Shown one piece after another: positions 1-64,000 of a DNA stretch of 64,000 nt. This DNA comes from a virus. The DNA lies in the IMG/VR virus record IMGVR_UViG_3300045988_159943, positions 96,309 to 160,308 of that record; one strand, written 5' to 3'. Both the position numbers and the translations under genes were made by a program. How positions within the stretch are numbered: position 1 is the first letter of the stretch; each line of letters begins with the position of its first letter. The notes beneath the pieces were generated by a model. The model ran no database searches. It saw only the letters and a program-made list of their open reading frames with translations, and was not told the origin of the DNA.

Positions 1-1874
1 TTATATTCTTCACTATCAGGGGCATAATTTGACATCATGCTGGTCATAGCCGTGATTCTATTAGTTACTTGTCCAATTTTTGAGCCAAAACCTTTAATGT
101 TACTCTGAATAATATCATCTTCTGTGCAAATCTTCTTCTCTGCATTATATTGAATGCAATTTAGCGCTGGAAGGGGAGTGTGCCTACGTAAGAGCACTGG
201 ATTATTAGTTGTAAATAATAAGTCTCCATCAAAATCAAAACCATTAAGCGCCGCAGCCATGGTATCCCAGGCATTTACAACAACACAAGTGTCTATATAT
301 CTAAACCAATAGGAAGCACCCTCTGAGTAAGAAATATTTTGCGCCACAATAGAGTGTCCATTACTCATTGGGGCTCGAAAGCAAACAACTTTTTCTACAT
401 TTTTGTCTGCCCAATATTTACTATAGATTTCTCCAGCCTTAAGCGCTCCTGTTGCTTCAAGGCCAAACATACTTTGACACAAAGCTACTAAATCTCCAGA
501 TAAAATTTGAAAATTACCACGCACATCCAGTACACCAATTTTAGCATCTTGGATTCTACGGACAATCATTTTTTCAATCTTATGATAAATATGAGGGTCA
601 TTAATTAGATAATTATTCGCCATAAGGGCCTTTACTTCTGGATCTGCATACTTTATATTGTCTTCGTCCAATTTTGAGCCCGCCAAATAGACAATAGCTT
701 TTCTTGGGTCATTAAGTCTAATGTCTAAGATTGCATCTACAGTTGGGCTCACAAGCTCATCTATGTCATTATCTGTTAAGTTACTATATGGTTGTATGAA
801 TTGATAATTTAGCTGCCTAATATCATCAAGTTCATGCTCTGCTGTCTTAGCAACCCTGAATGTATAATGATTTTTTTTACAATTTGCCTCATAATCTTCC
901 CAGCTAGAATAACACTTCCATAGTTTTAACTGCCCCTCGGTCAATATAAGCTCTGCTTCACGAATATCTCTATCCATGCCCCAAACATCTTTGATTATAT
1001 ACGAACCAACGTTTTTTTCAGCCCATTCTATGAAGTCAAAAGTGAATGCCATGCCCTTCGTCCAGGCATTTCTCAAGTTTACTCCACTAATTGTGCGCTC
1101 AAGCTTATCCCCGAGCTCAGTATTCCAACGCCGAGAAAGTGATGGAAGCATCATACCACATCCATCACTAGCATTATTTGAACAATCTGCATCTTTTTCG
1201 AGCTGTACAATTGGTTCTTTAGAAGTATCACTGTCGTCAATATTGATTCTATCGGAAATAAAATGCGTTATAACATCTGGTACAACAATAACTCCATGCG
1301 GCCAACTTACTGGCACAGAAGCGCTAGAGCATAATGCTTCATAGGCTCCGAGCTTTGCAGGCACTAATTTTACGTTTTTATCACGTCCATTATCAATACG
1401 TTCTCTTAATTTGTCTCTTAGACGGGCGCTTATATACTGGATAGTTTGAGTTTTTACTCCATTTGTGGTAGTAAGAAGCCTAAAATATTGAATTCCATTG
1501 ATTTTGAAGCCTTTGTTGGCTCTAATATAGTCGCTAGTTGCCCTGTCCATGATTACAGAGACATAATCTTCTCGAAATTGAATTTTATATAACTTTTCAT
1601 ACAAAGATTTGATTTGTTTTCTCGTTTCATATGTATTTTTTTGCTTTTTGAGCATTTTTATCTCTTTTCGTATCTCTTTTGCCATTTCATCAATATTTTC
1701 AGTACCATTTAACTCATTTATCCACGTTAATATCTGAGAATCTGCTAATGAAATCAACATACCAGTGTCTTTTCTCGCCTCATCTAAAGAGATTGTTAAA
1801 TCCCAATTATACTGCGCGAGAAAATCTGAATGCAATTTGAGGCAATATTGCTGTGTTTTCTGTTGTTTTGCCAT
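1..1874 (-). CDS. DxDGD-motif single-subunit RNA polymerase (YonO-like; beta-prime-like), N-terminal ~620 aa, continues past window start
   Basis: Hand-translated minus-strand ORF from ATG at 1872-1874 (RBS-like upstream) open to position 1. Contains ...AWDTMAAALNGFDFDGDLLFTT... (rc of ~205-270), matching the NADFDGD catalytic loop of msRNAP beta-prime and YonO. Plus-strand ORF 976..1344 inside it is spurious. Confidence 0.5.
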   Translation of the reverse strand, partial: MAKQQKTQQYCLKLHSDFLAQYNWDLTISLDEARKDTGMLISLADSQILTWINELNGTENIDEMAKEIRKEIKMLKKQKNTYETRKQIKSLYEKLYKIQFREDYVSVIMDRATSDYIRANKGFKINGIQYFRLLTTTNGVKTQTIQYISARLRDKLRERIDNGRDKNVKLVPAKLGAYEALCSSASVPVSWPHGVIVVPDVITHFISDRINIDDSDTSKEPIVQLEKDADCSNNASDGCGMMLPSLSRRWNTELGDKLERTISGVNLRNAWTKGMAFTFDFIEWAEKNVGSYIIKDVWGMDRDIREAELILTEGQLKLWKCYSSWEDYEANCKKNHYTFRVAKTAEHELDDIRQLNYQFIQPYSNLTDNDIDELVSPTVDAILDIRLNDPRKAIVYLAGSKLDEDNIKYADPEVKALMANNYLINDPHIYHKIEKMIVRRIQDAKIGVLDVRGNFQILSGDLVALCQSMFGLEATGALKAGEIYSKYWADKNVEKVVCFRAPMSNGHSIVAQNISYSEGASYWFRYIDTCVVVNAWDTMAAALNGFDFDGDLLFTTNNPVLLRRHTPLPALNCIQYNAEKKICTEDDIIQSNIKGFGSKIGQVTNRITAMTSMMSNYAPDSEEY

Positions 1875-1992
1875 ACACATCACCTACTTGTTATCGTTTA
1901 GAAAATTAACTTAATTTTTAATTTTTAATGCTATTTGATAAATTACCTTACTTAAGTAGCAAAAATTAAAAATAGGGCTAAATTTCTAATAC

Positions 1993-2286
1993 TCAAGTCT
2001 CGTTTGAAGAATTTTTTCTTAAGTTCTTCATACGTTCTGCTGCCGCTGCCCTTTGCTCATCTGTCATATTGACTTTTTTAGGAGGGGAGACTTTAAGCCA
2101 AGACTTAGGAATATGGGCTAAAATAATACCTCCGTTTTGCTCAGGAGGGGTTATAATATCTATTTCTTCTGGATACTGTGATTTAAGCTTTAATATTTTG
2201 TTTACCCATTTGCGCTCCCCTGAACAAAATGTCGCATAAGAGTCAACGTTAATATATTCGACGCATGTTTCTATAAAATCTGCCAT
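1993..2286 (-). CDS. hypothetical protein (97 aa)
   Basis: ORF track; GGAGG RBS upstream on minus strand (rc of 2290-2300). Confidence 0.5.
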   Translation of the reverse strand: MADFIETCVEYINVDSYATFCSGERKWVNKILKLKSQYPEEIDIITPPEQNGGIILAHIPKSWLKVSPPKKVNMTDEQRAAAAERMKNLRKNSSNET

Positions 2287-2288
2287 CT

Positions 2289-2834
2289 TTATACCTCCAA
2301 TAATTTTGGATTGTCAATGATATTGTCAATAACTTTAATATCAGAAAAATCCCCATAAGGATCTTGAAGCATTAAACACAAAGTAGAATACTCGACATGA
2401 GGATACTTTCCATTCCAGTAATCATATCCATTAAATTCAATGCCATCAAGAGGAATGGAAGTTAACATGTCCATTTCTTTGCAATACCAAACTAATTCTT
2501 TCTGCCTATACGAATCTGCACGGCCAAACCCAACAATATCATTCTCAAAAATAAGATTACCATGTCTATCAAAATGGTTTGTACTTAAACAGACTGTGGT
2601 AGGATCAACTTCATGCCAGCCATAATCTCTGTATTCTCCCATACAAATATGTTCGCATTCTAAAGAAAAAATGGCGTGTACGATGTCTTTGCCGTGAGAG
2701 TATTCTTCTGGAATGGCAACATAATAGCCATAAACCCATTCCTTTGTATGTATATCTTTTGCCCTACAAATATTTCTGTACAGTGGGGTGCCTTCAAATG
2801 TTCCAAAAATACCATTTTTAGTATTGTCCATCAT
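2289..2834 (-). CDS. hypothetical protein (181 aa)
   Basis: ORF track; RBS cggaggaacaATG on minus strand. Confidence 0.5.
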   Translation of the reverse strand: MMDNTKNGIFGTFEGTPLYRNICRAKDIHTKEWVYGYYVAIPEEYSHGKDIVHAIFSLECEHICMGEYRDYGWHEVDPTTVCLSTNHFDRHGNLIFENDIVGFGRADSYRQKELVWYCKEMDMLTSIPLDGIEFNGYDYWNGKYPHVEYSTLCLMLQDPYGDFSDIKVIDNIIDNPKLLEV

Positions 2835-3001
2835 TGTTCCTCCGAAATTTCATAAGATGCATAATCACCAAGTATTTGTAAAATCTTATTTAAGAATTTT
2901 AGTCTTTGAGTATTGTTCATGCCATAGTACTCATTTGCAAAGCTAGTAGATTCCAATGAATAGATAATATCATCTGCATAAAATCCAAACTCACTACTCA
3001 T
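2831..3001 (-). CDS. hypothetical small protein (56 aa)
   Basis: Hand-translated MSSEFGFYADDIIYSLE...; GGAGGTG RBS (rc of 3003-3015); 4-nt overlap with downstream gene. Confidence 0.35.
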   Translation of the reverse strand: MSSEFGFYADDIIYSLESTSFANEYYGMNNTQRLKFLNKILQILGDYASYEISEEQ

Positions 3002-3023
3002 AATTTACACCTCCAAAACAGTT

Positions 3024-3290
3024 TTAAGGAATATCAATAACCGCAACCCCTAAATATTCAATATCTTCTTGTCCTTCGTACCAATCGTTAAACCACATAA
3101 TATCATCTGCATTGTACAGACTACAGCATTCAACTAAGTATTCCCATTTTATTTCATGTGAATATTTACATCTTAGATAAACTAAAAAGCAACTTGCAGA
3201 TGTATTAGACCATATTCTTTTAAGCAATGAATCCTCAGAGTTGTCTAATAGTGGTTCAAAATTAATTTTTGGCATTTTCAAATTGTCCAT
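3024..3290 (-). CDS. hypothetical protein (88 aa)
   Basis: ORF track; RBS GGAGGTG on minus strand. Confidence 0.45.
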   Translation of the reverse strand: MDNLKMPKINFEPLLDNSEDSLLKRIWSNTSASCFLVYLRCKYSHEIKWEYLVECCSLYNADDIMWFNDWYEGQEDIEYLGVAVIDIP

Positions 3291-3292
3291 AA

Positions 3293-3709
3293 TTACACCT
3301 CCAACACTTCATCTGATGCATAAAAAGTAACCCACTTGTCACGGTTGGCTTCGGCTTGTTCTTTGGTACGGTAGCAGTTGCCGAGCTTGTAGTAATTTAA
3401 ATGGTCAGACCCAAATTCACTACTGAAAACAGAATCATATACATCTCCAGTCTCAATTACGAAGAAAAAACTATCACCATCTTCTGGCTTCCAAGGCTTG
3501 CGTTTGATAATGAAATCACCATAGATAAGATGTGTCAAAAGATATTCACCAGAACAAGCTCTGCCTTCTGCGTCAATTTCTATATCTTTATCAGTAAAAT
3601 AGTAATTAAACTCACTAATAGGTTTATTTGAACCAACATCAACAATTTTAAATCTTTTACCAAGCTCAACTCCGAGCATCTTTGCGACTTCTTCCATATA
3701 GTTTGCCAT
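3293..3709 (-). CDS. hypothetical protein (138 aa)
   Basis: ORF track; RBS GAGGAGG on minus strand. Confidence 0.5.
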   Translation of the reverse strand: MANYMEEVAKMLGVELGKRFKIVDVGSNKPISEFNYYFTDKDIEIDAEGRACSGEYLLTHLIYGDFIIKRKPWKPEDGDSFFFVIETGDVYDSVFSSEFGSDHLNYYKLGNCYRTKEQAEANRDKWVTFYASDEVLEV

Positions 3710-3710
3710 T

Positions 3711-4031
3711 TTAATTTACCTCCTCATTGTCTGAACTAAAACTACAAATTCCAAATTTTGTGTTTAGCAACTCATCTATGGATATATCAAACCATTCTGC
3801 AATTTCTTTTAATGTAGCTGGACGGCTGATTGTGAGAGTTGTATCTCCATTATCTTCTACAAACACCTCATTCTCAAACACGACTTTAATTGGTTTATTT
3901 GTAGTTGGGATAATATATAAACAATCAATAAATTTAGATTTATCCTCGAATAAATCACAAGTTTTATAAAGACAATCTCCAAAAGCGCCCAGGCATACAT
4001 CATAGTGAATGCAATCTTCACATATATTCAT
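3711..4031 (-). CDS. hypothetical Cys-rich protein (106 aa; start trimmed to MNICEDCIHYD)
   Basis: ORF track ORF 3711..4079; internal ATG at 4029-4031 has GGAGGAC RBS and overlaps stop of upstream gene (TAATG). Confidence 0.45.
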   Translation of the reverse strand: MNICEDCIHYDVCLGAFGDCLYKTCDLFEDKSKFIDCLYIIPTTNKPIKVVFENEVFVEDNGDTTLTISRPATLKEIAEWFDISIDELLNTKFGICSFSSDNEEVN

Positions 4032-4237
4032 TAAAAGTCCTCCTCGTCTGGCTCTTCTAGCTCCATTCCCAAAATGCATCCAACTTCATATGCCGCCCAG
4101 CTCGTACCCGACATATAGCCATCATCAAAGCAATCATATGAATTTCCTTCTGAGCGCTCCCATGTGTATCCTGTAGCACGTTGGTTGTAGTTATGTTTAA
4201 CCCATTGCTCAAGTTCTTCTCTGATTTTGTTGTTCAT
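4031..4237 (-). CDS. hypothetical protein (68 aa)
   Basis: ORF track; RBS GGAGG (rc of 4245-4250). Confidence 0.45.
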   Translation of the reverse strand: MNNKIREELEQWVKHNYNQRATGYTWERSEGNSYDCFDDGYMSGTSWAAYEVGCILGMELEEPDEEDF

Positions 4238-4253
4238 TTAAAACTTCCTCCAA

Positions 4254-4742
4254 TTAGTCTTTTACAATATATCCAAACGGCACATTGCCATCTACAATAG
4301 ACCTCCAATGAGAGATTACAAATGAGCTAGTATATTCACCATTATATTTTTCAAGATTTTTCTCTGCTGCTCTCTGTAAAGACTCAAAAGTATCTTTAGA
4401 GATAGTTTTCTCAAAACTATCAGCGTACTGTGGATAAAGCATATTATCATAATTTACAATCTTCATTCCACATTCATTGGTAGGGAATGACCAATCTCTA
4501 ATAAAATCCCACATCGTGCAACCTGCCTGAAAGCCAGTAATACCAAATTCAGAAGATAAATACCATGCCGTTGCTAGTGCGGCTTGGGCAATTGCTCTTG
4601 GTGCCGTGCCATAACCAGTATTACAAGTATTCTTCACTCGTTCTAAAAAAGATACAAGGTCATCAAAAGATTCGATGTTTTTGCGTTCATTTTCTAGTTG
4701 GGCCTTTACCTCAAATTCTCTGCTTTCAGTTTCGATATACAT
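4254..4742 (-). CDS. hypothetical protein (162 aa)
   Basis: ORF track; RBS AGGGAGGAA on minus strand. Confidence 0.5.
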   Translation of the reverse strand: MYIETESREFEVKAQLENERKNIESFDDLVSFLERVKNTCNTGYGTAPRAIAQAALATAWYLSSEFGITGFQAGCTMWDFIRDWSFPTNECGMKIVNYDNMLYPQYADSFEKTISKDTFESLQRAAEKNLEKYNGEYTSSFVISHWRSIVDGNVPFGYIVKD

Positions 4743-4756
4743 AATTTATTCCTCCC

Positions 4757-4993
4757 TTAGTTCACAACACAAATTTTCTCAAAGTCTTCTTCCTTATATT
4801 CAATATCTCTGGAAGAATAGATATCTCTATATTTGTCCATATAATAAAGACTAGGCTCATAATAGACTTCATGGTAGTCGTTTCCCTCATCATCTACGGC
4901 ATAATAGCAATCTAAATCTCCATGTTGGGACATGAAAGATTGTAAGTTTTCAATCATTTGTGAAATTTTCATTTGGTTGCGCCTCCTTATCAA
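4757..4993 (-). CDS. hypothetical protein (78 aa)
   Basis: ORF track; RBS AGGAGG (rc of 4998-5004). Confidence 0.45.
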   Translation of the reverse strand: MIRRRNQMKISQMIENLQSFMSQHGDLDCYYAVDDEGNDYHEVYYEPSLYYMDKYRDIYSSRDIEYKEEDFEKICVVN

Positions 4994-5049
4994 ACATAGA
5001 AAATCCAGATTGGGTTTACATCTATGCCTTTGATATTTAACTTCTTTCT

Positions 5050-5169
5050 AATGCGCTTGTGTCTTTTAACATCCTTTGGATGATATCTTCCGAGCGCATC
5101 TTTATATCCTTTTTTGATACCATAGAATGCATCATAGGTTGGAGAGTAAACTTGTTCATTTAGTATTCC
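5050..5169 (-). CDS. hypothetical small protein (39 aa)
   Basis: Hand-translated MNKFTLQPMMHSMVSKKDIKMRSEDIIQRM...; GGAGGAA RBS (rc of 5172-5180). Confidence 0.3.
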
Positions 5170-5172
5170 TCC

Positions 5173-5487
5173 TTAACCACACTCACATTCAGAAAATGTA
5201 ATCTCATACAAAGCTTGTGGCCCCATAGGAAGATCTCCAATATAATCATCTCCACAATACACATATGCAGTGTCTGGTAGATAACAAATATCAGGCTGAT
5301 TTAGTTTGCCGCACCATTCTTTAAAAGCTTTATAGTCAGCCTCGTCAATTACTCGCTGGATTTCATTTCGCATGTCAGGGGGCATCATGTGATGGTACCA
5401 GTAATAGATAATGCTGATTTCTCTGTCAGCAATATTTGTATCTAGAATTAGAGGTGGGTGCATAGATAAAAATTCTCGTAATGTCAT
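5173..5487 (-). CDS. hypothetical protein (104 aa)
   Basis: ORF track; RBS AAGGAGAATATATTCTATG on minus strand. Confidence 0.5.
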   Translation of the reverse strand: MTLREFLSMHPPLILDTNIADREISIIYYWYHHMMPPDMRNEIQRVIDEADYKAFKEWCGKLNQPDICYLPDTAYVYCGDDYIGDLPMGPQALYEITFSECECG

Positions 5488-5499
5488 AGAATATATTCT

Positions 5500-5630
5500 C
5501 CTTAATAAATAATTTTGTATTGTATATTATATTATAAATATATATAAATATTTAATTACTCTATAGTTTATATATATCCCTTATATATTTATATATAATA
5601 TATATAATTAATATAGGCTCCAGGCCGCCG
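5500..5630. repeat. AT-rich block (TATATA-type tracts) followed by a GC clamp ggctccaggccgccgggcc; origin-like
   Basis: Direct reading: >85% AT over ~100 nt with reiterated tatatat/ttatat units, then a short GC-rich palindromic segment. Confidence 0.4.
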
Positions 5631-5737
5631 GGCCAAGAAAAAGCGTTAGCGTCAAGAAAATAAAATTTAATTTGAGCCGCAAGGCGAAAATTAAATTAGA
5701 GCGTTGTTTTGGCCGTAGGACAAAATAATGCGGGATA

Positions 5738-5770
5738 GTTATCTTATAGTTATCTTATAGTTATCTTATG
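5738..5770. repeat. 3 tandem copies of 11-bp iteron AGTTATCTTAT
   Basis: agttatcttatagttatcttatagttatcttatg read directly. Confidence 0.8.
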
Positions 5771-5785
5771 TACTCCTATTTTGAT

Positions 5786-5850
5786 ATAGTACCCTACTAT
5801 AGTTTTTATATAGGGGGGTACTATATAGTTTTTATAGTGGGGACTCTATA
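5786..5850. repeat. 2-3 copies of ~20-bp repeat (c)TACTATAGTTTTTATA(g/t)(g/t)GGGG
   Basis: ccctactatagtttttatatagggggg / tactatatagtttttatagtgggg read directly. Confidence 0.7.
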
Positions 5851-6164
5851 AATAGGTAGGAGTTTGGATCTTCAGAGAAGTCATTTTTGATGAGATAGCC
5901 CTTTTGTTTAAGTTCTCGCTTTGCGGCAAAATAGGCTTGTTCAGACATGTGTACTTTAGAAATTGCATCTTGTTTACTGAGATAGAAGTCTTCTTGGATT
6001 TCTTGGAAGCTGCCTAAGTAGATGTAAAGTTTGAGGGCATTTTTGCTTAGGGTGTTTGTTGCGTTAAAGAGAGCGTCTTTGTTATAGATGCCAAATTTGT
6101 TGTTTTGGTTTCTTGGTACGCTCTGGAATATGATGTGATTTTGGTTGGTAAATAGTTTTGCCAT
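5832..6164 (-). CDS. putative replication initiator / replisome-organiser-like DNA-binding protein (110 aa from MAKLFTNQ...)
   Basis: ORF track ORF 5832..6260 trimmed to ATG with GGAG RBS. LSKNALKLYIYLGSF... weakly resembles phage replisome organiser/DnaD N-terminal region; lies beside iterons. Confidence 0.35.
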   Translation of the reverse strand: MAKLFTNQNHIIFQSVPRNQNNKFGIYNKDALFNATNTLSKNALKLYIYLGSFQEIQEDFYLSKQDAISKVHMSEQAYFAAKRELKQKGYLIKNDFSEDPNSYLFIESPL

Positions 6165-6558
6165 AGTTGTTTTGCTCCTTGTAGTGTAATAATTTTGTAC
6201 TGTAGGAATTATAACATAGTTGAGAAGTATTGTCAATATATGTGGTGGGATTTTATGCAATGTTTTGTTGGTAATATTTAGAGTGAGGGAGATAAATGAT
6301 AGGTATTTTTGTGGAAAAGTTATAATTTAATGATAAGAAATTGTTGTTGTTTTACGATGATTTATTTTAAAAGTGAGATTTTTTAAAGAAGGAGAGGTGG
6401 ATTTAAAATGAATTGTTATATTTTATGGCATGAATTAATGATTGATTTTTATTATAAATGAGCATTCTGTGTGGAAACAATGTAATTTTTAAAAGGGTGT
6501 AATAAGGGGGATTTTTCAGTCAGTGTGTGAAAAAAACACCCTATAGTCTAACCAAATA

Positions 6559-6583
6559 AACCACAACATATTGTGGTTTTTTC
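6559..6583 (+). terminator. intrinsic terminator-like hairpin (aaccacaa-cata-ttgtggtt + T6)
   Basis: 8-bp perfect stem, 4-nt loop, TTTTTT tail. Confidence 0.5.
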
Positions 6584-6679
6584 TACCCCAATACACTATA
6601 TATTGTGGGTTATTCAATAATTCAAACAAATACATATTTGTTTTACTTTTCCCTAGGATGTGGTATTATATGGGTGTCC

Positions 6680-7300
6680 CAGGGGACAGGACATAAAACA
6701 AAGCCCCAACCCGAGGAATCGGGTGTTAGCTTTGGGAACAAAGCGAAAACTGTATTACAACAGTAATACAGTTGTACCTTCCACCAGGATGAAAAGTAAA
6801 TAATATGTCACTGCCGGGATATAGCTATGACCATAGGAGGGGTCTGTCCAAAAATGGAAAGCTATCGGTTGATAGGGAAACAACTATCAATATCTCCCAT
6901 TACGATTGACGGGGGCAGTATAAACATACCCAATATGCTATCCTGGGGCCTAATCTACCCTTGGATAAGTGGGGCCAGGACATAGGGGGCACTCTATGTG
7001 CTACGTCTATGCCTGTAATGTCCGTGCAAAAGCCCATTTCAAACCACTGGATGCGCAGAGTATCCTTTGGGGGTATGCACGTCAAGGCCCACGTCGTGAC
7101 ACCCTTGGGGGATACTATCTCCCAGGGATTAACAACGGCAATGAGCCGTGGGCGACAAAAGCCATAGACATAACCATGCGTATTAGATTTGCATGGTTGG
7201 GTGGTATGTCACCAATGTGTACATACCGTTTTGGTAGGTGTGGGTGTGCTATGGCTAGTAGAACATAATAACTAGAGCTATCGTGTGTATACATGGTAGC
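6680..7300 (+). ncRNA. candidate large structured non-coding RNA (~620 nt), ends at intrinsic terminator
   Basis: ~650-nt island (6640-7310) with higher GC than flanks, no ORF with RBS (three overlapping track ORFs look spurious). Many perfect 7-9 bp hairpins (6751-6772, 6869-6895, 7173-7200, 7209-7233). Possible -35/-10 (ttgttt...tattat ~6640-6672). Terminator at 7273-7310. Boundaries approximate. Confidence 0.35.
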
Positions 7301-7310
7301 TCTTTTTGTT
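7273..7310 (+). terminator. intrinsic terminator (tagagcta...tagctct + TTTTTGTT)
   Basis: 7-8 bp stem, loop cgtgtgtatacatgg, T-rich tail. Confidence 0.6.
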
Positions 7311-7349
7311 GTGTGCTACTATCAGGGTATAGCAATAGGAGGTAATACT

Positions 7350-7583
7350 ATGTTATTAGCAAGCACTCAATTATTTGATATGTGCAATAATTGGATGTAC
7401 CACAACATGGATTGTGTTGATTGGGACATGCTAGCATATTGCTACATCAACAAACACTACTCTTATGATGAAACCATTGACGATGATGGTAATGTACTTG
7501 ATAGCTTTCAAGTTATCACTGTGCATGACCTGCAAAATGCCTGTGATGAAGTAGGCATTGATATTGACTGCATCAATTTTTAA
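7350..7583 (+). CDS. hypothetical protein (77 aa from MLLASTQ)
   Basis: ORF track 7293..7583; AGGAGG RBS 7 nt before ATG at 7350. Confidence 0.4.
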   Translation: MLLASTQLFDMCNNWMYHNMDCVDWDMLAYCYINKHYSYDETIDDDGNVLDSFQVITVHDLQNACDEVGIDIDCINF

Positions 7584-7680
7584 CAACACGCCTATGCCCT
7601 GATAGTAGTGCATAACTACACCAAAATTAGGGTGATGACCTATCATCAGATTGGGCAAAATGCCCAAATAGGAGGAAATT

Positions 7681-8397
7681 ATGAACGCTACCACTACCAT
7701 GAACGAGTACGCAAACGCCATCACTGACAACCGTTGGATGGCTAAGGCACAGTTGGATGCCGACAACATGGGAACCACCACCTGGAAGCAGTATACCCAG
7801 TTGTGCGACAACATCGCCATCGCTTCCTGGGACAAGCTCACTGGACGCAAGGGCGATGACGATACCCTGGCAAAGTCCCTTATCGGCCTCTTTGCCTTCT
7901 TCGGTTGTGATGCCCGTCCCACCGTGGACATGCAGAACCGTTTCCTGCTCTCCTGCGTGACCGTCAAGAGGATGCAGTCCGAAGCCATGAGACAGGCTCG
8001 GAAGAATCTGCGCAGTGCCAAAAACCTGCTCGAAGAGGCCCAGGAATCCATTCCCCTGGATGAAAAGGCCGTGGAAATCTACCAGAACAAGGTCAAGGAG
8101 TACGAAGCAACCGTCACTCGTATGGAGTCCGAGCCTAAGAATGTCTGGTATGACAAGATTCCCATGCTCTCTGCCGACTATAGCCACGCATCCAAGAAGT
8201 GCCGTAAGCTCATCGAGGATGAGATGGCCGATGTCCTGGCCGAGCGTGGACTGATGACCATCGAGGAGAAGTTGGCCGAGAGACAGAGACTGGATGACGA
8301 ACGTGATGGTCGTAACCGTCGCAAGAAGAAGGAAGCCCAGGCCAAGAAGCAGGAAGAGTCCAAGGCCGAGAGCAACAATGCGCCCGAATCCAAGTAA
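7681..8397 (+). CDS. hypothetical protein with KE-rich C-terminal tail (238 aa); GC-rich island
   Basis: ORF track; RBS AGGAGGAAATTATG; ~55% GC. Minus-strand ORFs 7431..8051, 7627..8400, 8178..8498 are GC-driven spurious ORFs. Confidence 0.6.
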   Translation: MNATTTMNEYANAITDNRWMAKAQLDADNMGTTTWKQYTQLCDNIAIASWDKLTGRKGDDDTLAKSLIGLFAFFGCDARPTVDMQNRFLLSCVTVKRMQSEAMRQARKNLRSAKNLLEEAQESIPLDEKAVEIYQNKVKEYEATVTRMESEPKNVWYDKIPMLSADYSHASKKCRKLIEDEMADVLAERGLMTIEEKLAERQRLDDERDGRNRRKKKEAQAKKQEESKAESNNAPESK

Positions 8398-8398
8398 C

Positions 8399-8413
8399 AC
8401 AGTACAAAATTAT
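8399..8413 (+). promoter_or_regulatory. variant copy of conserved leader motif (ACAGTACAAAATTATcgg)
   Basis: Immediately after stop of 7681..8397; followed by weak GC hairpin. Confidence 0.4.
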
Positions 8414-8533
8414 CGGGGGTAGACTCACTCTGCCCCTTTCCTCTCCAAGTAGAACTCCTTGCCGTGGGGGAGAGGCCCGAACCGTAACAGGTCGCCAAGT
8501 TCTACAATAAAAATCTAACAGGAGAAATAACCA

Positions 8534-8691
8534 TGTTCTATCTCGCTCTCGTCGGCATCATCTGTGCCCTTCTCGCCTTGGGGGACTATGCAATCTCCCT
8601 GTTCTTCTATGCCCTCTATCTCTATGATGGGGGGCATCATTCTTTCCGGTGGTATCGTAACTTTATGAGCAACACCACCATTGAATGGTAA
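8534..8691 (+). CDS. small hydrophobic membrane protein (52 aa) MFYLALVGIICALLALG...
   Basis: Hand-translated; RBS AGGAGAAATAACCATG; below ORF-track size cut-off. Minus-strand ORF 8515..8748 rejected. Confidence 0.4.
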
Positions 8692-8769
8692 CGTTGCGTA
8701 GGGCTTTTTAGCATAAAGTTGAAAGGCCTTATGGAGTGTTACCAACAACTCCAGAAAGGATGTTAGCGC

Positions 8770-9219
8770 ATGAAATCTATTCTCTTAGCCCTTGCACTAC
8801 TCTCTAGCGTCGGGGGGCAAATCGCCAGTCCTATGGCCCTTATCAACCACTTCGAGAACGACAACATTGCCGTGATTGAAGTATATGACCATGGGCAAAT
8901 CTATGAGGGCGCTGTGCCCCTCGACCAAATGCCGGGGAGAATCTTAAGCATTGGAACAAACATCCCTGTCCATTCCATCGCTGCCCAATGCACAACTCCC
9001 GTTTTTGACATAGACGGAAACATCTACTTCCGCTTTGACGGAAACGAGGAAACCTGGACACTTTCTGATGATGAATTGGGAATCATCCCGGAAAAGGGAA
9101 TGTATTATACCCTGTACGTCTCAGACAACGGAACCACATCTTGCACCCACGGAAATGATTGCGAATGTTATATCTATGACGACTTCTTTATCTGCCTAGG
9201 GGACGCAATCCCTTGGTAA
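8770..9219 (+). CDS. secreted hypothetical protein (149 aa; signal peptide MKSILLALALLSSVGG)
   Basis: ORF track; RBS GAAAGGATG...; N-terminal hydrophobic signal-like segment. Confidence 0.55.
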   Translation: MKSILLALALLSSVGGQIASPMALINHFENDNIAVIEVYDHGQIYEGAVPLDQMPGRILSIGTNIPVHSIAAQCTTPVFDIDGNIYFRFDGNEETWTLSDDELGIIPEKGMYYTLYVSDNGTTSCTHGNDCECYIYDDFFICLGDAIPW

Positions 9220-9302
9220 ATAGCATTGCTAGAGTCCACAAGGGAAACTTTGTGGGCTTTATGGAGTGTTATCCACCAAGACAACCGAAAGGAGAATAAT
9301 CT

Positions 9303-9584
9303 ATGAACGAAATCTATCGTGGTGCTTTGGTCTTTGCCAAGAAAGGGAATCTCAAGTCCTTCTATGAATCCAAACTCGTGAAGGCCGGCCCCTATGCCCT
9401 TGCGGAAAGGGAAATCCAGTGCGTCGTACTCTTTCGTTGGGACAAGAACAACCTTTTCTGTCGCATCAAGTGTCCTGAAAACCCTCTTCCCATCAAGGGA
9501 GAATTTCAGGCACCTTCCCTGAAAGTAATCGCGCAATGGTTCATTAATAATGAATGGAAGTTCAAGGCAAAAATCCCTCTCTGA
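9303..9584 (+). CDS. hypothetical protein (93 aa)
   Basis: ORF track; RBS AAAGGAGAATAATCTATG. Confidence 0.5.
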   Translation: MNEIYRGALVFAKKGNLKSFYESKLVKAGPYALAEREIQCVVLFRWDKNNLFCRIKCPENPLPIKGEFQAPSLKVIAQWFINNEWKFKAKIPL

Positions 9585-9835
9585 GTGTTGTTGCGTGTCT
9601 GCAAGTATCCCCCTGCTTGCAGGCACAACTAGAGCATTTAGAAAGGCAAATGTGGCAACGTAAATTTCCAAGAGAAATCTTTGGACGTTGTTTTTGGCCT
9701 AAGCCAATCAAATGCTTGACAACTGAATATGATGAACAAGTAAGCAAAACCTAAACCAAAGGCCATAAGGCAAGGTTGATTTGTGGCCTTTAGTGAAGGC
9801 TTCGCGCCAAATTTATAACAGAAAGGAAAATCGCT

Positions 9836-10075
9836 ATGTTCGGAAATGATCCTAGCACCGCTATCACCACCATCGTCGCAGACACTAACGGAAACCACTG
9901 GTATGTAGATTCTCGACTTACCTTTGACCATGGCCTTGAAACCATGGTTTTCCCTTGTGACAGCAACGGAAACGTGACCTCTTGGATTGATCGCTACGCC
10001 GAGTGGCACAATGATGTCAATCAGATGCGTGAGCGTCATACAGAAATCGTTTCCCACATCGAAAAGTACATCTAA
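9836..10075 (+). CDS. hypothetical protein (79 aa)
   Basis: ORF track; RBS GAAAGGAAAATCGCTATG. Confidence 0.5.
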   Translation: MFGNDPSTAITTIVADTNGNHWYVDSRLTFDHGLETMVFPCDSNGNVTSWIDRYAEWHNDVNQMRERHTEIVSHIEKYI

Positions 10076-10092
10076 GCGAAAGGAGTATCGCA

Positions 10093-10386
10093 ATGAACCT
10101 CTACTATAAGCTCAAGACTGGTCTTTGGACTCGTCGTTACAATCTCGAGAGTGCATTTGAGATTTGCACGGGAAAGAGATACTACGGCAACGAAAGGGAA
10201 TTTCTGCGCTGGTTGCACTCTCTTCTCGGAAAAAGCATCATTGCTGCCAAGAGAAGCGATGATCCCACTTTGGTGGACGAGCTTCTTGCAAACGGCCAGA
10301 ATGTTTTGGCTTGCGCAGCCTACCGTGATTGCCGCGGCTGCACTCTCACAGAAGCAAAGAAGGCGATTGAAAACAGAAAGGAGTAA
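10093..10386 (+). CDS. hypothetical protein (97 aa)
   Basis: ORF track; RBS AAAGGAGTATCGCAATG. Confidence 0.5.
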   Translation: MNLYYKLKTGLWTRRYNLESAFEICTGKRYYGNEREFLRWLHSLLGKSIIAAKRSDDPTLVDELLANGQNVLACAAYRDCRGCTLTEAKKAIENRKE

Positions 10387-10511
10387 GGCAAATGGAAATC
10401 ATCCTTGGATTATTCATCTCGGCAATCATCATCTACATCTGTGACTAAGCATCCCAACACCAACCAAAGACAAAATAAGCCACAAAACGTGGCAGAAAAG
10501 GAGATATTACT

Positions 10512-10976
10512 ATGAATACCAACATCATGACTATCGGGAGCATCGCCAACATCATTGCTTATGGAAACCACAACAACAGTCACTGCAAGGCAGTTCTTGC
10601 AGTAGAACCTCGGCTTGCTTTCACCTCTATGACTGATTTGGCCGAGCATTTTGGAGTGGCCCAGGGTAATGTATCTTTTGCCGTCAAGACTGGTGGTACC
10701 ATCAAGGGAGTTCACGTTGTGCTCCTCTCCGACACCAACAAGGCAATGGAAATCATTATGGCCCAGGCTCACAAGGAACGTGAAGCCCAGGAAGAAGCCC
10801 GTCGCAAGGAAGAGAGACGGCTGGCTAAGATTGAGAAGGAAAAGCAGAAGCGTAATGCTCTCATCGCTCGTACCAAGGAGCGTATCGAAAAGCATGAAGC
10901 TAAGGTAACAAAGGAAACTGAAATCATTGCCTCCCTCAAGGAAGAACTGGCCAAGCTCGAAAGCGAAGCTAAATAA
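10512..10976 (+). CDS. hypothetical protein with KE-rich coiled-coil C-terminus (154 aa)
   Basis: ORF track; RBS AAAGGAGATATTACTATG. Minus-strand ORF 10410..11048 is spurious. Confidence 0.55.
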   Translation: MNTNIMTIGSIANIIAYGNHNNSHCKAVLAVEPRLAFTSMTDLAEHFGVAQGNVSFAVKTGGTIKGVHVVLLSDTNKAMEIIMAQAHKEREAQEEARRKEERRLAKIEKEKQKRNALIARTKERIEKHEAKVTKETEIIASLKEELAKLESEAK

Positions 10977-10998
10977 CAACTGAAAGGAGATAAAACCT

Positions 10999-11109
10999 AT
11001 GAAAACAGCATTCAAAATCCTTCTGCACCTGTTCCTGACCATTGCCACCTACGGAGTTTGGTTGATTATCCTTCTCATTTGGTTCTTGGTCAAGGGAATC
11101 GAAAAGTAA
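10999..11109 (+). CDS. small membrane protein (36 aa)
   Basis: Hand-translated MKTAFKILLHLFLTIATYGVWLIILLIWFLVKGIEK; RBS AAAGGAGATAAAACCTATG. Confidence 0.35.
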   Translation: MKTAFKILLHLFLTIATYGVWLIILLIWFLVKGIEK

Positions 11110-11203
11110 TTTTAGCGCTGTTTGGGAGCACAGAGTTCTTTCCCCCTGCTCTGTGCTCCTTAGAGAGTGCTAAACTCAATAAGCCCAAAAGGAGCAAGAC
11201 AAA

Positions 11204-11338
11204 ATGGAAAATATTTATCCGTGTGATGAACTTGGCATCTGTCCCTTCAACGCAGAAGGAGGCAATGATTGCTACAACTATTGCGGGCTTGGAGCAGACG
11301 AAAGCAAACCTGAAAATTATTCCGAAGAGGAGTAAATT
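11204..11338 (+). CDS. small Cys-rich protein (44 aa)
   Basis: Hand-translated MENIYPCDELGICPFNAEGGNDCYNYCG...; RBS AAAGGAGCAAGACAAAATG. Confidence 0.3.
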
Positions 11339-11368
11339 ATGCTATAATATTCAAAGGGGTGATGCTTT

Positions 11369-11599
11369 ATGGATACAGACATAAAGGAAACGCTTGATAC
11401 AATCTTACAAACAATGTCAAGCATGGACAAAAAGCTCGACGCAAAGTTCGGAGCAATGGAAACAAAAATAAGCTCAATGGAATCCAAAATTAACGCAATG
11501 GCAGAAGATGTTCATGACACAAAGCTAACCGTAGATGTTATCTCTGCGGTACTAGAACGACAAGGCAAAGACATAAGCAAACTCAAAATTATAAAATAG
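11369..11599 (+). CDS. hypothetical coiled-coil protein (76 aa)
   Basis: ORF track. Confidence 0.45.
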   Translation: MDTDIKETLDTILQTMSSMDKKLDAKFGAMETKISSMESKINAMAEDVHDTKLTVDVISAVLERQGKDISKLKIIK

Positions 11600-11609
11600 C
11601 CTTTTAAGG

Positions 11610-11640
11610 GAACCGTGTAAATCATGGTTCTCTTTTTTGT
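11610..11640 (+). terminator. intrinsic terminator (gaaccgtg-taaat-catggttc + TCTTTTTTGT)
   Basis: 8-bp stem with one G-U pair, 5-nt loop, T-run; closes the GC-rich cassette. Confidence 0.65.
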
Positions 11641-11741
11641 TTGCAGAAAAGGAGTTAATCATGAACAATACAACACAGGAATATCAAACTTGGGATCACA
11701 CCTTCAGCGCCCAATTGAGAGAAGGTAAGAGGTAAAATAAA

Positions 11742-11912
11742 ATGGGAATCGTGCTAATCGTAATCGGAATCATTTGGATAATTGGAAGCCTTGTTACGAA
11801 ACCAAACAACCTTGCCGCTGCATTTTTATTCAAGGTAATTCCATTTATAACCGCAGCTATCGTTACAATCATTGGCTTCTACTACTCTGGAATCATCACA
11901 ATTTCTATCTGA
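11742..11912 (+). CDS. small membrane protein (56 aa)
   Basis: Hand-translated MGIVLIVIGIIWIIGSLVTKPNNLAAAFLFKVIPFITAAIV...; RBS-like AAGAGG upstream; preceded by a 24-aa ORF at 11661. Confidence 0.4.
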   Translation: MGIVLIVIGIIWIIGSLVTKPNNLAAAFLFKVIPFITAAIVTIIGFYYSGIITISI

Positions 11913-11984
11913 GGTATAGCACTAAAAGAAAATAAAGGGGGTGGTGACATATGATTTAATTTAATTCAACACAATCAACCACCG

Positions 11985-12001
11985 ACAGTACAAAATTATT
12001 G
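11985..12001 (+). promoter_or_regulatory. conserved leader motif ACAGTACAAAATTATTG
   Basis: Exact 17-mer, 31 nt upstream of ATG 12033. Confidence 0.5.
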
Positions 12002-12032
12002 AAATGCGAAACGCATAGAAAGGAAAATTGTT

Positions 12033-13598
12033 ATGGACGCTATCTTAACTAATATCGTTGACGAATTCTGCAACGAACTCTCTGAACGCAACTACCCTTA
12101 CACCCGTCTCGCAGTTGAACACATCATCAACGAATGGTACAAGGCAAAGAAGCCGCTCATTGACTTGCTTTCCAAGCATCCTAACTGGAACCCTGAAAAG
12201 TTCATGATTCAGTTTGACTCTGATTTTAGCCGCAAGCCTGACACAAGTACGGCATGTAATTTTCTTAACTGGTTGGACAGAAATACTAACATTCAAGACA
12301 TTGTTACGAAAAGTGATGAATACTACTACGACAGAATTTTAGTCGATGACATGGACCGTTGTATGGTGCATACAACTTATCTCCAAGAAGAAGACATTTC
12401 TTACATTGAACTCATTAACAACCTTGATGAATCCTTCCGTTTCCGTCCCGGCATGAAGGTAACCAAAGTCATGCGTAAAATCTGTGAGCATTATGGTTGG
12501 ACTAAAATCATGGGCACCGAGTATAACAGACATGGAGAACAGGTTGAATTCAACGCTTTTGAGCGTGAATATGCAAAGTACTGTGATGCAATGTCTCCTC
12601 TTAAGGTAACTCGACATACCTGTATCAGTCTTAATCCTCTGGATTATCTCCTGATGTCCAACGGAAACAGTTGGCGCAGCTGTCATTACATTGATTACTT
12701 CGACGATCATCCTGGTGAATATTCTTCTGGAACTATTAGCTATATGCTTGATGAAACTTCTATCGTATTCTACACTGTAAACGCTTCCTATGATGGAGAC
12801 AATATTGAGCTTACTGAGAAAACACAGCGCCAGATCTTTGGATATAATGATTGCCAGATCATGCAGTCTAGAATGTATCCTCAGAACAATGATTACAATG
12901 CCAAAAACATCTATGAAGACTTCCGAAATATCATGCAAAAGGTAATTGCAGACTGTCTTGAAAAGCCTAACCTGTGGGTGCGTCGCAAAAAGCATCTTAA
13001 TGTAGTGCATGGATGTGGTGCAACCTGCTATCCTGACTGGGAGTACAATGATTTGTGCAGCACCTCTGTACTTAAAGAGAAATCTGGACTGGATTTAGTA
13101 TCCATTGTCTTGGGTACAACTCCTATTTGTGTCGAATGTGGAAAGACACACAATAAGGAAGGCAATATTAACTGTTGTCGTGATGGATACTGTTGTGAAG
13201 ATTGTGGTTGTTACATCTCTGAAGATGATGTAATTTGGGTTGGAGATTATCCTTATTGTAGAGATTGTGTGTCTTGGTGTGATTGTTGTCAGGAATGGAC
13301 AAGAGACGAAATGTACTACATCGAAAGTGAAGACAGATCGGTGTGTGAATATTGCTTGAATGAATATTATGCCTACTGTGCACACTGTTACACTTATCAC
13401 AACATGGATGAGACATTCTACGACGAAGACCGTAGTGAATATTTTTGCCCGGATTGCTTCGAAGAACTCTATACAGAATGTGAAAACTGTGGACGGATTG
13501 TGCGCAGAAAAGACTTAAACGAAGTCCATAAAGCCAATGGAGATGTAGTATTCATTTGTGACGAATGTTACGCAGAGGAGGATGAAGATAATGAGTAA
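12033..13598 (+). CDS. hypothetical protein with C-terminal array of CxxC zinc-ribbon motifs (521 aa)
   Basis: ORF track; RBS GAAAGGAAAATTGTTATG. C-terminal 170 aa carry >10 CxxC/CC pairs (CVECG, CEDCGC, CRDCVSWCDCC, CEYC, CAHC, CPDCF, CENCG, CDECY). Internal ORFs on both strands spurious. Confidence 0.6.
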   Translation: MDAILTNIVDEFCNELSERNYPYTRLAVEHIINEWYKAKKPLIDLLSKHPNWNPEKFMIQFDSDFSRKPDTSTACNFLNWLDRNTNIQDIVTKSDEYYYDRILVDDMDRCMVHTTYLQEEDISYIELINNLDESFRFRPGMKVTKVMRKICEHYGWTKIMGTEYNRHGEQVEFNAFEREYAKYCDAMSPLKVTRHTCISLNPLDYLLMSNGNSWRSCHYIDYFDDHPGEYSSGTISYMLDETSIVFYTVNASYDGDNIELTEKTQRQIFGYNDCQIMQSRMYPQNNDYNAKNIYEDFRNIMQKVIADCLEKPNLWVRRKKHLNVVHGCGATCYPDWEYNDLCSTSVLKEKSGLDLVSIVLGTTPICVECGKTHNKEGNINCCRDGYCCEDCGCYISEDDVIWVGDYPYCRDCVSWCDCCQEWTRDEMYYIESEDRSVCEYCLNEYYAYCAHCYTYHNMDETFYDEDRSEYFCPDCFEELYTECENCGRIVRRKDLNEVHKANGDVVFICDECYAEEDEDNE

Positions 13599-14532
13599 CA
13601 AATATTTTGAAGATATCTGTAGACTTCCTCAAATGAATTTGAAAAAGAAACTACAGGAGCATTTAAAAACCCATTATCATGGTGTAACATCTGGGGATGG
13701 ATGGCTCTTTGCTCAGGGAACTTTCCCCGTGTGCCTTGTGGCCCACATGGATACTGTACATAAAGAAGCTCCGAAGCAGTTTGTGTATGAAAAAGGAAAG
13801 CTTTCTTCTCCTCAAGGCATTGGTGGAGATGATAGATGTGGAATCTATATAATCCTCAATATCATCAAAAGATATAACTGCTCTGTGCTTTTCTTGGAAG
13901 ACGAAGAGATTGGATGCGTCGGTGCAGAAAAGTTCATCAATCATCCCATTTCTGATGGGCTTAAGTTCAACTACATGATTGAACTTGACCGCAAAGGCAA
14001 AGATGATGCGGTGTTCTATGAATGCGACAATCCTGAATTTGAAGACTTCATCACAAAAGAAGGAGATTGGGTAACAAACTTTGGTTCTTTCTCTGATATT
14101 TGCACGATAGCTCCCGAAATTGGTTGCGCCGCAGTAAACCTTTCTTGTGGCTATTACAATGCACATACAACATCTGAATATGTTGTCCTTTCTGAAATGG
14201 AAAACTGCATCAAGAAAGTGTGTGCATTGCTTGAACGCACTGGCCCCGAAGATGCTTTTGAGTACATCGAAGCGGTGTATTCTGGAAGCTATTACGGCAG
14301 CTTGGGTGGCTGGAAGGGTTATGAGTTCGACTATGGTTATGGCTACAAAAGTACAGACGGAGAGCATTATTTCTGCATCGTGTATACAGAAAATGGAGAG
14401 GAAGATTACGCTGAATATTTTGCAAACAGCGACTTCGAGGCACTCGGAATGTTCTTCGTAGACCATCAGAATCTTACCTACAAAGATGTCGTTGCCATTG
14501 AAGATTATGGAGAAGATGCTTATAACATTTAA
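13581..14532 (+). CDS. clan MH (M20/M42-like) metallopeptidase-fold protein (317 aa)
   Basis: ORF 13558..14532 trimmed to ATG with GAGGAGGATGAAGATAATG RBS. Motifs LVAHMDTV, GGDDRCG, FLEDEEIGCVGA resemble M20 signatures. Overlapping minus ORF 13663..14466 spurious. Confidence 0.5.
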
Positions 14533-14553
14533 AGGAAAGGAAGAACAATAATT

Positions 14554-14838
14554 ATGATATTTATCGTTTTACTCATTCTCTTTCTTATCTTTATTGTGAT
14601 AAAGAATAACAATACTTATCAGCAACACATAATAATTGGCTGTGCAATTCATGATTATCATATGGATTGTATAGAAAATCATAATTATTCATATCTGGTC
14701 GATTACAACGACGAGGAAAGCTACGAAAAAACCCTCTTCCGTCTGTGGGACTGGGGCTACACCAGAATCCTTCCCAAAGACAAATTTGAAATCATTAAAC
14801 CGTATATTGATAGAAAGGAGCAAAATAACCATGACTGA
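14554..14838 (+). CDS. hypothetical protein with N-terminal TM helix (94 aa)
   Basis: ORF track; RBS AAAGGAAGAACAATAATTATG. Confidence 0.45.
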   Translation: MIFIVLLILFLIFIVIKNNNTYQQHIIIGCAIHDYHMDCIENHNYSYLVDYNDEESYEKTLFRLWDWGYTRILPKDKFEIIKPYIDRKEQNNHD

Positions 14839-15340
14839 ATATCAAAAGCAAACTCTTGCTTTTTTAGAAGCATGTAACGCAACTATGAACATTGAATTTT
14901 GGGGAGTAATGATTAATCAGAATTGGGATGACTACGCTAAACGCAACAGGTACCACTTCACTATTACAACTCCAAGAGGAACAATGTCTGGAGATTTTTG
15001 GGATAGCATTAAAAATACAGAAATCACTCTAATGACTGTTGAAGATTATGAAAGAAAAATACCAAACGATTTCTCTTATTTGCTTGGGAAATCTCGTGAA
15101 CAAATGCTTAATGCTATCAAAGCAACCACAAAGCCCACTGAATATGACATTCTTGCTTGTCTCATAAAATATGATCCCGGCACAATGAACGAATTTTTTG
15201 ATGAATTCGGTTATGAAATCCATAGTGGGGACGATCTGCTTAGATTTCTCAATACCTACAATGCAGCCGTAAAAGAATATCGTGATTTGTGCCGCATTTT
15301 TACAGAAGAGCAAATGGACATGCTTAGAAACATCCAGTAA
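14831..15340 (+). CDS. hypothetical protein (169 aa from MTEYQKQ)
   Basis: ORF 14786..15340 trimmed to ATG with AAGGAGCAAAATAACCATG RBS. Confidence 0.5.
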   Translation: MTEYQKQTLAFLEACNATMNIEFWGVMINQNWDDYAKRNRYHFTITTPRGTMSGDFWDSIKNTEITLMTVEDYERKIPNDFSYLLGKSREQMLNAIKATTKPTEYDILACLIKYDPGTMNEFFDEFGYEIHSGDDLLRFLNTYNAAVKEYRDLCRIFTEEQMDMLRNIQ

Positions 15341-15357
15341 AAAGAAAGGAAATAATT

Positions 15358-15702
15358 ATGCTTATTAAAATGATTGACGGTGGCCTCGTAGACTACGCTG
15401 ATGATTCTTATTTCTATAGCGGTTGTCCGACATGTGATTATGGAAGCCAGTATATCAATGAAGTTGATATTACGCTTACTCATTATACAATTCACTTTAA
15501 GACAAATCAGATGTACGATTATGTACTTTCTGAAGGTCAGATGGTGAAGTTGTTCCTGTCTGAAAACAACACAATTCAGGGAATGACTGAAAGCGAATTC
15601 ATTGACTGGTTCAAAAAGAAGCTGGTAGAAATTACTCATGATGAATTCCAGGAAGAAATCTGCGGTAGAAAAATCGAAGAATTTGTGGTAAAGGAGAATT
15701 AA
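15358..15702 (+). CDS. hypothetical protein (114 aa)
   Basis: ORF track; RBS AAAGGAAATAATTATG. Confidence 0.5.
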   Translation: MLIKMIDGGLVDYADDSYFYSGCPTCDYGSQYINEVDITLTHYTIHFKTNQMYDYVLSEGQMVKLFLSENNTIQGMTESEFIDWFKKKLVEITHDEFQEEICGRKIEEFVVKEN

Positions 15703-15704
15703 TC

Positions 15705-15926
15705 ATGGCAAGAATTTCTTATGAACGAGGCCTTAAATGCAAAAGATGTGGAAAGATCATTACCACAATCGACAGATTCTCATCTTTTGTGCTTTGCCAA
15801 GGTTGTGGCGCATATTTAGCTGAATTTGACCGCGAAAAGAAGGAAATAAACGTAGCTAATGATGCAAAGATTATCACAGTCAAGGTGACTCACAAACTGT
15901 TTCATGATATTTTTGAGGAGGTATAA
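15705..15926 (+). CDS. zinc-ribbon protein (73 aa; CKRCG...CQGCG)
   Basis: ORF track; RBS AAGGAGAATTAATCATG. Confidence 0.5.
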   Translation: MARISYERGLKCKRCGKIITTIDRFSSFVLCQGCGAYLAEFDREKKEINVANDAKIITVKVTHKLFHDIFEEV

Positions 15927-15928
15927 CT

Positions 15929-16483
15929 ATGGGACTTGATCAGTATATTTATCGAATCAGAAAGCCGAAGCTGGAAAACAGAGCGTACACAGCTGATGAA
16001 ATTGAAGAACTTCATTTAAGCAAGGCGCTTGCTAAAAATGTAGAAGCCAATAAGAGATTCTACGCCGCCCTTTTGCACTACGCCGTAAAGAGAGATTATA
16101 CCGCAGAATATTTCAATGTAGAAAAAATGATTACAGACTATAATTTACCTCAAGATTCCCACATCACTATGATTGGTGGTGGTTGTATTGGATTAACTGG
16201 ATATGACAAATATGGAAATCCTATTTGTCAAAAGATTTCCATCGAAGAGGTTGAGGCAAAATATATTGTTACCAAAACATATCCTGCATATTTCTGGGAA
16301 GAGGACGAGGTTGAGTATTGGCGTAAGAATTATGATTTGCAAGAATATATGTGCGCCGAGAACACTCAGTACGTTATGCTTGATGCAAATCTTATTACAA
16401 GGATTAATGAGAGATTTGGTTGCGCCATTCCTCTTGTAGAACCTAATGAGAATGAAGCGATGTTTTATTGGGAATGGTATTAA
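15929..16483 (+). CDS. hypothetical protein (184 aa)
   Basis: ORF track; RBS GAGGAGGTATAACTATG. Confidence 0.5.
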   Translation: MGLDQYIYRIRKPKLENRAYTADEIEELHLSKALAKNVEANKRFYAALLHYAVKRDYTAEYFNVEKMITDYNLPQDSHITMIGGGCIGLTGYDKYGNPICQKISIEEVEAKYIVTKTYPAYFWEEDEVEYWRKNYDLQEYMCAENTQYVMLDANLITRINERFGCAIPLVEPNENEAMFYWEWY

Positions 16484-16499
16484 CAGTACAAAATTATTG
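16483..16499 (+). promoter_or_regulatory. conserved leader motif ACAGTACAAAATTATTG
   Basis: Exact 17-mer overlapping stop of upstream gene; ATG 16526. Confidence 0.5.
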
Positions 16500-16525
16500 A
16501 AATTTAATAGAAAGGAAGATATAAT

Positions 16526-16783
16526 ATGTACAACAATGAAAAGGAAAAGAAATTAGTCGAGTATATCACAGACAATTTAAACTCTGGCGTAAGCTTAAAA
16601 GAATTCTGCGAAGCCATGTCTCATGAGCATCGCACACTTCAAGGAGACTTTACAAACCTCTGTATTTGGTGGCTTGAAAAGTGCAGAGACATGTATGAAG
16701 AAGGCAACTATGATGGCAGAAATGTATATGGCTGCAAGGCAGGCAAAATTTTGATGGATTATTATGACAAGGGGGAATTTTAA
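16526..16783 (+). CDS. hypothetical protein (85 aa)
   Basis: ORF track; RBS GAAAGGAAGATATAATATG. Confidence 0.5.
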   Translation: MYNNEKEKKLVEYITDNLNSGVSLKEFCEAMSHEHRTLQGDFTNLCIWWLEKCRDMYEEGNYDGRNVYGCKAGKILMDYYDKGEF

Positions 16784-16785
16784 TA

Positions 16786-17108
16786 TGGCAAGAGATTTTG
16801 GTATTTATCCTGAAAACAGAGAACCCAAGTTATGGTGGGGCGCAAGAGCAATTATTACGCAGGGGTATGTTGACATTCCGTGGGACAGAAAGAATTTTGA
16901 CGGAGATAAGGATTCTCCTGAATTGGATGACTTCTTCTCTTGGATTAACAATGTAGCTATGCCTAAAGTAGAAGGCTGTGTTGAAACCAGAAAGTGGGGA
17001 TATGGAATTAAACTTAGTTTTAATTCCGAGGATGGTCGTTTCCATCTTGAAGCTGACACAAAAGAATCTGGAGGTTACTTGTATATTGGAGCTTGGACAA
17101 ATGATTAA
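16786..17108 (+). CDS. hypothetical protein (107 aa from MARDFGIY)
   Basis: ORF 16764..17108 trimmed to ATG after AAGGGGGAATTTTAATATG. Confidence 0.5.
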
Positions 17109-17129
17109 TAGCTGAAAGGAGTTCGATCT

Positions 17130-17474
17130 ATGCCTAATTTAGAAGATGCTCTCAAACTAATTTTGGAAATTAAACTTAGCTGGCTTGACGCGATTAATGA
17201 TCCAGGAACGGATATTATTGGTATAAAAAAAGACATTGAAATTCTTGATTTGGTAACTGATATTATTGTTTCCACAAAGGAATCTGAAGAAAGTAAAGGA
17301 GACCGTCTTGATAAACTGATTGATCATTTATATGAAGATAATGGAGGATATTCCCTTCATGCACTATCTAATATCCTCGTATGCCTCAATGTAATCGAAG
17401 AACATTGTAAATATCTTGGTTTTTATAACGAGATGGGGAAATGCAATGAACTTCAACATAAAATTCTTGGGTAA
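17130..17474 (+). CDS. hypothetical protein (114 aa)
   Basis: ORF track; RBS GAAAGGAGTTCGATCTATG. Confidence 0.5.
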   Translation: MPNLEDALKLILEIKLSWLDAINDPGTDIIGIKKDIEILDLVTDIIVSTKESEESKGDRLDKLIDHLYEDNGGYSLHALSNILVCLNVIEEHCKYLGFYNEMGKCNELQHKILG

Positions 17475-17489
17475 AGAAAGGAGATAGTT

Positions 17490-17759
17490 ATGAACTATAT
17501 CAACCGTAAAATGATTGAAGATGGATTAATGGCAAAAGTTATTATTCCAAAACTCGAAGACGATGGACTCAAGGCATACATCGGAGATTATTGGTTCTAC
17601 TTTGGCGGAACAGAATTTGAGTGTACAGACCCATCAACAATTCCTTTTGGTATTCTTGTAAATGAAATAAAAGAGTGCCTTGATGACTTTTATGAACATC
17701 CTGAAGTTTTTGAGGACGAGTATCAGTATTACTACTATTATTTGTGTGAGAATATTTAA
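17490..17759 (+). CDS. hypothetical protein (89 aa)
   Basis: ORF track; RBS GAAAGGAGATAGTTATG. Confidence 0.5.
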   Translation: MNYINRKMIEDGLMAKVIIPKLEDDGLKAYIGDYWFYFGGTEFECTDPSTIPFGILVNEIKECLDDFYEHPEVFEDEYQYYYYYLCENI

Positions 17760-17861
17760 CCATGAAACACATCAAAATTTTTATCTTAGCTATGGAATTC
17801 TATCGGTCAAGTGCAATCGGAAATTTCAAATATTGGTACAAGGTGGCCAGAGGTAACTATC

Positions 17862-18155
17862 ATGAGTAAAAATAAATTTGAATCCAGGCGTGTAAAAGTA
17901 ACTGACAACTGGTATCCGTGCTTTGAAGGAAACCAAATTGGCATTTCCATTCATTTAATTTACTATAGCCACAATAAAACCTACAACATACTTATTGTGG
18001 CCTACGGAGCAGATGATTTTGACGTAGAACTAAGACGTGTAACAAAGTCTTATGAAAAAGCATTGAGCATATATAAGAATTGGAAAAAACGCATTTTTAA
18101 CCGTGTGCCTGATGGCATTACTAAGCAATGGTTTTATGAGCGTGGGTTTAAGTGA
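17862..18155 (+). CDS. hypothetical protein (97 aa from MSKNKFESRR)
   Basis: ORF 17811..18155 trimmed to ATG after AAGGTGGCCAGAGGTAACTATCATG. Confidence 0.45.
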   Translation: MSKNKFESRRVKVTDNWYPCFEGNQIGISIHLIYYSHNKTYNILIVAYGADDFDVELRRVTKSYEKALSIYKNWKKRIFNRVPDGITKQWFYERGFK

Positions 18156-18176
18156 CTCAGAAAGGAGATAACAACT

Positions 18177-18428
18177 ATGAATAACAACATCAACTTCGAT
18201 TCTACTGACTGGAACTCTATCGCTGATACTATTGACAAGATCAACAAGACTGGAGAAATGCAAATTGGTACTACCTTCGATGGAGAGACTATTCTTTTTG
18301 ATGTCTACTGCGATAAGGATGGCAATGACCAACTGATGACTGAAGTCTTTCAAAAGAATGGTTGGATTCGTCTCAAGATCTATAATCCTCGTGAGTACAT
18401 TGTCGAGGAATTATATCATAGATGGTAA
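18177..18428 (+). CDS. hypothetical protein (83 aa)
   Basis: ORF track; RBS GAAAGGAGATAACAACTATG. Confidence 0.5.
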   Translation: MNNNINFDSTDWNSIADTIDKINKTGEMQIGTTFDGETILFDVYCDKDGNDQLMTEVFQKNGWIRLKIYNPREYIVEELYHRW

Positions 18429-18465
18429 GTAATAACAGTAACTATAAATTGAAAGGAGAATAAAT

Positions 18466-18939
18466 ATGTGAAGCTTTAGTTGGTTAAAGGCAGACAACCT
18501 CACACAGATTGCAAACATCGCATATGGGCTTCCATTTAAGTGCCTCATTCCTAAAGAATTTGGTGGTGGCTTTATTAAAGACCACTATCAAGATTGTGGC
18601 TATCTTGGCATAAAGGAAGATGGAAGCCCTAAGTACGATATGTATGAACTTCTGGCATTTTGGAATGCAGATAAGAAAATGCCATTTGAGAGTGACACTG
18701 TAAAAGACCATCTTCAGTGGAATGGAGATTTTCCTTTGTTAAAAGAAATTGATGAGCATACTGATGACAACAGGTCAATTGGAATTGACATTGGCTGTTA
18801 TGATGGTCAGATTGACAGATTGAAGTATCCTCTTAAGCTTGTCTCTACAAGTTATAAAGGAACTTATGAAGAGTGTAAAGGTAGAAGTTATAACGATCCT
18901 GAACAGGGATTTTATCCTGTAAAAAGAAAGGAGAAATAA
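18466..18939 (+). CDS. hypothetical protein with in-frame TGA as codon 2 (ATG-TGA-AGC...)
   Basis: Perfect RBS GAAAGGAGAATAAATATG at 18466 then TGA. Same frame stays open and encodes a coherent 156-aa protein (SFSWLKADNLTQIANIAYGLPFKCLIPKEFGGGFIKDHYQDCGYLG...). Track only calls 18640..18939 from an internal ATG lacking an RBS. Confidence 0.35.
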
Positions 18940-18942
18940 ACA

Positions 18943-19164
18943 ATGAAACATACAACACTTCACAATACTGTGGCCCGTTCCCCTTGTGCATATTGTAGAA
19001 AAAAATGTGTATCTCTTACATGGAAGCAGGTTAAAAGTAAACAGTGTTTAAAGAAAGGATGTTGGTATTTAGTTAAATACGATCATGAAGTGTGGCACCA
19101 GAGAGAACTCACCAAAAAGCGCAAAAAAGAAAAGAAAGACATTGACGAACTGTTTATGTATTAA
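18943..19164 (+). CDS. hypothetical basic Cys-containing protein (73 aa)
   Basis: ORF track; RBS AAAGGAGAAATAAACAATG. Confidence 0.45.
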   Translation: MKHTTLHNTVARSPCAYCRKKCVSLTWKQVKSKQCLKKGCWYLVKYDHEVWHQRELTKKRKKEKKDIDELFMY

Positions 19165-19178
19165 GGAGGAGCTTATAA

Positions 19179-19471
19179 TGAAAAACATTAACAACATCAA
19201 GACTGCACTTGATCTTGACACTATAATTAATGTCATCAACAATGACCCCGAACACATCAGACGGGCTAAAGAAAAGGCAGAGCGTATTAAGAAGCAGAGA
19301 AACGCAGAAATTATCAAATCTGCACAGAAAGCCCAGAGACAAAAGGATATTGAAAAGAAAAAAGCCCAAAGACAGGAAGCAAGGCAGCGTGACATTGACG
19401 ATAAGACAACTCTCGCTGTACTGGTCACTGCAACTACATTCGTATCTCAGATTATTGCTATGATGTTTTAA
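19179..19471 (+). CDS. hypothetical coiled-coil protein (97 aa from MKNINNIK)
   Basis: ORF 19085..19471 trimmed to ATG with AAGGAGGAGCTTATAATG RBS. Minus ORFs 19069..19428, 19154..19369 spurious. Confidence 0.5.
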
Positions 19472-19488
19472 TTGAAAGGGGAATAAAT

Positions 19489-19686
19489 ATGACTAATTTC
19501 GAAAAGCTTTGTCTGTGCATCATTGATACAAATGGTACTCCTAGAGAAGATCATGTTAAGGCATGTGGCTATGGCGATGAAAGCTACCAGCGTATTATTA
19601 GCGGAGAGCTTCCCCCCGAGCGTCTTGTTAAGAACGCAATTCGATGCCTTAAGGAACGTGGGATTCATGTAAAGAATAGAGGTTAA
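19489..19686 (+). CDS. hypothetical protein (65 aa)
   Basis: ORF track; RBS GAAAGGGGAATAAATATG. Confidence 0.45.
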   Translation: MTNFEKLCLCIIDTNGTPREDHVKACGYGDESYQRIISGELPPERLVKNAIRCLKERGIHVKNRG

Positions 19687-19720
19687 TTAAAATGAAGAAG
19701 AGTAAGAAAGGAGAAAAGAA

Positions 19721-20092
19721 ATGAACATGGAAAGAAAATTAGACGCATTAGCACAGGACATCTACGACTGGTGCAAAGCAAATAATCTCTGGGGAGACAA
19801 TTGTATGTATTTCAACGGAATTGCTCTTGCTTCCTGGCCCACATGGGCCGGGAAGGAAGGGGAACCGGTGCTTCCTGAACTGTACCTTTACAGAAATAAG
19901 AATCCCAGAGATTACTTCCCTGGCGGCGAATCTGCATTCAGTATGTCTTTTGAAGGAAGACTGAATCATGTGCTCAATGCATATGTGCCTGGATGGGTAA
20001 AGCTTGAAGGGGAATTTAATAAGTTATTTGAAAAATATGGTTTGGTCTTTGAAATGTACAATAGTTGGAATGGAAATGCTTATGAGATTTAA
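19721..20092 (+). CDS. hypothetical protein (123 aa)
   Basis: ORF track; RBS GAAAGGAGAAAAGAAATG. Confidence 0.5.
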   Translation: MNMERKLDALAQDIYDWCKANNLWGDNCMYFNGIALASWPTWAGKEGEPVLPELYLYRNKNPRDYFPGGESAFSMSFEGRLNHVLNAYVPGWVKLEGEFNKLFEKYGLVFEMYNSWNGNAYEI

Positions 20093-20107
20093 GAAAGGAG
20101 AACTGTA

Positions 20108-20368
20108 ATGGTTGTTGAACGAATTGATGGATGCTTTTATGAAGCAAATTATGTTGATTTTAACGACTTTGAGTATATTGTGTCCGCAGCTAATGTTGCA
20201 GGATATCTTGAAGCAAAAGATGAAATCAATGTTGAAAGTGATATACGGTTGACTGAGTTTATCCTTTCTGAGTATGAACATTGGTTTACAGAAGAATGGA
20301 TGAACTATTCTTTTGACGAATACATTACAAATAAATTAATTGAAGAGTTTGGATTTAAGGAGGATTAA
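20108..20368 (+). CDS. hypothetical protein (86 aa)
   Basis: ORF track; RBS GAAAGGAGAACTGTAATG. Confidence 0.5.
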   Translation: MVVERIDGCFYEANYVDFNDFEYIVSAANVAGYLEAKDEINVESDIRLTEFILSEYEHWFTEEWMNYSFDEYITNKLIEEFGFKED

Positions 20369-20370
20369 TT

Positions 20371-20979
20371 ATGGGGCAGAGATTAGTTATTACAGTTAAA
20401 AACAATGGAGTTGACTTAGCAAAGATTTATTATCACTGGAGCGCTTATAGTATTAGTGCCCTTTGTGAAGCAAGAGATCTTGTAAATTATATCTGTGAAC
20501 ATGAAGATAAAACAGAAAAGGAACTCCAGCTTCGCTTGATCCGTTTCTGTGAGGAGAATGGTGGAGGTATTGACGGAGGCCTGGACAGCAAGGAGTGGAA
20601 ATATATTCAAAATATGTTCCCTAATGCAACTTTCAAATCTGAAGGAATTGACCGTAGCTACGGGCTCATTGCTTTAAGCGAAAAGGGCATGGACGACATT
20701 CAAAACTGGAGCGAGGGAGATGTTAATATTATTCTTGACGAAGATTTAATTCTTAACTATGTATACTTTGGTTATGAAGATATTGAGACTTACAAAGAAT
20801 GTGCGTCTGAATGGGATGATGACCTTGACATAAATATGACAATTGAAGACGTGCCCGATATTGGATGTGATCTATGTGAGATTAGTTTTGATGAAATTGA
20901 TAAGGTGATTAAGAAACTTCATGCAACGGGAGACTACGTTGTAAGAAATGGCAAGAAGGTCTATATGTTAATTGAATAA
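20371..20979 (+). CDS. hypothetical protein (202 aa)
   Basis: ORF track; RBS AAGGAGGATTAATTATG. Confidence 0.5.
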   Translation: MGQRLVITVKNNGVDLAKIYYHWSAYSISALCEARDLVNYICEHEDKTEKELQLRLIRFCEENGGGIDGGLDSKEWKYIQNMFPNATFKSEGIDRSYGLIALSEKGMDDIQNWSEGDVNIILDEDLILNYVYFGYEDIETYKECASEWDDDLDINMTIEDVPDIGCDLCEISFDEIDKVIKKLHATGDYVVRNGKKVYMLIE

Positions 20980-21073
20980 TACAATACGAAATTATTACAC
21001 CGATCTGGGGTGGTATATCCCCGGCAGAAATAAGCCTTGTTAAAAAATTCAAACAAAGTAAAGGAGAGTTATT

Positions 21074-22021
21074 ATGAGTGCAAACGTTGAAAGTATGGTT
21101 TATGTAAGACAGGTTCCGTGGCATGGGCAGGGTGTTATGGTACAGGAAGCCCTCACCAGTGCAGAAGCCCTTCGGATGGCAGGTCTTGATTGGACCGTGG
21201 AACAGACTCCTGTATACACGGAAAGTGGATTACTCATCCCTAATTATAAGGCAAACATTAGAAGTACTGACGGTGCAGCTCTTGGTATTGTCACGGATAG
21301 ATATAAGATCGTTCAGAACACTGAAGCTTTTGAATTCACTGACTCCCTTGTTGGTGAAACGGAAGATGGCGTTGTTAAGTATGAAACCGCAGGCTCTCTT
21401 GATAAGGGAAGAAAGATTTGGTTGCTTGCCAAGATGCCCACGCAGAAAGTACTTGACGACGACATTGAACCTTATCTCTGTTTCACTAACTCTCATGATG
21501 GGAAAGGAAGCGTAAGAGTCTGTATGACTCCCATTAGAGTAGTGTGCGCCAATACATTGTCGCTTGCTCTCTCTACTGCTAAACGTCAGTGGAGTACAAA
21601 GCATGTTGGTAATCTCGAATATAAAATGGAAGAAGCAAAGATGTGCTTAGAGTTAGCATATGATTATATGAATGAACTTGGCATTGCAGCAGATAAGTAT
21701 GCAAATACAACTCTTAAAAGAGAACAGATTGATGAGATTCTTAATGAAATGTTCCCCGTAGATGAAACAACTTCTGAACGTAAAAAGAGTAATATTCAGC
21801 AAGTTAAAGATGAATTTTATATTGCATACTTTATGCCTGATATTTCCAAGTTCCAGGGAACTGCTTGGGGAGCAATTAATGCGATGTCAGATATGGTGGG
21901 TCATAACTCTCCTAGGAGAAATAGCAGTACTTATAACGAAAACCGTTGGGGGAAAATTATTAATGGCCATCCGATGCTTGACCAGTTTGTTGAGCTGGTT
22001 AATGCAAAGATTAGTGTGTAA
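21074..22021 (+). CDS. DUF932-like (phage/plasmid-related) protein (315 aa)
   Basis: ORF track; RBS AAAGGAGAGTTATTATG. N-terminal ...VRQVPWHGQG... recalled as typical of the DUF932/TIGR03299 family (from memory, not searched). Confidence 0.4.
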   Translation: MSANVESMVYVRQVPWHGQGVMVQEALTSAEALRMAGLDWTVEQTPVYTESGLLIPNYKANIRSTDGAALGIVTDRYKIVQNTEAFEFTDSLVGETEDGVVKYETAGSLDKGRKIWLLAKMPTQKVLDDDIEPYLCFTNSHDGKGSVRVCMTPIRVVCANTLSLALSTAKRQWSTKHVGNLEYKMEEAKMCLELAYDYMNELGIAADKYANTTLKREQIDEILNEMFPVDETTSERKKSNIQQVKDEFYIAYFMPDISKFQGTAWGAINAMSDMVGHNSPRRNSSTYNENRWGKIINGHPMLDQFVELVNAKISV

Positions 22022-22028
22022 ATAAAAT

Positions 22029-22048
22029 GGGGGAGGGCACCCTCCCCC
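22029..22048 (+). terminator. GC-rich hairpin (ggggaggg-cac-cctcccc)
   Basis: 8-bp G/C stem after stop of 21074..22021; tail not T-rich. Confidence 0.35.
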
Positions 22049-22074
22049 TACCTATTTAAGAAAGGAAGACAATA

Positions 22075-22395
22075 ATGAAGCTGACAAGAAAACATGCCGA
22101 ACAGATTGCAAAAGATTTTTTAACAACAATGAATCCTACTAGTTGGGATGGAAATGGAACTTCTCCAAAAGAATTTGATAAACGTATAAAAACTTATGAT
22201 TTTGGAAGCCCATTCGTTGTTTTAGACATTAGTTTTGAATATGACGATAATGAAGGTTGGTATCACCTTTGCGAAATTGTCGATAAAGGAACAGCTGAAA
22301 TGTATGAGATGCTCAGTGGATATGGAATTGATTCTTATCTAAACTTAACTGATACCATTTTGGATATTTGTAATACTTATGATTGGTTTATTTAA
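22075..22395 (+). CDS. hypothetical protein (106 aa)
   Basis: ORF track; RBS GAAAGGAAGACAATAATG. Confidence 0.5.
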   Translation: MKLTRKHAEQIAKDFLTTMNPTSWDGNGTSPKEFDKRIKTYDFGSPFVVLDISFEYDDNEGWYHLCEIVDKGTAEMYEMLSGYGIDSYLNLTDTILDICNTYDWFI

Positions 22396-22417
22396 CAAAC
22401 AGAAAGGATGATAATAA

Positions 22418-22702
22418 ATGAAAAATGCCATTGAAATGAAAATTGGAGACAAAAAAATTGTTGCCGAGATTATTTCTTGGAAAAATGGAATTCCCGGAGA
22501 ACTTTATATTTATCTTTGTGATAAAAATGATGTCATTATTCAAGATATCTGTATGGTAAGAGAACATTACTATTACAATCCCCAAACAGAAGAATTTGAA
22601 ACCAATGAAGAGTTTATTGACTGCAATGTGTGGGCAGATTCTGATGATGAAAACTATACAGATGAATTTGTAATCGGAGTATATGATGAGGAGGAAGAAT
22701 AA
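22418..22702 (+). CDS. hypothetical acidic protein (94 aa)
   Basis: ORF track; RBS GAAAGGATGATAATAAATG. Confidence 0.5.
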   Translation: MKNAIEMKIGDKKIVAEIISWKNGIPGELYIYLCDKNDVIIQDICMVREHYYYNPQTEEFETNEEFIDCNVWADSDDENYTDEFVIGVYDEEEE

Positions 22703-22703
22703 T

Positions 22704-22934
22704 ATGTTAAATGCAAAAGAAACATATTACGTTTTAGTAAGACATTTTAACGATTGCTACAAATACTGGTTGCGCCAAGGAAATGGATATAAAAATAGAC
22801 ACGAAGCCTTTAAGTTGGCTTTAGAAGATATTAAGTGTATGAAATATGACCCATTTACTCCATGTGGAGATGAGCTTGATCCAGAAGCTCATGCAAACTT
22901 TATTAAGTATAGAGAAATGGATTTGGGTATCTAA
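22704..22934 (+). CDS. hypothetical protein (76 aa from MLNAKE)
   Basis: ORF 22683..22934 trimmed to ATG after GAGGAGGAAGAATAATATG. Confidence 0.45.
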   Translation: MLNAKETYYVLVRHFNDCYKYWLRQGNGYKNRHEAFKLALEDIKCMKYDPFTPCGDELDPEAHANFIKYREMDLGI

Positions 22935-22951
22935 GAAAGGAGAAATGAACT

Positions 22952-23584
22952 ATGGCAATGAATGGAGCTTTATGGGAAACAAAACATACTGGCAAAATGA
23001 CAGGGATTAATAGCATCAGTACTTCTTGCGCAGATAACCCAAATTGTATTGCAAGAAGAGAAAACGGAGATAGTGTTTGCTCCAAGTGTTATGCTTCTAC
23101 GTACCTTAAAATGCGTAAGAGTTTAAAAGAACATTTGGTAGAAAATTCTAAGATATTATCAACGAGATTGTTGAGTGGTAGAAAAATTCCTGTTACTAAT
23201 GCGCAGATTTTTAGATTTGAATCTTTTGGTGATTTGTATAATGCAATACACTTAAAAAATTATCTCTTGATTTGCGAAAGGAATCCATTTACTCTATTCT
23301 CTCTTTATACAAAAAATATTTGGATTTTAGAGACAGTGTTTGAAAAATATAAATCCAAAAAACCAAACAATTTAAGCATTGTTGTAAGTAGCCCATTGCT
23401 TAATAGGCAAATGACACTCGACAGAGATAGATACTGGTTTATAGACCATATATTTACTGTTTATGATAAAGATTTTATCAAAGATAACAATGTAGATATT
23501 AACTGTGGTGCAAAAAGTTGCCTTGGGTGTCAGATTTGCTACCACAAGAATACGGATTTTTATGTAAATGAAAAGCTAAAATAA
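22952..23584 (+). CDS. hypothetical Cys-containing protein (210 aa)
   Basis: ORF track; RBS GAAAGGAGAAATGAACTATG. Confidence 0.5.
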   Translation: MAMNGALWETKHTGKMTGINSISTSCADNPNCIARRENGDSVCSKCYASTYLKMRKSLKEHLVENSKILSTRLLSGRKIPVTNAQIFRFESFGDLYNAIHLKNYLLICERNPFTLFSLYTKNIWILETVFEKYKSKKPNNLSIVVSSPLLNRQMTLDRDRYWFIDHIFTVYDKDFIKDNNVDINCGAKSCLGCQICYHKNTDFYVNEKLK

Positions 23585-23600
23585 CAGTACAAAATTATTG
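23584..23600 (+). promoter_or_regulatory. conserved leader motif ACAGTACAAAATTATTG
   Basis: Exact 17-mer right after stop codon; followed by extended -10. Confidence 0.5.
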
Positions 23601-23604
23601 CAAC

Positions 23605-23626
23605 TTGACAAAAAATTTGTTATAAT
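23605..23626 (+). promoter_or_regulatory. sigma70-like promoter with extended -10 (TGtTATAAT at 23618-23626); upstream TTGACA too close (10-nt spacer)
   Basis: cttgacaaaaaatttgttataatttc read directly. Confidence 0.45.
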
Positions 23627-23652
23627 TTCTGTGCATAAAACGCTGGAAAGGA

Positions 23653-24552
23653 ATGACAACAATAATGAAGGTTTTAAGTTTATTTGACGGCATATCTTGT
23701 GGAATGGTTGCTCTCGAAAGGGCAGGAATTCAGGTTAATAAATATGTTGCTTATGAAATTGAGCAAAATGCAATTGAAGTAAGTAAGACAAATTATCCTC
23801 AAATTGAACATAAAGGCGATGTATTTAAAGCAAATTATAATGAAGGTGAATTTGACTTACTTATTGGAGGATCACCTTGTACTTATTGGAGTATTGCCAA
23901 AGGTAGTGATGGCCGTGAAACTACTTCTAGTGGTTTTGGTTGGGAGTTGTTTATGCAATACGTTAGAGCATTAAAAGAAGCCAAACCAAAATATTTTTTG
24001 TATGAAAATAATGAAAGTATGTCTGACGATATTAAGGAAGAAATTACAAAACAATTAGGGGTAAAACCTATCATGATTGACAGTGCAGATTTTTCTGCAC
24101 AAACCAGAAAGAGATATTATTGGACTAATATTCCCGTAGATTTTAACTGGATTCCTTCCTCTTTAGTATTCAAAGACATTGAATATGAACACGACTACAG
24201 AATAATCAGTTTTGAAAAATACAAAAATACGCTCAGAGTTAATCAAGAAAACAATTGTTGGGCATGGGATACCAGTGGAAAGGGATATTATTCTCAACAG
24301 TCTAGAGCCAGAAGCAAAGATTTTAAAATGAATACTGTACCTGCTTCGGGGTCTGACAAAAATAATATCTATTTGGGTGATTATACATATCGAAAAATTC
24401 ATCCTATTGAAGCAGAGAGGTTACAAACTTTACCCGACAATTACACAAGTTGCATTAAATCTAAGACAAAAAGAATTGGTTTATGTGGTAATGGCTGGAC
24501 TGTTGATGTTATTGCACATATTTTAAAGGGATTGACAGTACAAAATTATTAA
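23653..24552 (+). CDS. DNA (cytosine-5)-methyltransferase
   Basis: Motif I LFDGISCG (FxGxG), motif IV GGSPCTYWS (PC), motif VI FLYENNESM (ENV-like), C-terminal GNGW-like region; RBS GGAAAGGAATGACAACAATAATG. Confidence 0.8.
   Translation: MTTIMKVLSLFDGISCGMVALERAGIQVNKYVAYEIEQNAIEVSKTNYPQIEHKGDVFKANYNEGEFDLLIGGSPCTYWSIAKGSDGRETTSSGFGWELFMQYVRALKEAKPKYFLYENNESMSDDIKEEITKQLGVKPIMIDSADFSAQTRKRYYWTNIPVDFNWIPSSLVFKDIEYEHDYRIISFEKYKNTLRVNQENNCWAWDTSGKGYYSQQSRARSKDFKMNTVPASGSDKNNIYLGDYTYRKIHPIEAERLQTLPDNYTSCIKSKTKRIGLCGNGWTVDVIAHILKGLTVQNY
24535..24551 (+). promoter_or_regulatory. leader motif ACAGTACAAAATTATTA embedded in last codons of methyltransferase CDS
   Basis: ...GLTVQNY* is encoded by attgACAGTACAAAATTATTAa. 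Confidence 0.45.
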
Positions 24553-24579
24553 TAAGGAGAATATTACAATGGATAAGAA

Positions 24580-24711
24580 CGAAATTATTCAAAAGGCAAT
24601 TAAACATTGCGAAGATTTGATTGAACGCTATGACAACAATAAAAATATTGACGATTTAGATATTTGTTATTTGATTGAGATTCTCAAAGTTCTCAAAGGT
24701 AGAGGATAAAA
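24580..24711 (+). CDS. hypothetical small protein (43 aa)
   Basis: Hand-translated MDKNEIIQKAIKHCEDLIERYDNNKNIDDLDICYLIEILKVLKGRG; RBS AAGGAGAATATTACAATG. Confidence 0.35.
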
Positions 24712-24741
24712 ATATTCAATATTATATATAGGAGAAGCAAT

Positions 24742-25050
24742 ATGAAATTGACAACTTGTTTTGATTCATACCTCATAGACAATGGTTTATGGGTATATAA
24801 ATTTAATGTAGAAAATGTAGACAAAAAATATGTTAAAGAAGCAAAACGAATTGATGGAGATAATTATTGGGATAAGTGTTTTGCTTTGCGAGTTTATTAT
24901 CAAGAGGCACGTGAAGATGAAGAATCTTATTTGGAATGTTCTATTTTATATATAACAGACGATGGTACTGATCTTGAATTTGATTATAATCCGACAAAAG
25001 AGGAAGAAAAATGGTTATATGATTATGTTGGGAAGGAGAGTAAATTATGA
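24742..25050 (+). CDS. hypothetical protein (102 aa)
   Basis: ORF track; RBS TAGGAGAAGCAATATG. Confidence 0.5.
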   Translation: MKLTTCFDSYLIDNGLWVYKFNVENVDKKYVKEAKRIDGDNYWDKCFALRVYYQEAREDEESYLECSILYITDDGTDLEFDYNPTKEEEKWLYDYVGKESKL

Positions 25051-25367
25051 CTTTTGAAGAAATTAACAAAAAATACCCCAAAGACCGTGAAGAAATGAGT
25101 AAAGACGAAGAGAAAGAATTTGTAAATGCTTGTTTTGAAGCATACGAAACAGAAGGTTTTGCAGAAAAGTTTTGGAGCCCATATGAATCACTTGAAGATT
25201 ATGTTGGCAAGCCCTTTGAGGTAATTAAAAGATGTACAGAAGAAAATTATGACTTGGAATGCCTCCCTGCATGGAGAATTGAGTTTGAATGGGAAGAAGG
25301 CATTGACGCATTTCCAGAAGAAATTATTCCAAGTGAAATGAAAGCCAATGGTTGCCCTTGGTTTTAA
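25047..25367 (+). CDS. hypothetical acidic protein (106 aa)
   Basis: ORF track; ATGA start-stop overlap with upstream gene. Confidence 0.5.
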   Translation: MTFEEINKKYPKDREEMSKDEEKEFVNACFEAYETEGFAEKFWSPYESLEDYVGKPFEVIKRCTEENYDLECLPAWRIEFEWEEGIDAFPEEIIPSEMKANGCPWF

Positions 25368-25383
25368 GAAAGGAGATTAAAGA

Positions 25384-25740
25384 ATGATTGAGATTGGGAA
25401 AAAATATTGGTTTTCTTATTGTGTTGAAGATGAAAATGAAACTCAAGACGATATTGAGATTCTTATTTATAACGACGGATTAAATTGTATTGTAATTGGT
25501 GATGCTGGAGAAGGTAAATATGGACATCTTTATGAAGTGGAAAGTGATACAGGAAGTCAGTTTGATGTCTATGAACAAGAACTTAGAGAATTGAGAGTAC
25601 CACATGTAGAAAAGAGTTCTGTGCCTCCTATGTGTAGAGGATGTATTAATGCATGGGCATGTCCATCTCATGAAAAATGTCAAGGATGTTCAAGAATGTA
25701 TACTGATAATTTTGAGAGAGGATTAAAAAATGAAAACTAA
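25384..25740 (+). CDS. hypothetical protein (118 aa)
   Basis: ORF track; RBS GAAAGGAGATTAAAGAATG. Confidence 0.5.
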   Translation: MIEIGKKYWFSYCVEDENETQDDIEILIYNDGLNCIVIGDAGEGKYGHLYEVESDTGSQFDVYEQELRELRVPHVEKSSVPPMCRGCINAWACPSHEKCQGCSRMYTDNFERGLKNEN

Positions 25741-26254
25741 ACGAGGGTTTAAGTTATTTGAATGTGACGAACAGGGCAATCTTTACGCTCTATTCATTGA
25801 TAAAAATACTATTATGCCAACCGAAGCATGGCTAAAGGCAGGTATCCATGAGACAAAGGGATTCTCTCTAAGACCTGGATACCATATAGGGGAAATACCA
25901 TCTGCGCCATGGCTTATGTCTGCTGATGGAACCTATAAAAGCCAACGTCGCAAGAATTGGAGGCGAATTTGGGCAGAGGTAGAATATATTGCAGATTATG
26001 ACTATACAGAAATAGTTAAAAATTTGCCCGGAAAGTGTATGAGAGATAAACTTCCACTTAACGGGTATTATTTTTTCAAGGAAGCAGGAGTAGGACGTAT
26101 TTGGGTTATTGCTGATAAAATGAAAATCACTCATGTGCTTTCGGAAAAAGAAAGAATGGAAGTGTTGAAGCAAATGAGCTACGATGAAGTAAAGGCATTT
26201 GCCCCTTACAAGGCAGCATTTGAAAAACGTAGAAAAGCTTTTCAAAATACTTGA
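25730..26254 (+). CDS. hypothetical protein (174 aa)
   Basis: ORF track; 11-nt overlap with upstream gene. Minus ORF 25868..26467 spurious. Confidence 0.5.
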   Translation: MKTKRGFKLFECDEQGNLYALFIDKNTIMPTEAWLKAGIHETKGFSLRPGYHIGEIPSAPWLMSADGTYKSQRRKNWRRIWAEVEYIADYDYTEIVKNLPGKCMRDKLPLNGYYFFKEAGVGRIWVIADKMKITHVLSEKERMEVLKQMSYDEVKAFAPYKAAFEKRRKAFQNT

Positions 26255-26279
26255 CAATACAAAATTACTGAGGTATACT
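26251..26279 (+). promoter_or_regulatory. sigma70-like promoter TTGACA-17-TATACT with leader-motif variant ACAATACAAAATTACTG (26254-26270) in the spacer
   Basis: cttgacaatacaaaattactgaggtatactataatc read directly. Confidence 0.5.
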
Positions 26280-26324
26280 ATAATCAAATAAGGCAAACAA
26301 ATAAAATATAAAGGGGAGTTTAAT

Positions 26325-26552
26325 ATGAACAACAAAAAAAGAAAAGCAGTTGCAAAAACTTCTGAATTAATCACAATTGCTGTTGAACAATTAAACGACA
26401 TCTTGCAAGAAGAACAAGAAGATTTTGAAAATATGCCTGAAGGATTACAAAATTCTGAAAGAGGCATAGCATCCGAAGAGGCACAAGAATACCTCGAATC
26501 AGCTATTGGATCTTTGGAAGAGGCAATTGAAGCGCTAGGAGAGATTAATTAA
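26325..26552 (+). CDS. hypothetical acidic protein (75 aa)
   Basis: ORF track; RBS AAAGGGGAGTTTAATATG. Confidence 0.45.
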   Translation: MNNKKRKAVAKTSELITIAVEQLNDILQEEQEDFENMPEGLQNSERGIASEEAQEYLESAIGSLEEAIEALGEIN

Positions 26553-26977
26553 TGCAAGAAGGATATTTTGTTTATAACAATATAAAATACCCAACAGGAA
26601 CTGTCGTTGCAATTAAAGAAATTTATCAACATAAAATCCGAATGGCAACATTCATTTACCATGACACCAACAGAGACACTTATGTTTTTAAATATAGAGA
26701 TAATGGCCAACAATGGATTGTGAGTTCAAAAGATTTCTTTAATAATTTACAATATGTTACGGATAAATTTGATTCAAGTGCAAAAATTCCACAAAGAAAA
26801 CAACTAAAAGATAGGCACATCAATTCATTGATAATTGGATGGGTTTGGTACATATTCCTTATGGCTATATTCTCAATTTTCAATGGTAGATTTGCAGCTT
26901 GGATTATATTATCGGTTTGTTTCTTTAAATGGAGAAAAAATAAAATTGAAAAGGAAGGTTATTATGTCGAACGGTAG
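26552..26977 (+). CDS. hypothetical protein with C-terminal TM segment (141 aa)
   Basis: ORF track; TAATG overlap with upstream gene. Confidence 0.5.
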   Translation: MQEGYFVYNNIKYPTGTVVAIKEIYQHKIRMATFIYHDTNRDTYVFKYRDNGQQWIVSSKDFFNNLQYVTDKFDSSAKIPQRKQLKDRHINSLIIGWVWYIFLMAIFSIFNGRFAAWIILSVCFFKWRKNKIEKEGYYVER

Positions 26978-27944
26978 ATATGAAAAAGAATTAAGATTTG
27001 AAAATAGAACGAAGGAAAAATTAAAAACAATGCCACCTATTATAACTGATTATTATTATCACCTTGTTGGTGGAGGTAGTTCTTTTACAACTGTAGACAA
27101 TTATATTAATTATATTAACTCTTTTTTGAAATTTACATTTAAAAGATGTCGTGATGATTTTTACTTAAGTGTAAGACCATTACATATTAATAAATATATT
27201 GCATCTCTTAGAACTAAAGTTGTTAATGGACAAGTGCAAAGAACATCTGATAGTATTAAAGCTCTTCATTGGTCTGCACTCAATTCTTTCTTTCAATTTT
27301 TAGTTCCAGATTACATTAAAGAAAATCCGGTTGCTGCAACAAAACGTCCTCGTATTAAAGATAATCCAAATGTTACCTATTTAACACAAGAAGAAATTGC
27401 AGCAATAATGAATAATGTAAAAGAAAATGCAAATCCTAAAATGAAAAATAGAGATCTATGTATTTTAAAACTTGGATTTAGCACTGGACTTCGTGTTTCT
27501 GCAATTGTACAAATTGATTTAGACGATATTGATCTTGTGCATAACCAAATTCGTGTCACTGAAAAGGGAGACGTTGATCATTATGTTTTAATTGGAGAAA
27601 ATCTCAAAGAACAAATTAAATTATGGATTAAAGATAGAAATGAGTATTTTAGTGATGTAATTACCAATGCATTATTTGTTTCTCAAAAGAAAAGAAGACT
27701 TAGTACTGATTCTATTGGAAAATTAATAGCTAAATATACAGAAAATATTACTGATAAGCATGTTACTCCACACGTAATGAGACATTCTTGCGCAACAAAT
27801 CTTTATTCTCAGACTGGAGACATTTATCTGTGCGCTAGCCAATTAAATCATAAAAATATTGCTACTACACAAAGGTATGCAGAGATTTCTAAGGCAAGAC
27901 AGAAAGAAGCTGCAACATTACTTGATAATTTAATTGACAAATAA
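26964..27944 (+). CDS. tyrosine recombinase / phage integrase family protein (326 aa from MSNGRYEK)
   Basis: ORF 26835..27944 trimmed to ATG after AAAAGGAAGGTTATTATG. C-terminal catalytic signature GLRVSA (R), HVMRHSCAT (HxxR), TQRYAEIS (Tyr). Confidence 0.75.
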   Translation: MSNGRYEKELRFENRTKEKLKTMPPIITDYYYHLVGGGSSFTTVDNYINYINSFLKFTFKRCRDDFYLSVRPLHINKYIASLRTKVVNGQVQRTSDSIKALHWSALNSFFQFLVPDYIKENPVAATKRPRIKDNPNVTYLTQEEIAAIMNNVKENANPKMKNRDLCILKLGFSTGLRVSAIVQIDLDDIDLVHNQIRVTEKGDVDHYVLIGENLKEQIKLWIKDRNEYFSDVITNALFVSQKKRRLSTDSIGKLIAKYTENITDKHVTPHVMRHSCATNLYSQTGDIYLCASQLNHKNIATTQRYAEISKARQKEAATLLDNLIDK

Positions 27945-28000
27945 TAATCTTGTACTGTATTATGGGTATATATAAAAATTACCCCACAAGGAGCGGTCAT

Positions 28001-28924
28001 ATGTATAATGAGGAGGTAAAATCTGACTTTATAAAAGATTACATGAGAAGTAGAGTGGTTGCATTCACATCACTAACGGGCTTATTTAACAAAACTGAAG
28101 AATATGAATGTAAACTTAAAAAAGATTGTAGTCAATTTACCAAAGAAGAAATATTAAATATGTACAAAAATTTCAAAGCAAAATCTCTAAGTGTTTTGGA
28201 AAATTATAATGTGCATTTAAAAAGATACACGGCGTATAGATTACACAAAAAGCAGATTAACACTGATAATTCGTACAGTGAATTAACAAAAGACATGATA
28301 AAAGAATGCCTTGATCCAGAAATACAGGAACAGCTTTATGTTACTAGAGAGGAATTAGATGATATTGAAAATGAATTATTTAATTATACAGACAAAGCTA
28401 TCGTCGAAGCTCTATGGAACGGAATTAGCGGCAAAAGTATGTGTGATTTAGTATCTTTAAATGAAGATATGATAAGTCCAAATAAAGACAGTATAATATT
28501 TCCAGATGGAAGAATTATTGACATTGATCAAAAACTTGCTAGATTTTTAGAAAAAGCTTTTCGTGAAACAGAATACATTTGCTATGGAGAAACTTTAAAG
28601 GTTGAGAAAGTAGAAGGTCAAGGCTCTTTATATAAAGCAAGATCAAATGCATATGCGCAAATGACAGAAGATGTTCGTTTCCGTTGGGTGTATAGAAAGA
28701 TACAGAATTATAGAAAGTATCTGGATATACCACTACTTACAATGAAAAATATTCAGGCATCTGGGCTCTTGCATAAGCTTCAAACTGAGATGAAAAAAAA
28801 TAATTGCTCAATGAGAGAAGTGCTTGCAACAGAAAAAGGCAAGAAAATAGCAGTCCAATATGGCTATAAGCCAAATCATTACATTGATGTTATTATAGAT
28901 AAATTTAATGGGTACCAGGAGTAG
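28001..28924 (+). CDS. hypothetical protein (307 aa from MYNEEVKS)
   Basis: ORF 27950..28924 trimmed to ATG after AAGGAGCGGTCATATG. Confidence 0.45.
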   Translation: MYNEEVKSDFIKDYMRSRVVAFTSLTGLFNKTEEYECKLKKDCSQFTKEEILNMYKNFKAKSLSVLENYNVHLKRYTAYRLHKKQINTDNSYSELTKDMIKECLDPEIQEQLYVTREELDDIENELFNYTDKAIVEALWNGISGKSMCDLVSLNEDMISPNKDSIIFPDGRIIDIDQKLARFLEKAFRETEYICYGETLKVEKVEGQGSLYKARSNAYAQMTEDVRFRWVYRKIQNYRKYLDIPLLTMKNIQASGLLHKLQTEMKKNNCSMREVLATEKGKKIAVQYGYKPNHYIDVIIDKFNGYQE

Positions 28925-28943
28925 GCGTAAGCCTACTTTTTTT
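28921..28943 (+). terminator. intrinsic terminator gtaggc-gtaa-gcctac + T7
   Basis: Perfect 6-bp stem, tetraloop, TTTTTTT. Confidence 0.7.
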
Positions 28944-29056
28944 GTATAATTATGCATAATATTCTAATGTTCGTTTATTTTCAGCAAAATATCCATTGAC
29001 TACGCAAAATATTACAAATATAATGATAATATAATAATTGACGGGAGGTTTTTTGC

Positions 29057-29302
29057 TTGAATTTTAATATTATGCAACTTATCGGAAAAAAAGTTACTGT
29101 TCATTTAAGTCATGTTGTTTATGGAGATCAGGAATTATATATACGTCATTTTGAACCATTTTGTTCAGATAATACAATTGGGTTTACTACAAATGGACAT
29201 GCAATTTATTTGTATAAAACAGAAATTCAACACATAGAGTGTGATGAGGGGGTTGTAAAAATTGTCAGTGATGATCAAACAATGACTATAAAATTCGTGT
29301 AA
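29057..29302 (+). CDS. hypothetical protein (81 aa; TTG start, or ATG at 29072)
   Basis: ORF track; GGGAGG 8 nt upstream of TTG; sigma70-like boxes ttgact...tataat at ~28997-29030. Confidence 0.4.
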   Translation: MNFNIMQLIGKKVTVHLSHVVYGDQELYIRHFEPFCSDNTIGFTTNGHAIYLYKTEIQHIECDEGVVKIVSDDQTMTIKFV

Positions 29303-29330
29303 AATATTATTCTGCTTTCTATTTTTACTC

Positions 29331-29393
29331 TTGACAACGACGAAATTATATGATAAAATAGCGACGTAAAAATGTAATAGTACAAAATTATTG
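29331..29393 (+). promoter_or_regulatory. sigma70-like promoter TTGACA(29331)-17-TAAAAT(29354) followed by leader-motif variant ATAGTACAAAATTATTG (29377-29393)
   Basis: read directly. Confidence 0.5.
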
Positions 29394-29430
29394 GTAAATA
29401 TATTTTTCGAAGAAAGGAGCGTCGCAATGC

Positions 29431-29643
29431 GTGAGAGAAATAGAAAGCAGTACTTATTTACAATGTTGTGGGTGTGGGAAAGTCCACACTGTAAGACGTA
29501 AATATAATAGCGATGAAGTTTATATTGACTCGGTATGCCCAAAGTGTGGACATGAAAGAGCGTTAATATTGGGAGAAGACAAGGAAAATATTTATGTACA
29601 TTACGACCCAATAAATGATGATCGTTATTTTATTTATAAATGA
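29431..29643 (+). CDS. zinc-ribbon protein (70 aa; GTG start; CCGCG...CPKCG)
   Basis: ORF track; RBS AAAGGAGCGTCGCAATGCGTG; ATG at 29427 gives only 24 aa in another frame. Confidence 0.45.
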   Translation: MREIESSTYLQCCGCGKVHTVRRKYNSDEVYIDSVCPKCGHERALILGEDKENIYVHYDPINDDRYFIYK

Positions 29644-29659
29644 CAATACAAAATTATTA
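29643..29659 (+). promoter_or_regulatory. leader motif variant ACAATACAAAATTATTA
   Basis: Overlaps stop codon of upstream gene; ATG 29684. Confidence 0.45.
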
Positions 29660-29683
29660 TGACTTAAAAGGAGAAATACAACA

Positions 29684-30763
29684 ATGGCAAGTAAAAGATT
29701 ATTTGATCTACCACAGACTCGTGGTTCATTTCAGATTCGTGGGCATGTAAATGGAGTTGAGCGACAAAATTTTTATACAGAAAAGACTACCAAAAATGGC
29801 AACCTTTTTAGAAGAGTTAATTTTGGTACTTCCTATGAAAAAGATAAAACTGTATACCTGTCTCTAAATGGTATGCCTAGAGAATTTGTTTATTATTCCA
29901 AGAGAGACAAGGAAAGTGGAAAGACTGATACTCAAAATGTCAGATGGGAAGATAGATATAAATTTAACTCTGAAGGATATCGTATGATTGGTGTAAATGT
30001 TGGATTGCAACAGGTTCGTAACGAAAATGGATCTATCAGCAATGTAATCAAGACTCTGGCAGAATTTGATGCCTGTGAATATTTAAAGGCATACTTAGAA
30101 GATGAAATGTCTATCTTTGCGTCTGGTAATCTTGAATTTTCTTCTTATACTACCAACACTGGTGAGGTTCGTAGACAGACCAGTTTCACTCCTGTCAAAA
30201 TTTATGCTTCCAAGGCACCTATTGATTTTGACGCAGACAATTATAAGCCCCAAAATACATTTGTTCAGAACATTGTGTATCGTGATGTTCAGGAAGAAAT
30301 TGAAGATGATAAATCCACTGGGAGATATATTCTTTCTGCTTATATTGTAAATTATAGCTCTATTGAGCCTGTAGAATTTATTATTAAAGATAAGGCACTT
30401 GCAAGCTCTTGTAAGAGATATATGAAGCCCTACTGGATGTTTGAAGTTAATGGACGTATCGAAGTTGAACATTTTGCTACAGATGTGGCTCCTGTCGCAA
30501 GTCCCTGGGGAACCCCAAATCCTAATAAGCGTTTAGAGCATTCCTCTAAAACTGAAATGGTCATTACTGGTGTTGAATGCGATGAAAGCACTGGAGAACC
30601 TATCATCGATAAGGAAACTTATACCGAAAAGAATATCAACGCAGCATTTGCAGCAATCCAGAATGCTAATCATGCAGAAAGCAATTTTGGCGAACCAGAA
30701 AAAGCCACTGTGACTTGGGGCACTGACGCAGACTCTGACGTAGATGAAGATATTCCGTGGTAA
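29684..30763 (+). CDS. putative single-stranded DNA-binding protein (359 aa) with SSB-type acidic tail
   Basis: ORF track; RBS AAAGGAGAAATACAACAATG. C-terminus ...TWGTDADSDVDEDIPW mimics the conserved SSB DDDIPF tail; body unassigned. Minus ORF 30095..30472 spurious. Confidence 0.45.
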   Translation: MASKRLFDLPQTRGSFQIRGHVNGVERQNFYTEKTTKNGNLFRRVNFGTSYEKDKTVYLSLNGMPREFVYYSKRDKESGKTDTQNVRWEDRYKFNSEGYRMIGVNVGLQQVRNENGSISNVIKTLAEFDACEYLKAYLEDEMSIFASGNLEFSSYTTNTGEVRRQTSFTPVKIYASKAPIDFDADNYKPQNTFVQNIVYRDVQEEIEDDKSTGRYILSAYIVNYSSIEPVEFIIKDKALASSCKRYMKPYWMFEVNGRIEVEHFATDVAPVASPWGTPNPNKRLEHSSKTEMVITGVECDESTGEPIIDKETYTEKNINAAFAAIQNANHAESNFGEPEKATVTWGTDADSDVDEDIPW

Positions 30764-30767
30764 GTAA

Positions 30768-30784
30768 GCAATACAAAATTATTG
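30768..30784 (+). promoter_or_regulatory. leader motif variant (AG)CAATACAAAATTATTG
   Basis: ATG 30807. Confidence 0.45.
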
Positions 30785-30806
30785 ATTAAAAAGGAGATAG
30801 ATATAT

Positions 30807-31949
30807 ATGGCAACTGCAAGACGTGGTAGTGCAATTCGTACAAAGATTAACCTATTACTTTATGGAGCCCCGTTCTCTGGTAAGTCAACTTTAGCAATGC
30901 AAGCCGCATTGCTAAAGAGACCAGATGGAAAGAATTATCGTGTACTTGTGTTTGACGCAGAGAACGGTGGAACAGATGAGAGTATTGATGCAGTAGTTAG
31001 TCAAGGTGCTCATCCCGACGATATTTATGTGCTATACACTCAGAGTGTAAGTGAGATTAAGCAGTATATCAAGAAAATCGCAGACAATGAGCCAATCTAT
31101 ATGCTTAATGATGATGGAACTGAAAGCGATGAAATTTTAACTGATAGTGAAGGTAAGCAGTTTGTACCAGACGTTGTTATTTTGGATGGTACCTCAGTAC
31201 TCAAGATGACAACTCAGAACTCTCTCATCAACCTTTCTCAGAAGCGTAATAAGATTAAGGCAGAGAAGGCTAATCTAAGCGTTGAAGAGAAATATGTAGC
31301 TGTGGCTGGGGCAGGTATGGAATTAAAGGATTATAACAAGCTGGCTACCACTGGACAGGATCTCGTGCTTAGCCTAATGAGTTTGCCTTGTTCTGTTATC
31401 TTAACTAGCCGTGAAAAAGATGAAACTGTTTCCCAAAAGGATGCAGAAGGACGAATTGCAAGTGTATCAACTGGACGTAAGACTTATGATTCTTTTAAGG
31501 GAATTGATTATAACTGTAAGCAGATTTTCCGTATGTATAAAGACGAAGCAACTAATGAAATTTGTGCGTATGTCGAAAAGGACAGAACTGGGGTGCATAC
31601 CTTTGGTGAAGTGCTGATTGATCCTTCTCTTCTTGATTACCAGGAGATGCTTGATAAATCTTCTAGTAATAGAGCATTCAATGTGCGCAATGACTTTGAT
31701 AAGGCTGTAGCAACTGATCAGAAGATTATGGAAAAGGAAGTTCTTGGCCCGGATGCCAATTATACTCCCGGTGCAAGGGCCCCAAAAGAAATCATTGATG
31801 AAATTAATGCAATAATTAAGGCGCTTCCTATGCCTGAAAAGCAAGCACTAAGAGCAAAGTTGAAGGAAAACAACCTGCCAGATAGTTTCGCAAAAATTAC
31901 AGATGTAGAACTGTTAAACCAAATTTTAGATTTCGTAAAAAATGCATAA
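30807..31949 (+). CDS. RecA-superfamily ATPase (Sak4/UvsX-like recombinase or helicase-loader-like), 380 aa
   Basis: Walker A LLLYGAPFSGKSTLAMQAA; Walker B-like VVILDGTS; RBS AAAGGAGATAGATATATATG. Confidence 0.5.
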   Translation: MATARRGSAIRTKINLLLYGAPFSGKSTLAMQAALLKRPDGKNYRVLVFDAENGGTDESIDAVVSQGAHPDDIYVLYTQSVSEIKQYIKKIADNEPIYMLNDDGTESDEILTDSEGKQFVPDVVILDGTSVLKMTTQNSLINLSQKRNKIKAEKANLSVEEKYVAVAGAGMELKDYNKLATTGQDLVLSLMSLPCSVILTSREKDETVSQKDAEGRIASVSTGRKTYDSFKGIDYNCKQIFRMYKDEATNEICAYVEKDRTGVHTFGEVLIDPSLLDYQEMLDKSSSNRAFNVRNDFDKAVATDQKIMEKEVLGPDANYTPGARAPKEIIDEINAIIKALPMPEKQALRAKLKENNLPDSFAKITDVELLNQILDFVKNA

Positions 31950-32008
31950 ACACCACATAAAATAGGGAGGCTTAGTCCTCCCTATTGTTGGATAAAGGAG
32001 AAGTTTAA

Positions 32009-32668
32009 ATGTGTGACATTACAAAAACGTGTGCAAGATGTAAAGAAATAATGGAAATTAACATAAATAATATAAGTGGTATAGCACTTCTGGATAATAA
32101 ATATTATCATACTGATTGCCTTATTGAATACGCTTCCCAAAGAGTAAAAGCAAAAAAACATGCTGCACATTGGGATTCTGCACTTGAACATGTAGATTTA
32201 TATGAAAAAAATGCTAAAAATACTTTAGAATTTAGGGTTTATAGAGACAGACTCAACGACTACTTACTTGATCACTATAATGTTGTTACTGTACCAAAAC
32301 ATTTTTGGGATATTATTGGAGATTTAGGCAATGGAAAATATCAAAGACGTAAATGTAAACCTGTATATATTAAAACAATTTTAGAAGCTTGGGGGTGGTC
32401 TCAAAAACAGCTTGATAATATTTCTATAAGAAATAAAATGAACCACAAGGGTCCTAAGAATGATTCTGAGAGGATAGTTTATGACCTATCAATAATACTA
32501 AGACATCTTGAGGATTATTTTACATGGAAAGCGAAGTCTGAGGCTAACAAAAAAGAAGTGGTACGTAACGCTACCTATGATGAAATTGATATGTCCAAAC
32601 TTGGGAAAGCACAACAAGAACAAAAGGAAGATATTAGTGATATATTTAATGATCTTTATGTAGAATAA
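32009..32668 (+). CDS. hypothetical protein with N-terminal CxxC...H...C zinc-binding segment (219 aa)
   Basis: ORF track; RBS AAAGGAGAAGTTTAAATG. Confidence 0.5.
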   Translation: MCDITKTCARCKEIMEININNISGIALLDNKYYHTDCLIEYASQRVKAKKHAAHWDSALEHVDLYEKNAKNTLEFRVYRDRLNDYLLDHYNVVTVPKHFWDIIGDLGNGKYQRRKCKPVYIKTILEAWGWSQKQLDNISIRNKMNHKGPKNDSERIVYDLSIILRHLEDYFTWKAKSEANKKEVVRNATYDEIDMSKLGKAQQEQKEDISDIFNDLYVE

Positions 32669-32680
32669 GGAGTAGATACG

Positions 32681-34264
32681 ATGGATGACAATCTTGAACT
32701 CGAACTATGGAATACCCAAGTGGAGCTAATTGTTCTTGGGTCTTTATATGCTAGGCCAGAAGAAGCGGGGTTTACTTATATTAATATCATTAAGAATAGT
32801 GACTTTCATGATAAGTCTACTGCATTTTTTCATGCCTTTTTTAATGACTACATCATGACTTATGATAATGAATTAACAGAAACAAAAGCAAATTTATTTG
32901 CCAGTATGGATAAAACTCGACTACAAGGATATAAGAAATTTGGATGTTTTAAATCTATTCAGCAGATGATGGACTTAGCAACAACGTCCGATGAAGAATT
33001 AAAAAAACACGTAGATGTTCTAAAGAAATGGAGCGTTCTAAGGCAGCTTAATAAGAACGGATACGATGTTTCTAAAATTCTTAGCCATCCGAGATTCAAC
33101 TCTCTAAGCGCAGATACATGTGCAAATTTAATTAGAGGTAATATTGATAAAATCTGTAACAAGGTAATTACAGGTTTAGATGACGCAATAGACCTCTCTG
33201 AAAATGTCACTTCATTAATGGATAGCTTTCTTGAAGCTCCTGAACGTGGCATGGATTGCGCATGGGATTTTGTAAATCAAATGTGCTCTGGAATTATGAA
33301 ACACGATTCTTATTGTATTGCTATGAACTCTAACCAGGGCAAAGGACGCTCTATGATTTTTATTGCAATACATTTGGCACTTTGCGAGTCTGCTAACGTC
33401 GCCTTCTTTGGAAACGAAATGGATTTTAGTAGCATGCAATTAGCTGCTCTCAGCGTTGTTAATAACTCTCCAGCTATTCAAAAACTACATGGAAATGAAA
33501 TTCATATTCCAGAAAAAAGATTTAAGACTGGGGCTTATTTAGATTCTGAAAATAAGATTATTTACAGAAACACTGACAGAGAAGGCAATTATACAGAAAC
33601 AGTTGAACAATTTCAGGCTCGTCTTGAAAGAACTTCTCAAGAGTATAGAAATGTAAAAAACGCAATCAAATGGTTCGAAGAAAAAGGAAAAAATAAAATT
33701 TGGTTTAAAAACTGTTCTGCGAATTATTCTGATGAAAGTCTGCAGCGCCTTGTCAGACAAGCAGTGTATCAACATGGCGTTGACGTTTGGTTCTACGACA
33801 CTTTGAAGCATGGAACAGGTTCTGATATGTCGAAGTGGACTGACCTCGTACAGACAGCTACAAGGCTTTGTGAGATGAATGCAACGCTCCCTACGGCATC
33901 TATTATGAGTGCACAGCTTAACAACACTGCATTTCAAACAAGGCCAGAAGATATGACAAGCTCTACACTTGCATCGGCTTCTTATATATACCATCTATTT
34001 GATGTTATGATTGTAATGCAACATCTTAGACCAGAGATGTATAAGGATTATGTGTTACAAACAAAAAATCAAAATGGAAGATTTGTATATCAAGATTTAG
34101 ATACAAGCCGTCATTTGACAGTTGCAAATTTGTTAAAGAACCGTAGAGGTGGAAAGGCAATGTATTTGCTAGATAGTGATTTGAATGAAAACACTTGGAT
34201 TCAACAACAAGGGATATTAGTGCCCAAAAGCACAGTTGATGACAATCTACTTTGGGGGGATTGA
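32681..34264 (+). CDS. DnaB-like replicative helicase (divergent), 527 aa
   Basis: N-terminal ...ELIVLGSLYARPEE... matches the DnaB N-terminal (E.AVLGslL..P.) pattern; central degenerate P-loop NSNQGKGRSM; RBS TAAGGAGTAGATACGATG. Minus ORFs inside spurious. Confidence 0.45.
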   Translation: MDDNLELELWNTQVELIVLGSLYARPEEAGFTYINIIKNSDFHDKSTAFFHAFFNDYIMTYDNELTETKANLFASMDKTRLQGYKKFGCFKSIQQMMDLATTSDEELKKHVDVLKKWSVLRQLNKNGYDVSKILSHPRFNSLSADTCANLIRGNIDKICNKVITGLDDAIDLSENVTSLMDSFLEAPERGMDCAWDFVNQMCSGIMKHDSYCIAMNSNQGKGRSMIFIAIHLALCESANVAFFGNEMDFSSMQLAALSVVNNSPAIQKLHGNEIHIPEKRFKTGAYLDSENKIIYRNTDREGNYTETVEQFQARLERTSQEYRNVKNAIKWFEEKGKNKIWFKNCSANYSDESLQRLVRQAVYQHGVDVWFYDTLKHGTGSDMSKWTDLVQTATRLCEMNATLPTASIMSAQLNNTAFQTRPEDMTSSTLASASYIYHLFDVMIVMQHLRPEMYKDYVLQTKNQNGRFVYQDLDTSRHLTVANLLKNRRGGKAMYLLDSDLNENTWIQQQGILVPKSTVDDNLLWGD

Positions 34265-34314
34265 GTTGTATGTTTATAAAGCACAAAAAGGAATTAACAA
34301 CATGGTAATGTAGT

Positions 34315-34932
34315 ATGGAAAAGAAAAGAAGTTTCCTAAAAGTAGATTATAATATATTTCAATTGGTAGGAAGCTATATTGTAAACAAAGAAAAAATAAA
34401 CATAGATTATCTTGATTGCCTAATTATTGAAAGAATATTAGACTTTCAAAATAATAATATGAAATGCTATATAACAAATGAACAGTTAGCTAAAATTTTT
34501 AATAGCAGTGTTCGCACTATTGCTAGAAAAATAGCTAATTTAATAAAGCTAAGAATAATTAAAAGTGAAGTTAATATGTACAGTGATCAAGGCCAAAAAA
34601 CAAGAATTAGGGAAATGGTAGTGGTTTATCCTAGTATTGCAATATGTATGCATAATAGAGATTTGGACAAATATCACCATACAGCAGAAAATCAAGGTAA
34701 TGCCAATAGTGACACTACCTTTCCTGCGAAGGTAATGCCATCTGAGGTAAAAGGTAATGCCAACGTTGGCATTAAAGTAGAACATATAGTAGACCAGAAT
34801 GGAGATGCGCAATACACCAGTGCGGATAATGTTTTTAATTCTAACGAATTAAAAAATTATCCTTTTAGAGATGAACTTCGTTCACCTCTCGGTTTAAATT
34901 TTGATGATGAAGGTGATGATATTTGGAAATAA
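34315..34932 (+). CDS. HTH-domain DNA-binding protein (replication/transcription regulator-like), 205 aa
   Basis: ITNEQLAKIFNSSVRTIARKIANLIKLRII resembles a helix-turn-helix. Confidence 0.4.
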   Translation: MEKKRSFLKVDYNIFQLVGSYIVNKEKINIDYLDCLIIERILDFQNNNMKCYITNEQLAKIFNSSVRTIARKIANLIKLRIIKSEVNMYSDQGQKTRIREMVVVYPSIAICMHNRDLDKYHHTAENQGNANSDTTFPAKVMPSEVKGNANVGIKVEHIVDQNGDAQYTSADNVFNSNELKNYPFRDELRSPLGLNFDDEGDDIWK

Positions 34933-34988
34933 TAAATTAGTCAATTTAAACAATTTAATCAATCAATTTTCATGCAACTTACCACTAT

Positions 34989-35005
34989 ACAGTACAAAAT
35001 TATTG
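34989..35005 (+). promoter_or_regulatory. leader motif ACAGTACAAAATTATTG (+TGATACAATAC extension shared with copy at 51877)
   Basis: read directly. Confidence 0.5.
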
Positions 35006-35045
35006 TGATACAATACATCCATAAAATAGAAAGAGGTGATGCAAT

Positions 35046-35209
35046 TTGATTGTTTTTTGGTTCTTAGTAATCGTTGCGTCAGTGTTCGCATGGTTTTTCT
35101 TAGCACCAACATTTAAATTCATCGGAGAGTATTTTGCAACTCTGTACAAAAATGCAAAGCGCCAAATGGAAAATGATAATGAAAACGAAAAGGAGAAAAA
35201 TGACAAATG
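35046..35209 (+). CDS. small membrane protein (54 aa; TTG start)
   Basis: Hand-translated LIVFWFLVIVASVFAWFFLAPTFKFIGEYF...; RBS AAGAGGTGA; stop overlaps next ATG (ATGA). Minus ORF 35000..35206 rejected. Confidence 0.3.
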
Positions 35210-36070
35210 AATAAGGGTAGAATTGGAGGCGTAATTCTTGCGCTCGTAATCATTGTAGGTATTATCTGTTGTGCTCTATGCCTTGAACGCATCCCGACTG
35301 GTTATGTTGGCGTTGTGTATTCTATGAATGGCGGCGTACAGGATGAAATTCTTACTCAGGGCTTTCACCTTGTAGCACCTACTAAGCATGTTAAGGAATT
35401 TACCGTTGGCAACGAACAGCTAGTACTTTCTCAGGATGAGCGTGATGGTAGTGAAGCAGACGAGAGCTTCCTGGTTTCCACTGCTGACAATGCAAACATC
35501 AGCATCTCTTTCCAGATGTCTTACCGTTTCAAGCAGGATGAAGTAACTGATACTTACAAGAAGTTCCGTGGTATGGACGGTGAGCAGATTGTAAATAGCC
35601 GTGTTCGTACTGTTCTAAAGGCAAAGATTTCTGAGGTTACTACAAATTACACTATGATGGACATTTATTCTGGTGACCGTGGAAAGATTAATGATGAGCT
35701 GACCGAATTCCTGAATAAGGAGCTTAGTGAAGAGTTTGGCATTGAAGTCATGGACGCATCCATTATTGATGTTCATCCCGATGCACAGCTTCAAAAGACT
35801 ATTAATGATCGTGTAACTGCAATGCAGAAGAAGCAGCAGGCCGAAGCCGAGCAGGAAACTATTAAGGTTCAGAACCAGACTCGACTGCTTGAAGCACAGG
35901 CTGAGGCAGACGCAAAGAAGATTGAGGCTGAAGGCGAAGCAGAAGCTAATAGAATCATCTCTGCATCCATTACTGACGGTCTGTTAAAGAAGATGGAAAT
36001 GGAAGCTCGTCAGGAGCATGGATGGGTTACTGTTCAGGGAGCAGATACCGTAGTCACTAACGCAAACTAA
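35207..36070 (+). CDS. SPFH/band-7 (prohibitin/HflK/flotillin-like) membrane protein
   Basis: N-terminal TM helix; SPFH core GVVYSMNGGVQDEILTQGFHLVAP...; C-terminal AEAE/coiled-coil tail QKKQQAEAEQETIKVQNQTRLLEAQAEADAKKIEAEGEAEANRII. Confidence 0.75.
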   Translation: MNKGRIGGVILALVIIVGIICCALCLERIPTGYVGVVYSMNGGVQDEILTQGFHLVAPTKHVKEFTVGNEQLVLSQDERDGSEADESFLVSTADNANISISFQMSYRFKQDEVTDTYKKFRGMDGEQIVNSRVRTVLKAKISEVTTNYTMMDIYSGDRGKINDELTEFLNKELSEEFGIEVMDASIIDVHPDAQLQKTINDRVTAMQKKQQAEAEQETIKVQNQTRLLEAQAEADAKKIEAEGEAEANRIISASITDGLLKKMEMEARQEHGWVTVQGADTVVTNAN

Positions 36071-36081
36071 TTTGACACCGG

Positions 36082-36108
36082 GCCACAGCGGTATATCTGT
36101 GGCTTTTT
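36082..36108 (+). terminator. intrinsic terminator gccacag-cggtatat-ctgtggc + TTTTTAT
   Basis: 7-bp perfect stem + T-run. Confidence 0.65.
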
Positions 36109-36181
36109 ATGTATCAGAGCGTTTGGGCTTAAGTTGGTTCGAGGCCAGCCTGATAGAGATTAATTTTGAGGTGTTAGAGTT

Positions 36182-36643
36182 ATGACAAATTTTACGGCAT
36201 TCATGATAATTGCATTTATCATTTTAATTGTAACAATGCCAATATGGGCATTTAAGGTAGCCGATATAATAAGTGAATATCAAATTTTTAATCAGAAGTA
36301 TACAAATTATGAGTCAATCAAAATTACATTTAAACAATTTCGAGAGTTTTATGCAATTGCTCCTAATAAGTGGACTTGGGAATTTCAAAAAGACTATGTT
36401 GAAAATAAAAAACGCATTAAAGGATTAAAATATTCTGCTTCACATACTTCATGTAAAGGATATTGTATTCAATTTTCTTTTATAGATCTTATGAGATTCA
36501 AAAAATTTGTTAAAGAATATGATGTGAATGAAAAAAATAAACAAGACATGTCTATAAAAGAAGATTTTATGAAATACGTTCAGCAAGACATCAATAACTA
36601 TAACGATGAGTTACTTGAAATGCTCAAAAGAAGGGAGAAATAA
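36182..36643 (+). CDS. hypothetical protein with N-terminal TM helix (153 aa)
   Basis: ORF track. Confidence 0.5.
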   Translation: MTNFTAFMIIAFIILIVTMPIWAFKVADIISEYQIFNQKYTNYESIKITFKQFREFYAIAPNKWTWEFQKDYVENKKRIKGLKYSASHTSCKGYCIQFSFIDLMRFKKFVKEYDVNEKNKQDMSIKEDFMKYVQQDINNYNDELLEMLKRREK

Positions 36644-36645
36644 AT

Positions 36646-36981
36646 ATGATTTATTCTTGTATGTGTCCGAGCGGAAGTTGCTATGTAGACGGTAAATGCC
36701 ACTTCCAAGAAGATTGTATTCATAAAGTAAAAAATAATTCAGATAGAATTAAAAGCATGTCAGATGATGAGCTTTACGATTTTCTAGATAGGTTTGCACA
36801 TGATGGGCCTTGGCATAAAGAATTTGAAAAAACTTTCTGCGAAAACTGCGAACCCATCGAAGTTGAGAAGAATTGGTTTGGGACAGAAACTCCTTATTAT
36901 GCATGTGAGTTTACTGATATGGGATGCCCACACTATAATGGAGATTGTCTTAAGTGGTGGCTAGAGAAGAGGGTATATTAA
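36646..36981 (+). CDS. hypothetical Cys-rich protein (111 aa)
   Basis: ORF track; RBS GAAGGGAGAAATAAATATG. Confidence 0.5.
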   Translation: MIYSCMCPSGSCYVDGKCHFQEDCIHKVKNNSDRIKSMSDDELYDFLDRFAHDGPWHKEFEKTFCENCEPIEVEKNWFGTETPYYACEFTDMGCPHYNGDCLKWWLEKRVY

Positions 36982-37157
36982 TGGAAGTTGTTAGTAAGGA
37001 AAATTTACTTGCTTGGGCAGAGGAATATGCTAAATGCACTGTTGGGGCAGAGCATGTTGCAGCAATGAAGTTTGTAAAGAAAATTAATGAAGAGAAATCT
37101 TTGTGGATTGGAATTGATTTGAGTAATAAGGAATGTGAGGTAATCGAAGATGCCTAA
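36981..37157 (+). CDS. hypothetical protein (58 aa from MEVVSKEN)
   Basis: ORF 36954..37157 trimmed to ATG overlapping upstream stop (TAATG). Confidence 0.4.
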   Translation: MEVVSKENLLAWAEEYAKCTVGAEHVAAMKFVKKINEEKSLWIGIDLSNKECEVIEDA

Positions 37158-37887
37158 TTTCTATATACTGTCGGATGTGCATGGATTTTATAATGAAATG
37201 CGCAAGGCTCTTGATAAAGCAGGATTTGACCCGAATAATGAAAATCATTGGTTGATTTCTCTTGGAGATGAAATTGATAGGGGGAGACAACCAGAACAGG
37301 TAATCAACTATCTTATGGATCTTCCTCGTGCCATTTTTGTCAAAGGCAATCACTCCATTCTTTTTGAAGATTTTTGTGAGCGTTCTTATCCACTTAGATA
37401 CGACTGGTCAAATGGCACAGCAAACAGTATTCTTTCACTAGCTCCAGAGGCACAAAAGTGGGACGAAGCTTGTATTATCGCTATGGAGAAAATGAAACCA
37501 TTACTGGATCAAATGGTAAATTACTTTGAAACATCGCACTATATATTCGTGCACTCCTATATCCCCTTATTAAAAAGCACTGGAAGCAGTGTAATGAGAT
37601 ACAATCCAAGTTGGCGTACTGCAAGCGACAAGGAATGGGAAGATGCTATGTGGGGAAATCCGTTCCAGTTACATAAACAATTTGGAAGTAATCATGATAA
37701 GACAATTATTTGTGGGCACTGGCATAGTTCTTGGCCGAGGATGTATTTTGATGGAGAAGATCAGTGGGGAGATAACGCAAACTTTTCTCCTTATTATATG
37801 GATGGTCTCATTGGAATTGACGCATGTACAGCTTATAGTGGTAAAGTAAATTGTATCGTAATCGAAGATGACTTATTGGAGGAATAA
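37150..37887 (+). CDS. calcineurin-like metallophosphoesterase (lambda-type Ser/Thr protein phosphatase / ApaH-like)
   Basis: Motifs LSDVHG (DxH), SLGDEIDRG (GDxxDRG), VKGNHS (GNH[ED]), later HSY..GHWH. Confidence 0.75.
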   Translation: MPNFYILSDVHGFYNEMRKALDKAGFDPNNENHWLISLGDEIDRGRQPEQVINYLMDLPRAIFVKGNHSILFEDFCERSYPLRYDWSNGTANSILSLAPEAQKWDEACIIAMEKMKPLLDQMVNYFETSHYIFVHSYIPLLKSTGSSVMRYNPSWRTASDKEWEDAMWGNPFQLHKQFGSNHDKTIICGHWHSSWPRMYFDGEDQWGDNANFSPYYMDGLIGIDACTAYSGKVNCIVIEDDLLEE

Positions 37888-37889
37888 CA

Positions 37890-38036
37890 ATGGAAAGTAA
37901 GTATTGGTGGCAACAATGTGTGCGTTGCATTGAGTGGGGACAAGTCAGTGGTAGATGCAGGTTTTGTTCTCGTTGCCCATTTTCTGCTGGTGGATGTGGA
38001 GATGGATTTGTAGAACGAAAGAATGATGTAAAATAA
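37890..38036 (+). CDS. small Cys-rich protein (48 aa)
   Basis: Hand-translated MESKYWWQQCVRCIEWGQVSGRCRFCSRCPFSAGGCGDGF...; RBS GGAGGAATAACAATG. Confidence 0.35.
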   Translation: MESKYWWQQCVRCIEWGQVSGRCRFCSRCPFSAGGCGDGFVERKNDVK

Positions 38037-38037
38037 T

Positions 38038-38235
38038 ATGATTATTGCTAAAATTGCTATGACTTTTACAACTATCTTCTGTCTTATTTGTATATTATAT
38101 ATGCTTCTTTGCTTATATTCTTTATGGAGTTATCTATGTATTGGTCAGATTATATTTTTAGCTGTTTCAATTATTGGATTAATTATATTGAATGTCATAC
38201 TTATTCGCTATGTAGTTCGTCTATGGAGAGAATGA
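38038..38235 (+). CDS. small membrane protein (65 aa)
   Basis: ORF track; two predicted TM helices. Confidence 0.4.
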   Translation: MIIAKIAMTFTTIFCLICILYMLLCLYSLWSYLCIGQIIFLAVSIIGLIILNVILIRYVVRLWRE

Positions 38236-38236
38236 A

Positions 38237-38596
38237 ATGATAAAATATGAAGAACCACCAAAGCAAAAAATTGAAAAACAAATTAATGAAAATCATAAAA
38301 ATTTAAAAGATCTTGGAGTAGAGGTTGATAGTGAATGGGAAACCAATTGCAGCATATGCGATACTCCTTGTATTGTAAGTCATTTTCATGGTAAAAAATT
38401 AATTGTTTGGTGCCTACAAAGAGGATGGTGGGGCGCACAGGTTGGTTGTGAATATTATTGCGAAGGAGAAAAACGTAAAATCCCATTTGAAAGTGATGAA
38501 GTATCAATTGGAATGATAAGGTATCTTAGACCTAGAAATCCTGATATTTGGGGTGCGTTGCGGAAACGAAAAGAATATGACAAGGAAGATATGTAA
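38237..38596 (+). CDS. hypothetical protein (119 aa)
   Basis: ORF track; ATGA overlap. Confidence 0.5.
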   Translation: MIKYEEPPKQKIEKQINENHKNLKDLGVEVDSEWETNCSICDTPCIVSHFHGKKLIVWCLQRGWWGAQVGCEYYCEGEKRKIPFESDEVSIGMIRYLRPRNPDIWGALRKRKEYDKEDM

Positions 38597-38622
38597 AATT
38601 GTTGTGAAAAAGGAGAAGTAAG

Positions 38623-39420
38623 ATGTTTAGTTTATTCAATTCAAAAGAAAAAAAACCAATCATAACACTCGATAATGCCATTATTCCCACCCCAGAAGAA
38701 AAATGGATTTGGGTTGATGGATATAAGGGATTTACAAGAGAATATATTGATGGAAAATCAACTCTTTGTGGTTATAATTCATTCCCGTATAACTCAGTTG
38801 GTGAAGTGACCTGTTTGCCAGAAGATCCAAAAAAGATGAATCCTTGTAGTTGGGGGTTACATTTTTGTGATAAGTTAGAAGATGTTTTTGGATATTATGA
38901 TATTGTTTATAAGGATGTTGGTTGGGATTATTATTTAGATTTAAATCATGAAATTCAAGCTAAACCAGCAAATATTTATAATACAATATTTGCAAAAGTT
39001 AAAGCAAAAGTTAATGAAAGTGATTATTTGAAATGGAAAGAATCTGGAAAAGATAAGTTTGTTGCACGAAAAATAATTATTACAGAAATTGTATCATACG
39101 AAGATATTTATGATGCGTATATGACTACACATAATGAAGTCAAAATAGGGTCTGAGGTAATTTCTTCTAAGGAAAGTTATGTCGCGATTAAAGAAGCATT
39201 AGATAAGAGTGGTTTGAATACACTAGAAGTTTATAATCTAATGGTTGAACAGTTAAAAAAAGTGAGAATTGAAAGTCAAATTGATAATCTTGTTTCTCAT
39301 GGATATTCTGAAACATTTGCTCGTATTATTGTGGACAAGTACTCTTATGATGATGCAATTGCTTATGCAAAAGAAGGGATGAGTAAGGATATGAGAGCGT
39401 ATTTGTTGGTTAAGAACTAA
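38623..39420 (+). CDS. hypothetical protein (265 aa)
   Basis: ORF track; RBS AAAGGAGAAGTAAGATG. Confidence 0.5.
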   Translation: MFSLFNSKEKKPIITLDNAIIPTPEEKWIWVDGYKGFTREYIDGKSTLCGYNSFPYNSVGEVTCLPEDPKKMNPCSWGLHFCDKLEDVFGYYDIVYKDVGWDYYLDLNHEIQAKPANIYNTIFAKVKAKVNESDYLKWKESGKDKFVARKIIITEIVSYEDIYDAYMTTHNEVKIGSEVISSKESYVAIKEALDKSGLNTLEVYNLMVEQLKKVRIESQIDNLVSHGYSETFARIIVDKYSYDDAIAYAKEGMSKDMRAYLLVKN

Positions 39421-39440
39421 AATGGAAAGAGGTGCTGAGG

Positions 39441-39782
39441 ATGGATAACCAGACCGCGTCTAAAATTCTCGAACTTATGACAATTGATCTTACTGGATTA
39501 TTGGCTGGTATATCAAAAAGAAACCCTTTGGATGATGTTGTCAAGCAACGAATTGAGGCTATCAATGTAGCTCAAAAGGTTCTTTCTGACGCAGATGTTT
39601 CTTCGGTTCGGCACGGGGAAATTATTGAAACTAGCGAGGGCGATAAAATGAAGAGAACATTTTCTTGCTGCGGAACCGACTTTACGCAAATGACGTGCTG
39701 GATGACACCTAAATATTGTCCTAATTGTGGAGCAAAGATGAACCCAATTATGGTGCGAAAATGGAGAGATGAAGACGAATGA
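39441..39782 (+). CDS. hypothetical protein with C-terminal zinc ribbon (CPNCG) (113 aa)
   Basis: ORF 39432..39782 trimmed to ATG after AAAGAGGTGCTGAGGATG. Confidence 0.45.
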   Translation: MDNQTASKILELMTIDLTGLLAGISKRNPLDDVVKQRIEAINVAQKVLSDADVSSVRHGEIIETSEGDKMKRTFSCCGTDFTQMTCWMTPKYCPNCGAKMNPIMVRKWRDEDE

Positions 39783-39912
39783 TGTCTTATATAAAGGGTC
39801 TAGAATTGATTTCCATTCCTACCCATCAAACTATATTCAGAGCAAATAAAAATCAATTCTAGACTCAAAAACTAAATGAATAAATGGAGTAAGTGACAAA
39901 GGAGATGGGGCT

Positions 39913-40034
39913 ATGTTTGAAATTGTAATTTGTGTAGCTTGTATGGTTATTATATATGTAGCTGTTGTGAAATTATCTGACAGTTTATCAATGATGAACG
40001 AGGAATATGATGACGAAGATGGTGAGGATAACTA
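39913..40034 (+). CDS. small membrane protein (40 aa)
   Basis: Hand-translated MFEIVICVACMVIIYVAVVKLSDS...; RBS AAGGAGATGGGGCTATG. Confidence 0.3.
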
Positions 40035-40430
40035 ATGGAGAGAATTAATAAAGATGAATATTATCTTAATATTGCAGAAGCTGTGGCTGCAAGAAGTACA
40101 TGTCTCAGGAGACAATATGGTGCAGTGATTGTTAAACAAGACGAAATTATTGCAACTGGATATAATGGAGCGCCTCGGGGAGAAAATAATTGTTGTGATA
40201 TTGGGACTTGCTGGCGAGAAGAACATAACATTCCTCATGGAGAACGCTATGAAGCCTGTGTTTCGGTGCATGCTGAACAAAATGCGATTATTTCTGCACC
40301 TAGAAAAGATATGATTGGAGCAAAGCTTTATCTTGTCGGACTTGAAAATGGAAAGAGAATTGAGGCAAAGCCTTGTGACATTTGCAGGAGATTGATTAAG
40401 AACGCTGGCATTGTGGAGGTAGTAACATGA
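40035..40430 (+). CDS. deoxycytidylate (dCMP) deaminase, ComEB-like
   Basis: YGAVIV..IIATGYNG; zinc ligands HAEQNAI and PCDICRRLI (H[AC]E + PCxxC). Confidence 0.75.
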   Translation: MERINKDEYYLNIAEAVAARSTCLRRQYGAVIVKQDEIIATGYNGAPRGENNCCDIGTCWREEHNIPHGERYEACVSVHAEQNAIISAPRKDMIGAKLYLVGLENGKRIEAKPCDICRRLIKNAGIVEVVT

Positions 40431-40547
40431 AATGGACAGTAATTTTTGTGTTGATTGTTATTGTGGCTATTGTTGGAAGTTTAGTGTATTTTAATGCGAT
40501 TTGGTCTAGTGATTTACCTATGTGGGCTAAGCTTTTGTTGTCGTGAG
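40428..40547 (+). CDS. small membrane protein (39 aa)
   Basis: Hand-translated MKWTVIFVLIVIVAIVGSLVYFNAIWSSDLPMWAKLLLS; overlaps upstream stop. Confidence 0.3.
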
Positions 40548-40564
40548 GTGACTGAGAATGTGAG

Positions 40565-40783
40565 GTGGTGGTTGTGATGGTTGAAGCTATAACAATAATA
40601 GTTATTATTATGGCGTATATAGCCATTGGAAGTTTCTTGTGTATATTTGCTGACGTAATTGATTACAATGATGATTTTAACGATGGAGTGATTTTTTGCA
40701 TTTTGCTTTGGCCAATTATAGTTGTAATATATGTGTGCATATACTTGCCAATGAAATTTGCAAAATGGCTTATAGATAGATAA
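40565..40783 (+). CDS. small membrane protein (72 aa)
   Basis: ORF track; RBS-like GAGGTGGTGGTTGTGATG. Confidence 0.4.
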   Translation: MVVVMVEAITIIVIIMAYIAIGSFLCIFADVIDYNDDFNDGVIFCILLWPIIVVIYVCIYLPMKFAKWLIDR

Positions 40784-40798
40784 AAAGGAGAAATAAAT

Positions 40799-41002
40799 AT
40801 GAAGTGGAATCTATACAGTGAAAATAGTGCGCCAAAATTCAGTGGTGAATACTTGTGTATTGTTGTTACGCCCTCTTATTGGGGCCAATATCAAAGAAGA
40901 GTAATGAGTCTATCATATCAAGAAGCACGGTGGGTTTGTGAGGATATGATTGTAGCATACTGGGCAGACATGCCTGAATTACCGAAGGAGATTATATTAT
41001 GA
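40799..41002 (+). CDS. hypothetical protein (67 aa)
   Basis: ORF track; RBS AAAGGAGAAATAAATATG. Confidence 0.5.
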   Translation: MKWNLYSENSAPKFSGEYLCIVVTPSYWGQYQRRVMSLSYQEARWVCEDMIVAYWADMPELPKEIIL

Positions 41003-41253
41003 ATTTTACTGATGAACAGATTGAATCAATGGAAAAATTTATAGAAGAATGGATTGCTGAACTAAAAGCCGACAGATTGACTTATAAGATGCCAGATGGG
41101 AGTATTGAATGTAATATGAGTCGTGATGAGTGTTTTAGTCATACAACTTGTTGGCAGTGTGACATGTTTGATAAGATACTTAAAAGGCTTTATGAGTATG
41201 AAATGCTTGGTACCGTAGAGGAGTTAAAAGAGCTAAAGGAGGCTGCATTATGA
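40999..41253 (+). CDS. hypothetical protein (84 aa)
   Basis: ORF track; ATGA overlap. Confidence 0.5.
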   Translation: MNFTDEQIESMEKFIEEWIAELKADRLTYKMPDGSIECNMSRDECFSHTTCWQCDMFDKILKRLYEYEMLGTVEELKELKEAAL

Positions 41254-41489
41254 AGAGATTGACTCAATTGTGGAACCACACATACGAATGTAATATCAAT
41301 GGAAACTCTTGTTGTTCGGAGGAACATTGTGATAATTGTGTACACCTTGACAGAGTGTTTGAAAAACTCGGAGCCTATGAAGATACTGGGCTTGAGCCAG
41401 AAGATGTACAGAAGGTCGCAGATTTCATGAAACTATTTCCAAAGCTTTGTGAGAAGTATATTTTGAAGGATAAGGAGGAGATTGTATGA
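41250..41489 (+). CDS. hypothetical Cys-rich protein (79 aa)
   Basis: ORF track; ATGA overlap. Confidence 0.5.
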   Translation: MKRLTQLWNHTYECNINGNSCCSEEHCDNCVHLDRVFEKLGAYEDTGLEPEDVQKVADFMKLFPKLCEKYILKDKEEIV

Positions 41490-41923
41490 ACGAACATGTA
41501 ATAAAAACAACTAATTCAAATATTATCTCTACACAAAATGAGGGTTATTTTTACATTGATGATTTATCTGCAAAAGTAGATGAGCTTGAGAAAGTTTCTG
41601 GAATGAGTCTTAAGACTTTGATTACTGCGTTTAAGAATGGATTCGTTTTGTCGCATCCAATGAGCGATGTTGATAAGAAACTTATGCCGTTGACATTAAG
41701 AGAGCTTTCAGAATTAGTTTGGAATGATGATAGTTCTTATATTGGAAATCATATTTGGGTTAAGGATTTAAGATTTGGTATCGTGTTGGCCTGTATATTG
41801 GATGCATATGCAGATGATGGGATTGTAGCTGTTTATGGGGCCAACGATAAAGAAGAATGGTTTTTTGAGAAGGATTATGGGAGAACCTGGGTTGCTTATT
41901 TGAAGGAGCCGGTATGTGGATAA
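41486..41923 (+). CDS. hypothetical protein (145 aa)
   Basis: ORF track; ATGA overlap. Confidence 0.5.
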   Translation: MNEHVIKTTNSNIISTQNEGYFYIDDLSAKVDELEKVSGMSLKTLITAFKNGFVLSHPMSDVDKKLMPLTLRELSELVWNDDSSYIGNHIWVKDLRFGIVLACILDAYADDGIVAVYGANDKEEWFFEKDYGRTWVAYLKEPVCG

Positions 41924-42038
41924 GTAAAAAGGTGAATGAATTGTTTATTCTTATTCGATCTGGAGAACGTTAAACAAGAGAAATGACTGATAAGGTGGAG
42001 TTAGATATGCGCAAACAGATTTATGGGAGTCAATATTA

Positions 42039-42524
42039 ATGATTAAATCAGATAATTTTTATATGCTTTGTGACGAATGCCCAATTTGTGAGGATATGGA
42101 ACGCAGACTACATAGTGCTAAAGAGTATGAATTTAAACCTCAAATTGAATACTGCTCTTGTGATAAGATTGGCATGTATTTTTATGTAGGAGGATATTGT
42201 GAGGATGCGTGGATTGAAAGGTCAGTCCATAAAAATAAAAATCCTCGTAAGACTGGTCGTGCCTATCGTCGTAAAATGAAAATTCGGAAAGAAGACCGTT
42301 TGTATCATATTGTTAAGGGACATTATATGCCACATGTTGGATGGGTTGATTGGGAATTTAATGGGCGTACTTTGCATGGTAGCCCATATTACTTTAAAGA
42401 TTCAAGTCATAGTAGAAAGCAAAAATGGCTAAAGAAGCAGACAATTAGAAAAGTTAGGCGCATGGATATTGCTAATGGGAATTATTATCGTAAGTGTTAT
42501 GAGTATTGGTGGAATATGTATTGA
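42039..42524 (+). CDS. hypothetical basic Cys/His-rich protein (161 aa)
   Basis: ORF track. Confidence 0.5.
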   Translation: MIKSDNFYMLCDECPICEDMERRLHSAKEYEFKPQIEYCSCDKIGMYFYVGGYCEDAWIERSVHKNKNPRKTGRAYRRKMKIRKEDRLYHIVKGHYMPHVGWVDWEFNGRTLHGSPYYFKDSSHSRKQKWLKKQTIRKVRRMDIANGNYYRKCYEYWWNMY

Positions 42525-42531
42525 GGTGGCT

Positions 42532-42901
42532 TATGAAATTATGTAGTAATGATTGCATCCCTTGTTGTGATTTCTGTAAGTTTGCTCTGCATGGTCAAGA
42601 TAAAAAAATGTTAGCTATTCTACAAGCAAAAATAACAGTAAGTGGGCCCAATCTGCCTCTGTATGATAAAGAGGGAATGCTTCGAGATTGTGCGTATTGT
42701 GATCATGTACATAAACTCGATGGGTTTTGTATAAAATGCGCCCGTGTCGGAGGGGTTATTGATTATTTTAAGCCATGTCAAGTTACTACAACAATTGGAG
42801 ACTATCTTCGTTCTTTAAATGACAATGATCTTGCTGAATTTTTGTCATTTATAGATAGCAAAGAGTTTTTAAGTGAAATAACAAAAAAACTGAATAAGTG
42901 A
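42532..42901 (+). CDS. hypothetical Cys-rich protein (123 aa from MKLCSNDC)
   Basis: ORF 42506..42901 trimmed to ATG after GAGGTGGCTTATG. Confidence 0.45.
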
Positions 42902-42920
42902 ACAAAGGAGTGGAGCAAAA

Positions 42921-43154
42921 GTGCGTAAAAAGTTTGCAATGCGCTGGAGACGTGAAGTTTTGCGACGTGGAGCTGTAATTTCTAATGAAGGATATATATT
43001 AACTAAACGTGAGGCACAAGAATCAAAGTGCCGTAGAGGGTTTAATTTTGATGCTGAATATAAAGGACATACAATTACATGTATAGCAGAGGATGCATTA
43101 GATGCATATAGAATGTTCATTCAAGAAATGGACAATTGGTTTGGTGATGATTGA
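42921..43154 (+). CDS. hypothetical protein (77 aa; GTG start)
   Basis: ORF track; RBS AAAGGAGTGGAGCAAAAGTG. Confidence 0.45.
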   Translation: MRKKFAMRWRREVLRRGAVISNEGYILTKREAQESKCRRGFNFDAEYKGHTITCIAEDALDAYRMFIQEMDNWFGDD

Positions 43155-43287
43155 TGTGGATATTATAAATGTATTTGGTATGCCCATACTTGTTGGGCCA
43201 AGATGCCCGAAGTGCAAGGCATTATTAAAAAAGAACGCAAAGTTTTGCAGCAATTGTGGCATGCAATTTTATGGCACAGAAAAATAA
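43147..43287 (+). CDS. zinc-ribbon protein (46 aa; CPKC...CSNCG)
   Basis: ORF 43102..43287 trimmed to ATG overlapping upstream stop. Confidence 0.4.
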   Translation: MIDVDIINVFGMPILVGPRCPKCKALLKKNAKFCSNCGMQFYGTEK

Positions 43288-43360
43288 TTTGTAAATATTA
43301 TATAAATTGATGTGAATTGTTTTGTGGAAATTGTCAATAGACAATGTAAGAAAAAATGTG

Positions 43361-43387
43361 TATACTAAACACAGTTCAAAATTATTG
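43361..43387 (+). promoter_or_regulatory. -10 TATACT (43361-66) then leader motif ACAGTTCAAAATTATTG (43371-43387)
   Basis: read directly. Confidence 0.45.
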
Positions 43388-43408
43388 AAACGAAAGGAAC
43401 GAAAAATT

Positions 43409-43780
43409 ATGAAGATGGAAAATGTCCGGCACTCTGTAGTTGAGAGCAGAGGAATTATTCGTGCAAGCATCACTGATTGTGAATATGATGCAATTATGGA
43501 GTTTAATAAGAGATTTGTTGCACATTCTACTTCTGCATTTTGTGTGTGCGCAAAAGATGACGATTCTCGTTTTATGATGCCTCATAAGTTCTCTGTTACA
43601 GTCAGACTGCATCCTGATGATGTGTGGGATGAAAAGAGAGGCAAGGATATTGCCACAAGAAGACTTGCAGAGAAGTATAATAATTCTTTGGACAAGCATC
43701 TGTTTAACATCTATAAGGCATTTATGAAGAGCATGGGTAAGATGGAAACTTATCTCAGTGACCATCACCTCATTGAGTAA
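43409..43780 (+). CDS. hypothetical protein (123 aa from MKMENVRH)
   Basis: ORF 43322..43780 trimmed to ATG after GAAAGGAACGAAAAATTATG, downstream of motif. Confidence 0.5.
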   Translation: MKMENVRHSVVESRGIIRASITDCEYDAIMEFNKRFVAHSTSAFCVCAKDDDSRFMMPHKFSVTVRLHPDDVWDEKRGKDIATRRLAEKYNNSLDKHLFNIYKAFMKSMGKMETYLSDHHLIE

Positions 43781-43792
43781 TGGAGGTGTTGT

Positions 43793-44371
43793 ATGAAGAA
43801 GTTTCTTGCTTGTATTGGTTTGACAGTATCTATTTTGATTGGCATTGTGTCAGCAAGTGCTGCTCCTAGTTACATTGATACACAGAATAAGGCTCATGAG
43901 ATTGCAGATACCGCTCGAAGTATGGGACTCCCGGAGGACGATCCTATTATTAAGAGGGCTTCTGAATTATGGTGGGAAGCAAATCAGCAGTTTTGCGCTG
44001 ATAGAGATATCATCGCATCTGTTGTGTACAACGAAGCTTGGTATGGCTGTAGCACTCGTCACAGAGAGCTCGTTGCTGCGGTTGTAGTTAACCGTGTGAA
44101 TTCTAGTATGTTCCCTAATAGCGTTTATGAAGTAGTTGTGCAGAAGGGCCAGTATCTTCCCGCATACGCTAATGCAAATAGCTATTATGGACAGAGAGCA
44201 CGTGCTGATGCTGCTGCCTGGGCTGAATGCCAAAGAATTGCTACCAAGGCATTGAGAGGGCAGATTGAATGTCCTAGCAATGTTTTGTTTCAGGCCAACT
44301 TTCGGCAGGGCAAAGGTGTTTATGAAACCCACTATACTAGTTACAGCACAAGTTATTTCTGTTACGGATAA
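43793..44371 (+). CDS. SleB/CwlJ-type cell-wall hydrolase (Hydrolase_2 family) with signal peptide; candidate lysin
   Basis: Signal-like N-terminus MKKFLACIGLTVSILIGIVSASA; ...VVYNEAWYGCSTRHRELVAAVVVNRVNSSMFPNSVYEVVVQKGQYLPAYAN... resembles the SleB catalytic domain (from memory). Minus ORF 43967..44392 spurious. Confidence 0.55.
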   Translation: MKKFLACIGLTVSILIGIVSASAAPSYIDTQNKAHEIADTARSMGLPEDDPIIKRASELWWEANQQFCADRDIIASVVYNEAWYGCSTRHRELVAAVVVNRVNSSMFPNSVYEVVVQKGQYLPAYANANSYYGQRARADAAAWAECQRIATKALRGQIECPSNVLFQANFRQGKGVYETHYTSYSTSYFCYG

Positions 44372-44385
44372 TTGAAAAAAACTAC

Positions 44386-44435
44386 TTGACAACGAAATGT
44401 AAATGTGCTATAATATGCACAGTTCAAAATTATTG
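44386..44435 (+). promoter_or_regulatory. sigma70 consensus promoter TTGACA(44386)-17-TATAAT(44409) then ACAGTTCAAAATTATTG (44419-44435)
   Basis: read directly; perfect -35/-10 with 17-nt spacer. Confidence 0.65.
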
Positions 44436-44500
44436 GAAACGAGCTTGCTATTACCAACTGGCGTTGCTCTGTTAACAAGCTCAAATCCAAAAAGTTTTTG

Positions 44501-44563
44501 AAAAAAGTGCTTGACAAACGAAACAAAACAGAGTATAATAAGCACAGTTCGAAAGAACAATAC
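44501..44563 (+). promoter_or_regulatory. second tandem sigma70 promoter TTGACA(44501)-17-TATAAT(44524), ACAGTTC (44534) and motif AACAATACAAAATTATTT (44547-44563)
   Basis: read directly. Confidence 0.65.
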
Positions 44564-44599
44564 AAAATTATTTTTCAAAGTTCATAGGAGGTACAAGAA

Positions 44600-45253
44600 A
44601 TGAATAAGGAACAGATGACTGTACATCGCGCACTTGCAGAACTGAAGGTTATTGATGACCGGATTTACAAGGCAATTAACGCCGGAACTTATGTGACTTC
44701 TAACAAGCATTCCAATGACAAGATTAATGGTGTTACCATTGATAAGTTTAAGGAAAACATGAAGTCCGCACATCAGAAGGTCACTGACCTGATTGATCGT
44801 CGTAATGCTATCAAGAGAGCTGTTGTGATTTCTAATGCAGTTACCAAGATTACGGTTGGTGGTGTTGAGTATTCCGTGGCTGAAGCCATCGAGCTAAAGA
44901 ACCACGGTATGGAATTCAAGCAGCGTTTCTTAGATGTTATGAACGCTCAGCTTACTCGTGCAAATACTGAGGTTTATCGCAATAGCGGTGAGATGCTTGA
45001 AGAGAAGGCAGAGAAGTACATTCTTGCTTTTATTCAGGCACAGCCCAAGGATTCCAAGATGACCGCTAATGATGATACCGTCAAGGCTCTTCGCAAGGAT
45101 TACATTGAGCGTAATACTTTCGATTTGATTGACCCTCTTGGTATTGCAAATCTTGTTGAGAAGATGCAGGACGAAATTGACGAGTTTAATACTGAGATTG
45201 ACGCAGCTCTGAGTGTGTCTAACGCAACAACTGTGATTGAGTTCGAGTATTAA
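44600..45253 (+). CDS. hypothetical protein (217 aa) behind two tandem consensus promoters (probably highly expressed)
   Basis: ORF track; RBS TAGGAGGTACAAGAAATG. Confidence 0.55.
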   Translation: MNKEQMTVHRALAELKVIDDRIYKAINAGTYVTSNKHSNDKINGVTIDKFKENMKSAHQKVTDLIDRRNAIKRAVVISNAVTKITVGGVEYSVAEAIELKNHGMEFKQRFLDVMNAQLTRANTEVYRNSGEMLEEKAEKYILAFIQAQPKDSKMTANDDTVKALRKDYIERNTFDLIDPLGIANLVEKMQDEIDEFNTEIDAALSVSNATTVIEFEY

Positions 45254-45732
45254 GTGAGTCTTTAATATAGCTTGCTGCCACCCGAAAACCTTAAATGACT
45301 GCTTATCGTTCTTTTTTGATTCATTTAGAGGGATATTAAATAATGAAATAAAATGAATCGCCTTGAAAACAAGAGGTTGCTACTGCCTTAAGTGTAGCTC
45401 CATACTGCTAATATGGTTGTACAAATATATTAGATATATTAAAATCAACTGTAAAGCTTAAAGGTAAAGGTTCAACTCTCAAGGTTCAAGATTCAAAGTT
45501 TTATTGCGCAGTGTTAGCGCACTCAAAGGTCATTAGGTCAAAGGTGTAAAGAGAGCTTAGACACTATAGAACGATGGTTTTAATATATTTACTTGGTGGA
45601 TATTCCGTTCTATAGTTAGCCCGCTAAAGTTTTACAAAATCCCAGGTTAAAGGTTTGGATTAGTGGCCAATATCCGTAGGTATCCTCTGGGCTGGGTGGC
45701 AGCAAGTAAGTTTCAGAAAATTCTGAAAAAGT

Positions 45733-45796
45733 ATTGACAAGAGATGAAAAAGAGAGTATAATCACTACAGTTCTTGAGAAACAGTACAAAATTATT
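45733..45796 (+). promoter_or_regulatory. sigma70 promoter TTGACA(45733)-17-TATAAT(45756), ACAGTTC (45766) and ACAGTACAAAATTATTG (45780-45796), 5 nt before first tRNA
   Basis: read directly; likely tRNA-operon promoter. Confidence 0.6.
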
Positions 45797-45801
45797 GATA
45801 A

Positions 45802-45887
45802 GCCGGGATGGTGGAAATGGTAGACACCTGGGACTTAAAATCCCATGGGCTTGACCCGTGCCAGTTCGAGTCTGGTTCCCGGCACCA
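45802..45887 (+). tRNA. tRNA-Leu (anticodon TAA), CCA encoded
   Basis: Manual fold: acceptor gccggga/tcccggc, anticodon stem tggga/tccca, loop cttaaaa, long variable arm, T-loop ttcgagt. Confidence 0.7.
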
Positions 45888-45995
45888 AGCTGAGTTGACC
45901 TTTAGTATTTTGCAAACGCAGGCTGATATGCGGTAGGAAAAATACAGAGCCTTGGAAAAGTTTAAAAGAGAACACCTCTTTCTGAGGCTTTATAT

Positions 45996-46080
45996 GCTGG
46001 AATGATGGAATTGGTAGACATGATGGCCTCAAAAGCCATTGCAGAAATGTGTAAGGGTTCAAGTCCCTTTTCCAGCACCA
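45996..46080 (+). tRNA. tRNA-Leu (anticodon CAA), CCA encoded
   Basis: Acceptor gctggaa/ttccagc, anticodon stem atggc/gccat, loop ctcaaaa, long variable arm. Confidence 0.65.
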
Positions 46081-46128
46081 TTTCCCCCTTATATAGAATC
46101 CTGGGTAAGATTTAAAACTGCCTGATAT

Positions 46129-46204
46129 GCTCCCATAGTGAAGTTGGTAAACACGGAAGCCCTTCAAGCTTCAGGCACGGGTTCGAATCCCGTTGGGAGT
46201 ACCA
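46129..46204 (+). tRNA. tRNA, anticodon loop CCTTCAA (reads as Glu-TTC but with C at position 33)
   Basis: 76 nt; acceptor gctccca/tgggagt (G-U at 1-72), anticodon stem gaagc/gcttc, T-arm acggg-ttcgaat-cccgt, ACCA end. Confidence 0.55.
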
Positions 46205-46205
46205 T

Positions 46206-46283
46206 TGCGGGGTAGAGAAGTTGGTCATCTCACCACCCTCATAAGGTGGAGATCGTGGGTTCGAATCCCACCCTTCGCAACCA
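46206..46283 (+). tRNA. tRNA-Met/Ile2-type (anticodon CAT), elongator-like
   Basis: Anticodon stem ccacc/ggtgg, loop ctcataa, T-arm gtggg-ttcgaat-cccac; one extra nt between T-stem and acceptor in my fold, so ends +-1. Confidence 0.55.
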
Positions 46284-46286
46284 AAT

Positions 46287-46361
46287 GGCCCATTAGTCAA
46301 GTGGCTAAGACGCTGGATTTTCATTCCAGAGGCAGGATTTCGATTATCCTATGGGCTACCA
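46287..46361 (+). tRNA. tRNA-Glu (anticodon TTC)
   Basis: 75 nt; acceptor ggcccat/atgggct, anticodon stem ctgga/tccag, loop ttttcat, T-arm aggat-ttcgatt-atcct. Confidence 0.6.
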
Positions 46362-46448
46362 AGGACTTTTACGGCGAGTCCTATATAAACTACTGCCGAA
46401 CGGGGGTTAGCGCACCTGAGACGTACCGATAAACAAAAGCGCATAAAT

Positions 46449-46587
46449 AGGGGTATAGCCAAGTGGTAAGGCACAGGACTTTCGTGAAATCGTATAAGTA
46501 GTACACTTTATGAAGAAGTATTGGTTCAAATCCAATTTTCACGACCAGACTCCTGCATCGAAGGTTCGAATCCTTCTACCCCTGCCA
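46449..46587 (+). tRNA. interrupted tRNA (~139 nt): canonical halves split by a ~65-nt insertion in the anticodon loop (Glu-TTC or Gln-TTG depending on junction)
   Basis: 5' half aggggta-ta-gcc-aagtggtaa-ggc-a-cagga pairs with 3' half tcctg-catc-gaagg-ttcgaat-ccttc-tacccct-g-cca (perfect 7-bp acceptor, 5-bp anticodon stem). The 46479-46550 insertion carries its own 7-bp helix cgtgaaa/tttcacg plus T-arm-like attgg-ttcaaat-ccaat ending ACCA (46483-46547). Confidence 0.45.
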
Positions 46588-46684
46588 TTTTTAAAGTTAA
46601 AGTAAAAAGATACATATAAAAGATTCCGCATTTTATTCTATGAATAATGCTGCTTTAGCTATCATTTGTTAAAGGAAGATAGCT

Positions 46685-47107
46685 ATGGAAACAAAAATAT
46701 GTACTAAATGTAATCAAGAGTTGCCAATTAATGATTTCAATTGGAGAGACAAGAAAAAAGGAACAAGAAGGTCTGAATGTAAATACTGTCATACTAAATA
46801 TATGAAAGAAACGTATGAGACAAAAAGAAGTATTGTCAGTGATATTAAATCACAAATGAAATGTAAAAAATGTGGAGAAAACAGATATTATGTATTAGAT
46901 TTTCATCATTTAGACCCTAGTGAAAAAGAAGCAACCGTTGCGAGAATGGTTAGTAATAATTATCAATTAGAAAAAACATTACAAGAGATAGAAAAATGTA
47001 TAGTTCTTTGCTCAAATTGTCATAGAGAATTTCATTATTTAAATGACAGTTATGATATTACTATTGATGATTATTTAAATGATAATTACCTTGCCAGATG
47101 CCAATAA
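46685..47107 (+). CDS. HNH homing endonuclease (140 aa) inside tRNA array
   Basis: Zinc-ribbon CTKCNQ...CKYCH, HNH core DFHHLDP...K...LCSNCHREFHY; RBS AAAGGAAGATAGCTATG. Confidence 0.7.
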   Translation: METKICTKCNQELPINDFNWRDKKKGTRRSECKYCHTKYMKETYETKRSIVSDIKSQMKCKKCGENRYYVLDFHHLDPSEKEATVARMVSNNYQLEKTLQEIEKCIVLCSNCHREFHYLNDSYDITIDDYLNDNYLARCQ

Positions 47108-47127
47108 TTTTTAAGGAGGTACAAAAA

Positions 47128-47400
47128 ATGGCTCGTAACAAGAACAAAGACCCTATCAAGGCAGCAGTAACTAAGATTTCTGATGATATTAGCAGTCTTT
47201 CTGCAAAAAAGGAATATGCGGTTTCCGTATTTCGTAGTACAGCAGACCAGTTAGCTTCTATTAATTCTGAGATGGAAAATAAAATGTCAGAACTTGATAC
47301 TTTAGCTACTTTTATTCAGCATCAGAAGGATATTGCCTCTAAGGTTGTATTAGACAATGAAAATGTACGAGCCAAGATTCTTGAAATTATTGGTGAGTGA
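47128..47400 (+). CDS. hypothetical protein (90 aa from MARNKNKD)
   Basis: ORF 47098..47400 trimmed to ATG after TAAGGAGGTACAAAAAATG. Minus ORF 47322..47621 spurious (covers tRNAs). Confidence 0.45.
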   Translation: MARNKNKDPIKAAVTKISDDISSLSAKKEYAVSVFRSTADQLASINSEMENKMSELDTLATFIQHQKDIASKVVLDNENVRAKILEIIGE

Positions 47401-47439
47401 CATAATAAGGGGGATAGAAAACTATCCCCTACCAAATAC

Positions 47440-47527
47440 GGAGGTGTGGCCGAGTCTGGTTTAAGGCATCTGTCTTGAAAACAGACGAACGAAAGTTCCG
47501 TGGGTTCAAATCCTACCGCCTCCGCCA
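47440..47527 (+). tRNA. tRNA-Ser (anticodon TGA), CCA encoded
   Basis: Acceptor ggaggtg/cgcctcc, anticodon stem tctgt/acaga, loop cttgaaa, long variable arm. Confidence 0.7.
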
Positions 47528-47530
47528 TAT

Positions 47531-47606
47531 GTTCGATTAGCTCAGCTGGGAGAGCACTTGGTTTACACCCAAGAGGTCGGCGGATCGTGCCCGTCATCGA
47601 ACACCA
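47531..47606 (+). tRNA. tRNA-Val (anticodon TAC), CCA encoded
   Basis: Acceptor gttcgat/atcgaac, D-arm gctc-agctggga-gagc, anticodon stem cttgg/ccaag, loop tttacac. Confidence 0.7.
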
Positions 47607-47667
47607 GCGGAAAATCCACATAACGCAGGTTGGTAAACCTTGCTTCGGCTAAAGCTTCCAATTAAAT

Positions 47668-47742
47668 GCAGGTGTGGTGTAAAGGCTAACATTTCTGCCT
47701 TCCAAGCAGACGATGCCAGTTCGATTCTGGTCACTTGCTCCA
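47668..47742 (+). tRNA. tRNA-Gly (anticodon TCC), CCA encoded
   Basis: Acceptor gcaggtg/cacttgc (one G-U), anticodon stem tctgc/gcaga, loop cttccaa, T-loop ttcgatt. Confidence 0.65.
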
Positions 47743-47745
47743 TAT

Positions 47746-47830
47746 GGGGGATTGGTGAAATTGGAATACACTCAAGATTTAGGTTCTTGTGCCGTAAGGC
47801 GTATCGGTTCGAGTCCGATATCCCCTACCA
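47746..47830 (+). tRNA. tRNA-Leu (anticodon TAG), CCA encoded
   Basis: Acceptor gggggat/atcccct, anticodon stem caaga/tcttg, loop tttaggt, long variable arm gccgtaaggcg. Confidence 0.65.
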
Positions 47831-47927
47831 CAACCGATGGGGTGGCAACGGGCGGTTGTAAATAATTCTCGTAGCATCCTCTGTGAATAGCGCTATAAAA
47901 CAGATTCAAGGATGGAGCCATCAGTAT

Positions 47928-48008
47928 GGGCGGTTAGCTTAATCGGTAAAGCGTTGTGCGCACGATACAACGAGTTTGGGTATGCAGGTTCAATCCCTGT
48001 ACCGCCTA
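47928..48008 (+). tRNA. tRNA-like element of uncertain identity (possible pseudo-tRNA)
   Basis: Acceptor gggcggt/accgcct, D-arm gctt-aatcggta-aagc, T-arm gcagg-ttcaatc-cctgt are tRNA-like. Candidate anticodon arm ttgtg-cgcacga-tacaa lacks U33 and the variable region is 13-14 nt. No CCA. Confidence 0.3.
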
Positions 48009-48014
48009 TAATAT

Positions 48015-48091
48015 GTCCTCGTAGCCCAGTTGAATAGAGCAATGGCCTTCTAAGCCATGTGTCGAAGGTTTGAGTCCTTCCGGGGATGCCA
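48015..48091 (+). tRNA. tRNA-Arg (anticodon TCT), CCA encoded
   Basis: Acceptor gtcctcg/cggggat (two wobble pairs), anticodon stem atggc/gccat, loop cttctaa, T-arm gaagg-tttgagt-ccttc. Confidence 0.6.
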
Positions 48092-48177
48092 CAGTCGGGG
48101 GTTACAAGCGACTTTAAATAAAAGGTATCCGTGGAGTTGGCAGATACGATAGTCTCCGATACAAAACTGCCATTCAT

Positions 48178-48253
48178 GGGAAGTTAGCTCAGTTGGCAGA
48201 GCACGTGGCCGTTAACCACGGTGTCACAGGTTCGATTCCTGTACTTCCCGCCA
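48178..48253 (+). tRNA. tRNA-Asn (anticodon GTT) with C33, CCA encoded
   Basis: 76 nt; acceptor gggaagt/acttccc, D-arm gctc-agttggca-gagc, anticodon stem cgtgg/ccacg, loop ccgttaa, T-arm acagg-ttcgatt-cctgt. Confidence 0.65.
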
Positions 48254-48383
48254 TATAAAGATACAGATGGATAAGTATCTTTGTAACGGTGCAATTAGTG
48301 AAATATCCGAACGTTCCGTAAGTTTCTGTGTATAGCAGTCATGAATGTGAAACACTGATTCCATCATTATAAAGGAGTAAATT

Positions 48384-48635
48384 ATGCCAAGACCAAGAAA
48401 AGTAAACTCTGAAATTGTAAAGAAACTTCCTTCCTCTGAGAATGGTGTGAGCACTACTTGCGAGGATGTGAATGGGAAGCAGTTTAGAATTTCGCATAGT
48501 TTAAAGACTGGGAAGTTTACACTGTGGGAGATTTTAGATGAAGGATTGAAGGCAGTTAAGTCTGGGGAGAGTACTTATGAATTGTATGAGTTAATTGATT
48601 TTGGAGGAAAAGAAAATGAAGGTTTTGCGTCGTGA
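48384..48635 (+). CDS. hypothetical protein (83 aa) inside tRNA array
   Basis: ORF track; RBS AAAGGAGTAAATTATG. Minus ORFs 47893..48177, 48224..48454 rejected. Confidence 0.5.
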   Translation: MPRPRKVNSEIVKKLPSSENGVSTTCEDVNGKQFRISHSLKTGKFTLWEILDEGLKAVKSGESTYELYELIDFGGKENEGFAS

Positions 48636-48795
48636 TGATAAAGAAGTATATGAAGTTTTTGACATTGTATATACAGACGAAGGAGAACCTAAGTTCTTAG
48701 TTTATATGAATAAATCTTGGGAATTAGTTAGTGCGTGGAGGTTTACTCCAAATTTTTATGAAGATTATTATGGAAATTATGTGGAGTTAGATTGA
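48614..48795 (+). CDS. hypothetical protein (60 aa from MKVLRRDD)
   Basis: ORF 48595 (TTG) trimmed to ATG after GGAGGAAAAGAAAATG. Confidence 0.4.
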
Positions 48796-48798
48796 TAT

Positions 48799-48874
48799 GT
48801 GGGTGTAGTTCAGTTGATAGAACGCATGAGTTGGGTTCATGAGGCCGAGCGTTTGAGTCGCTCCACTCACACCA
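48799..48874 (+). tRNA. tRNA-Pro (anticodon TGG), CCA encoded
   Basis: Acceptor gtgggtg/cactcac, D-arm gttc-agttgata-gaac, anticodon stem catga/tcatg, loop gttgggt, T-arm gagcg-tttgagt-cgctc. Confidence 0.65.
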
Positions 48875-48930
48875 CCTGAGCAAATGGCATAGTGTTATGT
48901 GCGGTTGGCTGACCTTAAGGCTATTGATAT

Positions 48931-49005
48931 GGGAATTTAGCCAAGTGGAAAGGCACTGCACTTTTAATGCAGGTATCAAGAGTTCGATCCTCTTAATTCC
49001 CACCA
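48931..49005 (+). tRNA. tRNA-Lys (anticodon TTT), CCA encoded
   Basis: Acceptor gggaatt/aattccc, anticodon stem ctgca/tgcag, loop cttttaa, T-arm aagag-ttcgatc-ctctt. Confidence 0.7.
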
Positions 49006-49141
49006 ATGATGCTGTGTTGGTTAAGTTAACGTTTGTGTGGTTCAGCTCATTACTTTACTGCTATCTCAGTTAAAAACCTATCGGCTGCAGACGAGGTTCT
49101 TCGGACGCACAGCCTTGGTAGGCAGAAATGCCTACCAATAT

Positions 49142-49217
49142 GCTGGATTAGCTCAGTTGGCAGAGCGACGCACTTGTAATGCGTAGGTCATCAGTTCGAA
49201 CCTGATATCCAGCTCCA
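49142..49217 (+). tRNA. tRNA-Thr (anticodon TGT), CCA encoded
   Basis: Acceptor gctggat/atccagc, D-arm gctc-agttggca-gagc, anticodon stem acgca/tgcgt, loop cttgtaa, T-arm atcag-ttcgaac-ctgat. Confidence 0.7.
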
Positions 49218-49419
49218 TAATAAGGGCCCATGACGACGGACAGCCAGGAGGGTCTGCGCTAATCGTGAAAAGTCTAGCCGATTAGTAGGGAGTAGAGTAG
49301 CCGTGCCCCTAGATTATTCAGAAGTAGTGAGCTGAATATTCAAAGCTGAAAATATATAGTAGTAGAACTGTAACACTAACTGTTTGAAGTATATATGAGT
49401 AGGCCACGGTGAATCCGAT

Positions 49420-49513
49420 GGAGCAGTACCCAAGAGGCTATAAGGGAGCGGTTTGCTAAACCGTTAGGTCGTAGAAATACGATGCGGAGGTTCGAATCCT
49501 CTCTGCTCCGCCA
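49420..49513 (+). tRNA. tRNA-Ser (anticodon GCT), CCA encoded
   Basis: Acceptor ggagcag/ctgctcc, anticodon stem gcggt/accgt, loop ttgctaa, long variable arm, T-loop ttcgaat. Confidence 0.65.
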
Positions 49514-49586
49514 CTTTGTTCATAACACCTCCAAATGTCTCACAATCTGTACCATATTGGTTGACTGTAAAAAGCGGATTAAACAA

Positions 49587-49682
49587 CCCCGCATAGCTCA
49601 ATTGGTAGAGCAGCCGGTTTATACCCGGTATTAGCGCCAGATTAGCGTGAGGTTCAAGGTTCGATTCCTTGTGCGGGGACCA
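49587..49682 (+). tRNA. tRNA with anticodon TAT (Ile-UAU type) and an unusually long ~25-nt variable region
   Basis: 96 nt; acceptor ccccgca/tgcgggg, D-arm gctc-aattggta-gagc, anticodon stem gccgg/ccggt, loop tttatac, variable attagcgccagattagcgtgaggtt (internal ATTAGCG duplication), T-arm caagg-ttcgatt-ccttg, ACCA. Minus ORF 49464..49715 rejected. Confidence 0.5.
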
Positions 49683-49715
49683 AATTTGAAATAACAAAAA
49701 AAGGAGATAAAACAA

Positions 49716-49850
49716 TGAATATGCGTGATAACCTCCATTACACCAACCGTATTAATTCCCTCCGTTCCAAGGGCGAAGAACAGAATTCCAAGCTTATTAA
49801 GAAAGCTCAGCGTAATCTTCGTAATCTAAAGAAGTCGGGCACTAATTAAG
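49716..49850 (+). CDS. small basic protein (44 aa)
   Basis: Hand-translated MNMRDNLHYTNRINSLRSKGEEQNSKLIKKAQRNLRNLKKSGTN; RBS AAAAAGGAGATAAAACAATG. Confidence 0.35.
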
Positions 49851-49870
49851 TGCTCGGCTTTTTGTTATAT

Positions 49871-49930
49871 CTTGACAATACGAAATTATTGTGGTAGTAT
49901 ATGTATGGAATTTTACAGTACAAAATTATT
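49871..49930 (+). promoter_or_regulatory. sigma70-like promoter TTGACA(49871)-17-TAGTAT(49894) with motif variant in spacer (49874-49890) and a second exact ACAGTACAAAATTATTG (49914-49930)
   Basis: read directly. Confidence 0.55.
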
Positions 49931-49959
49931 GATATATTTGACATACAAAGGATGATTTT

Positions 49960-50733
49960 ATGGTTAAAGTTAAAGAAGATATGACTGGGTGGAAGATGTG
50001 GGAGCACGGATTCCCAGATAGTCGTTTGATAGTATTGAGGCAAGTAGAGGATCGTATAGCTTCAAGCGGCAAGCGTTTTGCTCGTTGGGAGTGTATGTGC
50101 AATTGTGAAAATCACACTATCAAAATTATACAACAAACTCATTTAAGGCAAGGAGATATATTAAGTTGTGGATGTTTAGGAAAAGAAAGAAGGCAAGCCT
50201 CAGTAACCAAACATGGTAAAAGTAGTACTAGATTGTATCATATATGGGTTGGCATAAAAGAAAGATGTTACAATTCTAATAATGACTTTTACTATTGTTA
50301 CGGTGGTAGGGGTATAATTATGTGCGACGAGTGGGAAAATGATTTTATGTCGTTTTATAATTGGGCAATTGCCAATGGATATAAAGAAGCTGCAACATGG
50401 GAAGAATGTTCAATTGAACGCATTGATGTAAATGGAAATTATTGCCCTGAAAATTGCAAGTGGTCTGATAAATTTGAACAAGCTATCAATCATCGTACAC
50501 AAAAGAATAATACCAGTGGAATAAGAGGAGTACACTGGGACTCAGACCATAAAAAATGGTGTTCTAGAATTGGTGTTCATAATAAGAGAGTACATTTAGG
50601 TTTTTTTGACTCAAAAGAAGAAGCAATTAAAACGAGATTACAAGCAGAGATAAGATATTATGGAAAAGAACTATCTCCGCAAAAAAACTTATTCGCACAG
50701 TATGGAATTAATATAGAGGAGGATAAGGAATAA
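49960..50733 (+). CDS. putative homing endonuclease with AP2 DNA-binding domain (HNH_3/NUMOD-like N-terminal region)
   Basis: C-terminal SGIRGVHWDSDHKKWCSRIGVHNKRVHLGFFDSKEEAIKTRLQAE is a clear AP2-type domain; central YHIWVGIKERCYN...YGGRGIIMCDEWENDFMSFYNWAIANGY matches the phage HNH homing endonuclease core as I recall it. Minus ORF 49846..50043 rejected. Confidence 0.5.
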   Translation: MVKVKEDMTGWKMWEHGFPDSRLIVLRQVEDRIASSGKRFARWECMCNCENHTIKIIQQTHLRQGDILSCGCLGKERRQASVTKHGKSSTRLYHIWVGIKERCYNSNNDFYYCYGGRGIIMCDEWENDFMSFYNWAIANGYKEAATWEECSIERIDVNGNYCPENCKWSDKFEQAINHRTQKNNTSGIRGVHWDSDHKKWCSRIGVHNKRVHLGFFDSKEEAIKTRLQAEIRYYGKELSPQKNLFAQYGINIEEDKE

Positions 50734-51870
50734 ATGATTTTTTTAGATGCGTCATCTACCACCAAACCATATAATGAAGTTATTGATATTATGTCGGACA
50801 TTCAACGTAATTATTGGTACAATCCATCTGCTACGTATAGCGCTGCTCACGATGTAATGACACTTATAGAAAACGTTAGAAAACAAATAGCTGAAGATAT
50901 TAATTGCGCCTCGGACGAAGTTATATTTACCGCATCGGCTTGTGAATCAAATAGCTTAGCCATATCTGGGTTTATCAAAAAACACAATGCAATTTTTATT
51001 ACTTCTAAATTAGAGCATACATCTATTAAATGCATTACAGAATATGATAAAAATTTTTATGATTTTGTTGATAATAACGAGGTTGGTATAATATCTCTCT
51101 CATCTTTAGATTCATTACTGAGTAGAAAAGGTATTGAAAATAAAAATATTTTAGTTAGTATTTCTTTTGCAAATTCTGAAATAGGAACTATTGAAGATAT
51201 TAAATCTATTGCGGAAATCGTACATAAGTATGGAGGAATATTGCACGTAGATGCAACTCAGTACCTACCGTGGTATAAAGTAGATGTACAAAATCTTCAC
51301 ATTGATATGATGTCATTTTCTGCTCAAAAATTTCATGGGCCTCGTGGAGCAGGTGTATTGTTTATAAAAAGTGGGATAGAAATTGATCCAATTATTTTTG
51401 GTAGTCAAGAAAATTATTTGCGTGGGTCAACCTACAACACAGCGGCTATTGTAGGCATGAGTAAAGCTTTAGAGTTAACAAGAAAATATAATAAAATGGG
51501 GATGGTAGACCAAACTAGGGCTCTTCGTGATGAGCTTCTTGGGAAACTGCTTACTATTCCAGACACCCATCTCAATGGCCCAGAGCCCGGCCCAAATCGT
51601 CTAGTAAACAACATCAGCCTTACAGTTGATGGAGTTAATGCAGAAGCACTCACAGCCATGTGTGACACTTACGGTTTTATGATTGCTAAGGGCTCAGCAT
51701 GTCAGTCTTACGAGCAAGTTCCCTCAAAGACTTTAACGGCTATAGGGCTTACTCCAGAACAAGCACGTTCAACTGTTCGTATCACTTTAAGCAGGAGTAA
51801 TACTAGAAAAGAAATAGAAGATTTTTGTGAAATTTTCCCAAAAATTATAGATCGCCTTCGTCAAATTTGA
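50734..51870 (+). CDS. cysteine desulfurase (class V aminotransferase, IscS/NifS-like)
   Basis: PLP-lysine motif SFSAQKFHGPRGAGVLFIK, HVDATQ, active-site-loop Cys (AKGSACQSYE); 378 aa. ATGA overlap with upstream gene. Confidence 0.8.
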   Translation: MIFLDASSTTKPYNEVIDIMSDIQRNYWYNPSATYSAAHDVMTLIENVRKQIAEDINCASDEVIFTASACESNSLAISGFIKKHNAIFITSKLEHTSIKCITEYDKNFYDFVDNNEVGIISLSSLDSLLSRKGIENKNILVSISFANSEIGTIEDIKSIAEIVHKYGGILHVDATQYLPWYKVDVQNLHIDMMSFSAQKFHGPRGAGVLFIKSGIEIDPIIFGSQENYLRGSTYNTAAIVGMSKALELTRKYNKMGMVDQTRALRDELLGKLLTIPDTHLNGPEPGPNRLVNNISLTVDGVNAEALTAMCDTYGFMIAKGSACQSYEQVPSKTLTAIGLTPEQARSTVRITLSRSNTRKEIEDFCEIFPKIIDRLRQI

Positions 51871-51893
51871 CAATTTACAATACAAGATTATTG
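51867..51893 (+). promoter_or_regulatory. TTGACA (51867) followed by leader-motif variant ACAATACAAGATTATTG (51877-51893) + TGATACAATG extension
   Basis: read directly. Confidence 0.45.
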
Positions 51894-51936
51894 TGATACA
51901 ATGATTTCAGAAAACACAGATAAGGAGTGAAAAATC

Positions 51937-52950
51937 TTGGTCGTGTCTGATCTTAAAGAACAGATTCTTAACAATTACAATGTAGAGCAAATACTTGAAG
52001 AATTGGGATGCGACCATATTGTGAATCACGGTGGATATATTGTGTGTTCGAATCCTGACGGAGATAATAAAAGTGCTATAGTAGTCTATCTCAATGACAA
52101 TCTGACTACGATAAATTTCACCCGCCAGCTCTCTAAGGACAAGCGCACACATGATATATTCGACCTAATTTGTTTCATCAAAAACATATCATTCCCAGAA
52201 TCGCTCAAATGGACTTGTGACATCTTTGGTATCGACTATTACAACTCCGAGCAAGAAATACCAGAAAGTCTTCAGATCTTGCGTATGCTTGAAGGTATGA
52301 AGATGGGCGGCGGAACAGATGATAACACTGTGCTTAAGCCCATCTCGGAGAATATATTGAGTTATTACTTACCTTACGGGAACAAGATGTTCTATGACGA
52401 TAATATCTCTCTTGAAGTCCAAGAAGAGTTCGGAATAGGTTATGATACCAGAAGCAACTACATTACAATCCCTCTTCGAGATAGCCTGGGAACGCTTTGT
52501 GGGATTAAAGGAAGATATTTTGGAGAACCGGATGAATACCATCCCAAGTATATTTTTCTGGAGAAGACCGCCAAATCGCAGCTTCTTTTTGGCTACCATG
52601 AAAACAGAGAGTACATTAAAACTAGCAAAATACTCTTTGTTTTTGAGGCTGAGAAAAGTGTGCTCCAGAGTGCATCATATGGTTTTCGTAATGCAGTATC
52701 GCTTGGCGGCAAGTCTGTTTCTAAAACACAAATGGAACTGTTGGTCAGAACAGGGGTAAAAATTTGTTTAGCACTTGACAAGGATGTGAGCAAAGAAGAA
52801 CTCACTTCTATTGTTAATATCTTTCCAGAAAACATCCCAGTTTACGCCATCATAGACGAAGACAACATTCTTAATGAAAAGCAAAGTCCAAGTGACGATT
52901 TAAATAAATGGATGCATTTAATTCAAAACAACATATATCAAATCAAATAA
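51937..52950 (+). CDS. DnaG-like DNA primase (zinc-binding N-terminus + TOPRIM), 337 aa; TTG start
   Basis: TOPRIM segment LFVFEAEKSVLQSASYGFRNAVSLGGKSVSKTQMELL; N-terminal CDHIVNHGG...CSNPDGD zinc-finger-like; RBS TAAGGAGTGAAAAATCTTG. Internal ORFs 52369..52599(-), 52442..52759(+), 52593..52835(-) spurious. Confidence 0.55.
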   Translation: MVVSDLKEQILNNYNVEQILEELGCDHIVNHGGYIVCSNPDGDNKSAIVVYLNDNLTTINFTRQLSKDKRTHDIFDLICFIKNISFPESLKWTCDIFGIDYYNSEQEIPESLQILRMLEGMKMGGGTDDNTVLKPISENILSYYLPYGNKMFYDDNISLEVQEEFGIGYDTRSNYITIPLRDSLGTLCGIKGRYFGEPDEYHPKYIFLEKTAKSQLLFGYHENREYIKTSKILFVFEAEKSVLQSASYGFRNAVSLGGKSVSKTQMELLVRTGVKICLALDKDVSKEELTSIVNIFPENIPVYAIIDEDNILNEKQSPSDDLNKWMHLIQNNIYQIK

Positions 52951-52966
52951 CAATACAAAATTATTA
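52950..52966 (+). promoter_or_regulatory. leader motif variant ACAATACAAAATTATTA
   Basis: Directly after primase stop; RBS AAGGAGTG follows. Confidence 0.45.
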
Positions 52967-52985
52967 AGGAGTGATTACTAAGTAA

Positions 52986-53150
52986 TGCTATGTCGCAGAT
53001 GCTATATCCAAGAACGCAACCTTAAAAAGAAGGATGCAAAGCATTTAACCTCTACCTCAGAAAAATATGAATGTGAAAAGTGTGGACAGTTCAAGCAGTT
53101 AGTTATTGAAAATAGACAATGGGAGGAGGAAAGTTTCTTGGGACAATAAG
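52986..53150 (+). CDS. small zinc-ribbon protein (54 aa; CRRC...CEKCG)
   Basis: Hand-translated MLCRRCYIQERNLKKKDAKHLTSTSEKYECEKCGQFKQLVIENRQWEEESFLGQ; overlaps start of next gene. Confidence 0.35.
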
Positions 53151-53562
53151 ATTGACTAAGAAGCATCGCTCTTATTTTAAGGCCGCAAAGGCTATTTCAG
53201 AGTTGTCTGATTTTCGACGAGTACAACTTGGATGCGTGGCTGTTTATGGGCATCGTGTCATTTCTTCTGGGTATAATACCTGCAAGTCTAGCCCTCTCCA
53301 AAAAGAGTATAACAAGTATAGATTTGATGAAGATACGAACCATACGCTTCATTCTGAAACTAAATGTCTTTTACCACTTATTAATCGTAATGATGTGGAT
53401 TTTTCTAAAATTTCACTTTATGTTTATAGAGAGTTTAAGAATGGTGGATTAGCTCTTGCAAGACCATGTGAGTCGTGCATGAAGCTGATAAGAGATTTAG
53501 GTATTAGGGATATATATTATACAAACAATGGTGGGTATTCTCACGAAGAGATTTTATATTAA
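53119..53562 (+). CDS. cytidine/deoxycytidylate deaminase-fold zinc enzyme (second copy; could be dCMP deaminase or tRNA/nucleoside deaminase)
   Basis: HSETKCLLPL (H[AS]E) and PCESCMKLI (PCxxC) zinc-ligand motifs; 147 aa. Internal ORF 53228..53452 spurious. Confidence 0.6.
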   Translation: MGGGKFLGTIRLTKKHRSYFKAAKAISELSDFRRVQLGCVAVYGHRVISSGYNTCKSSPLQKEYNKYRFDEDTNHTLHSETKCLLPLINRNDVDFSKISLYVYREFKNGGLALARPCESCMKLIRDLGIRDIYYTNNGGYSHEEILY

Positions 53563-53576
53563 AGGTGGTAAGTTTT

Positions 53577-53729
53577 ATGAATTCCAATGAAAATGAAAAT
53601 GTAAATTCTGTTCATAAGGTTGTGAGAGAATTCAAGGACAAGCGCAAGTATGATAGAGTACGTGACCGTAAGGATAAACGACTATATGAAATTGAAAGAG
53701 AGGAAGATGTAAATGAGGCAGATTCGTAA
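53577..53729 (+). CDS. small charged protein (50 aa)
   Basis: Hand-translated MNSNENENVNSVHKVVREFKDKRKYDRVRDRKDKRLYEIEREEDVNEADS. Confidence 0.3.
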   Translation: MNSNENENVNSVHKVVREFKDKRKYDRVRDRKDKRLYEIEREEDVNEADS

Positions 53730-54294
53730 TGGAGTTTTTGAAACTAACTCTAGCTCAGTACATAGCATTGCAATTCCAAGAAGTTATGACAATATAAATT
53801 ATATTTCATTTCACATTGACGAGTTTGGATGGGAGTGGCGAGAAGTAGATCCTGCGAATTACTTTTATACAGCAATTTATGAAACTTCTAATTCAACATC
53901 AGAAGTTAAAGAAAAGATTGAGAAACTAAAGAGTATTCTAGATTCTCGTGGAATCGAATATCGTTTTGGGGAAGTTGAATATCATATTTGGCATAGTGAT
54001 TATGCCAATAAAGATTATCTGAGCCTTGATTATGGATATATTGACCATGGCAATGAGTTAACAGATTTTGTAGATGAATTGCTAAATGACGGCGACAAGC
54101 TTGTACGTTTTCTTAGTAGAGGTTTAGTGTTCACTGGTAATGATAATTCTGATGCAGAAAATCGATGTTTTATTGAAAGAGACCAAGAATTTCTAGATGA
54201 TTATGATTGGCAGACTAAGCAGGAATTTAAAATTGAAAATCCATATTATATGAGTGATCATGAAGATTATGAATGGTATTGGAAGGGGAATTAA
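53713..54294 (+). CDS. hypothetical protein (193 aa) starting MRQIRNGVFETNSSSVHS
   Basis: ORF track. Confidence 0.5.
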   Translation: MRQIRNGVFETNSSSVHSIAIPRSYDNINYISFHIDEFGWEWREVDPANYFYTAIYETSNSTSEVKEKIEKLKSILDSRGIEYRFGEVEYHIWHSDYANKDYLSLDYGYIDHGNELTDFVDELLNDGDKLVRFLSRGLVFTGNDNSDAENRCFIERDQEFLDDYDWQTKQEFKIENPYYMSDHEDYEWYWKGN

Positions 54295-54297
54295 TTT

Positions 54298-54474
54298 ATG
54301 AAGCAGATGAGACGTGGAGTGTTTGAAACCAATAGTAGTAGCACTCATTCTTTAACTATATGTACAGAAGAAGAGTTTGAAAAGTGGCAGAATGGAGAGT
54401 TACTATTCGATAGATGGAATGATTGTTTTATTGAGGAAAGACCTCTTTCTGATCAAAAAAGACTGATGCGATGA
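54298..54474 (+). CDS. hypothetical protein (58 aa) with N-terminus paralogous to 53713 gene (MKQMRRGVFETNSSSTHS)
   Basis: Hand-translated; ATGA overlap with next gene; possibly a split gene together with 54471..54707. Confidence 0.35.
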   Translation: MKQMRRGVFETNSSSTHSLTICTEEEFEKWQNGELLFDRWNDCFIEERPLSDQKRLMR

Positions 54475-54707
54475 AGAATTATAATAACATTAAATCTACA
54501 TATTGGAAAAATTGGGAACAACTTTCTAAAGAAGAGGTCGAGTCGTGGTATAGAAGATACGCGAGCCAGCATTTAAATAAAAGTGATGACGGACAGACAT
54601 ATGATGAGTATATGGATAGTTGTGATTTAGAGGCCTATTTTAAGCATTACACTAGTCCGAGCGGAGATAAGCTCGTAATTTTCGGAAAGTATGGTTATGA
54701 CGGTTAA
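54471..54707 (+). CDS. hypothetical protein (78 aa)
   Basis: ORF track. Confidence 0.45.
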   Translation: MKNYNNIKSTYWKNWEQLSKEEVESWYRRYASQHLNKSDDGQTYDEYMDSCDLEAYFKHYTSPSGDKLVIFGKYGYDG

Positions 54708-54718
54708 GGAGATTTGAA

Positions 54719-63409: not shown

Positions 63410-63655
63410 ATGAAACATATTATTGAAATTGAAGAAACTGTAAAAATACATCATCAGATCATTGTAGATATTGATGACGAGCAGCAAATTAATAGCGTTA
63501 GATATAATGCTGATGATTATTGTACTAGTTTAGATGATTTTGTCGATTCAATTGCAGATATTATTCCTGTGCTTGAAGTTAATGAGGAGTATTATAGTGA
63601 AACGGACAGTATAGAATATTTTGATGATTATGAGTACGAAGGTGATGAGAATTGA
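63410..63655 (+). CDS. hypothetical acidic protein (81 aa)
   Basis: ORF track. Confidence 0.45.
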   Translation: MKHIIEIEETVKIHHQIIVDIDDEQQINSVRYNADDYCTSLDDFVDSIADIIPVLEVNEEYYSETDSIEYFDDYEYEGDEN

Positions 63656-64000
63656 ACTATAAACTAATTGAAGGAAGCTTAAACGACACTTCAAAACCTA
63701 TAGAAACTGTTTTGCGGAATAGAGGTATTGAAGAATATGAGCATTATTTAAGCCTATCAGAAGATGATATCGAATCATGGGAAGACTTAGATAATATCAA
63801 TAATGCCATAGAATGTTTTGCAAAACATTTTGATAACTTTGATACGATTGCTATTCTTAGTGATTGTGATGCAGATGGAGTCTGTAGTTCAGTAATTATG
63901 TGGCAGTATATCAAAGCTATGCGAAAGGACTATCCAGTATTTTTGGTGCTTCATGAGAACAACAAGGCACACGGCCTAAGTTCTTGGGATTTTGACCTTC
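63652..64000 (+). CDS. RecJ-like DHH-family phosphoesterase / ssDNA exonuclease, N-terminal part (TTG start; continues past window end)
   Basis: Hand-translated open frame LNYKLIEGSLNDTSKPIETVLRNRGIEEYEHYLSLSEDDIESWEDLDNINNAIECFAKHFDNFDTIAILSDCDADGVCSSVIMWQY... with DHH motif I-II pattern (IAILSDCDADG); RBS GAAGGTGATG before TTG overlapping upstream stop. Confidence 0.55.
   Translation, partial: MNYKLIEGSLNDTSKPIETVLRNRGIEEYEHYLSLSEDDIESWEDLDNINNAIECFAKHFDNFDTIAILSDCDADGVCSSVIMWQYIKAMRKDYPVFLVLHENNKAHGLSSWDFDL

Follow-up and report, generated by a model that had tools for sequence, protein, structure and literature searches.

Background

The closest described relatives of the locus reported here are found in SPbeta and phages of the same kind. 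YonO of SPbeta was experimentally shown to be a DNA-dependent RNA polymerase for the late genes of this phage, and its catalysis requires an Asp triad (PMC5467207). In the same group of phages, MrpR binds a repeated element, SPBRE, in both ChAP-seq and EMSA (PMC10516654), and phi3T SroF, acting as a monomer, binds an asymmetric, AT-rich box of 26 bp that is present at many sites in the genome (bioRxiv 10.1101/2025.11.27.690993).

In this study, we analysed a stretch of 64,000 nt of viral DNA (positions 96,309 to 160,308 of IMG/VR record IMGVR_UViG_3300045988_159943; hereafter the window), which contains a polymerase gene at its left edge and many copies of a 17-nt motif. We consider it almost certain that the polymerase is of YonO type, and more likely than not that the motif is the operator of a repressor encoded in the window and not the promoter of the polymerase.

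A YonO-family RNA polymerase at the left edge of the window

Positions 1-1874 on the minus strand form an unbroken ORF of 624 codons, which begins with ATG at 1874 (first residues MAKQQK), is preceded at a distance of 5 nt by the Shine-Dalgarno (SD) sequence GGTGA, and exits the window at its left edge. This ORF and its DFDGD loop had been described in an earlier note on this DNA, and translation confirmed both, with no stop in the 624 codons. The loop lies within AAALNGFDFDGDLLF (residues 541-555) and its codons occupy positions 222-236 on the minus strand; D547, D549 and D551 form the catalytic Mg-binding Asp triad of the beta-prime-like barrel. The visible part is the N-terminal 624 residues, or about 68% of a protein of about 918 residues, and the remaining ~294 residues lie beyond the window edge. 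Full-length relatives have 917-935 residues and are 60-96% identical; one of them, P0001 (918 residues), is identical at 601 of the 624 positions (96%). In addition, the sequence matched 1,656 representatives of 50%-identity clusters (E ≤ 1e-3). Because of these full-length relatives and matching cluster representatives, the ORF is a real gene and not a chance reading frame. Matches of the YonO type were often located on phage contigs of 100-170 kb, and also in prophages of Clostridia and Paenibacillus. In the scan of genome contigs, P0001 alone gave no matches and an alignment of 14 sequences succeeded. A megablast search of window positions 1-25000 against GenBank phages gave zero matches, and therefore no close sequenced relative is known.

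It is almost certain that the product is a single-chain, two-barrel RNA polymerase of the YonO family, and an ordinary member of this known family. The Pfam family RdRP (PF05183) matched residues 107-610 with 33.9 bits (cut-off 23.8, E 1.9e-8), and PHROG 25339 matched with E 5e-161. BLASTP against SPbeta YonO gave 27% identity over about 500 residues (E 8e-35) with the Asp triads aligned, and tblastn retrieved annotated yonO genes (E about 1e-29) together with phage genes named RdRP. When the polymerase fragment was compared with PDB sequences by phmmer, only chance matches were obtained, and profile and fold searches were required at this distance. For the fold searches we used an AF2 model of P0001, the 96%-identical full-length relative, in place of the truncated window protein (pLDDT 92.3, pTM 0.87). 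Its best Foldseek matches were RDR2 (E 1.7e-17) and QDE-1 (about 1e-15), both with probability 1.00 over 870-930 columns; phage RdRP models in BFVD matched with E 6e-43, and msRNAP subunits with E about 0.1 at best. Thus, the YonO-like single-subunit RNA polymerase proposed in the earlier note was recovered by Pfam (PF05183), by BLASTP (YonO, E 8e-35) and by Foldseek (RDR2 and QDE-1, E 1e-17 to 1e-15).

The residues expected of a two-barrel enzyme are also in place. In an alignment of 66 sequences that reaches down to 26% identity, the triad D547/D549/D551 is invariant; its counterparts in Qde1 are D1007, D1009 and D1011 (PMC2919709), and DFDGD aligns with DNDGD in SPbeta YonO and with DLDGD in RDR2. 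An identical loop had previously been supposed for YonO: the triad does align, but YonO reads FDNDGD and not DFDGD. The Arg and Pro of the beta-prime-like barrel (R500-A-P502, positions 369-377, minus strand) are likewise invariant, and they stand 47 residues before the triad, compared with 45 residues from R962/P964 to D1007 in Qde1 (PMC2919709). The second, beta-like barrel had been expected outside the window and was instead found inside it. Its signature D237-G238 ... R268 ... K273-G274 (SDGxG ... R ... KG) is encoded at about positions 1056-1166 on the minus strand, N-terminal to the DFDGD barrel, so that both catalytic barrels are encoded within the window. D237, G238, K273 and G274 are invariant in the 66-sequence alignment and R268 is at least 90% conserved. 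A profile search aligned this block with the SDGIG...QIRYGGYKG block of RDR2 and QDE-1, and D237, R268 and K273 correspond to D709, R738 and K743 of Qde1 (PMC2919709). All eight invariant residues of two-barrel RNA polymerases (the Qde1 set, PMC2919709) are thus present in the window translation with matching spacing. Together with the model of P0001, they point to a single polypeptide with both double-psi beta-barrels and a predicted QDE-1-like overall fold.

The enzyme shares the eight invariant two-barrel residues with SPbeta YonO (Forrest et al. 2017, PMC5467207). It differs from YonO in length (about 918 versus 839 residues) and in its loop (DFDGD versus DNDGD), and the identity is 27%. 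The likeness to QDE-1 and RDR2 (PF05183) extends over the overall fold (about 900 columns, TM about 0.45-0.5) and three signature blocks, including SDGxG...R...KG and DxDGD. However, identity to these proteins is 12-14%, the gene belongs to a dsDNA phage and not to eukaryotic silencing, and the template of the window polymerase is expected to be DNA by analogy with YonO.

Gene order suggests a role in late transcription

The window is cut off at the polymerase gene, and the region downstream was therefore viewed in relatives. In the closest relative (L025, 90% nucleotide identity) and in L011 and L012, the YonO gene is followed by one gene, then (ClpP, PhoH), an HU-like gene, YonJ_N, YonG_N and YonD_N. 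This order matches the SPbeta late operon yonO-yonN-yonK-yonJ...yonD. As in SPbeta, a small ORF lies upstream of the polymerase gene in these close relatives, and the HU-like gene is followed by the YonJ/YonG/YonD late genes. They differ from SPbeta in the extra gene (with ClpP and PhoH in some) between the polymerase and HU-like genes; the 1.7-kb non-coding gap between yonN and yonK has no counterpart, and the lineage is one of gut metagenomes. In view of the synteny with SPbeta, the enzyme probably transcribes the structural and late genes that would start just past the left window edge. We infer both its template preference and its targets from SPbeta YonO, to which it is only 27% identical. 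In our view, the gene belongs to a large, probably temperate phage that is related to SPbeta and infects gut Firmicutes.

A 17-nt motif tied to host-type promoters

The motif, ACARTACAAAATTATTR, occurs in 28 copies at no more than 3 mismatches, where 0.65 would be expected, and none of 100 shuffles reached 28. It is sharply bounded at 17 bp, its flanks are not conserved, and its density is about one copy per 2.3 kb (28 per 64 kb). Twenty-four copies are on the plus strand, spanning positions 8399-63223 with starts at 8399, 11985, 16483, 20981, 23584, 24535, 26254, 29377, 29643, 30768, 34989, 40136, 43371, 44419, 44557, 45781, 49875, 49915, 51877, 52950, 56933, 59860, 60686 and 63207; nearly all of them are intergenic and co-directional with the genes. 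Most of the genes that bear the motif are of early or replication type. The exact 17-mer was present at ten loci in IMG/VR, several of which are unrelated single chance matches; three others (L003, L004 and L008) are relatives whose copies are multiple or linked to promoters. A clade with 62% identity in YonO shows TTATAG in place of TTATTG. Among more distant YonO phages, SPbeta, Goe12, c-st (40 kb) and PMBT24 (100 kb) were searched for the motif; every match had 4 mismatches and was at noise level. A hairpin was ruled out by base counts: C2 would need to pair with position 17, where 11 of the 28 copies have A or T.

It was claimed in the earlier note that many copies lack -35 and -10 boxes. 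This holds for about nine of the 28 (8399, 11985, 20981, 24535, 29643, 30768, 40136, 52950 and 59860), which often fill exactly the space from a stop codon to the SD sequence that follows it; some 17-19 copies, about two thirds, are on sigma-70-type promoters at fixed registers. At 14 of 53 promoter-like sites the motif is present, in one of the registers -32, -2, +8 and +11/+12 relative to the start site, and all five perfect TTGACA-16/17-TATAAT promoters carry it. Box-less copies were also observed within the late region of relatives.

A perfect sigma-70-type promoter (positions 6208-6236, minus strand; TTGACA-17-TATAAT with an upstream TG) heads a leftward operon with the polymerase gene at its end, and it is the sole 12/12 match within window positions 1-9000. 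A motif copy (6187-6203, minus strand) starts 4 nt after its -10 box, at about +1, which is an operator position. Two further minus-strand copies follow in this operon: one at 5507-5523, which precedes the start of ORF 5173-5487 by 19 nt, and one at 2298-2314 (ACAATCCAAAATTATTG), whose end lies 11 nt before the start codon of a 97-residue ORF (1993-2286, minus strand). This small ORF is directly upstream of the polymerase gene, in the place that yonP has before yonO in SPbeta. The polymerase gene would thus be the last visible gene of a leftward operon driven by the consensus host-type promoter 6236-6208. In SPbeta, SPBRE precedes yonP and yonO has a weaker copy in front of it, and the window copy at 2298-2314 is the positional counterpart of SPBRE before yonP-yonO. 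A repeated repressor-type element before the polymerase gene or its small upstream ORF is therefore common to both phages; in two relatives the motif stands directly before the YonO gene itself (L011, 2920; L017, 9966).

A repressor of the MrpR/YopR/SroF family and its candidate operator

A homologue of the MrpR/YopR/SroF family of integrase-fold repressors is encoded on the plus strand at positions 28001-28924 (307 residues when counted from ATG 28001; the program-made reading frame begins at TTG 27950). Both Pfam domains of the family were found above their cut-off of 27, MrpR_N_CB (PF22822) with 48.5 bits and MrpR_C_cat (PF22823) with 28.5 bits, the latter match being limited to residues 130-173 of the Pfam model. 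The best-matching PDB sequences were 9rd5 (DNA-bound phi3T SroF, E 1.8e-16), YopR (8bj6, E 2e-12) and MrpR (8a0a, E 6e-12), and tblastn recovered the corresponding genes of SPbeta-like phages, with about 25% identity to the phage homologues. Directly upstream is a tyrosine-recombinase gene (26835-27944, plus strand; Phage_integrase PF00589, E 1.3e-33), an order that recalls yopP...yopR of SPbeta. A promoter-like sequence, TTGACA-18-TATTAT, precedes the repressor gene at 27934-27963 (plus strand), and the one inverted copy of the motif (27942-27958, minus strand) occupies its spacer. The same layout with an inverted copy was found in L026, whose repressor is 68% identical.

The balance of evidence leans, by analogy with the homologues, towards the 17-nt motif being an asymmetric operator of this repressor. 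The inverted copy at the repressor gene, conserved in L026, lends this reading indirect support. Nine of the first ten nucleotides of the phi3T box are the reverse complement of the window motif, with CARTAATTTT in common, and AATACAAAA is common to the window motif and SPBRE with its CAAAT flank. When SPBRE was re-derived in SPbeta, nine copies were obtained, all co-oriented with the downstream gene and ending 0-35 nt before the SD sequence, some of them in promoter spacers and some near +1. Both systems therefore combine a repressor homologue beside a tyrosine-recombinase gene with an AT-rich, non-palindromic, gene-co-oriented element just upstream of the SD sequence, in promoter spacers or near +1 (PMC10516654). 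The elements differ in length: 17 bp in the window, 15 bp for published SPBRE (about 19 bp plus the CAAAT flank as re-derived) and 26 bp for the phi3T box. Another difference is that roughly a third of the window copies are promoter-less, and late-region copies, as seen in the relatives, are not reported for SPbeta. The strandedness of the motif would follow from the monomeric and asymmetric binding of MrpR-family proteins. By analogy with its homologues, the repressor would bind as a monomer on or beside host-type promoters genome-wide, its own promoter and that of the polymerase operon among them, and would thereby keep the prophage silent. The link between motif and polymerase would then be a regulatory one, with the polymerase gene under motif control. 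On the other hand, two observations speak against the operator: the promoter-less copies leave an operator with no obvious promoter to repress, and 28 copies per 64 kb is several times the density of SPBRE (about 10 per 134 kb).

Two other phages were compared. In the Enterocloster phage PMBT24, a YonO homologue is present, a search for MrpR was null, and no dominant SD-proximal motif was found; the repeat TCAATTCGTAAAGTAAAA of this phage occurs in six copies on both strands and is unrelated to the window motif. Geobacillus virus E3 contains an MrpR-like gene, and a search for YonO there was null. Its enriched, oriented 11-mer TAAAATATAAT was set aside as an operator candidate: since it contains the -10 box, it is indistinguishable from plain promoters. 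In a separate Rfam search for an intron, the interruption of the YonO gene of c-st gave no match.

Alternative explanations

In the earlier note, the polymerase itself was offered as the explanation of the motif. The motif, or at least its box-less copies, would then be a promoter of the YonO-like enzyme, with transcription starting within or just after it, as T7-type polymerases do at promoters of 17-23 bp. A contiguous, sharply bounded, intergenic element, strand-specific with gene direction and present about once per 2.3 kb, is indeed what phage-polymerase promoters look like, and the window shares with phages that have their own RNA polymerase (T7-type with a 23-bp promoter; N4, phiKZ/AR9 and crAss-like phages with two-barrel enzymes) a short, conserved, strand-specific, multi-copy intergenic motif. 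The roughly nine copies without sigma-70 boxes and the copies in the late region of relatives fit this proposal too, and the promoter sequence of YonO has not been established (PMC5467207). However, the window motif differs from those promoters in being tied, in two thirds of the copies, to host-type -35/-10 boxes at fixed registers, even within spacers, where the promoter of a second polymerase would be unexpected. The motif also precedes early genes, late genes and the polymerase gene alike, with most copies at early or replication-type genes, a class that is independent of YonO in SPbeta (PMC5467207), and one conserved copy is inverted inside the promoter of the repressor gene. Behind many copies the SD sequence follows immediately, so that a downstream start site would have no space. 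As a class, then, the motif shows no late-gene position independent of host-type promoters, and copies without host boxes are a minority. In SPbeta, YonO uses a single start site in a region without a repeated element: in the YonO promoter region, as located by the published primers, we found neither SPBRE nor any repeated element. YonO-bearing PMBT24 is also without such a motif. The location on sigma-70-type promoters, the MrpR-family repressor in the window and the YonO promoter of SPbeta thus all argue against the motif as a polymerase promoter; this idea is disfavoured and unlikely, with a residual possibility because about nine copies have no recognisable -35/-10. Under a mixed scheme, which we consider quite unlikely, the box-less copies and the late-region copies of relatives would be YonO-type start sites and the 17-mer would be both operator and promoter. 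If true, the dual-role 17-mer would be the first promoter consensus for any enzyme of the YonO family.

Another possibility, doubtful as well, is that the motif acts in RNA as an intercistronic or 5'-leader element. It could then be processed by an endoribonuclease of the host or the phage, or influence translation or stability from its place just before the SD sequence. The positions lend this some appeal: all copies but one (27 of 28) have the sense orientation, they mostly end 11-43 nt ahead of a start codon and often directly adjoin the stop codon before them, one stops 4 nt short of the tRNA that opens the tRNA cluster, and RNA-repair enzymes are encoded in the window. Yet the copies at 26254, 34989, 49875 and 51877 form the -35 or the spacer of a promoter, upstream of the start site and thus absent from that transcript, and the conserved copy at the repressor promoter is antisense. 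No conserved hairpin was found, and Rfam identified only tRNAs and no other family in the window; moreover SPBRE, which is equally oriented and SD-proximal, is a demonstrated DNA-binding site (PMC10516654). As for the enzyme, it could be read as an RNA-dependent RNA polymerase and not a DNA-dependent transcriptase. The Pfam family name, the eukaryotic best structural matches (RDR2 and QDE-1) and the annotation of relatives, several in GenBank, as 'RNA-dependent RNA polymerase' would suggest so, but the databases took these names over from the eukaryotic proteins on which the family was founded. YonO, the only characterised bacterial or phage member, is a processive DNA-dependent RNA polymerase with a strong preference for DNA templates and is needed for late transcription (PMC5467207), and in relatives the gene heads a YonO-type late cluster in a dsDNA phage. 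We consider an RNA template very improbable.

A proposed SPbeta-style control circuit in a gut-phage lineage

With the motif taken as the operator of the repressor at 28001-28924, the window appears to contain a complete control circuit of the SPbeta kind, in a gut-phage lineage that is only distantly related. Its parts would be an integrase-fold master repressor, an asymmetric multi-copy operator located at host-type promoters and, controlled by these, the gene for a YonO-type polymerase. The polymerase by itself adds little, as enzymes of the YonO type are known and very common (over 1,600 sequence clusters); the useful outcome is the corrected link between motif and polymerase. If confirmed, this would place the MrpR/SroF-SPBRE system far outside Bacillus, with operators at a much higher density, and a second system would become available for seeking the YonO promoter.

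Outside the window, relatives contain a conserved, single-copy sequence, AAAAWWnCAyCTACTATGATAG (the CTACTATGATAG block), about 45 nt downstream of a motif copy in the gap beyond the first gene downstream of YonO. Late transcription might have its actual promoter in this block, which lies downstream of the polymerase gene.

A YonO-type polymerase gene at the left edge of the window

Translation of the reverse complement of positions 1-1874 gave 624 codons without a stop, beginning with MAKQQK at the ATG at 1874 (SD sequence GGTGA upstream) and leaving the window at its left edge. This confirmed the unbroken minus-strand ORF with a DFDGD loop reported in the earlier note: AAALNGFDFDGDLLF corresponds to aa 541-555, and the five DFDGD codons lie at 222-236 (minus strand). 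A single Pfam-A family scored over its curated cut-off, RdRP (PF05183; 33.9 bits vs 23.8, aa 107-610), and in PHROGs the protein fell in two families without assigned function. By tblastn, 41 GenBank phage records matched, the best being Clostridium phage c-st and six Enterocloster phages (~40% identity), followed by Bacillus phage BUCT082 (32%) and SPbeta-like phages (27-28%, E ~1e-29), several of which carry the annotation 'yonO: DNA-directed RNA polymerase'. BLASTP against YonO of the Bacillus subtilis prophage SPbeta gave 27% identity over 510 aa (E 8e-35) and paired GFDFDGD with QFDNDGD, so that the loop is DFDGD in the window protein and FDNDGD in SPbeta YonO.

Full-length relatives from a metagenome protein search had 917-935 aa and 60-96% identity. 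One of them, P0001, is identical to the window protein at 601 of 624 residues; since it has 918 aa, the window holds about 68% of the polymerase. The family is large and well populated: an exhaustive search of representatives gave 1,656 clusters with E<=1e-3, of which 459 reached E<=1e-30. No close relative at the DNA level was found among GenBank phages by megablast of window 1-25000. Homologues of 38-60% identity were present on 100-165-kb contigs binned into MAGs, and also inside isolate chromosomes of Paenibacillus spp. and Hominimerdicola aceti; therefore, the family is common in prophages. The window polymerase is a further member of the known YonO/two-barrel family, from a lineage without cultured representatives.

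Many YonO homologues were called as split genes ending at query aa ~547-558, which is at or just past the DFDGD loop, or at ~640-666. The c-st gene (18136-22069 of locus L014) consists of three CDS, with a gap of ~370 nt past the catalytic loop, and no intron family of Rfam matched its interruptions. The window gene is uninterrupted through aa 624.

Catalytic residues and fold

In an alignment of 66 sequences reaching down to 26% identity, K174, Y178, D237, G238, K273, G274, K317, Y357, Q358, R500, P502, D547, D549, D551, G601 and N605 were invariant, as were four residues past the window edge (R630, I642, D643 and K646); R268 was at least 90% conserved. Eight residues are invariant across two-barrel RNA polymerases (Qde1 D709, R738, K743, R962, P964, D1007, D1009 and D1011; PMC2919709), and their window counterparts, with matching spacings, are D237, R268, K273, R500, P502, D547, D549 and D551. 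In a profile-against-PDB search, SDGCG...LRNAWTKG and DFDGD of the window protein aligned to SDGIG...QIRYGGYKG and DLDGD of RDR2/QDE-1, respectively.

P0001 was modelled with AlphaFold2 from this alignment, with a mean pLDDT of 92.3 and a pTM of 0.87. Foldseek matched the model to RDR2 (E 1.7e-17) and QDE-1 (~1e-15) in the PDB over 870-950 columns with TM 0.4-0.5, while largest subunits of multi-subunit RNAPs reached only E ~0.1. The best BFVD matches of the model were phage proteins bearing the name 'RNA-dependent RNA polymerase'; crAss-like proteins ranked lower. The sequence, residue and fold evidence (PF05183, the BLASTP match to YonO, the eight residues and the RDR2/QDE-1 matches) therefore identifies a two-barrel polymerase of the YonO family, and the earlier proposal of a YonO-like single-subunit RNAP is upheld. 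On the other hand, the beta-like barrel had been expected outside the window, but it was located at ~aa 190-320, inside the window like the beta-prime-like barrel (~aa 450-556); the third that is cut off is C-terminal and helical. All sequence and fold comparisons made with the YonO/two-barrel family supported this assignment, the late-cluster context being seen in relatives only.

Gene neighborhood and inferred role

In three loci of relatives (L011, L012 and L025, the last with 90% nucleotide identity to the window), the polymerase gene is followed by a ~295-aa gene, ClpP and PhoH in some, a small gene, an HU-like gene, YonJ_N, another small gene and YonG_N ... YonD_N. The late cluster of SPbeta has the same order, yonO-yonN(HU)-yonK-yonJ...yonG...yonD. 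SPbeta YonO is a processive DNA-dependent RNAP without which 37 late genes are silent, and YonO-dependent transcription has one start site, upstream of yonK (PMC5467207). Because of this homology and synteny, the window enzyme would be expected to transcribe the structural genes just past the left edge.

The polymerase gene is the last of a leftward string running from 6260 down to 1, which includes a YopX-family gene. The only perfect sigma-70-type promoter in 1-9000 (6236-6208, minus) probably drives this operon.

In SPbeta, the start site lies in the 1.7-kb non-coding yonN-yonK gap (L023 9152-10834, minus), which by eye looks less AT-rich than its surroundings and in which Rfam found only a DUF3800-VIII RNA (9409-9474).

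A 17-nt motif coupled to host-type promoters

The recurrent motif of the window, with the consensus ACARTACAAAATTATTR, occurs in 28 copies at <=3 mismatches (0.65 expected in 64 kb) and is sharply bounded at 17 bp, its flanks not being conserved. Copies are oriented with the genes, on the minus strand at 2314, 5523 and 6203 and on the plus strand from 8399 to 63207; the one exception is at 27958. They are intergenic, ending mostly 11-43 nt before a start codon and often touching the previous stop codon. In relatives with polymerases of 71% and 62% identity, the motif is kept at orthologous places, among them one directly 5' of the polymerase gene and one behind the YonJ-like gene; its form in the 62% relatives is ACAATACAAAATTATAG.

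Each of the five perfect TTGACA-16/17-TATAAT promoters in the window (44386, 44511, 45734 and 60640, plus; 6236, minus) has a motif copy whose first base is at -2 or +11/+12 relative to the expected start site. At 26251, 49872 and 51874, and also at 34989, the motif supplies the last three bases (ACA) of the -35 hexamer and occupies the spacer, and at 16497 and 23598 its terminal TTG opens the hexamer. The earlier note had stated that many copies lack -35/-10 boxes and suggested that the polymerase could explain this. About nine copies indeed have no recognisable boxes, but 17-19 of 28 are promoter-linked, against ~1 by chance as estimated from the density of promoter-like sites. Since the motif is tied to host-type promoters, its reading as a non-sigma-70 promoter is disfavoured, and the proposed link to the polymerase was not supported.

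An MrpR-like repressor as candidate reader of the motif

A better candidate than the polymerase is the product of 27950-28924 (plus), which matched MrpR_N_CB (48.5 bits) and MrpR_C_cat (28.5 bits) of Pfam, both over cut-off, as well as the PDB chains of phi3T SroF (9rd5, E 1.8e-16), YopR (8bj6) and MrpR (8a0a). The true start is probably the ATG at 28001. A Phage_integrase gene (26835-27944, plus) adjoins it upstream, an order recalling yopP...yopR of SPbeta. The sole inverted motif copy (27942-27958, minus) fills the spacer of a TTGACA-18-TATTAT promoter (27934-27963, plus) directly 5' of the repressor gene, and L026, a locus whose repressor is 68% identical, has the same inverted copy after TTGACA. 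To judge from its placement, this looks like the pattern of an autoregulated repressor gene.

MrpR/YopR is the master repressor of SPbeta and binds SPBRE, the SPbeta repeated element, a 15-bp motif in ~10 promoter regions, as found by ChAP-seq and EMSA (PMC10516654). Monomeric SroF of phi3T recognises an asymmetric, AT-rich box of 26 bp, CAGTAATTTTATTTTTATTCTTAATG, and has multiple sites spread over the phage genome (bioRxiv 10.1101/2025.11.27.690993). We re-derived SPBRE from SPbeta 50-100 kb as (CAAAT)ACAAAAAATATGTATATAA, with nine good copies before yonP, yonT, yonX (two), aimR, yopM, yopV and yorE, and a weaker one right before yonO. All nine point the same way as the gene downstream and stop 0-35 nt short of its SD; some are located within promoter spacers, others near +1. 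The window motif has the same architecture, including the copy before the small ORF preceding the polymerase gene. In our comparison there was also a partial likeness in sequence: SPBRE and the window motif have AATACAAAA in common, and the first ten bases of the phi3T box agree at nine positions with the reverse complement of the window motif (CAATAATTTT vs CAGTAATTTT).

Some other phages were also compared. Enterocloster phage PMBT24 has a YonO homologue; no dominant SD-proximal motif was found in it, and no Enterocloster phage was among the repressor matches at E<=1e-3. Bacillus phage Goe12 (L013 3316-4836, minus) has four copies of an oriented intercistronic repeat, CTGAATAAAACAG, between small genes, each just past a stop codon and before the next SD. 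This repeat is unlike SPBRE but is similar to part of the SroF box read in reverse complement (GAATAAAAATAAAA), and is a possible operator type for the repressor of Goe12. Geobacillus virus E3 (L024) has an MrpR-like gene whose arrangement is yopP-x-yopR-like; it gave no YonO match. Its 10 copies of TAAAATATAAT (whole locus, plus) are all co-directional with genes; as operator evidence they were discarded because the sequence contains a -10 box and is inseparable from ordinary promoters.

Proposed circuit and alternative explanations

We infer that monomers of the integrase-fold repressor occupy the asymmetric 17-bp operator at many sites, mostly host-type promoters, at the spacer, +1 or ~+12. 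Binding would silence the prophage, including the operon ending in the polymerase gene, and would control the repressor's own gene. Upon induction, host RNA polymerase would read these operons, and the YonO-type enzyme thus made would then transcribe the late cluster left of the window. An SPbeta-type repressor/operator circuit appears to be present in a distant gut-phage lineage, with a denser operator network.

The operator model poorly explains the promoter-less copies squeezed in between a stop codon and the following SD, those found in the late region of relatives, and the high density relative to SPBRE in SPbeta. Silencing of the roadblock type, weak promoters that escaped recognition, or a second function may be involved. 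The promoter-less copies, and the form of the motif, would fit a promoter of the polymerase itself, but its fixed coupling to sigma-70 boxes, its bias to early genes, the conserved inverted copy and the SPbeta precedent make this unlikely; that the promoter-less copies serve as YonO-type promoters is unlikely too. The SPbeta YonO promoter region, which was located through the primers that Forrest et al. list for primer extension in their supplement, contained neither SPBRE nor anything like the window motif. Strandedness and position before the SD would also suit an element acting in RNA, which is nevertheless quite improbable given copies upstream of start sites, a conserved antisense copy, no conserved hairpin and an Rfam search without a match. 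That the enzyme is RNA-dependent is highly improbable, as this idea rests on inherited names only.

A lead toward the YonO-type promoter came from a conserved non-coding block of the relatives, AAAAWWnCAyCTACTATGATAG(A/G)AG, in the gap after the gene following YonO and ~45 nt 3' of a motif copy. It was found at L025 ~4575-4600, L011 ~6655-6680, L012 ~6120-6145, L017 13729, L027 376 and L022 13723 and 13915, and is single-copy in the loci searched save for the duplicate in L022. It is a candidate late (YonO-type?) promoter, and it would lie just past the left edge of the window, i.e. outside. The SPbeta YonO promoter region holds AAACAATATCTACT, weakly similar to this block.

Other features of the window

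The plus strand of 8.4-64 kb codes for non-structural proteins and RNAs: a C5 DNA methylase, a tyrosine recombinase, an AAA_24 ATPase, a DnaB-like helicase, a primase-like protein, a dCMP deaminase, a phosphoesterase, 17 tRNAs, an Rnl1-type RNA ligase and a kinase/HD phosphatase. The region ~8000-12000, where leftward gene blocks switch to rightward ones, has a G+C content of 0.43-0.48 (~0.35 elsewhere), and no Pfam match was obtained among the ORFs tested there. In front of the 17-tRNA cluster (ARAGORN, 45802-49682, plus), to which Rfam adds a weak tRNA-like match at 46483-46544, there are a perfect promoter and a motif copy that stops 4 nt short of the first tRNA. RNA-repair-type genes lie 3' of the cluster at 57304-60635 (plus), comprising the Rnl1-like ligase, a weak RlaP-like match and the kinase/HD phosphatase. 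A 798-aa protein (60718-63114, plus) has a Major Vault Protein shoulder (Pfam E 2e-19) and Vault_3 repeat domains (5e-11), which is unusual in a phage, and its gene follows a perfect sigma-70-type promoter that carries the motif at +12.

Follow-up and report, generated by a model that had tools for sequence, protein, structure and literature searches.

What is encoded in the gene-free gap at the head of the rightward genes of this phage? The 64,000-nt stretch analysed here (the window; positions 96,309 to 160,308 of IMG/VR record IMGVR_UViG_3300045988_159943) has the same architecture as all related loci, namely a small minus-strand gene, a gene-free gap of 1.1–1.8 kb and a plus-strand gene for a protein of 230 aa. 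We consider it probable (roughly 0.6, on comparative sequence analysis) that positions 6674–7307 on the plus strand of the window encode a stand-alone non-coding RNA of about 634 nt, which would represent a new family of large phage RNAs and probably acts in trans. The 5′ end was placed (±3 nt) according to the −10 element of a promoter and the 3′ end according to the U-run of a terminator. That this DNA specifies a large structured non-coding RNA, equipped with a promoter and a terminator, had already been proposed in the first-pass annotation, and the existence of homologs, the covariation among them and the lack of a conserved reading frame now support that proposal. Very few bacterial and phage RNAs combine a length above 500 nt with an elaborate and conserved structure; rRNAs, group II introns, GOLLD, ROOL and OLE are among the handful known. 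Each of these large RNAs proved to be biochemically unusual, and an unrelated further family would lengthen a short list.

The transcription signals were located by promoter and terminator scans. A sigma-70-type promoter is present on the plus strand at 6642–6669, with the −35 hexamer TTTACT (6642–6647), a 16-nt spacer and the TG-extended −10 element TGgTATTAT (6661–6669). Its position is kept in every homolog in the alignment (TTGACT/TTGACA followed by TGnTATTAT, TATAAT or TATACT), so that the −35/−10-like pair noticed earlier is borne out. The intrinsic terminator seen by eye was likewise found by the scan (7274–7308, plus strand): a 13-bp stem at 7274–7303 with a 4-nt loop is followed by UUUUU, and terminators with unrelated stem sequences occupy the same place in most homologs. 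Promoter and terminator thus belong to the RNA itself and are conserved in position while their sequences vary, as is expected of a stand-alone non-coding RNA gene. An operator-like palindrome, CAAACAAATAcATATTTGTTTt (6623–6644), overlaps the −35 hexamer; it occurs once in the window, with 0 copies expected by chance, and is found in the same place in all loci, where its half-sites co-vary (GGGAAAAT/ATTTTCCC, CAAGAAAAT/ATTTTCTTG, CCACTAAAT/ATTTAGTTG). Further upstream, two palindromic boxes, CACAACATATTGTG (6562–6575) and CACTATATATTGTG (6594–6607), lie 32 bp apart within 6562–6608 (direct repeat D2, inverted repeat I24). Equivalents were aligned in the related loci L001, L004 and L012, and judged by their sequence these boxes are likely to be protein-binding sites, putatively of a switch or an origin. 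Terminator-like hairpins are frequent in the wider region, with nine in 5400–8000 compared to 2.0 ± 1.6 expected. The composition, described earlier as roughly 50% GC, indeed lies above that of the upstream DNA (30%) and the window mean (37%), but it amounts to 46% over 6640–7310, which equals the downstream coding DNA (46%), and 50% is reached only over 6900–7260.

The same segment had been called ORF-free, which does not hold literally: six ORFs on the plus strand and four on the minus strand, of 32–99 aa, are present, though none of them is conserved. That the region is protein-coding or decayed coding DNA, for example through the 99-aa ORF at 6969–7268, would agree with the existence of plus-strand ORFs of 52–99 aa; we nevertheless give this explanation next to no credence. 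The longest open stretches vary among homologs in strand, frame and place, and in L001, the closest homolog, stops interrupt every frame across the 99-aa ORF. Indels among the homologs have lengths of 1, 5, 15, 11, 17, 2, 19, 7 and so on and are therefore not multiples of three, substitutions are distributed 20/31/25 over the codon positions without an excess at the third, and a Pfam and PHROGs search with the 99-aa ORF gave no match. A conserved coding frame, named in the first-pass annotation as an observation that would speak against an RNA, was thus not recoverable by frame comparison of the homologs or, for the 99-aa ORF, in Pfam and PHROGs, and compensatory base-pair changes are present instead.

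About 14 distinct contigs of related phages carry homologous elements of 470–680 nt at the equivalent position. The carriers are large phages of about 155–162 kb that are known solely from metagenomes. In blastn the elements share blocks of 72–80% nucleotide identity, whereas the neighbouring protein is only 52–67% identical in those loci. Searches against 50,697 GenBank phages with blastn and megablast, using the region and the first 20 kb, and with tblastn, using the neighbouring protein, gave no match, and searches with the neighbouring protein in IMG/VR revealed no relatives. Among motif scans, GTAATTAWRCCGTCAAGC retrieved two true homologs, L105 and L109, and a 29-nt degenerate motif led to the same two contigs, the only ones in IMG/VR on which the homologous RNA was found. 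Other scans were discarded: the 68 matches of TTGGYAGGTGTGGGTG in IMG/VR were all chance matches according to nhmmer, as were the three of CAGGTGTGGTTGGGTGG in IMG/VR, and a two-block motif, which had no match in IMG/VR, gave seven chance matches in JGI metagenomes and four in GTDB genomes. The absence from the searched GenBank phages and the restriction to two IMG/VR contigs suggest that large uncultured gut phages hide RNA classes that are missed by protein-centred annotation. As to the neighbours, a confident structure model of the adjacent 238-aa protein yielded no informative fold match.

In every locus the RNA lies directly upstream of the conserved early gene and in the same orientation, which raises the alternative of a leader acting in cis on the rightward early operon: transcription starting at the 6642–6669 promoter would proceed through the structured RNA, with the terminator at 7274–7308 attenuating or gating the downstream genes by riboswitch-like or factor-dependent antitermination, or with processing that frees the RNA. 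In line with this alternative, the promoter scan found no promoter meeting its criteria on the plus strand of 7308–7680, where TTGTTG-16-TATAGC after the terminator is a weak candidate only, and the alignment shows no separate terminator before the downstream palindrome in L004–L007. The intergenic spacer that follows in related loci contains self-cleaving ribozymes, which also fits, as they indicate that the early transcript is processed. Yet most lineages keep a strong terminator with 13 bp and U5, an element of 470–680 nt with long-range helices far exceeds known attenuators, and no conserved antiterminator alternative is evident by eye in the alignments. Moreover, the window and L009 have an additional inserted ORF, of 77 aa and 56 aa respectively, in the stretch that separates the terminator from the 230-aa gene, with the RNA itself unaltered, and the 230-aa gene possesses conserved 5′-UTR hairpins of its own. 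We therefore regard a leader function as rather unlikely and prefer the stand-alone RNA.

The argument for an RNA rests to a large part on its structure. The whole molecule has a minimum free energy of −245 kcal/mol, compared to −195 ± 9.6 for shuffled sequences (z = −5.2; none of 20 shuffles equals it), and two sub-domains, each compared to 200 shuffles, gave z = −3.0 (1/200) and z = −3.4 (2/200); for the minus strand of the region the folding z-score is −8.5. Beyond folding energies, compensatory substitutions among the homologs show that a multi-domain secondary structure, as predicted from the alignments and including two long-range helices, is maintained. It is clearest in the 3′ domain (7133–7261, plus strand), for which the covariance model R1 was built. 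This domain comprises P10 (7135–7139/7145–7149), the long-range helix P11 (GCCAUAG/CUAUGGC, 7161–7167/7249–7255), P12 (7172–7179/7191–7198) with arms AACCATGC/GCATGGTT and the conserved loop GUAuUaGAcUUG, and P13 (GGTATGT/ACATACC, 7203–7209/7221–7227). Between P13 and the 3′ strand of P11 lies a G-rich single strand, GGUAGGUGUGGGUG (7233–7246), that is near-invariant in alignment A1 and has a related G-tract motif in the divergent groups; it is a candidate for a pseudoknot or a G-quadruplex. R1 finds the window once, with 132 bits (E = 3e-27). In the 3′ domain 93.3% of the cells are paired, compared to 27–43% in slid controls, 22 of the 27 pairs show compensatory changes and none of 500 shuffles reaches this; since the roughly 14 distinct sequences in the set all come from a single phage lineage, these and the other covariation counts partly reflect shared ancestry. 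L105 and L109, which had been left out when R1 was built, reach 79.5 and 65.6 bits, and both fit the structure. In the divergent loci L008, L011, L012, L013 and L014 the 3′ domain escapes R1 even when the filters are disabled; all five carry large insertions there. Three possible pseudoknots (GGUAG-CUACC, ACUUG of the P12 loop with UCAAG, and CGG-CCG) were dropped because they lack covariation.

The central domain yields a similar picture, with 91.1% of cells paired (31–44% when slid), 14 pairs changed on both sides and no shuffle out of 500 reaching this value, so that covariation, the absence of which had been named, together with a lack of transcription, as a second argument against an RNA, is present in both domains. 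The nested helices Pa (UAUCC 6939–6943/GGAUA 6963–6967) and Pb (GGG 6946–6948/CCC 6958–6960) enclose the conserved loop (G)UAGUCU; in alignment A3, Pa is paired to 100% and Pb to 87%, each with two compensatory pairs. The long-range helix Pc, in which GUG-(G)-GGCC (6969–6976) pairs with GGCC-CAC (7086–7092) over a range of 110 nt, has 100% of its cells paired and changes on both sides in four of seven pairs (GAC/GUC, GCG/CGC, AGCU/AGCU), and direct reading of L105 and L109 agrees with it. The sub-domain enclosed by Pc is variable. It contains the helix Pe (CAUAG 6981–6985/CUAUG 7007–7011) around the hairpin Pf (GCAC 6989–6992/GUGC 6998–7001). Pe occurs in eight sequence versions across the loci (e.g., CCAUACCUG/CAGGUAUGG and GCGCAUUUG/CAAAUGCGC) and is 80% paired in A3 with six of nine pairs compensatory, the window and L001 being out of register there. 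According to A3 and also to the MFE fold, only the window and L001 contain the hairpin CGUGCA/UGCACG (7023–7081), whose 47-nt insert splits the motif GUAAUUAAGCCGUCAAG that is conserved in other groups. A further hairpin, Pg (CCCUUGGGGGAU/AUCUCCCAGGG, 7102–7127), is predicted by the MFE fold; equivalents of different sequence exist in L004, L009 and L015, where MAFFT places them out of register and pairs were left uncounted. Among paired cells of the 3′ domain, G-U outnumbers A-C by 11 to 1, which indicates the plus strand. The central domain has nine A-C mismatches compared to four G-U pairs, partly because the window and L001 are misaligned, and the strand is accordingly assigned from the 3′ domain together with the promoter and the terminator.

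Since MAFFT misregisters the short hairpins of the 5′ part as well as a hairpin with a GGAGG loop, pairs were not counted there and folds of the single sequences were used. The 5′ hairpin P1 (UGUCC-CAGG-GGACA, 6675–6688) was read off the alignment rather than counted by a tool, and its stem differs from locus to locus (GUCC/GGAC, GCC/GGC, GUC/GAC). The GGGG at 6682–6685 in P1 could instead pair with CCCC at 6704–6707. The tandem hairpins P2 (ACCCGA/UCGGGU, 6709–6714/6719–6724) and P3 (GCUUUG/CAAAGC, 6729–6734/6739–6744) reform with differing stem sequences in nine of nine distinct homolog segments. They are followed at 6748–6773 by an inserted hairpin, AACUGUAUUAC/GUAAUACAGUU (arms CTGTATTAC/GTAATACAG at 6750–6758/6763–6771), that is specific to the window and missing from all homologs in the alignment. 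The hairpin UUGAUAG/CUAUCAA (6869–6875/6884–6890) is confined to the lineage of the window and L001, the latter having CAACGG/CCGUUG at this position, and precedes the conserved motif UACGAUUGA (6901–6909), which reads UAUCGAGUGAA in other groups. All four perfect hairpins listed in the first-pass annotation are thus present as exact arms, at coordinates shifted by 0–6 nt; those at 7172–7198 and 7203–7227 are conserved and covarying, whereas those at 6750–6771 and 6869–6890 are lineage-specific insertions.

The surroundings of the RNA suggest yet another possibility. The adjoining DNA at 5400–6500 is AT-rich (20–30% GC) and contains tandem repeats of 11 bp as well as AT palindromes, and the GC skew shifts there. 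The 110-aa product of the divergent neighbour in the window shows weak similarity to PHROGs, among which is a DnaD-like helicase loader (E = 2.5e-4), and in several related loci the divergent small gene has a weak HTH_36 match. The RNA could thus be an origin transcript that activates an origin or whose G-rich 3′ segment, shortly before the terminator, forms an RNA-DNA hybrid for priming. The ColE1 RNA II, a structured transcript of about 550 nt beside the replication region with a G-rich segment near its 3′ part, and the mitochondrial CSBII transcript form persistent RNA-DNA hybrids that prime replication. With RNA II, the RNA described here shares structure, proximity to a putative replication region and a G-rich tract toward the 3′ part; it differs in that transcription leaves the AT-rich region and in that the phage encodes its own primase and helicase, although these enzymes would also suit a nearby origin. 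An origin can be activated without elaborate covarying helices, G-U pairs or conserved loops, we saw nothing that points to hybrid formation, an RNase H site or a start of DNA synthesis, and within 6674–7307 it is RNA pairing and not DNA motifs that is conserved. An origin transcript is consequently quite improbable, and a free-standing RNA agrees better with these features.

Could the RNA be a divergent member of a known family, i.e., ROOL, GOLLD, OLE, raiA, HEARO or the group I/II introns? ROOL (RF03087) averages 581 nt, was discovered in data from the cow rumen (PMC5737381) and is a phage- or prophage-encoded RNA of unknown function with multistem junctions and pseudoknots (PMC5737381, PMC12286853). 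The resemblance is considerable, as the RNA of the window has 634 nt, is phage-borne and possesses many stems including nested and long-range helices, and sample labels tentatively suggest a ruminant gut. However, no Rfam 15 model matches the RNA region at gathering score in a search of the window, none of the named families appears in 6300–7700 even at E ≤ 10, where the weak matches are to unrelated small models only (E = 0.28 or worse), and no known large-RNA family was found at the RNA in 11 related loci at E ≤ 0.05. In phages and prophages, ROOL and GOLLD often reside beside tRNA genes or tRNA islands, whereas the 17 tRNAs of the window (45802–49682) lie 38.5 kb downstream, and unlike ROOL the new RNA heads an early operon behind a promoter with a putative operator. 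GOLLD (RF01998), whose 3′ domain is better conserved than its more variable 5′ region (PMC12286853), is similarly ornate and phage- or prophage-borne, and the 3′ domain of the new RNA is also the best conserved one within groups 1–5; on the other hand, GOLLD often exceeds 800 nt, its covariance model does not match, and the model R1 of the new 3′ domain misses the divergent groups 6–8. The earlier comparison with ROOL and GOLLD therefore stands as a likeness in kind, while membership fails for want of a match to either model even at E ≤ 10, and a known family is a very improbable explanation. Staphylococcus phage K lnc001, a highly abundant early lncRNA of 635 nt that is reported to have its own early promoter and very high read counts (PMC9241854), comes from a large Firmicutes phage (148 kb) and is similar in length, but R1 does not match it, its locus directly follows tRNA-Met, and we rejected it as a relative in sequence or structure. 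Part of the lnc001 locus scores near the gathering threshold of the Rfam model DUF3800-I.

How might the stand-alone RNA work? Its transcription, at the start of the rightward early region, would be carried out by the host RNA polymerase and controlled by a dimeric DNA-binding protein that may recognize the palindrome over the −35 element; the divergently encoded small protein with its weak HTH_36 and DnaD-like matches is a candidate. The transcript may accumulate as a discrete, compactly folded molecule and, by analogy with the large ornate phage RNAs ROOL and GOLLD, form an RNA or ribonucleoprotein particle that acts in trans. ROOL and GOLLD form homo-oligomeric RNA-only nanocages (PMC12286853), and as neither has an established function, the analogy predicts little. 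Our tentative idea, which has perhaps a modest chance of being right, is that this new ornate class, unrelated in sequence to ROOL and GOLLD, is the very first early product and a self-contained, possibly multimeric particle whose GGAGG loop and G-rich strand engage the host translation apparatus or decoy an RNA-targeting defence, so that it would be a take-over or anti-defence factor and not a regulator of phage genes. The RNA would offer structural biology a new target and phage biology a testable case of an RNA as an early effector, and follow-up should benefit from clear gene boundaries, a defined place in the early programme, a presumably operator-controlled promoter and the conserved loop, which resembles a Shine-Dalgarno (SD) site. 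This loop, AUAGGAGG (6833–6840), is closed by GACC/GGUC in the hairpin at 6829–6844. CCUCC was not found in 13 of the 14 RNAs examined, and the single copy, in L008, is not conserved; the loop, being without a conserved internal partner, may dock on the anti-SD end of the host 16S rRNA or on another external partner, which we consider doubtful. Its form (U/A)U(U/A)GGAGG is retained in 10 of 11 distinct homolog hairpins, those of the divergent groups included, on stems that are nearly all different, and in L015 and L018 the GGAGG has been replaced by GAAAGG.

The stretch at positions 6674-7307 of the window is shown to be a conserved, structured, non-coding element of the plus strand that lies between a promoter and a terminator and occurs as a single copy within the window. 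Non-coding, covarying and bracketed in this way, it bears out as a real feature the candidate large structured ncRNA of the first-pass annotation, and it constitutes a new family of large, structured ncRNAs in phages, one more of the 'large ornate phage RNA' kind, described here from only about 14 distinct sequences of one phage lineage.

Neither this region nor the first 20 kb of the window matched any of 50,697 GenBank phages. The plus-strand gene downstream of the element (7681-8397) encodes a 238-aa protein without a Pfam or PHROG family that has 30 homologs in a large protein collection, all of them from metagenome assemblies, and the contigs of these homologs provided the related loci (L001-L019 and L088-L092). 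Wherever a locus extends far enough upstream, the layout is constant: a minus-strand gene encoding about 97-115 aa, then a gap that is 1.1-1.8 kb long and contains no called gene, and then the plus-strand gene for about 230 aa. Blastn comparisons revealed homology of the gap to window 6500-7330; L001 aligns over 726 nt with 72% identity, and blocks with 75-80% identity exist even in loci whose neighbouring proteins share only 52-56%. When IMG/VR, JGI metagenomes and GTDB genomes were scanned for motifs, most matches were due to chance; one central motif recovered two more homologs, both on IMG/VR contigs (L105, 162 kb; L109, 155 kb). As far as these collections show, the RNA family is confined to a single lineage of large, uncultured phages. 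The host is probably a Firmicute, because, judged by the helicase, the closest relative in culture is Geobacillus virus E3 (141 kb, 29% identity), and the AGGAGG ribosome-binding sites fit such a host. Besides the DnaB-like helicase, the window encodes a primase, a Sak4-like protein, an RNA ligase, a methyltransferase and a tyrosine recombinase; the gene for the latter, integrase-like protein (26835-27944; PHROG 1, E = 2e-50) sits in an otherwise replication-module-like region of this 160-kb phage.

The -35/-10-like pair and the textbook intrinsic terminator noticed earlier at the two ends of the island were both found by scans, the former as a sigma-70-type promoter at 6642-6669 (plus strand; TTTACT, 16 nt, TATTAT, with TG before the -10 element) and the latter at 7274-7303 (plus strand; 13 pairs followed by TTTTT), and from these signals the RNA was placed at 6674-7307 (plus strand, 634 nt). 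Alignment of the gaps revealed a consensus-like promoter at the matching place in every locus, with TTGACT, TTGACA or TTGAAT as the -35 element, a spacer of 16-17 nt, and TGnTATTAT, TATAAT or TATACT as the -10 element. The -35 element is overlapped by a palindrome (6623-6644; a single copy in the window, 0 expected by chance), the half-sites of which vary by lineage yet remain symmetric. Between 5400 and 8000, the window contains nine terminator-like hairpins as compared to 2.0 +/- 1.6 in shuffled sequences. In most loci the RNA ends in a strong hairpin plus U-run, with stem sequences that are unrelated among lineages, and the homologous RNAs in the aligned loci span 470-680 nt. In L008, position 1 is one end of a 16-kb Logan contig and falls on the predicted 5' terminus of the RNA, 2 nt ahead of GUGUCC, and several further contigs end inside the element or just upstream; such breaks could stem from assembly chance, a genome end or transcript-derived assembly.

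In several loci, the minus-strand neighbour has a weak HTH_36 record; its copy in the window has weak PHROG matches, one of them DnaD-like. This HTH-like gene is driven by a perfect consensus promoter (6236-6208, minus strand; TTGACA-17-TATAAT with TG). Window 5400-6500 is origin-like, with 20-30% GC, dense AT palindromes at 5528-5616, three tandem 11-bp repeats (ATAGTTATCTT) at 5735-5769 and a GC skew that climbs to +0.8 at 6200-6500. An origin-associated or primer transcript would go along with this AT-rich, repeat-bearing region, the nearby change in GC skew, the weak DnaD-like match of the neighbour and a G-rich tract in the 3' part of the RNA, but leaves the RNA-level constraints unexplained and is considered improbable. 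A block of about 100 bp at 6495-6600 (ATTTTnnAGTCAGTGTGT ... GGTTTT ... ACCCC) is kept even in the most divergent loci and includes palindromic boxes (CACAAyATATTGTG) at 6562-6575 and 6594-6607, 32 bp apart, as well as a hairpin with T-run at 6558-6585, the end of a possible small transcript. The block may contain initiator or repressor sites or specify a small transcript.

The island had been described as ORF-free and of roughly 50% GC. Its GC content indeed exceeds that of the AT-rich upstream DNA (30%); the value is 46% for the whole segment, equal to that of the downstream coding DNA, and 50% is reached over 6900-7260 only. The segment is not literally free of ORFs, as ten of 32-99 aa are present when both strands are counted, but no frame is conserved among the homologs. 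In 18 homolog sequences, the longest stop-free stretches vary in strand, frame and position (that of L092 is 46 aa), the 99-aa ORF of the window is met by stops in all three frames of L001, the indels between window and L001 measure 1, 5, 15, 1, 1, 11, 17, 6 and 2, 19, 1, 1, 7, 1 nt, and substitutions at the three codon positions (20/31/25) lack a third-position excess. Together, these observations exclude a protein-coding region, a reading that is hardly tenable.

Pairing in the central and 3' domains reaches 91-93% in the homologs versus 27-44% with slid partners. For the 3' domain (7133-7261), eight distinct sequences were aligned, four helices were proposed by eye and a covariance model was built. 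The share of paired cells is 87% in the raw MAFFT alignment (30-46% with slid partners), 92.6% after model-based alignment and 93.3% with L105 and L109 added (slid controls 27-43%); neither of these two loci was used in building the model, against which they score 79.5 and 65.6 bits. Changes on both sides occur in 22 of the 27 pairs, and none of 500 shuffles reaches any of the measures. In the long-range helix P11, 7161-7167 pairs with 7249-7255 in 100% of cells, six of its seven pairs being compensatory. G-U outnumbers A-C at paired cells by 11 to 1, as expected for a plus-strand RNA. In the central domain, helices Pa, Pb, Pc and Pe are 91% paired (31-44% slid) with 14 compensatory pairs; Pe exists in eight sequence versions among the loci, and Pc, which connects 6969-6976 with 7086-7092 over a distance of about 110 nt, is 100% paired (4/7 pairs compensatory). 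The G-U to A-C ratio of 4 to 9 in this domain is equivocal and arises partly from misregistered rows. Folding of the 636-nt RNA gives -245 kcal/mol versus -195 +/- 9.6 for dinucleotide shuffles (z = -5.2, 0/20 as good); z is -8.5 for the minus strand, and -3.0 and -3.4 for the two best conserved sub-domains (200 shuffles each). The single-sequence thermodynamic fold of the window recovers P10, P11, P13, Pa, Pb and hairpin Pg (7102-7127) and misses P12 and Pc; the covariation-based model should take precedence.

Four hairpins named previously do exist, with coordinates shifted by 0-6 nt: those at 6750-6771 and 6869-6890 are lineage-specific insertions, and those at 7172-7198 and 7203-7227 are the conserved helices P12 and P13. 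In the 5' part, the tandem hairpins P2 and P3 re-form in all nine folded sequences with differing stems. A hairpin at 6829-6844 (plus strand) displays the loop AUAGGAGG; 10 of the 11 distinct sequences, those of the most divergent groups among them, have such a loop, (U/A)U(U/A)GGAGG, on stems that nearly all differ. CCUCC is missing from 13 of the 14 RNAs examined, and L008 has one non-conserved copy. The exposed GGAGG loop and the lack of a conserved internal partner suggest an external target, for which the anti-Shine-Dalgarno end of 16S rRNA would be the obvious candidate. Also conserved is a G-rich single strand, GGUAGGUGUGGGUG, at 7233-7246. A module like GGGGGUAGUCUACC occurs in three or four copies per RNA; hairpin modules like GGGGGUAGUCU(A)CC lie at window 6836-6860, 6946-6960, 6986-7001 and 7106-7123 and are clearest in the L004 and L009 equivalents. 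This repetition points to an internal duplication or to multiple copies of a binding site.

Since the RNA is large, contains long-range helices and conserved unpaired motifs, and stays unaltered when ORFs insert before the next conserved gene (window 7350-7583, also L009), we take it to be more than an attenuator. A cis-acting leader of the downstream genes, for which the lack of a promoter of scan quality from 7308 to 7680 and of a separate terminator closing the RNA in L004-L007 would speak, is possible, albeit unlikely. As a structured ncRNA in its own right, the element would be the first product that host RNA polymerase makes from the rightward early region, controlled through the palindromic sites at 6562-6644, and would probably accumulate as a discrete folded molecule that acts in trans, this mechanism being a reasoned guess.

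Membership in a known family such as ROOL or GOLLD, to which the RNA bears a likeness in kind, is very unlikely. In a search of the whole window with Rfam 15 (4227 models), matches were confined to 17 tRNAs at 45.8-49.7 kb, an array (45802-49682, plus strand) that includes a suppressor-unrelated tRNA-Ile(UAU) and two tRNA-Glu. At E<=10, 6300-7700 gave chance-level matches to small unrelated models only (best E = 0.28) and none to ROOL, GOLLD, OLE, raiA, HEARO or intron models; in 11 homologous loci, no match at E<=0.05 covered the element. Membership of ROOL, GOLLD or the other families fails on these covariance-model scans. ROOL RNAs average 581 nt, stem from rumen and phage sequences, are often found near tRNAs, form nanocages and have no known function (PMC5737381, PMC12286853); the window RNA, in contrast, lies away from tRNAs. 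The 635-nt lnc001 of phage K, an abundant early RNA (PMC9241854), resembles it in size and setting and is unrelated to it. A segment of this published lncRNA (phage K 13632-13768, minus strand; L104 1133-1269) falls just short of the gathering score of the Rfam model DUF3800-I (43.4 versus 44.2 bits). In a large survey of structured viral RNAs that made use of IMG/VR, the motifs averaged 67 nt (PMC10690425); our literature searches found no description of the RNA at 6674-7307.

Downstream of the element, an inverted repeat (GTGCTACTATCAGGGTATAG at 7311-7335 and CTATGCCCTGATAGTAGTGCAT at 7595-7615) encloses a 77-aa ORF (7350-7583). The two arms directly abut each other in most related loci, giving a single long hairpin that has a T-run behind it in L004-L007; in the window and L009 an ORF occupies the loop. 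The repeat might serve as an operator or a processing site, or mark a hotspot of gene insertion. A conserved hairpin (TTAGGGTGATGACCTAyCATCA) lies in the 5' UTR of the 238-aa gene (7626-7667), along with a second one with covarying stems (GGGCAAAATGCCC in the window) directly before the ribosome-binding site. No self-cleaving ribozyme was matched in window 7300-12100; in the equivalent stretch of three related loci, matches fall into the spacer directly after the 230-aa gene (L088 3710-3766, L011 1578-1629 and L004 4752-4803). Two of these are twister-P1-like (about 54 bits, E ~2e-9, below the gathering score of 67.2), and one is a type III hammerhead with 55.2 bits, above the gathering score.
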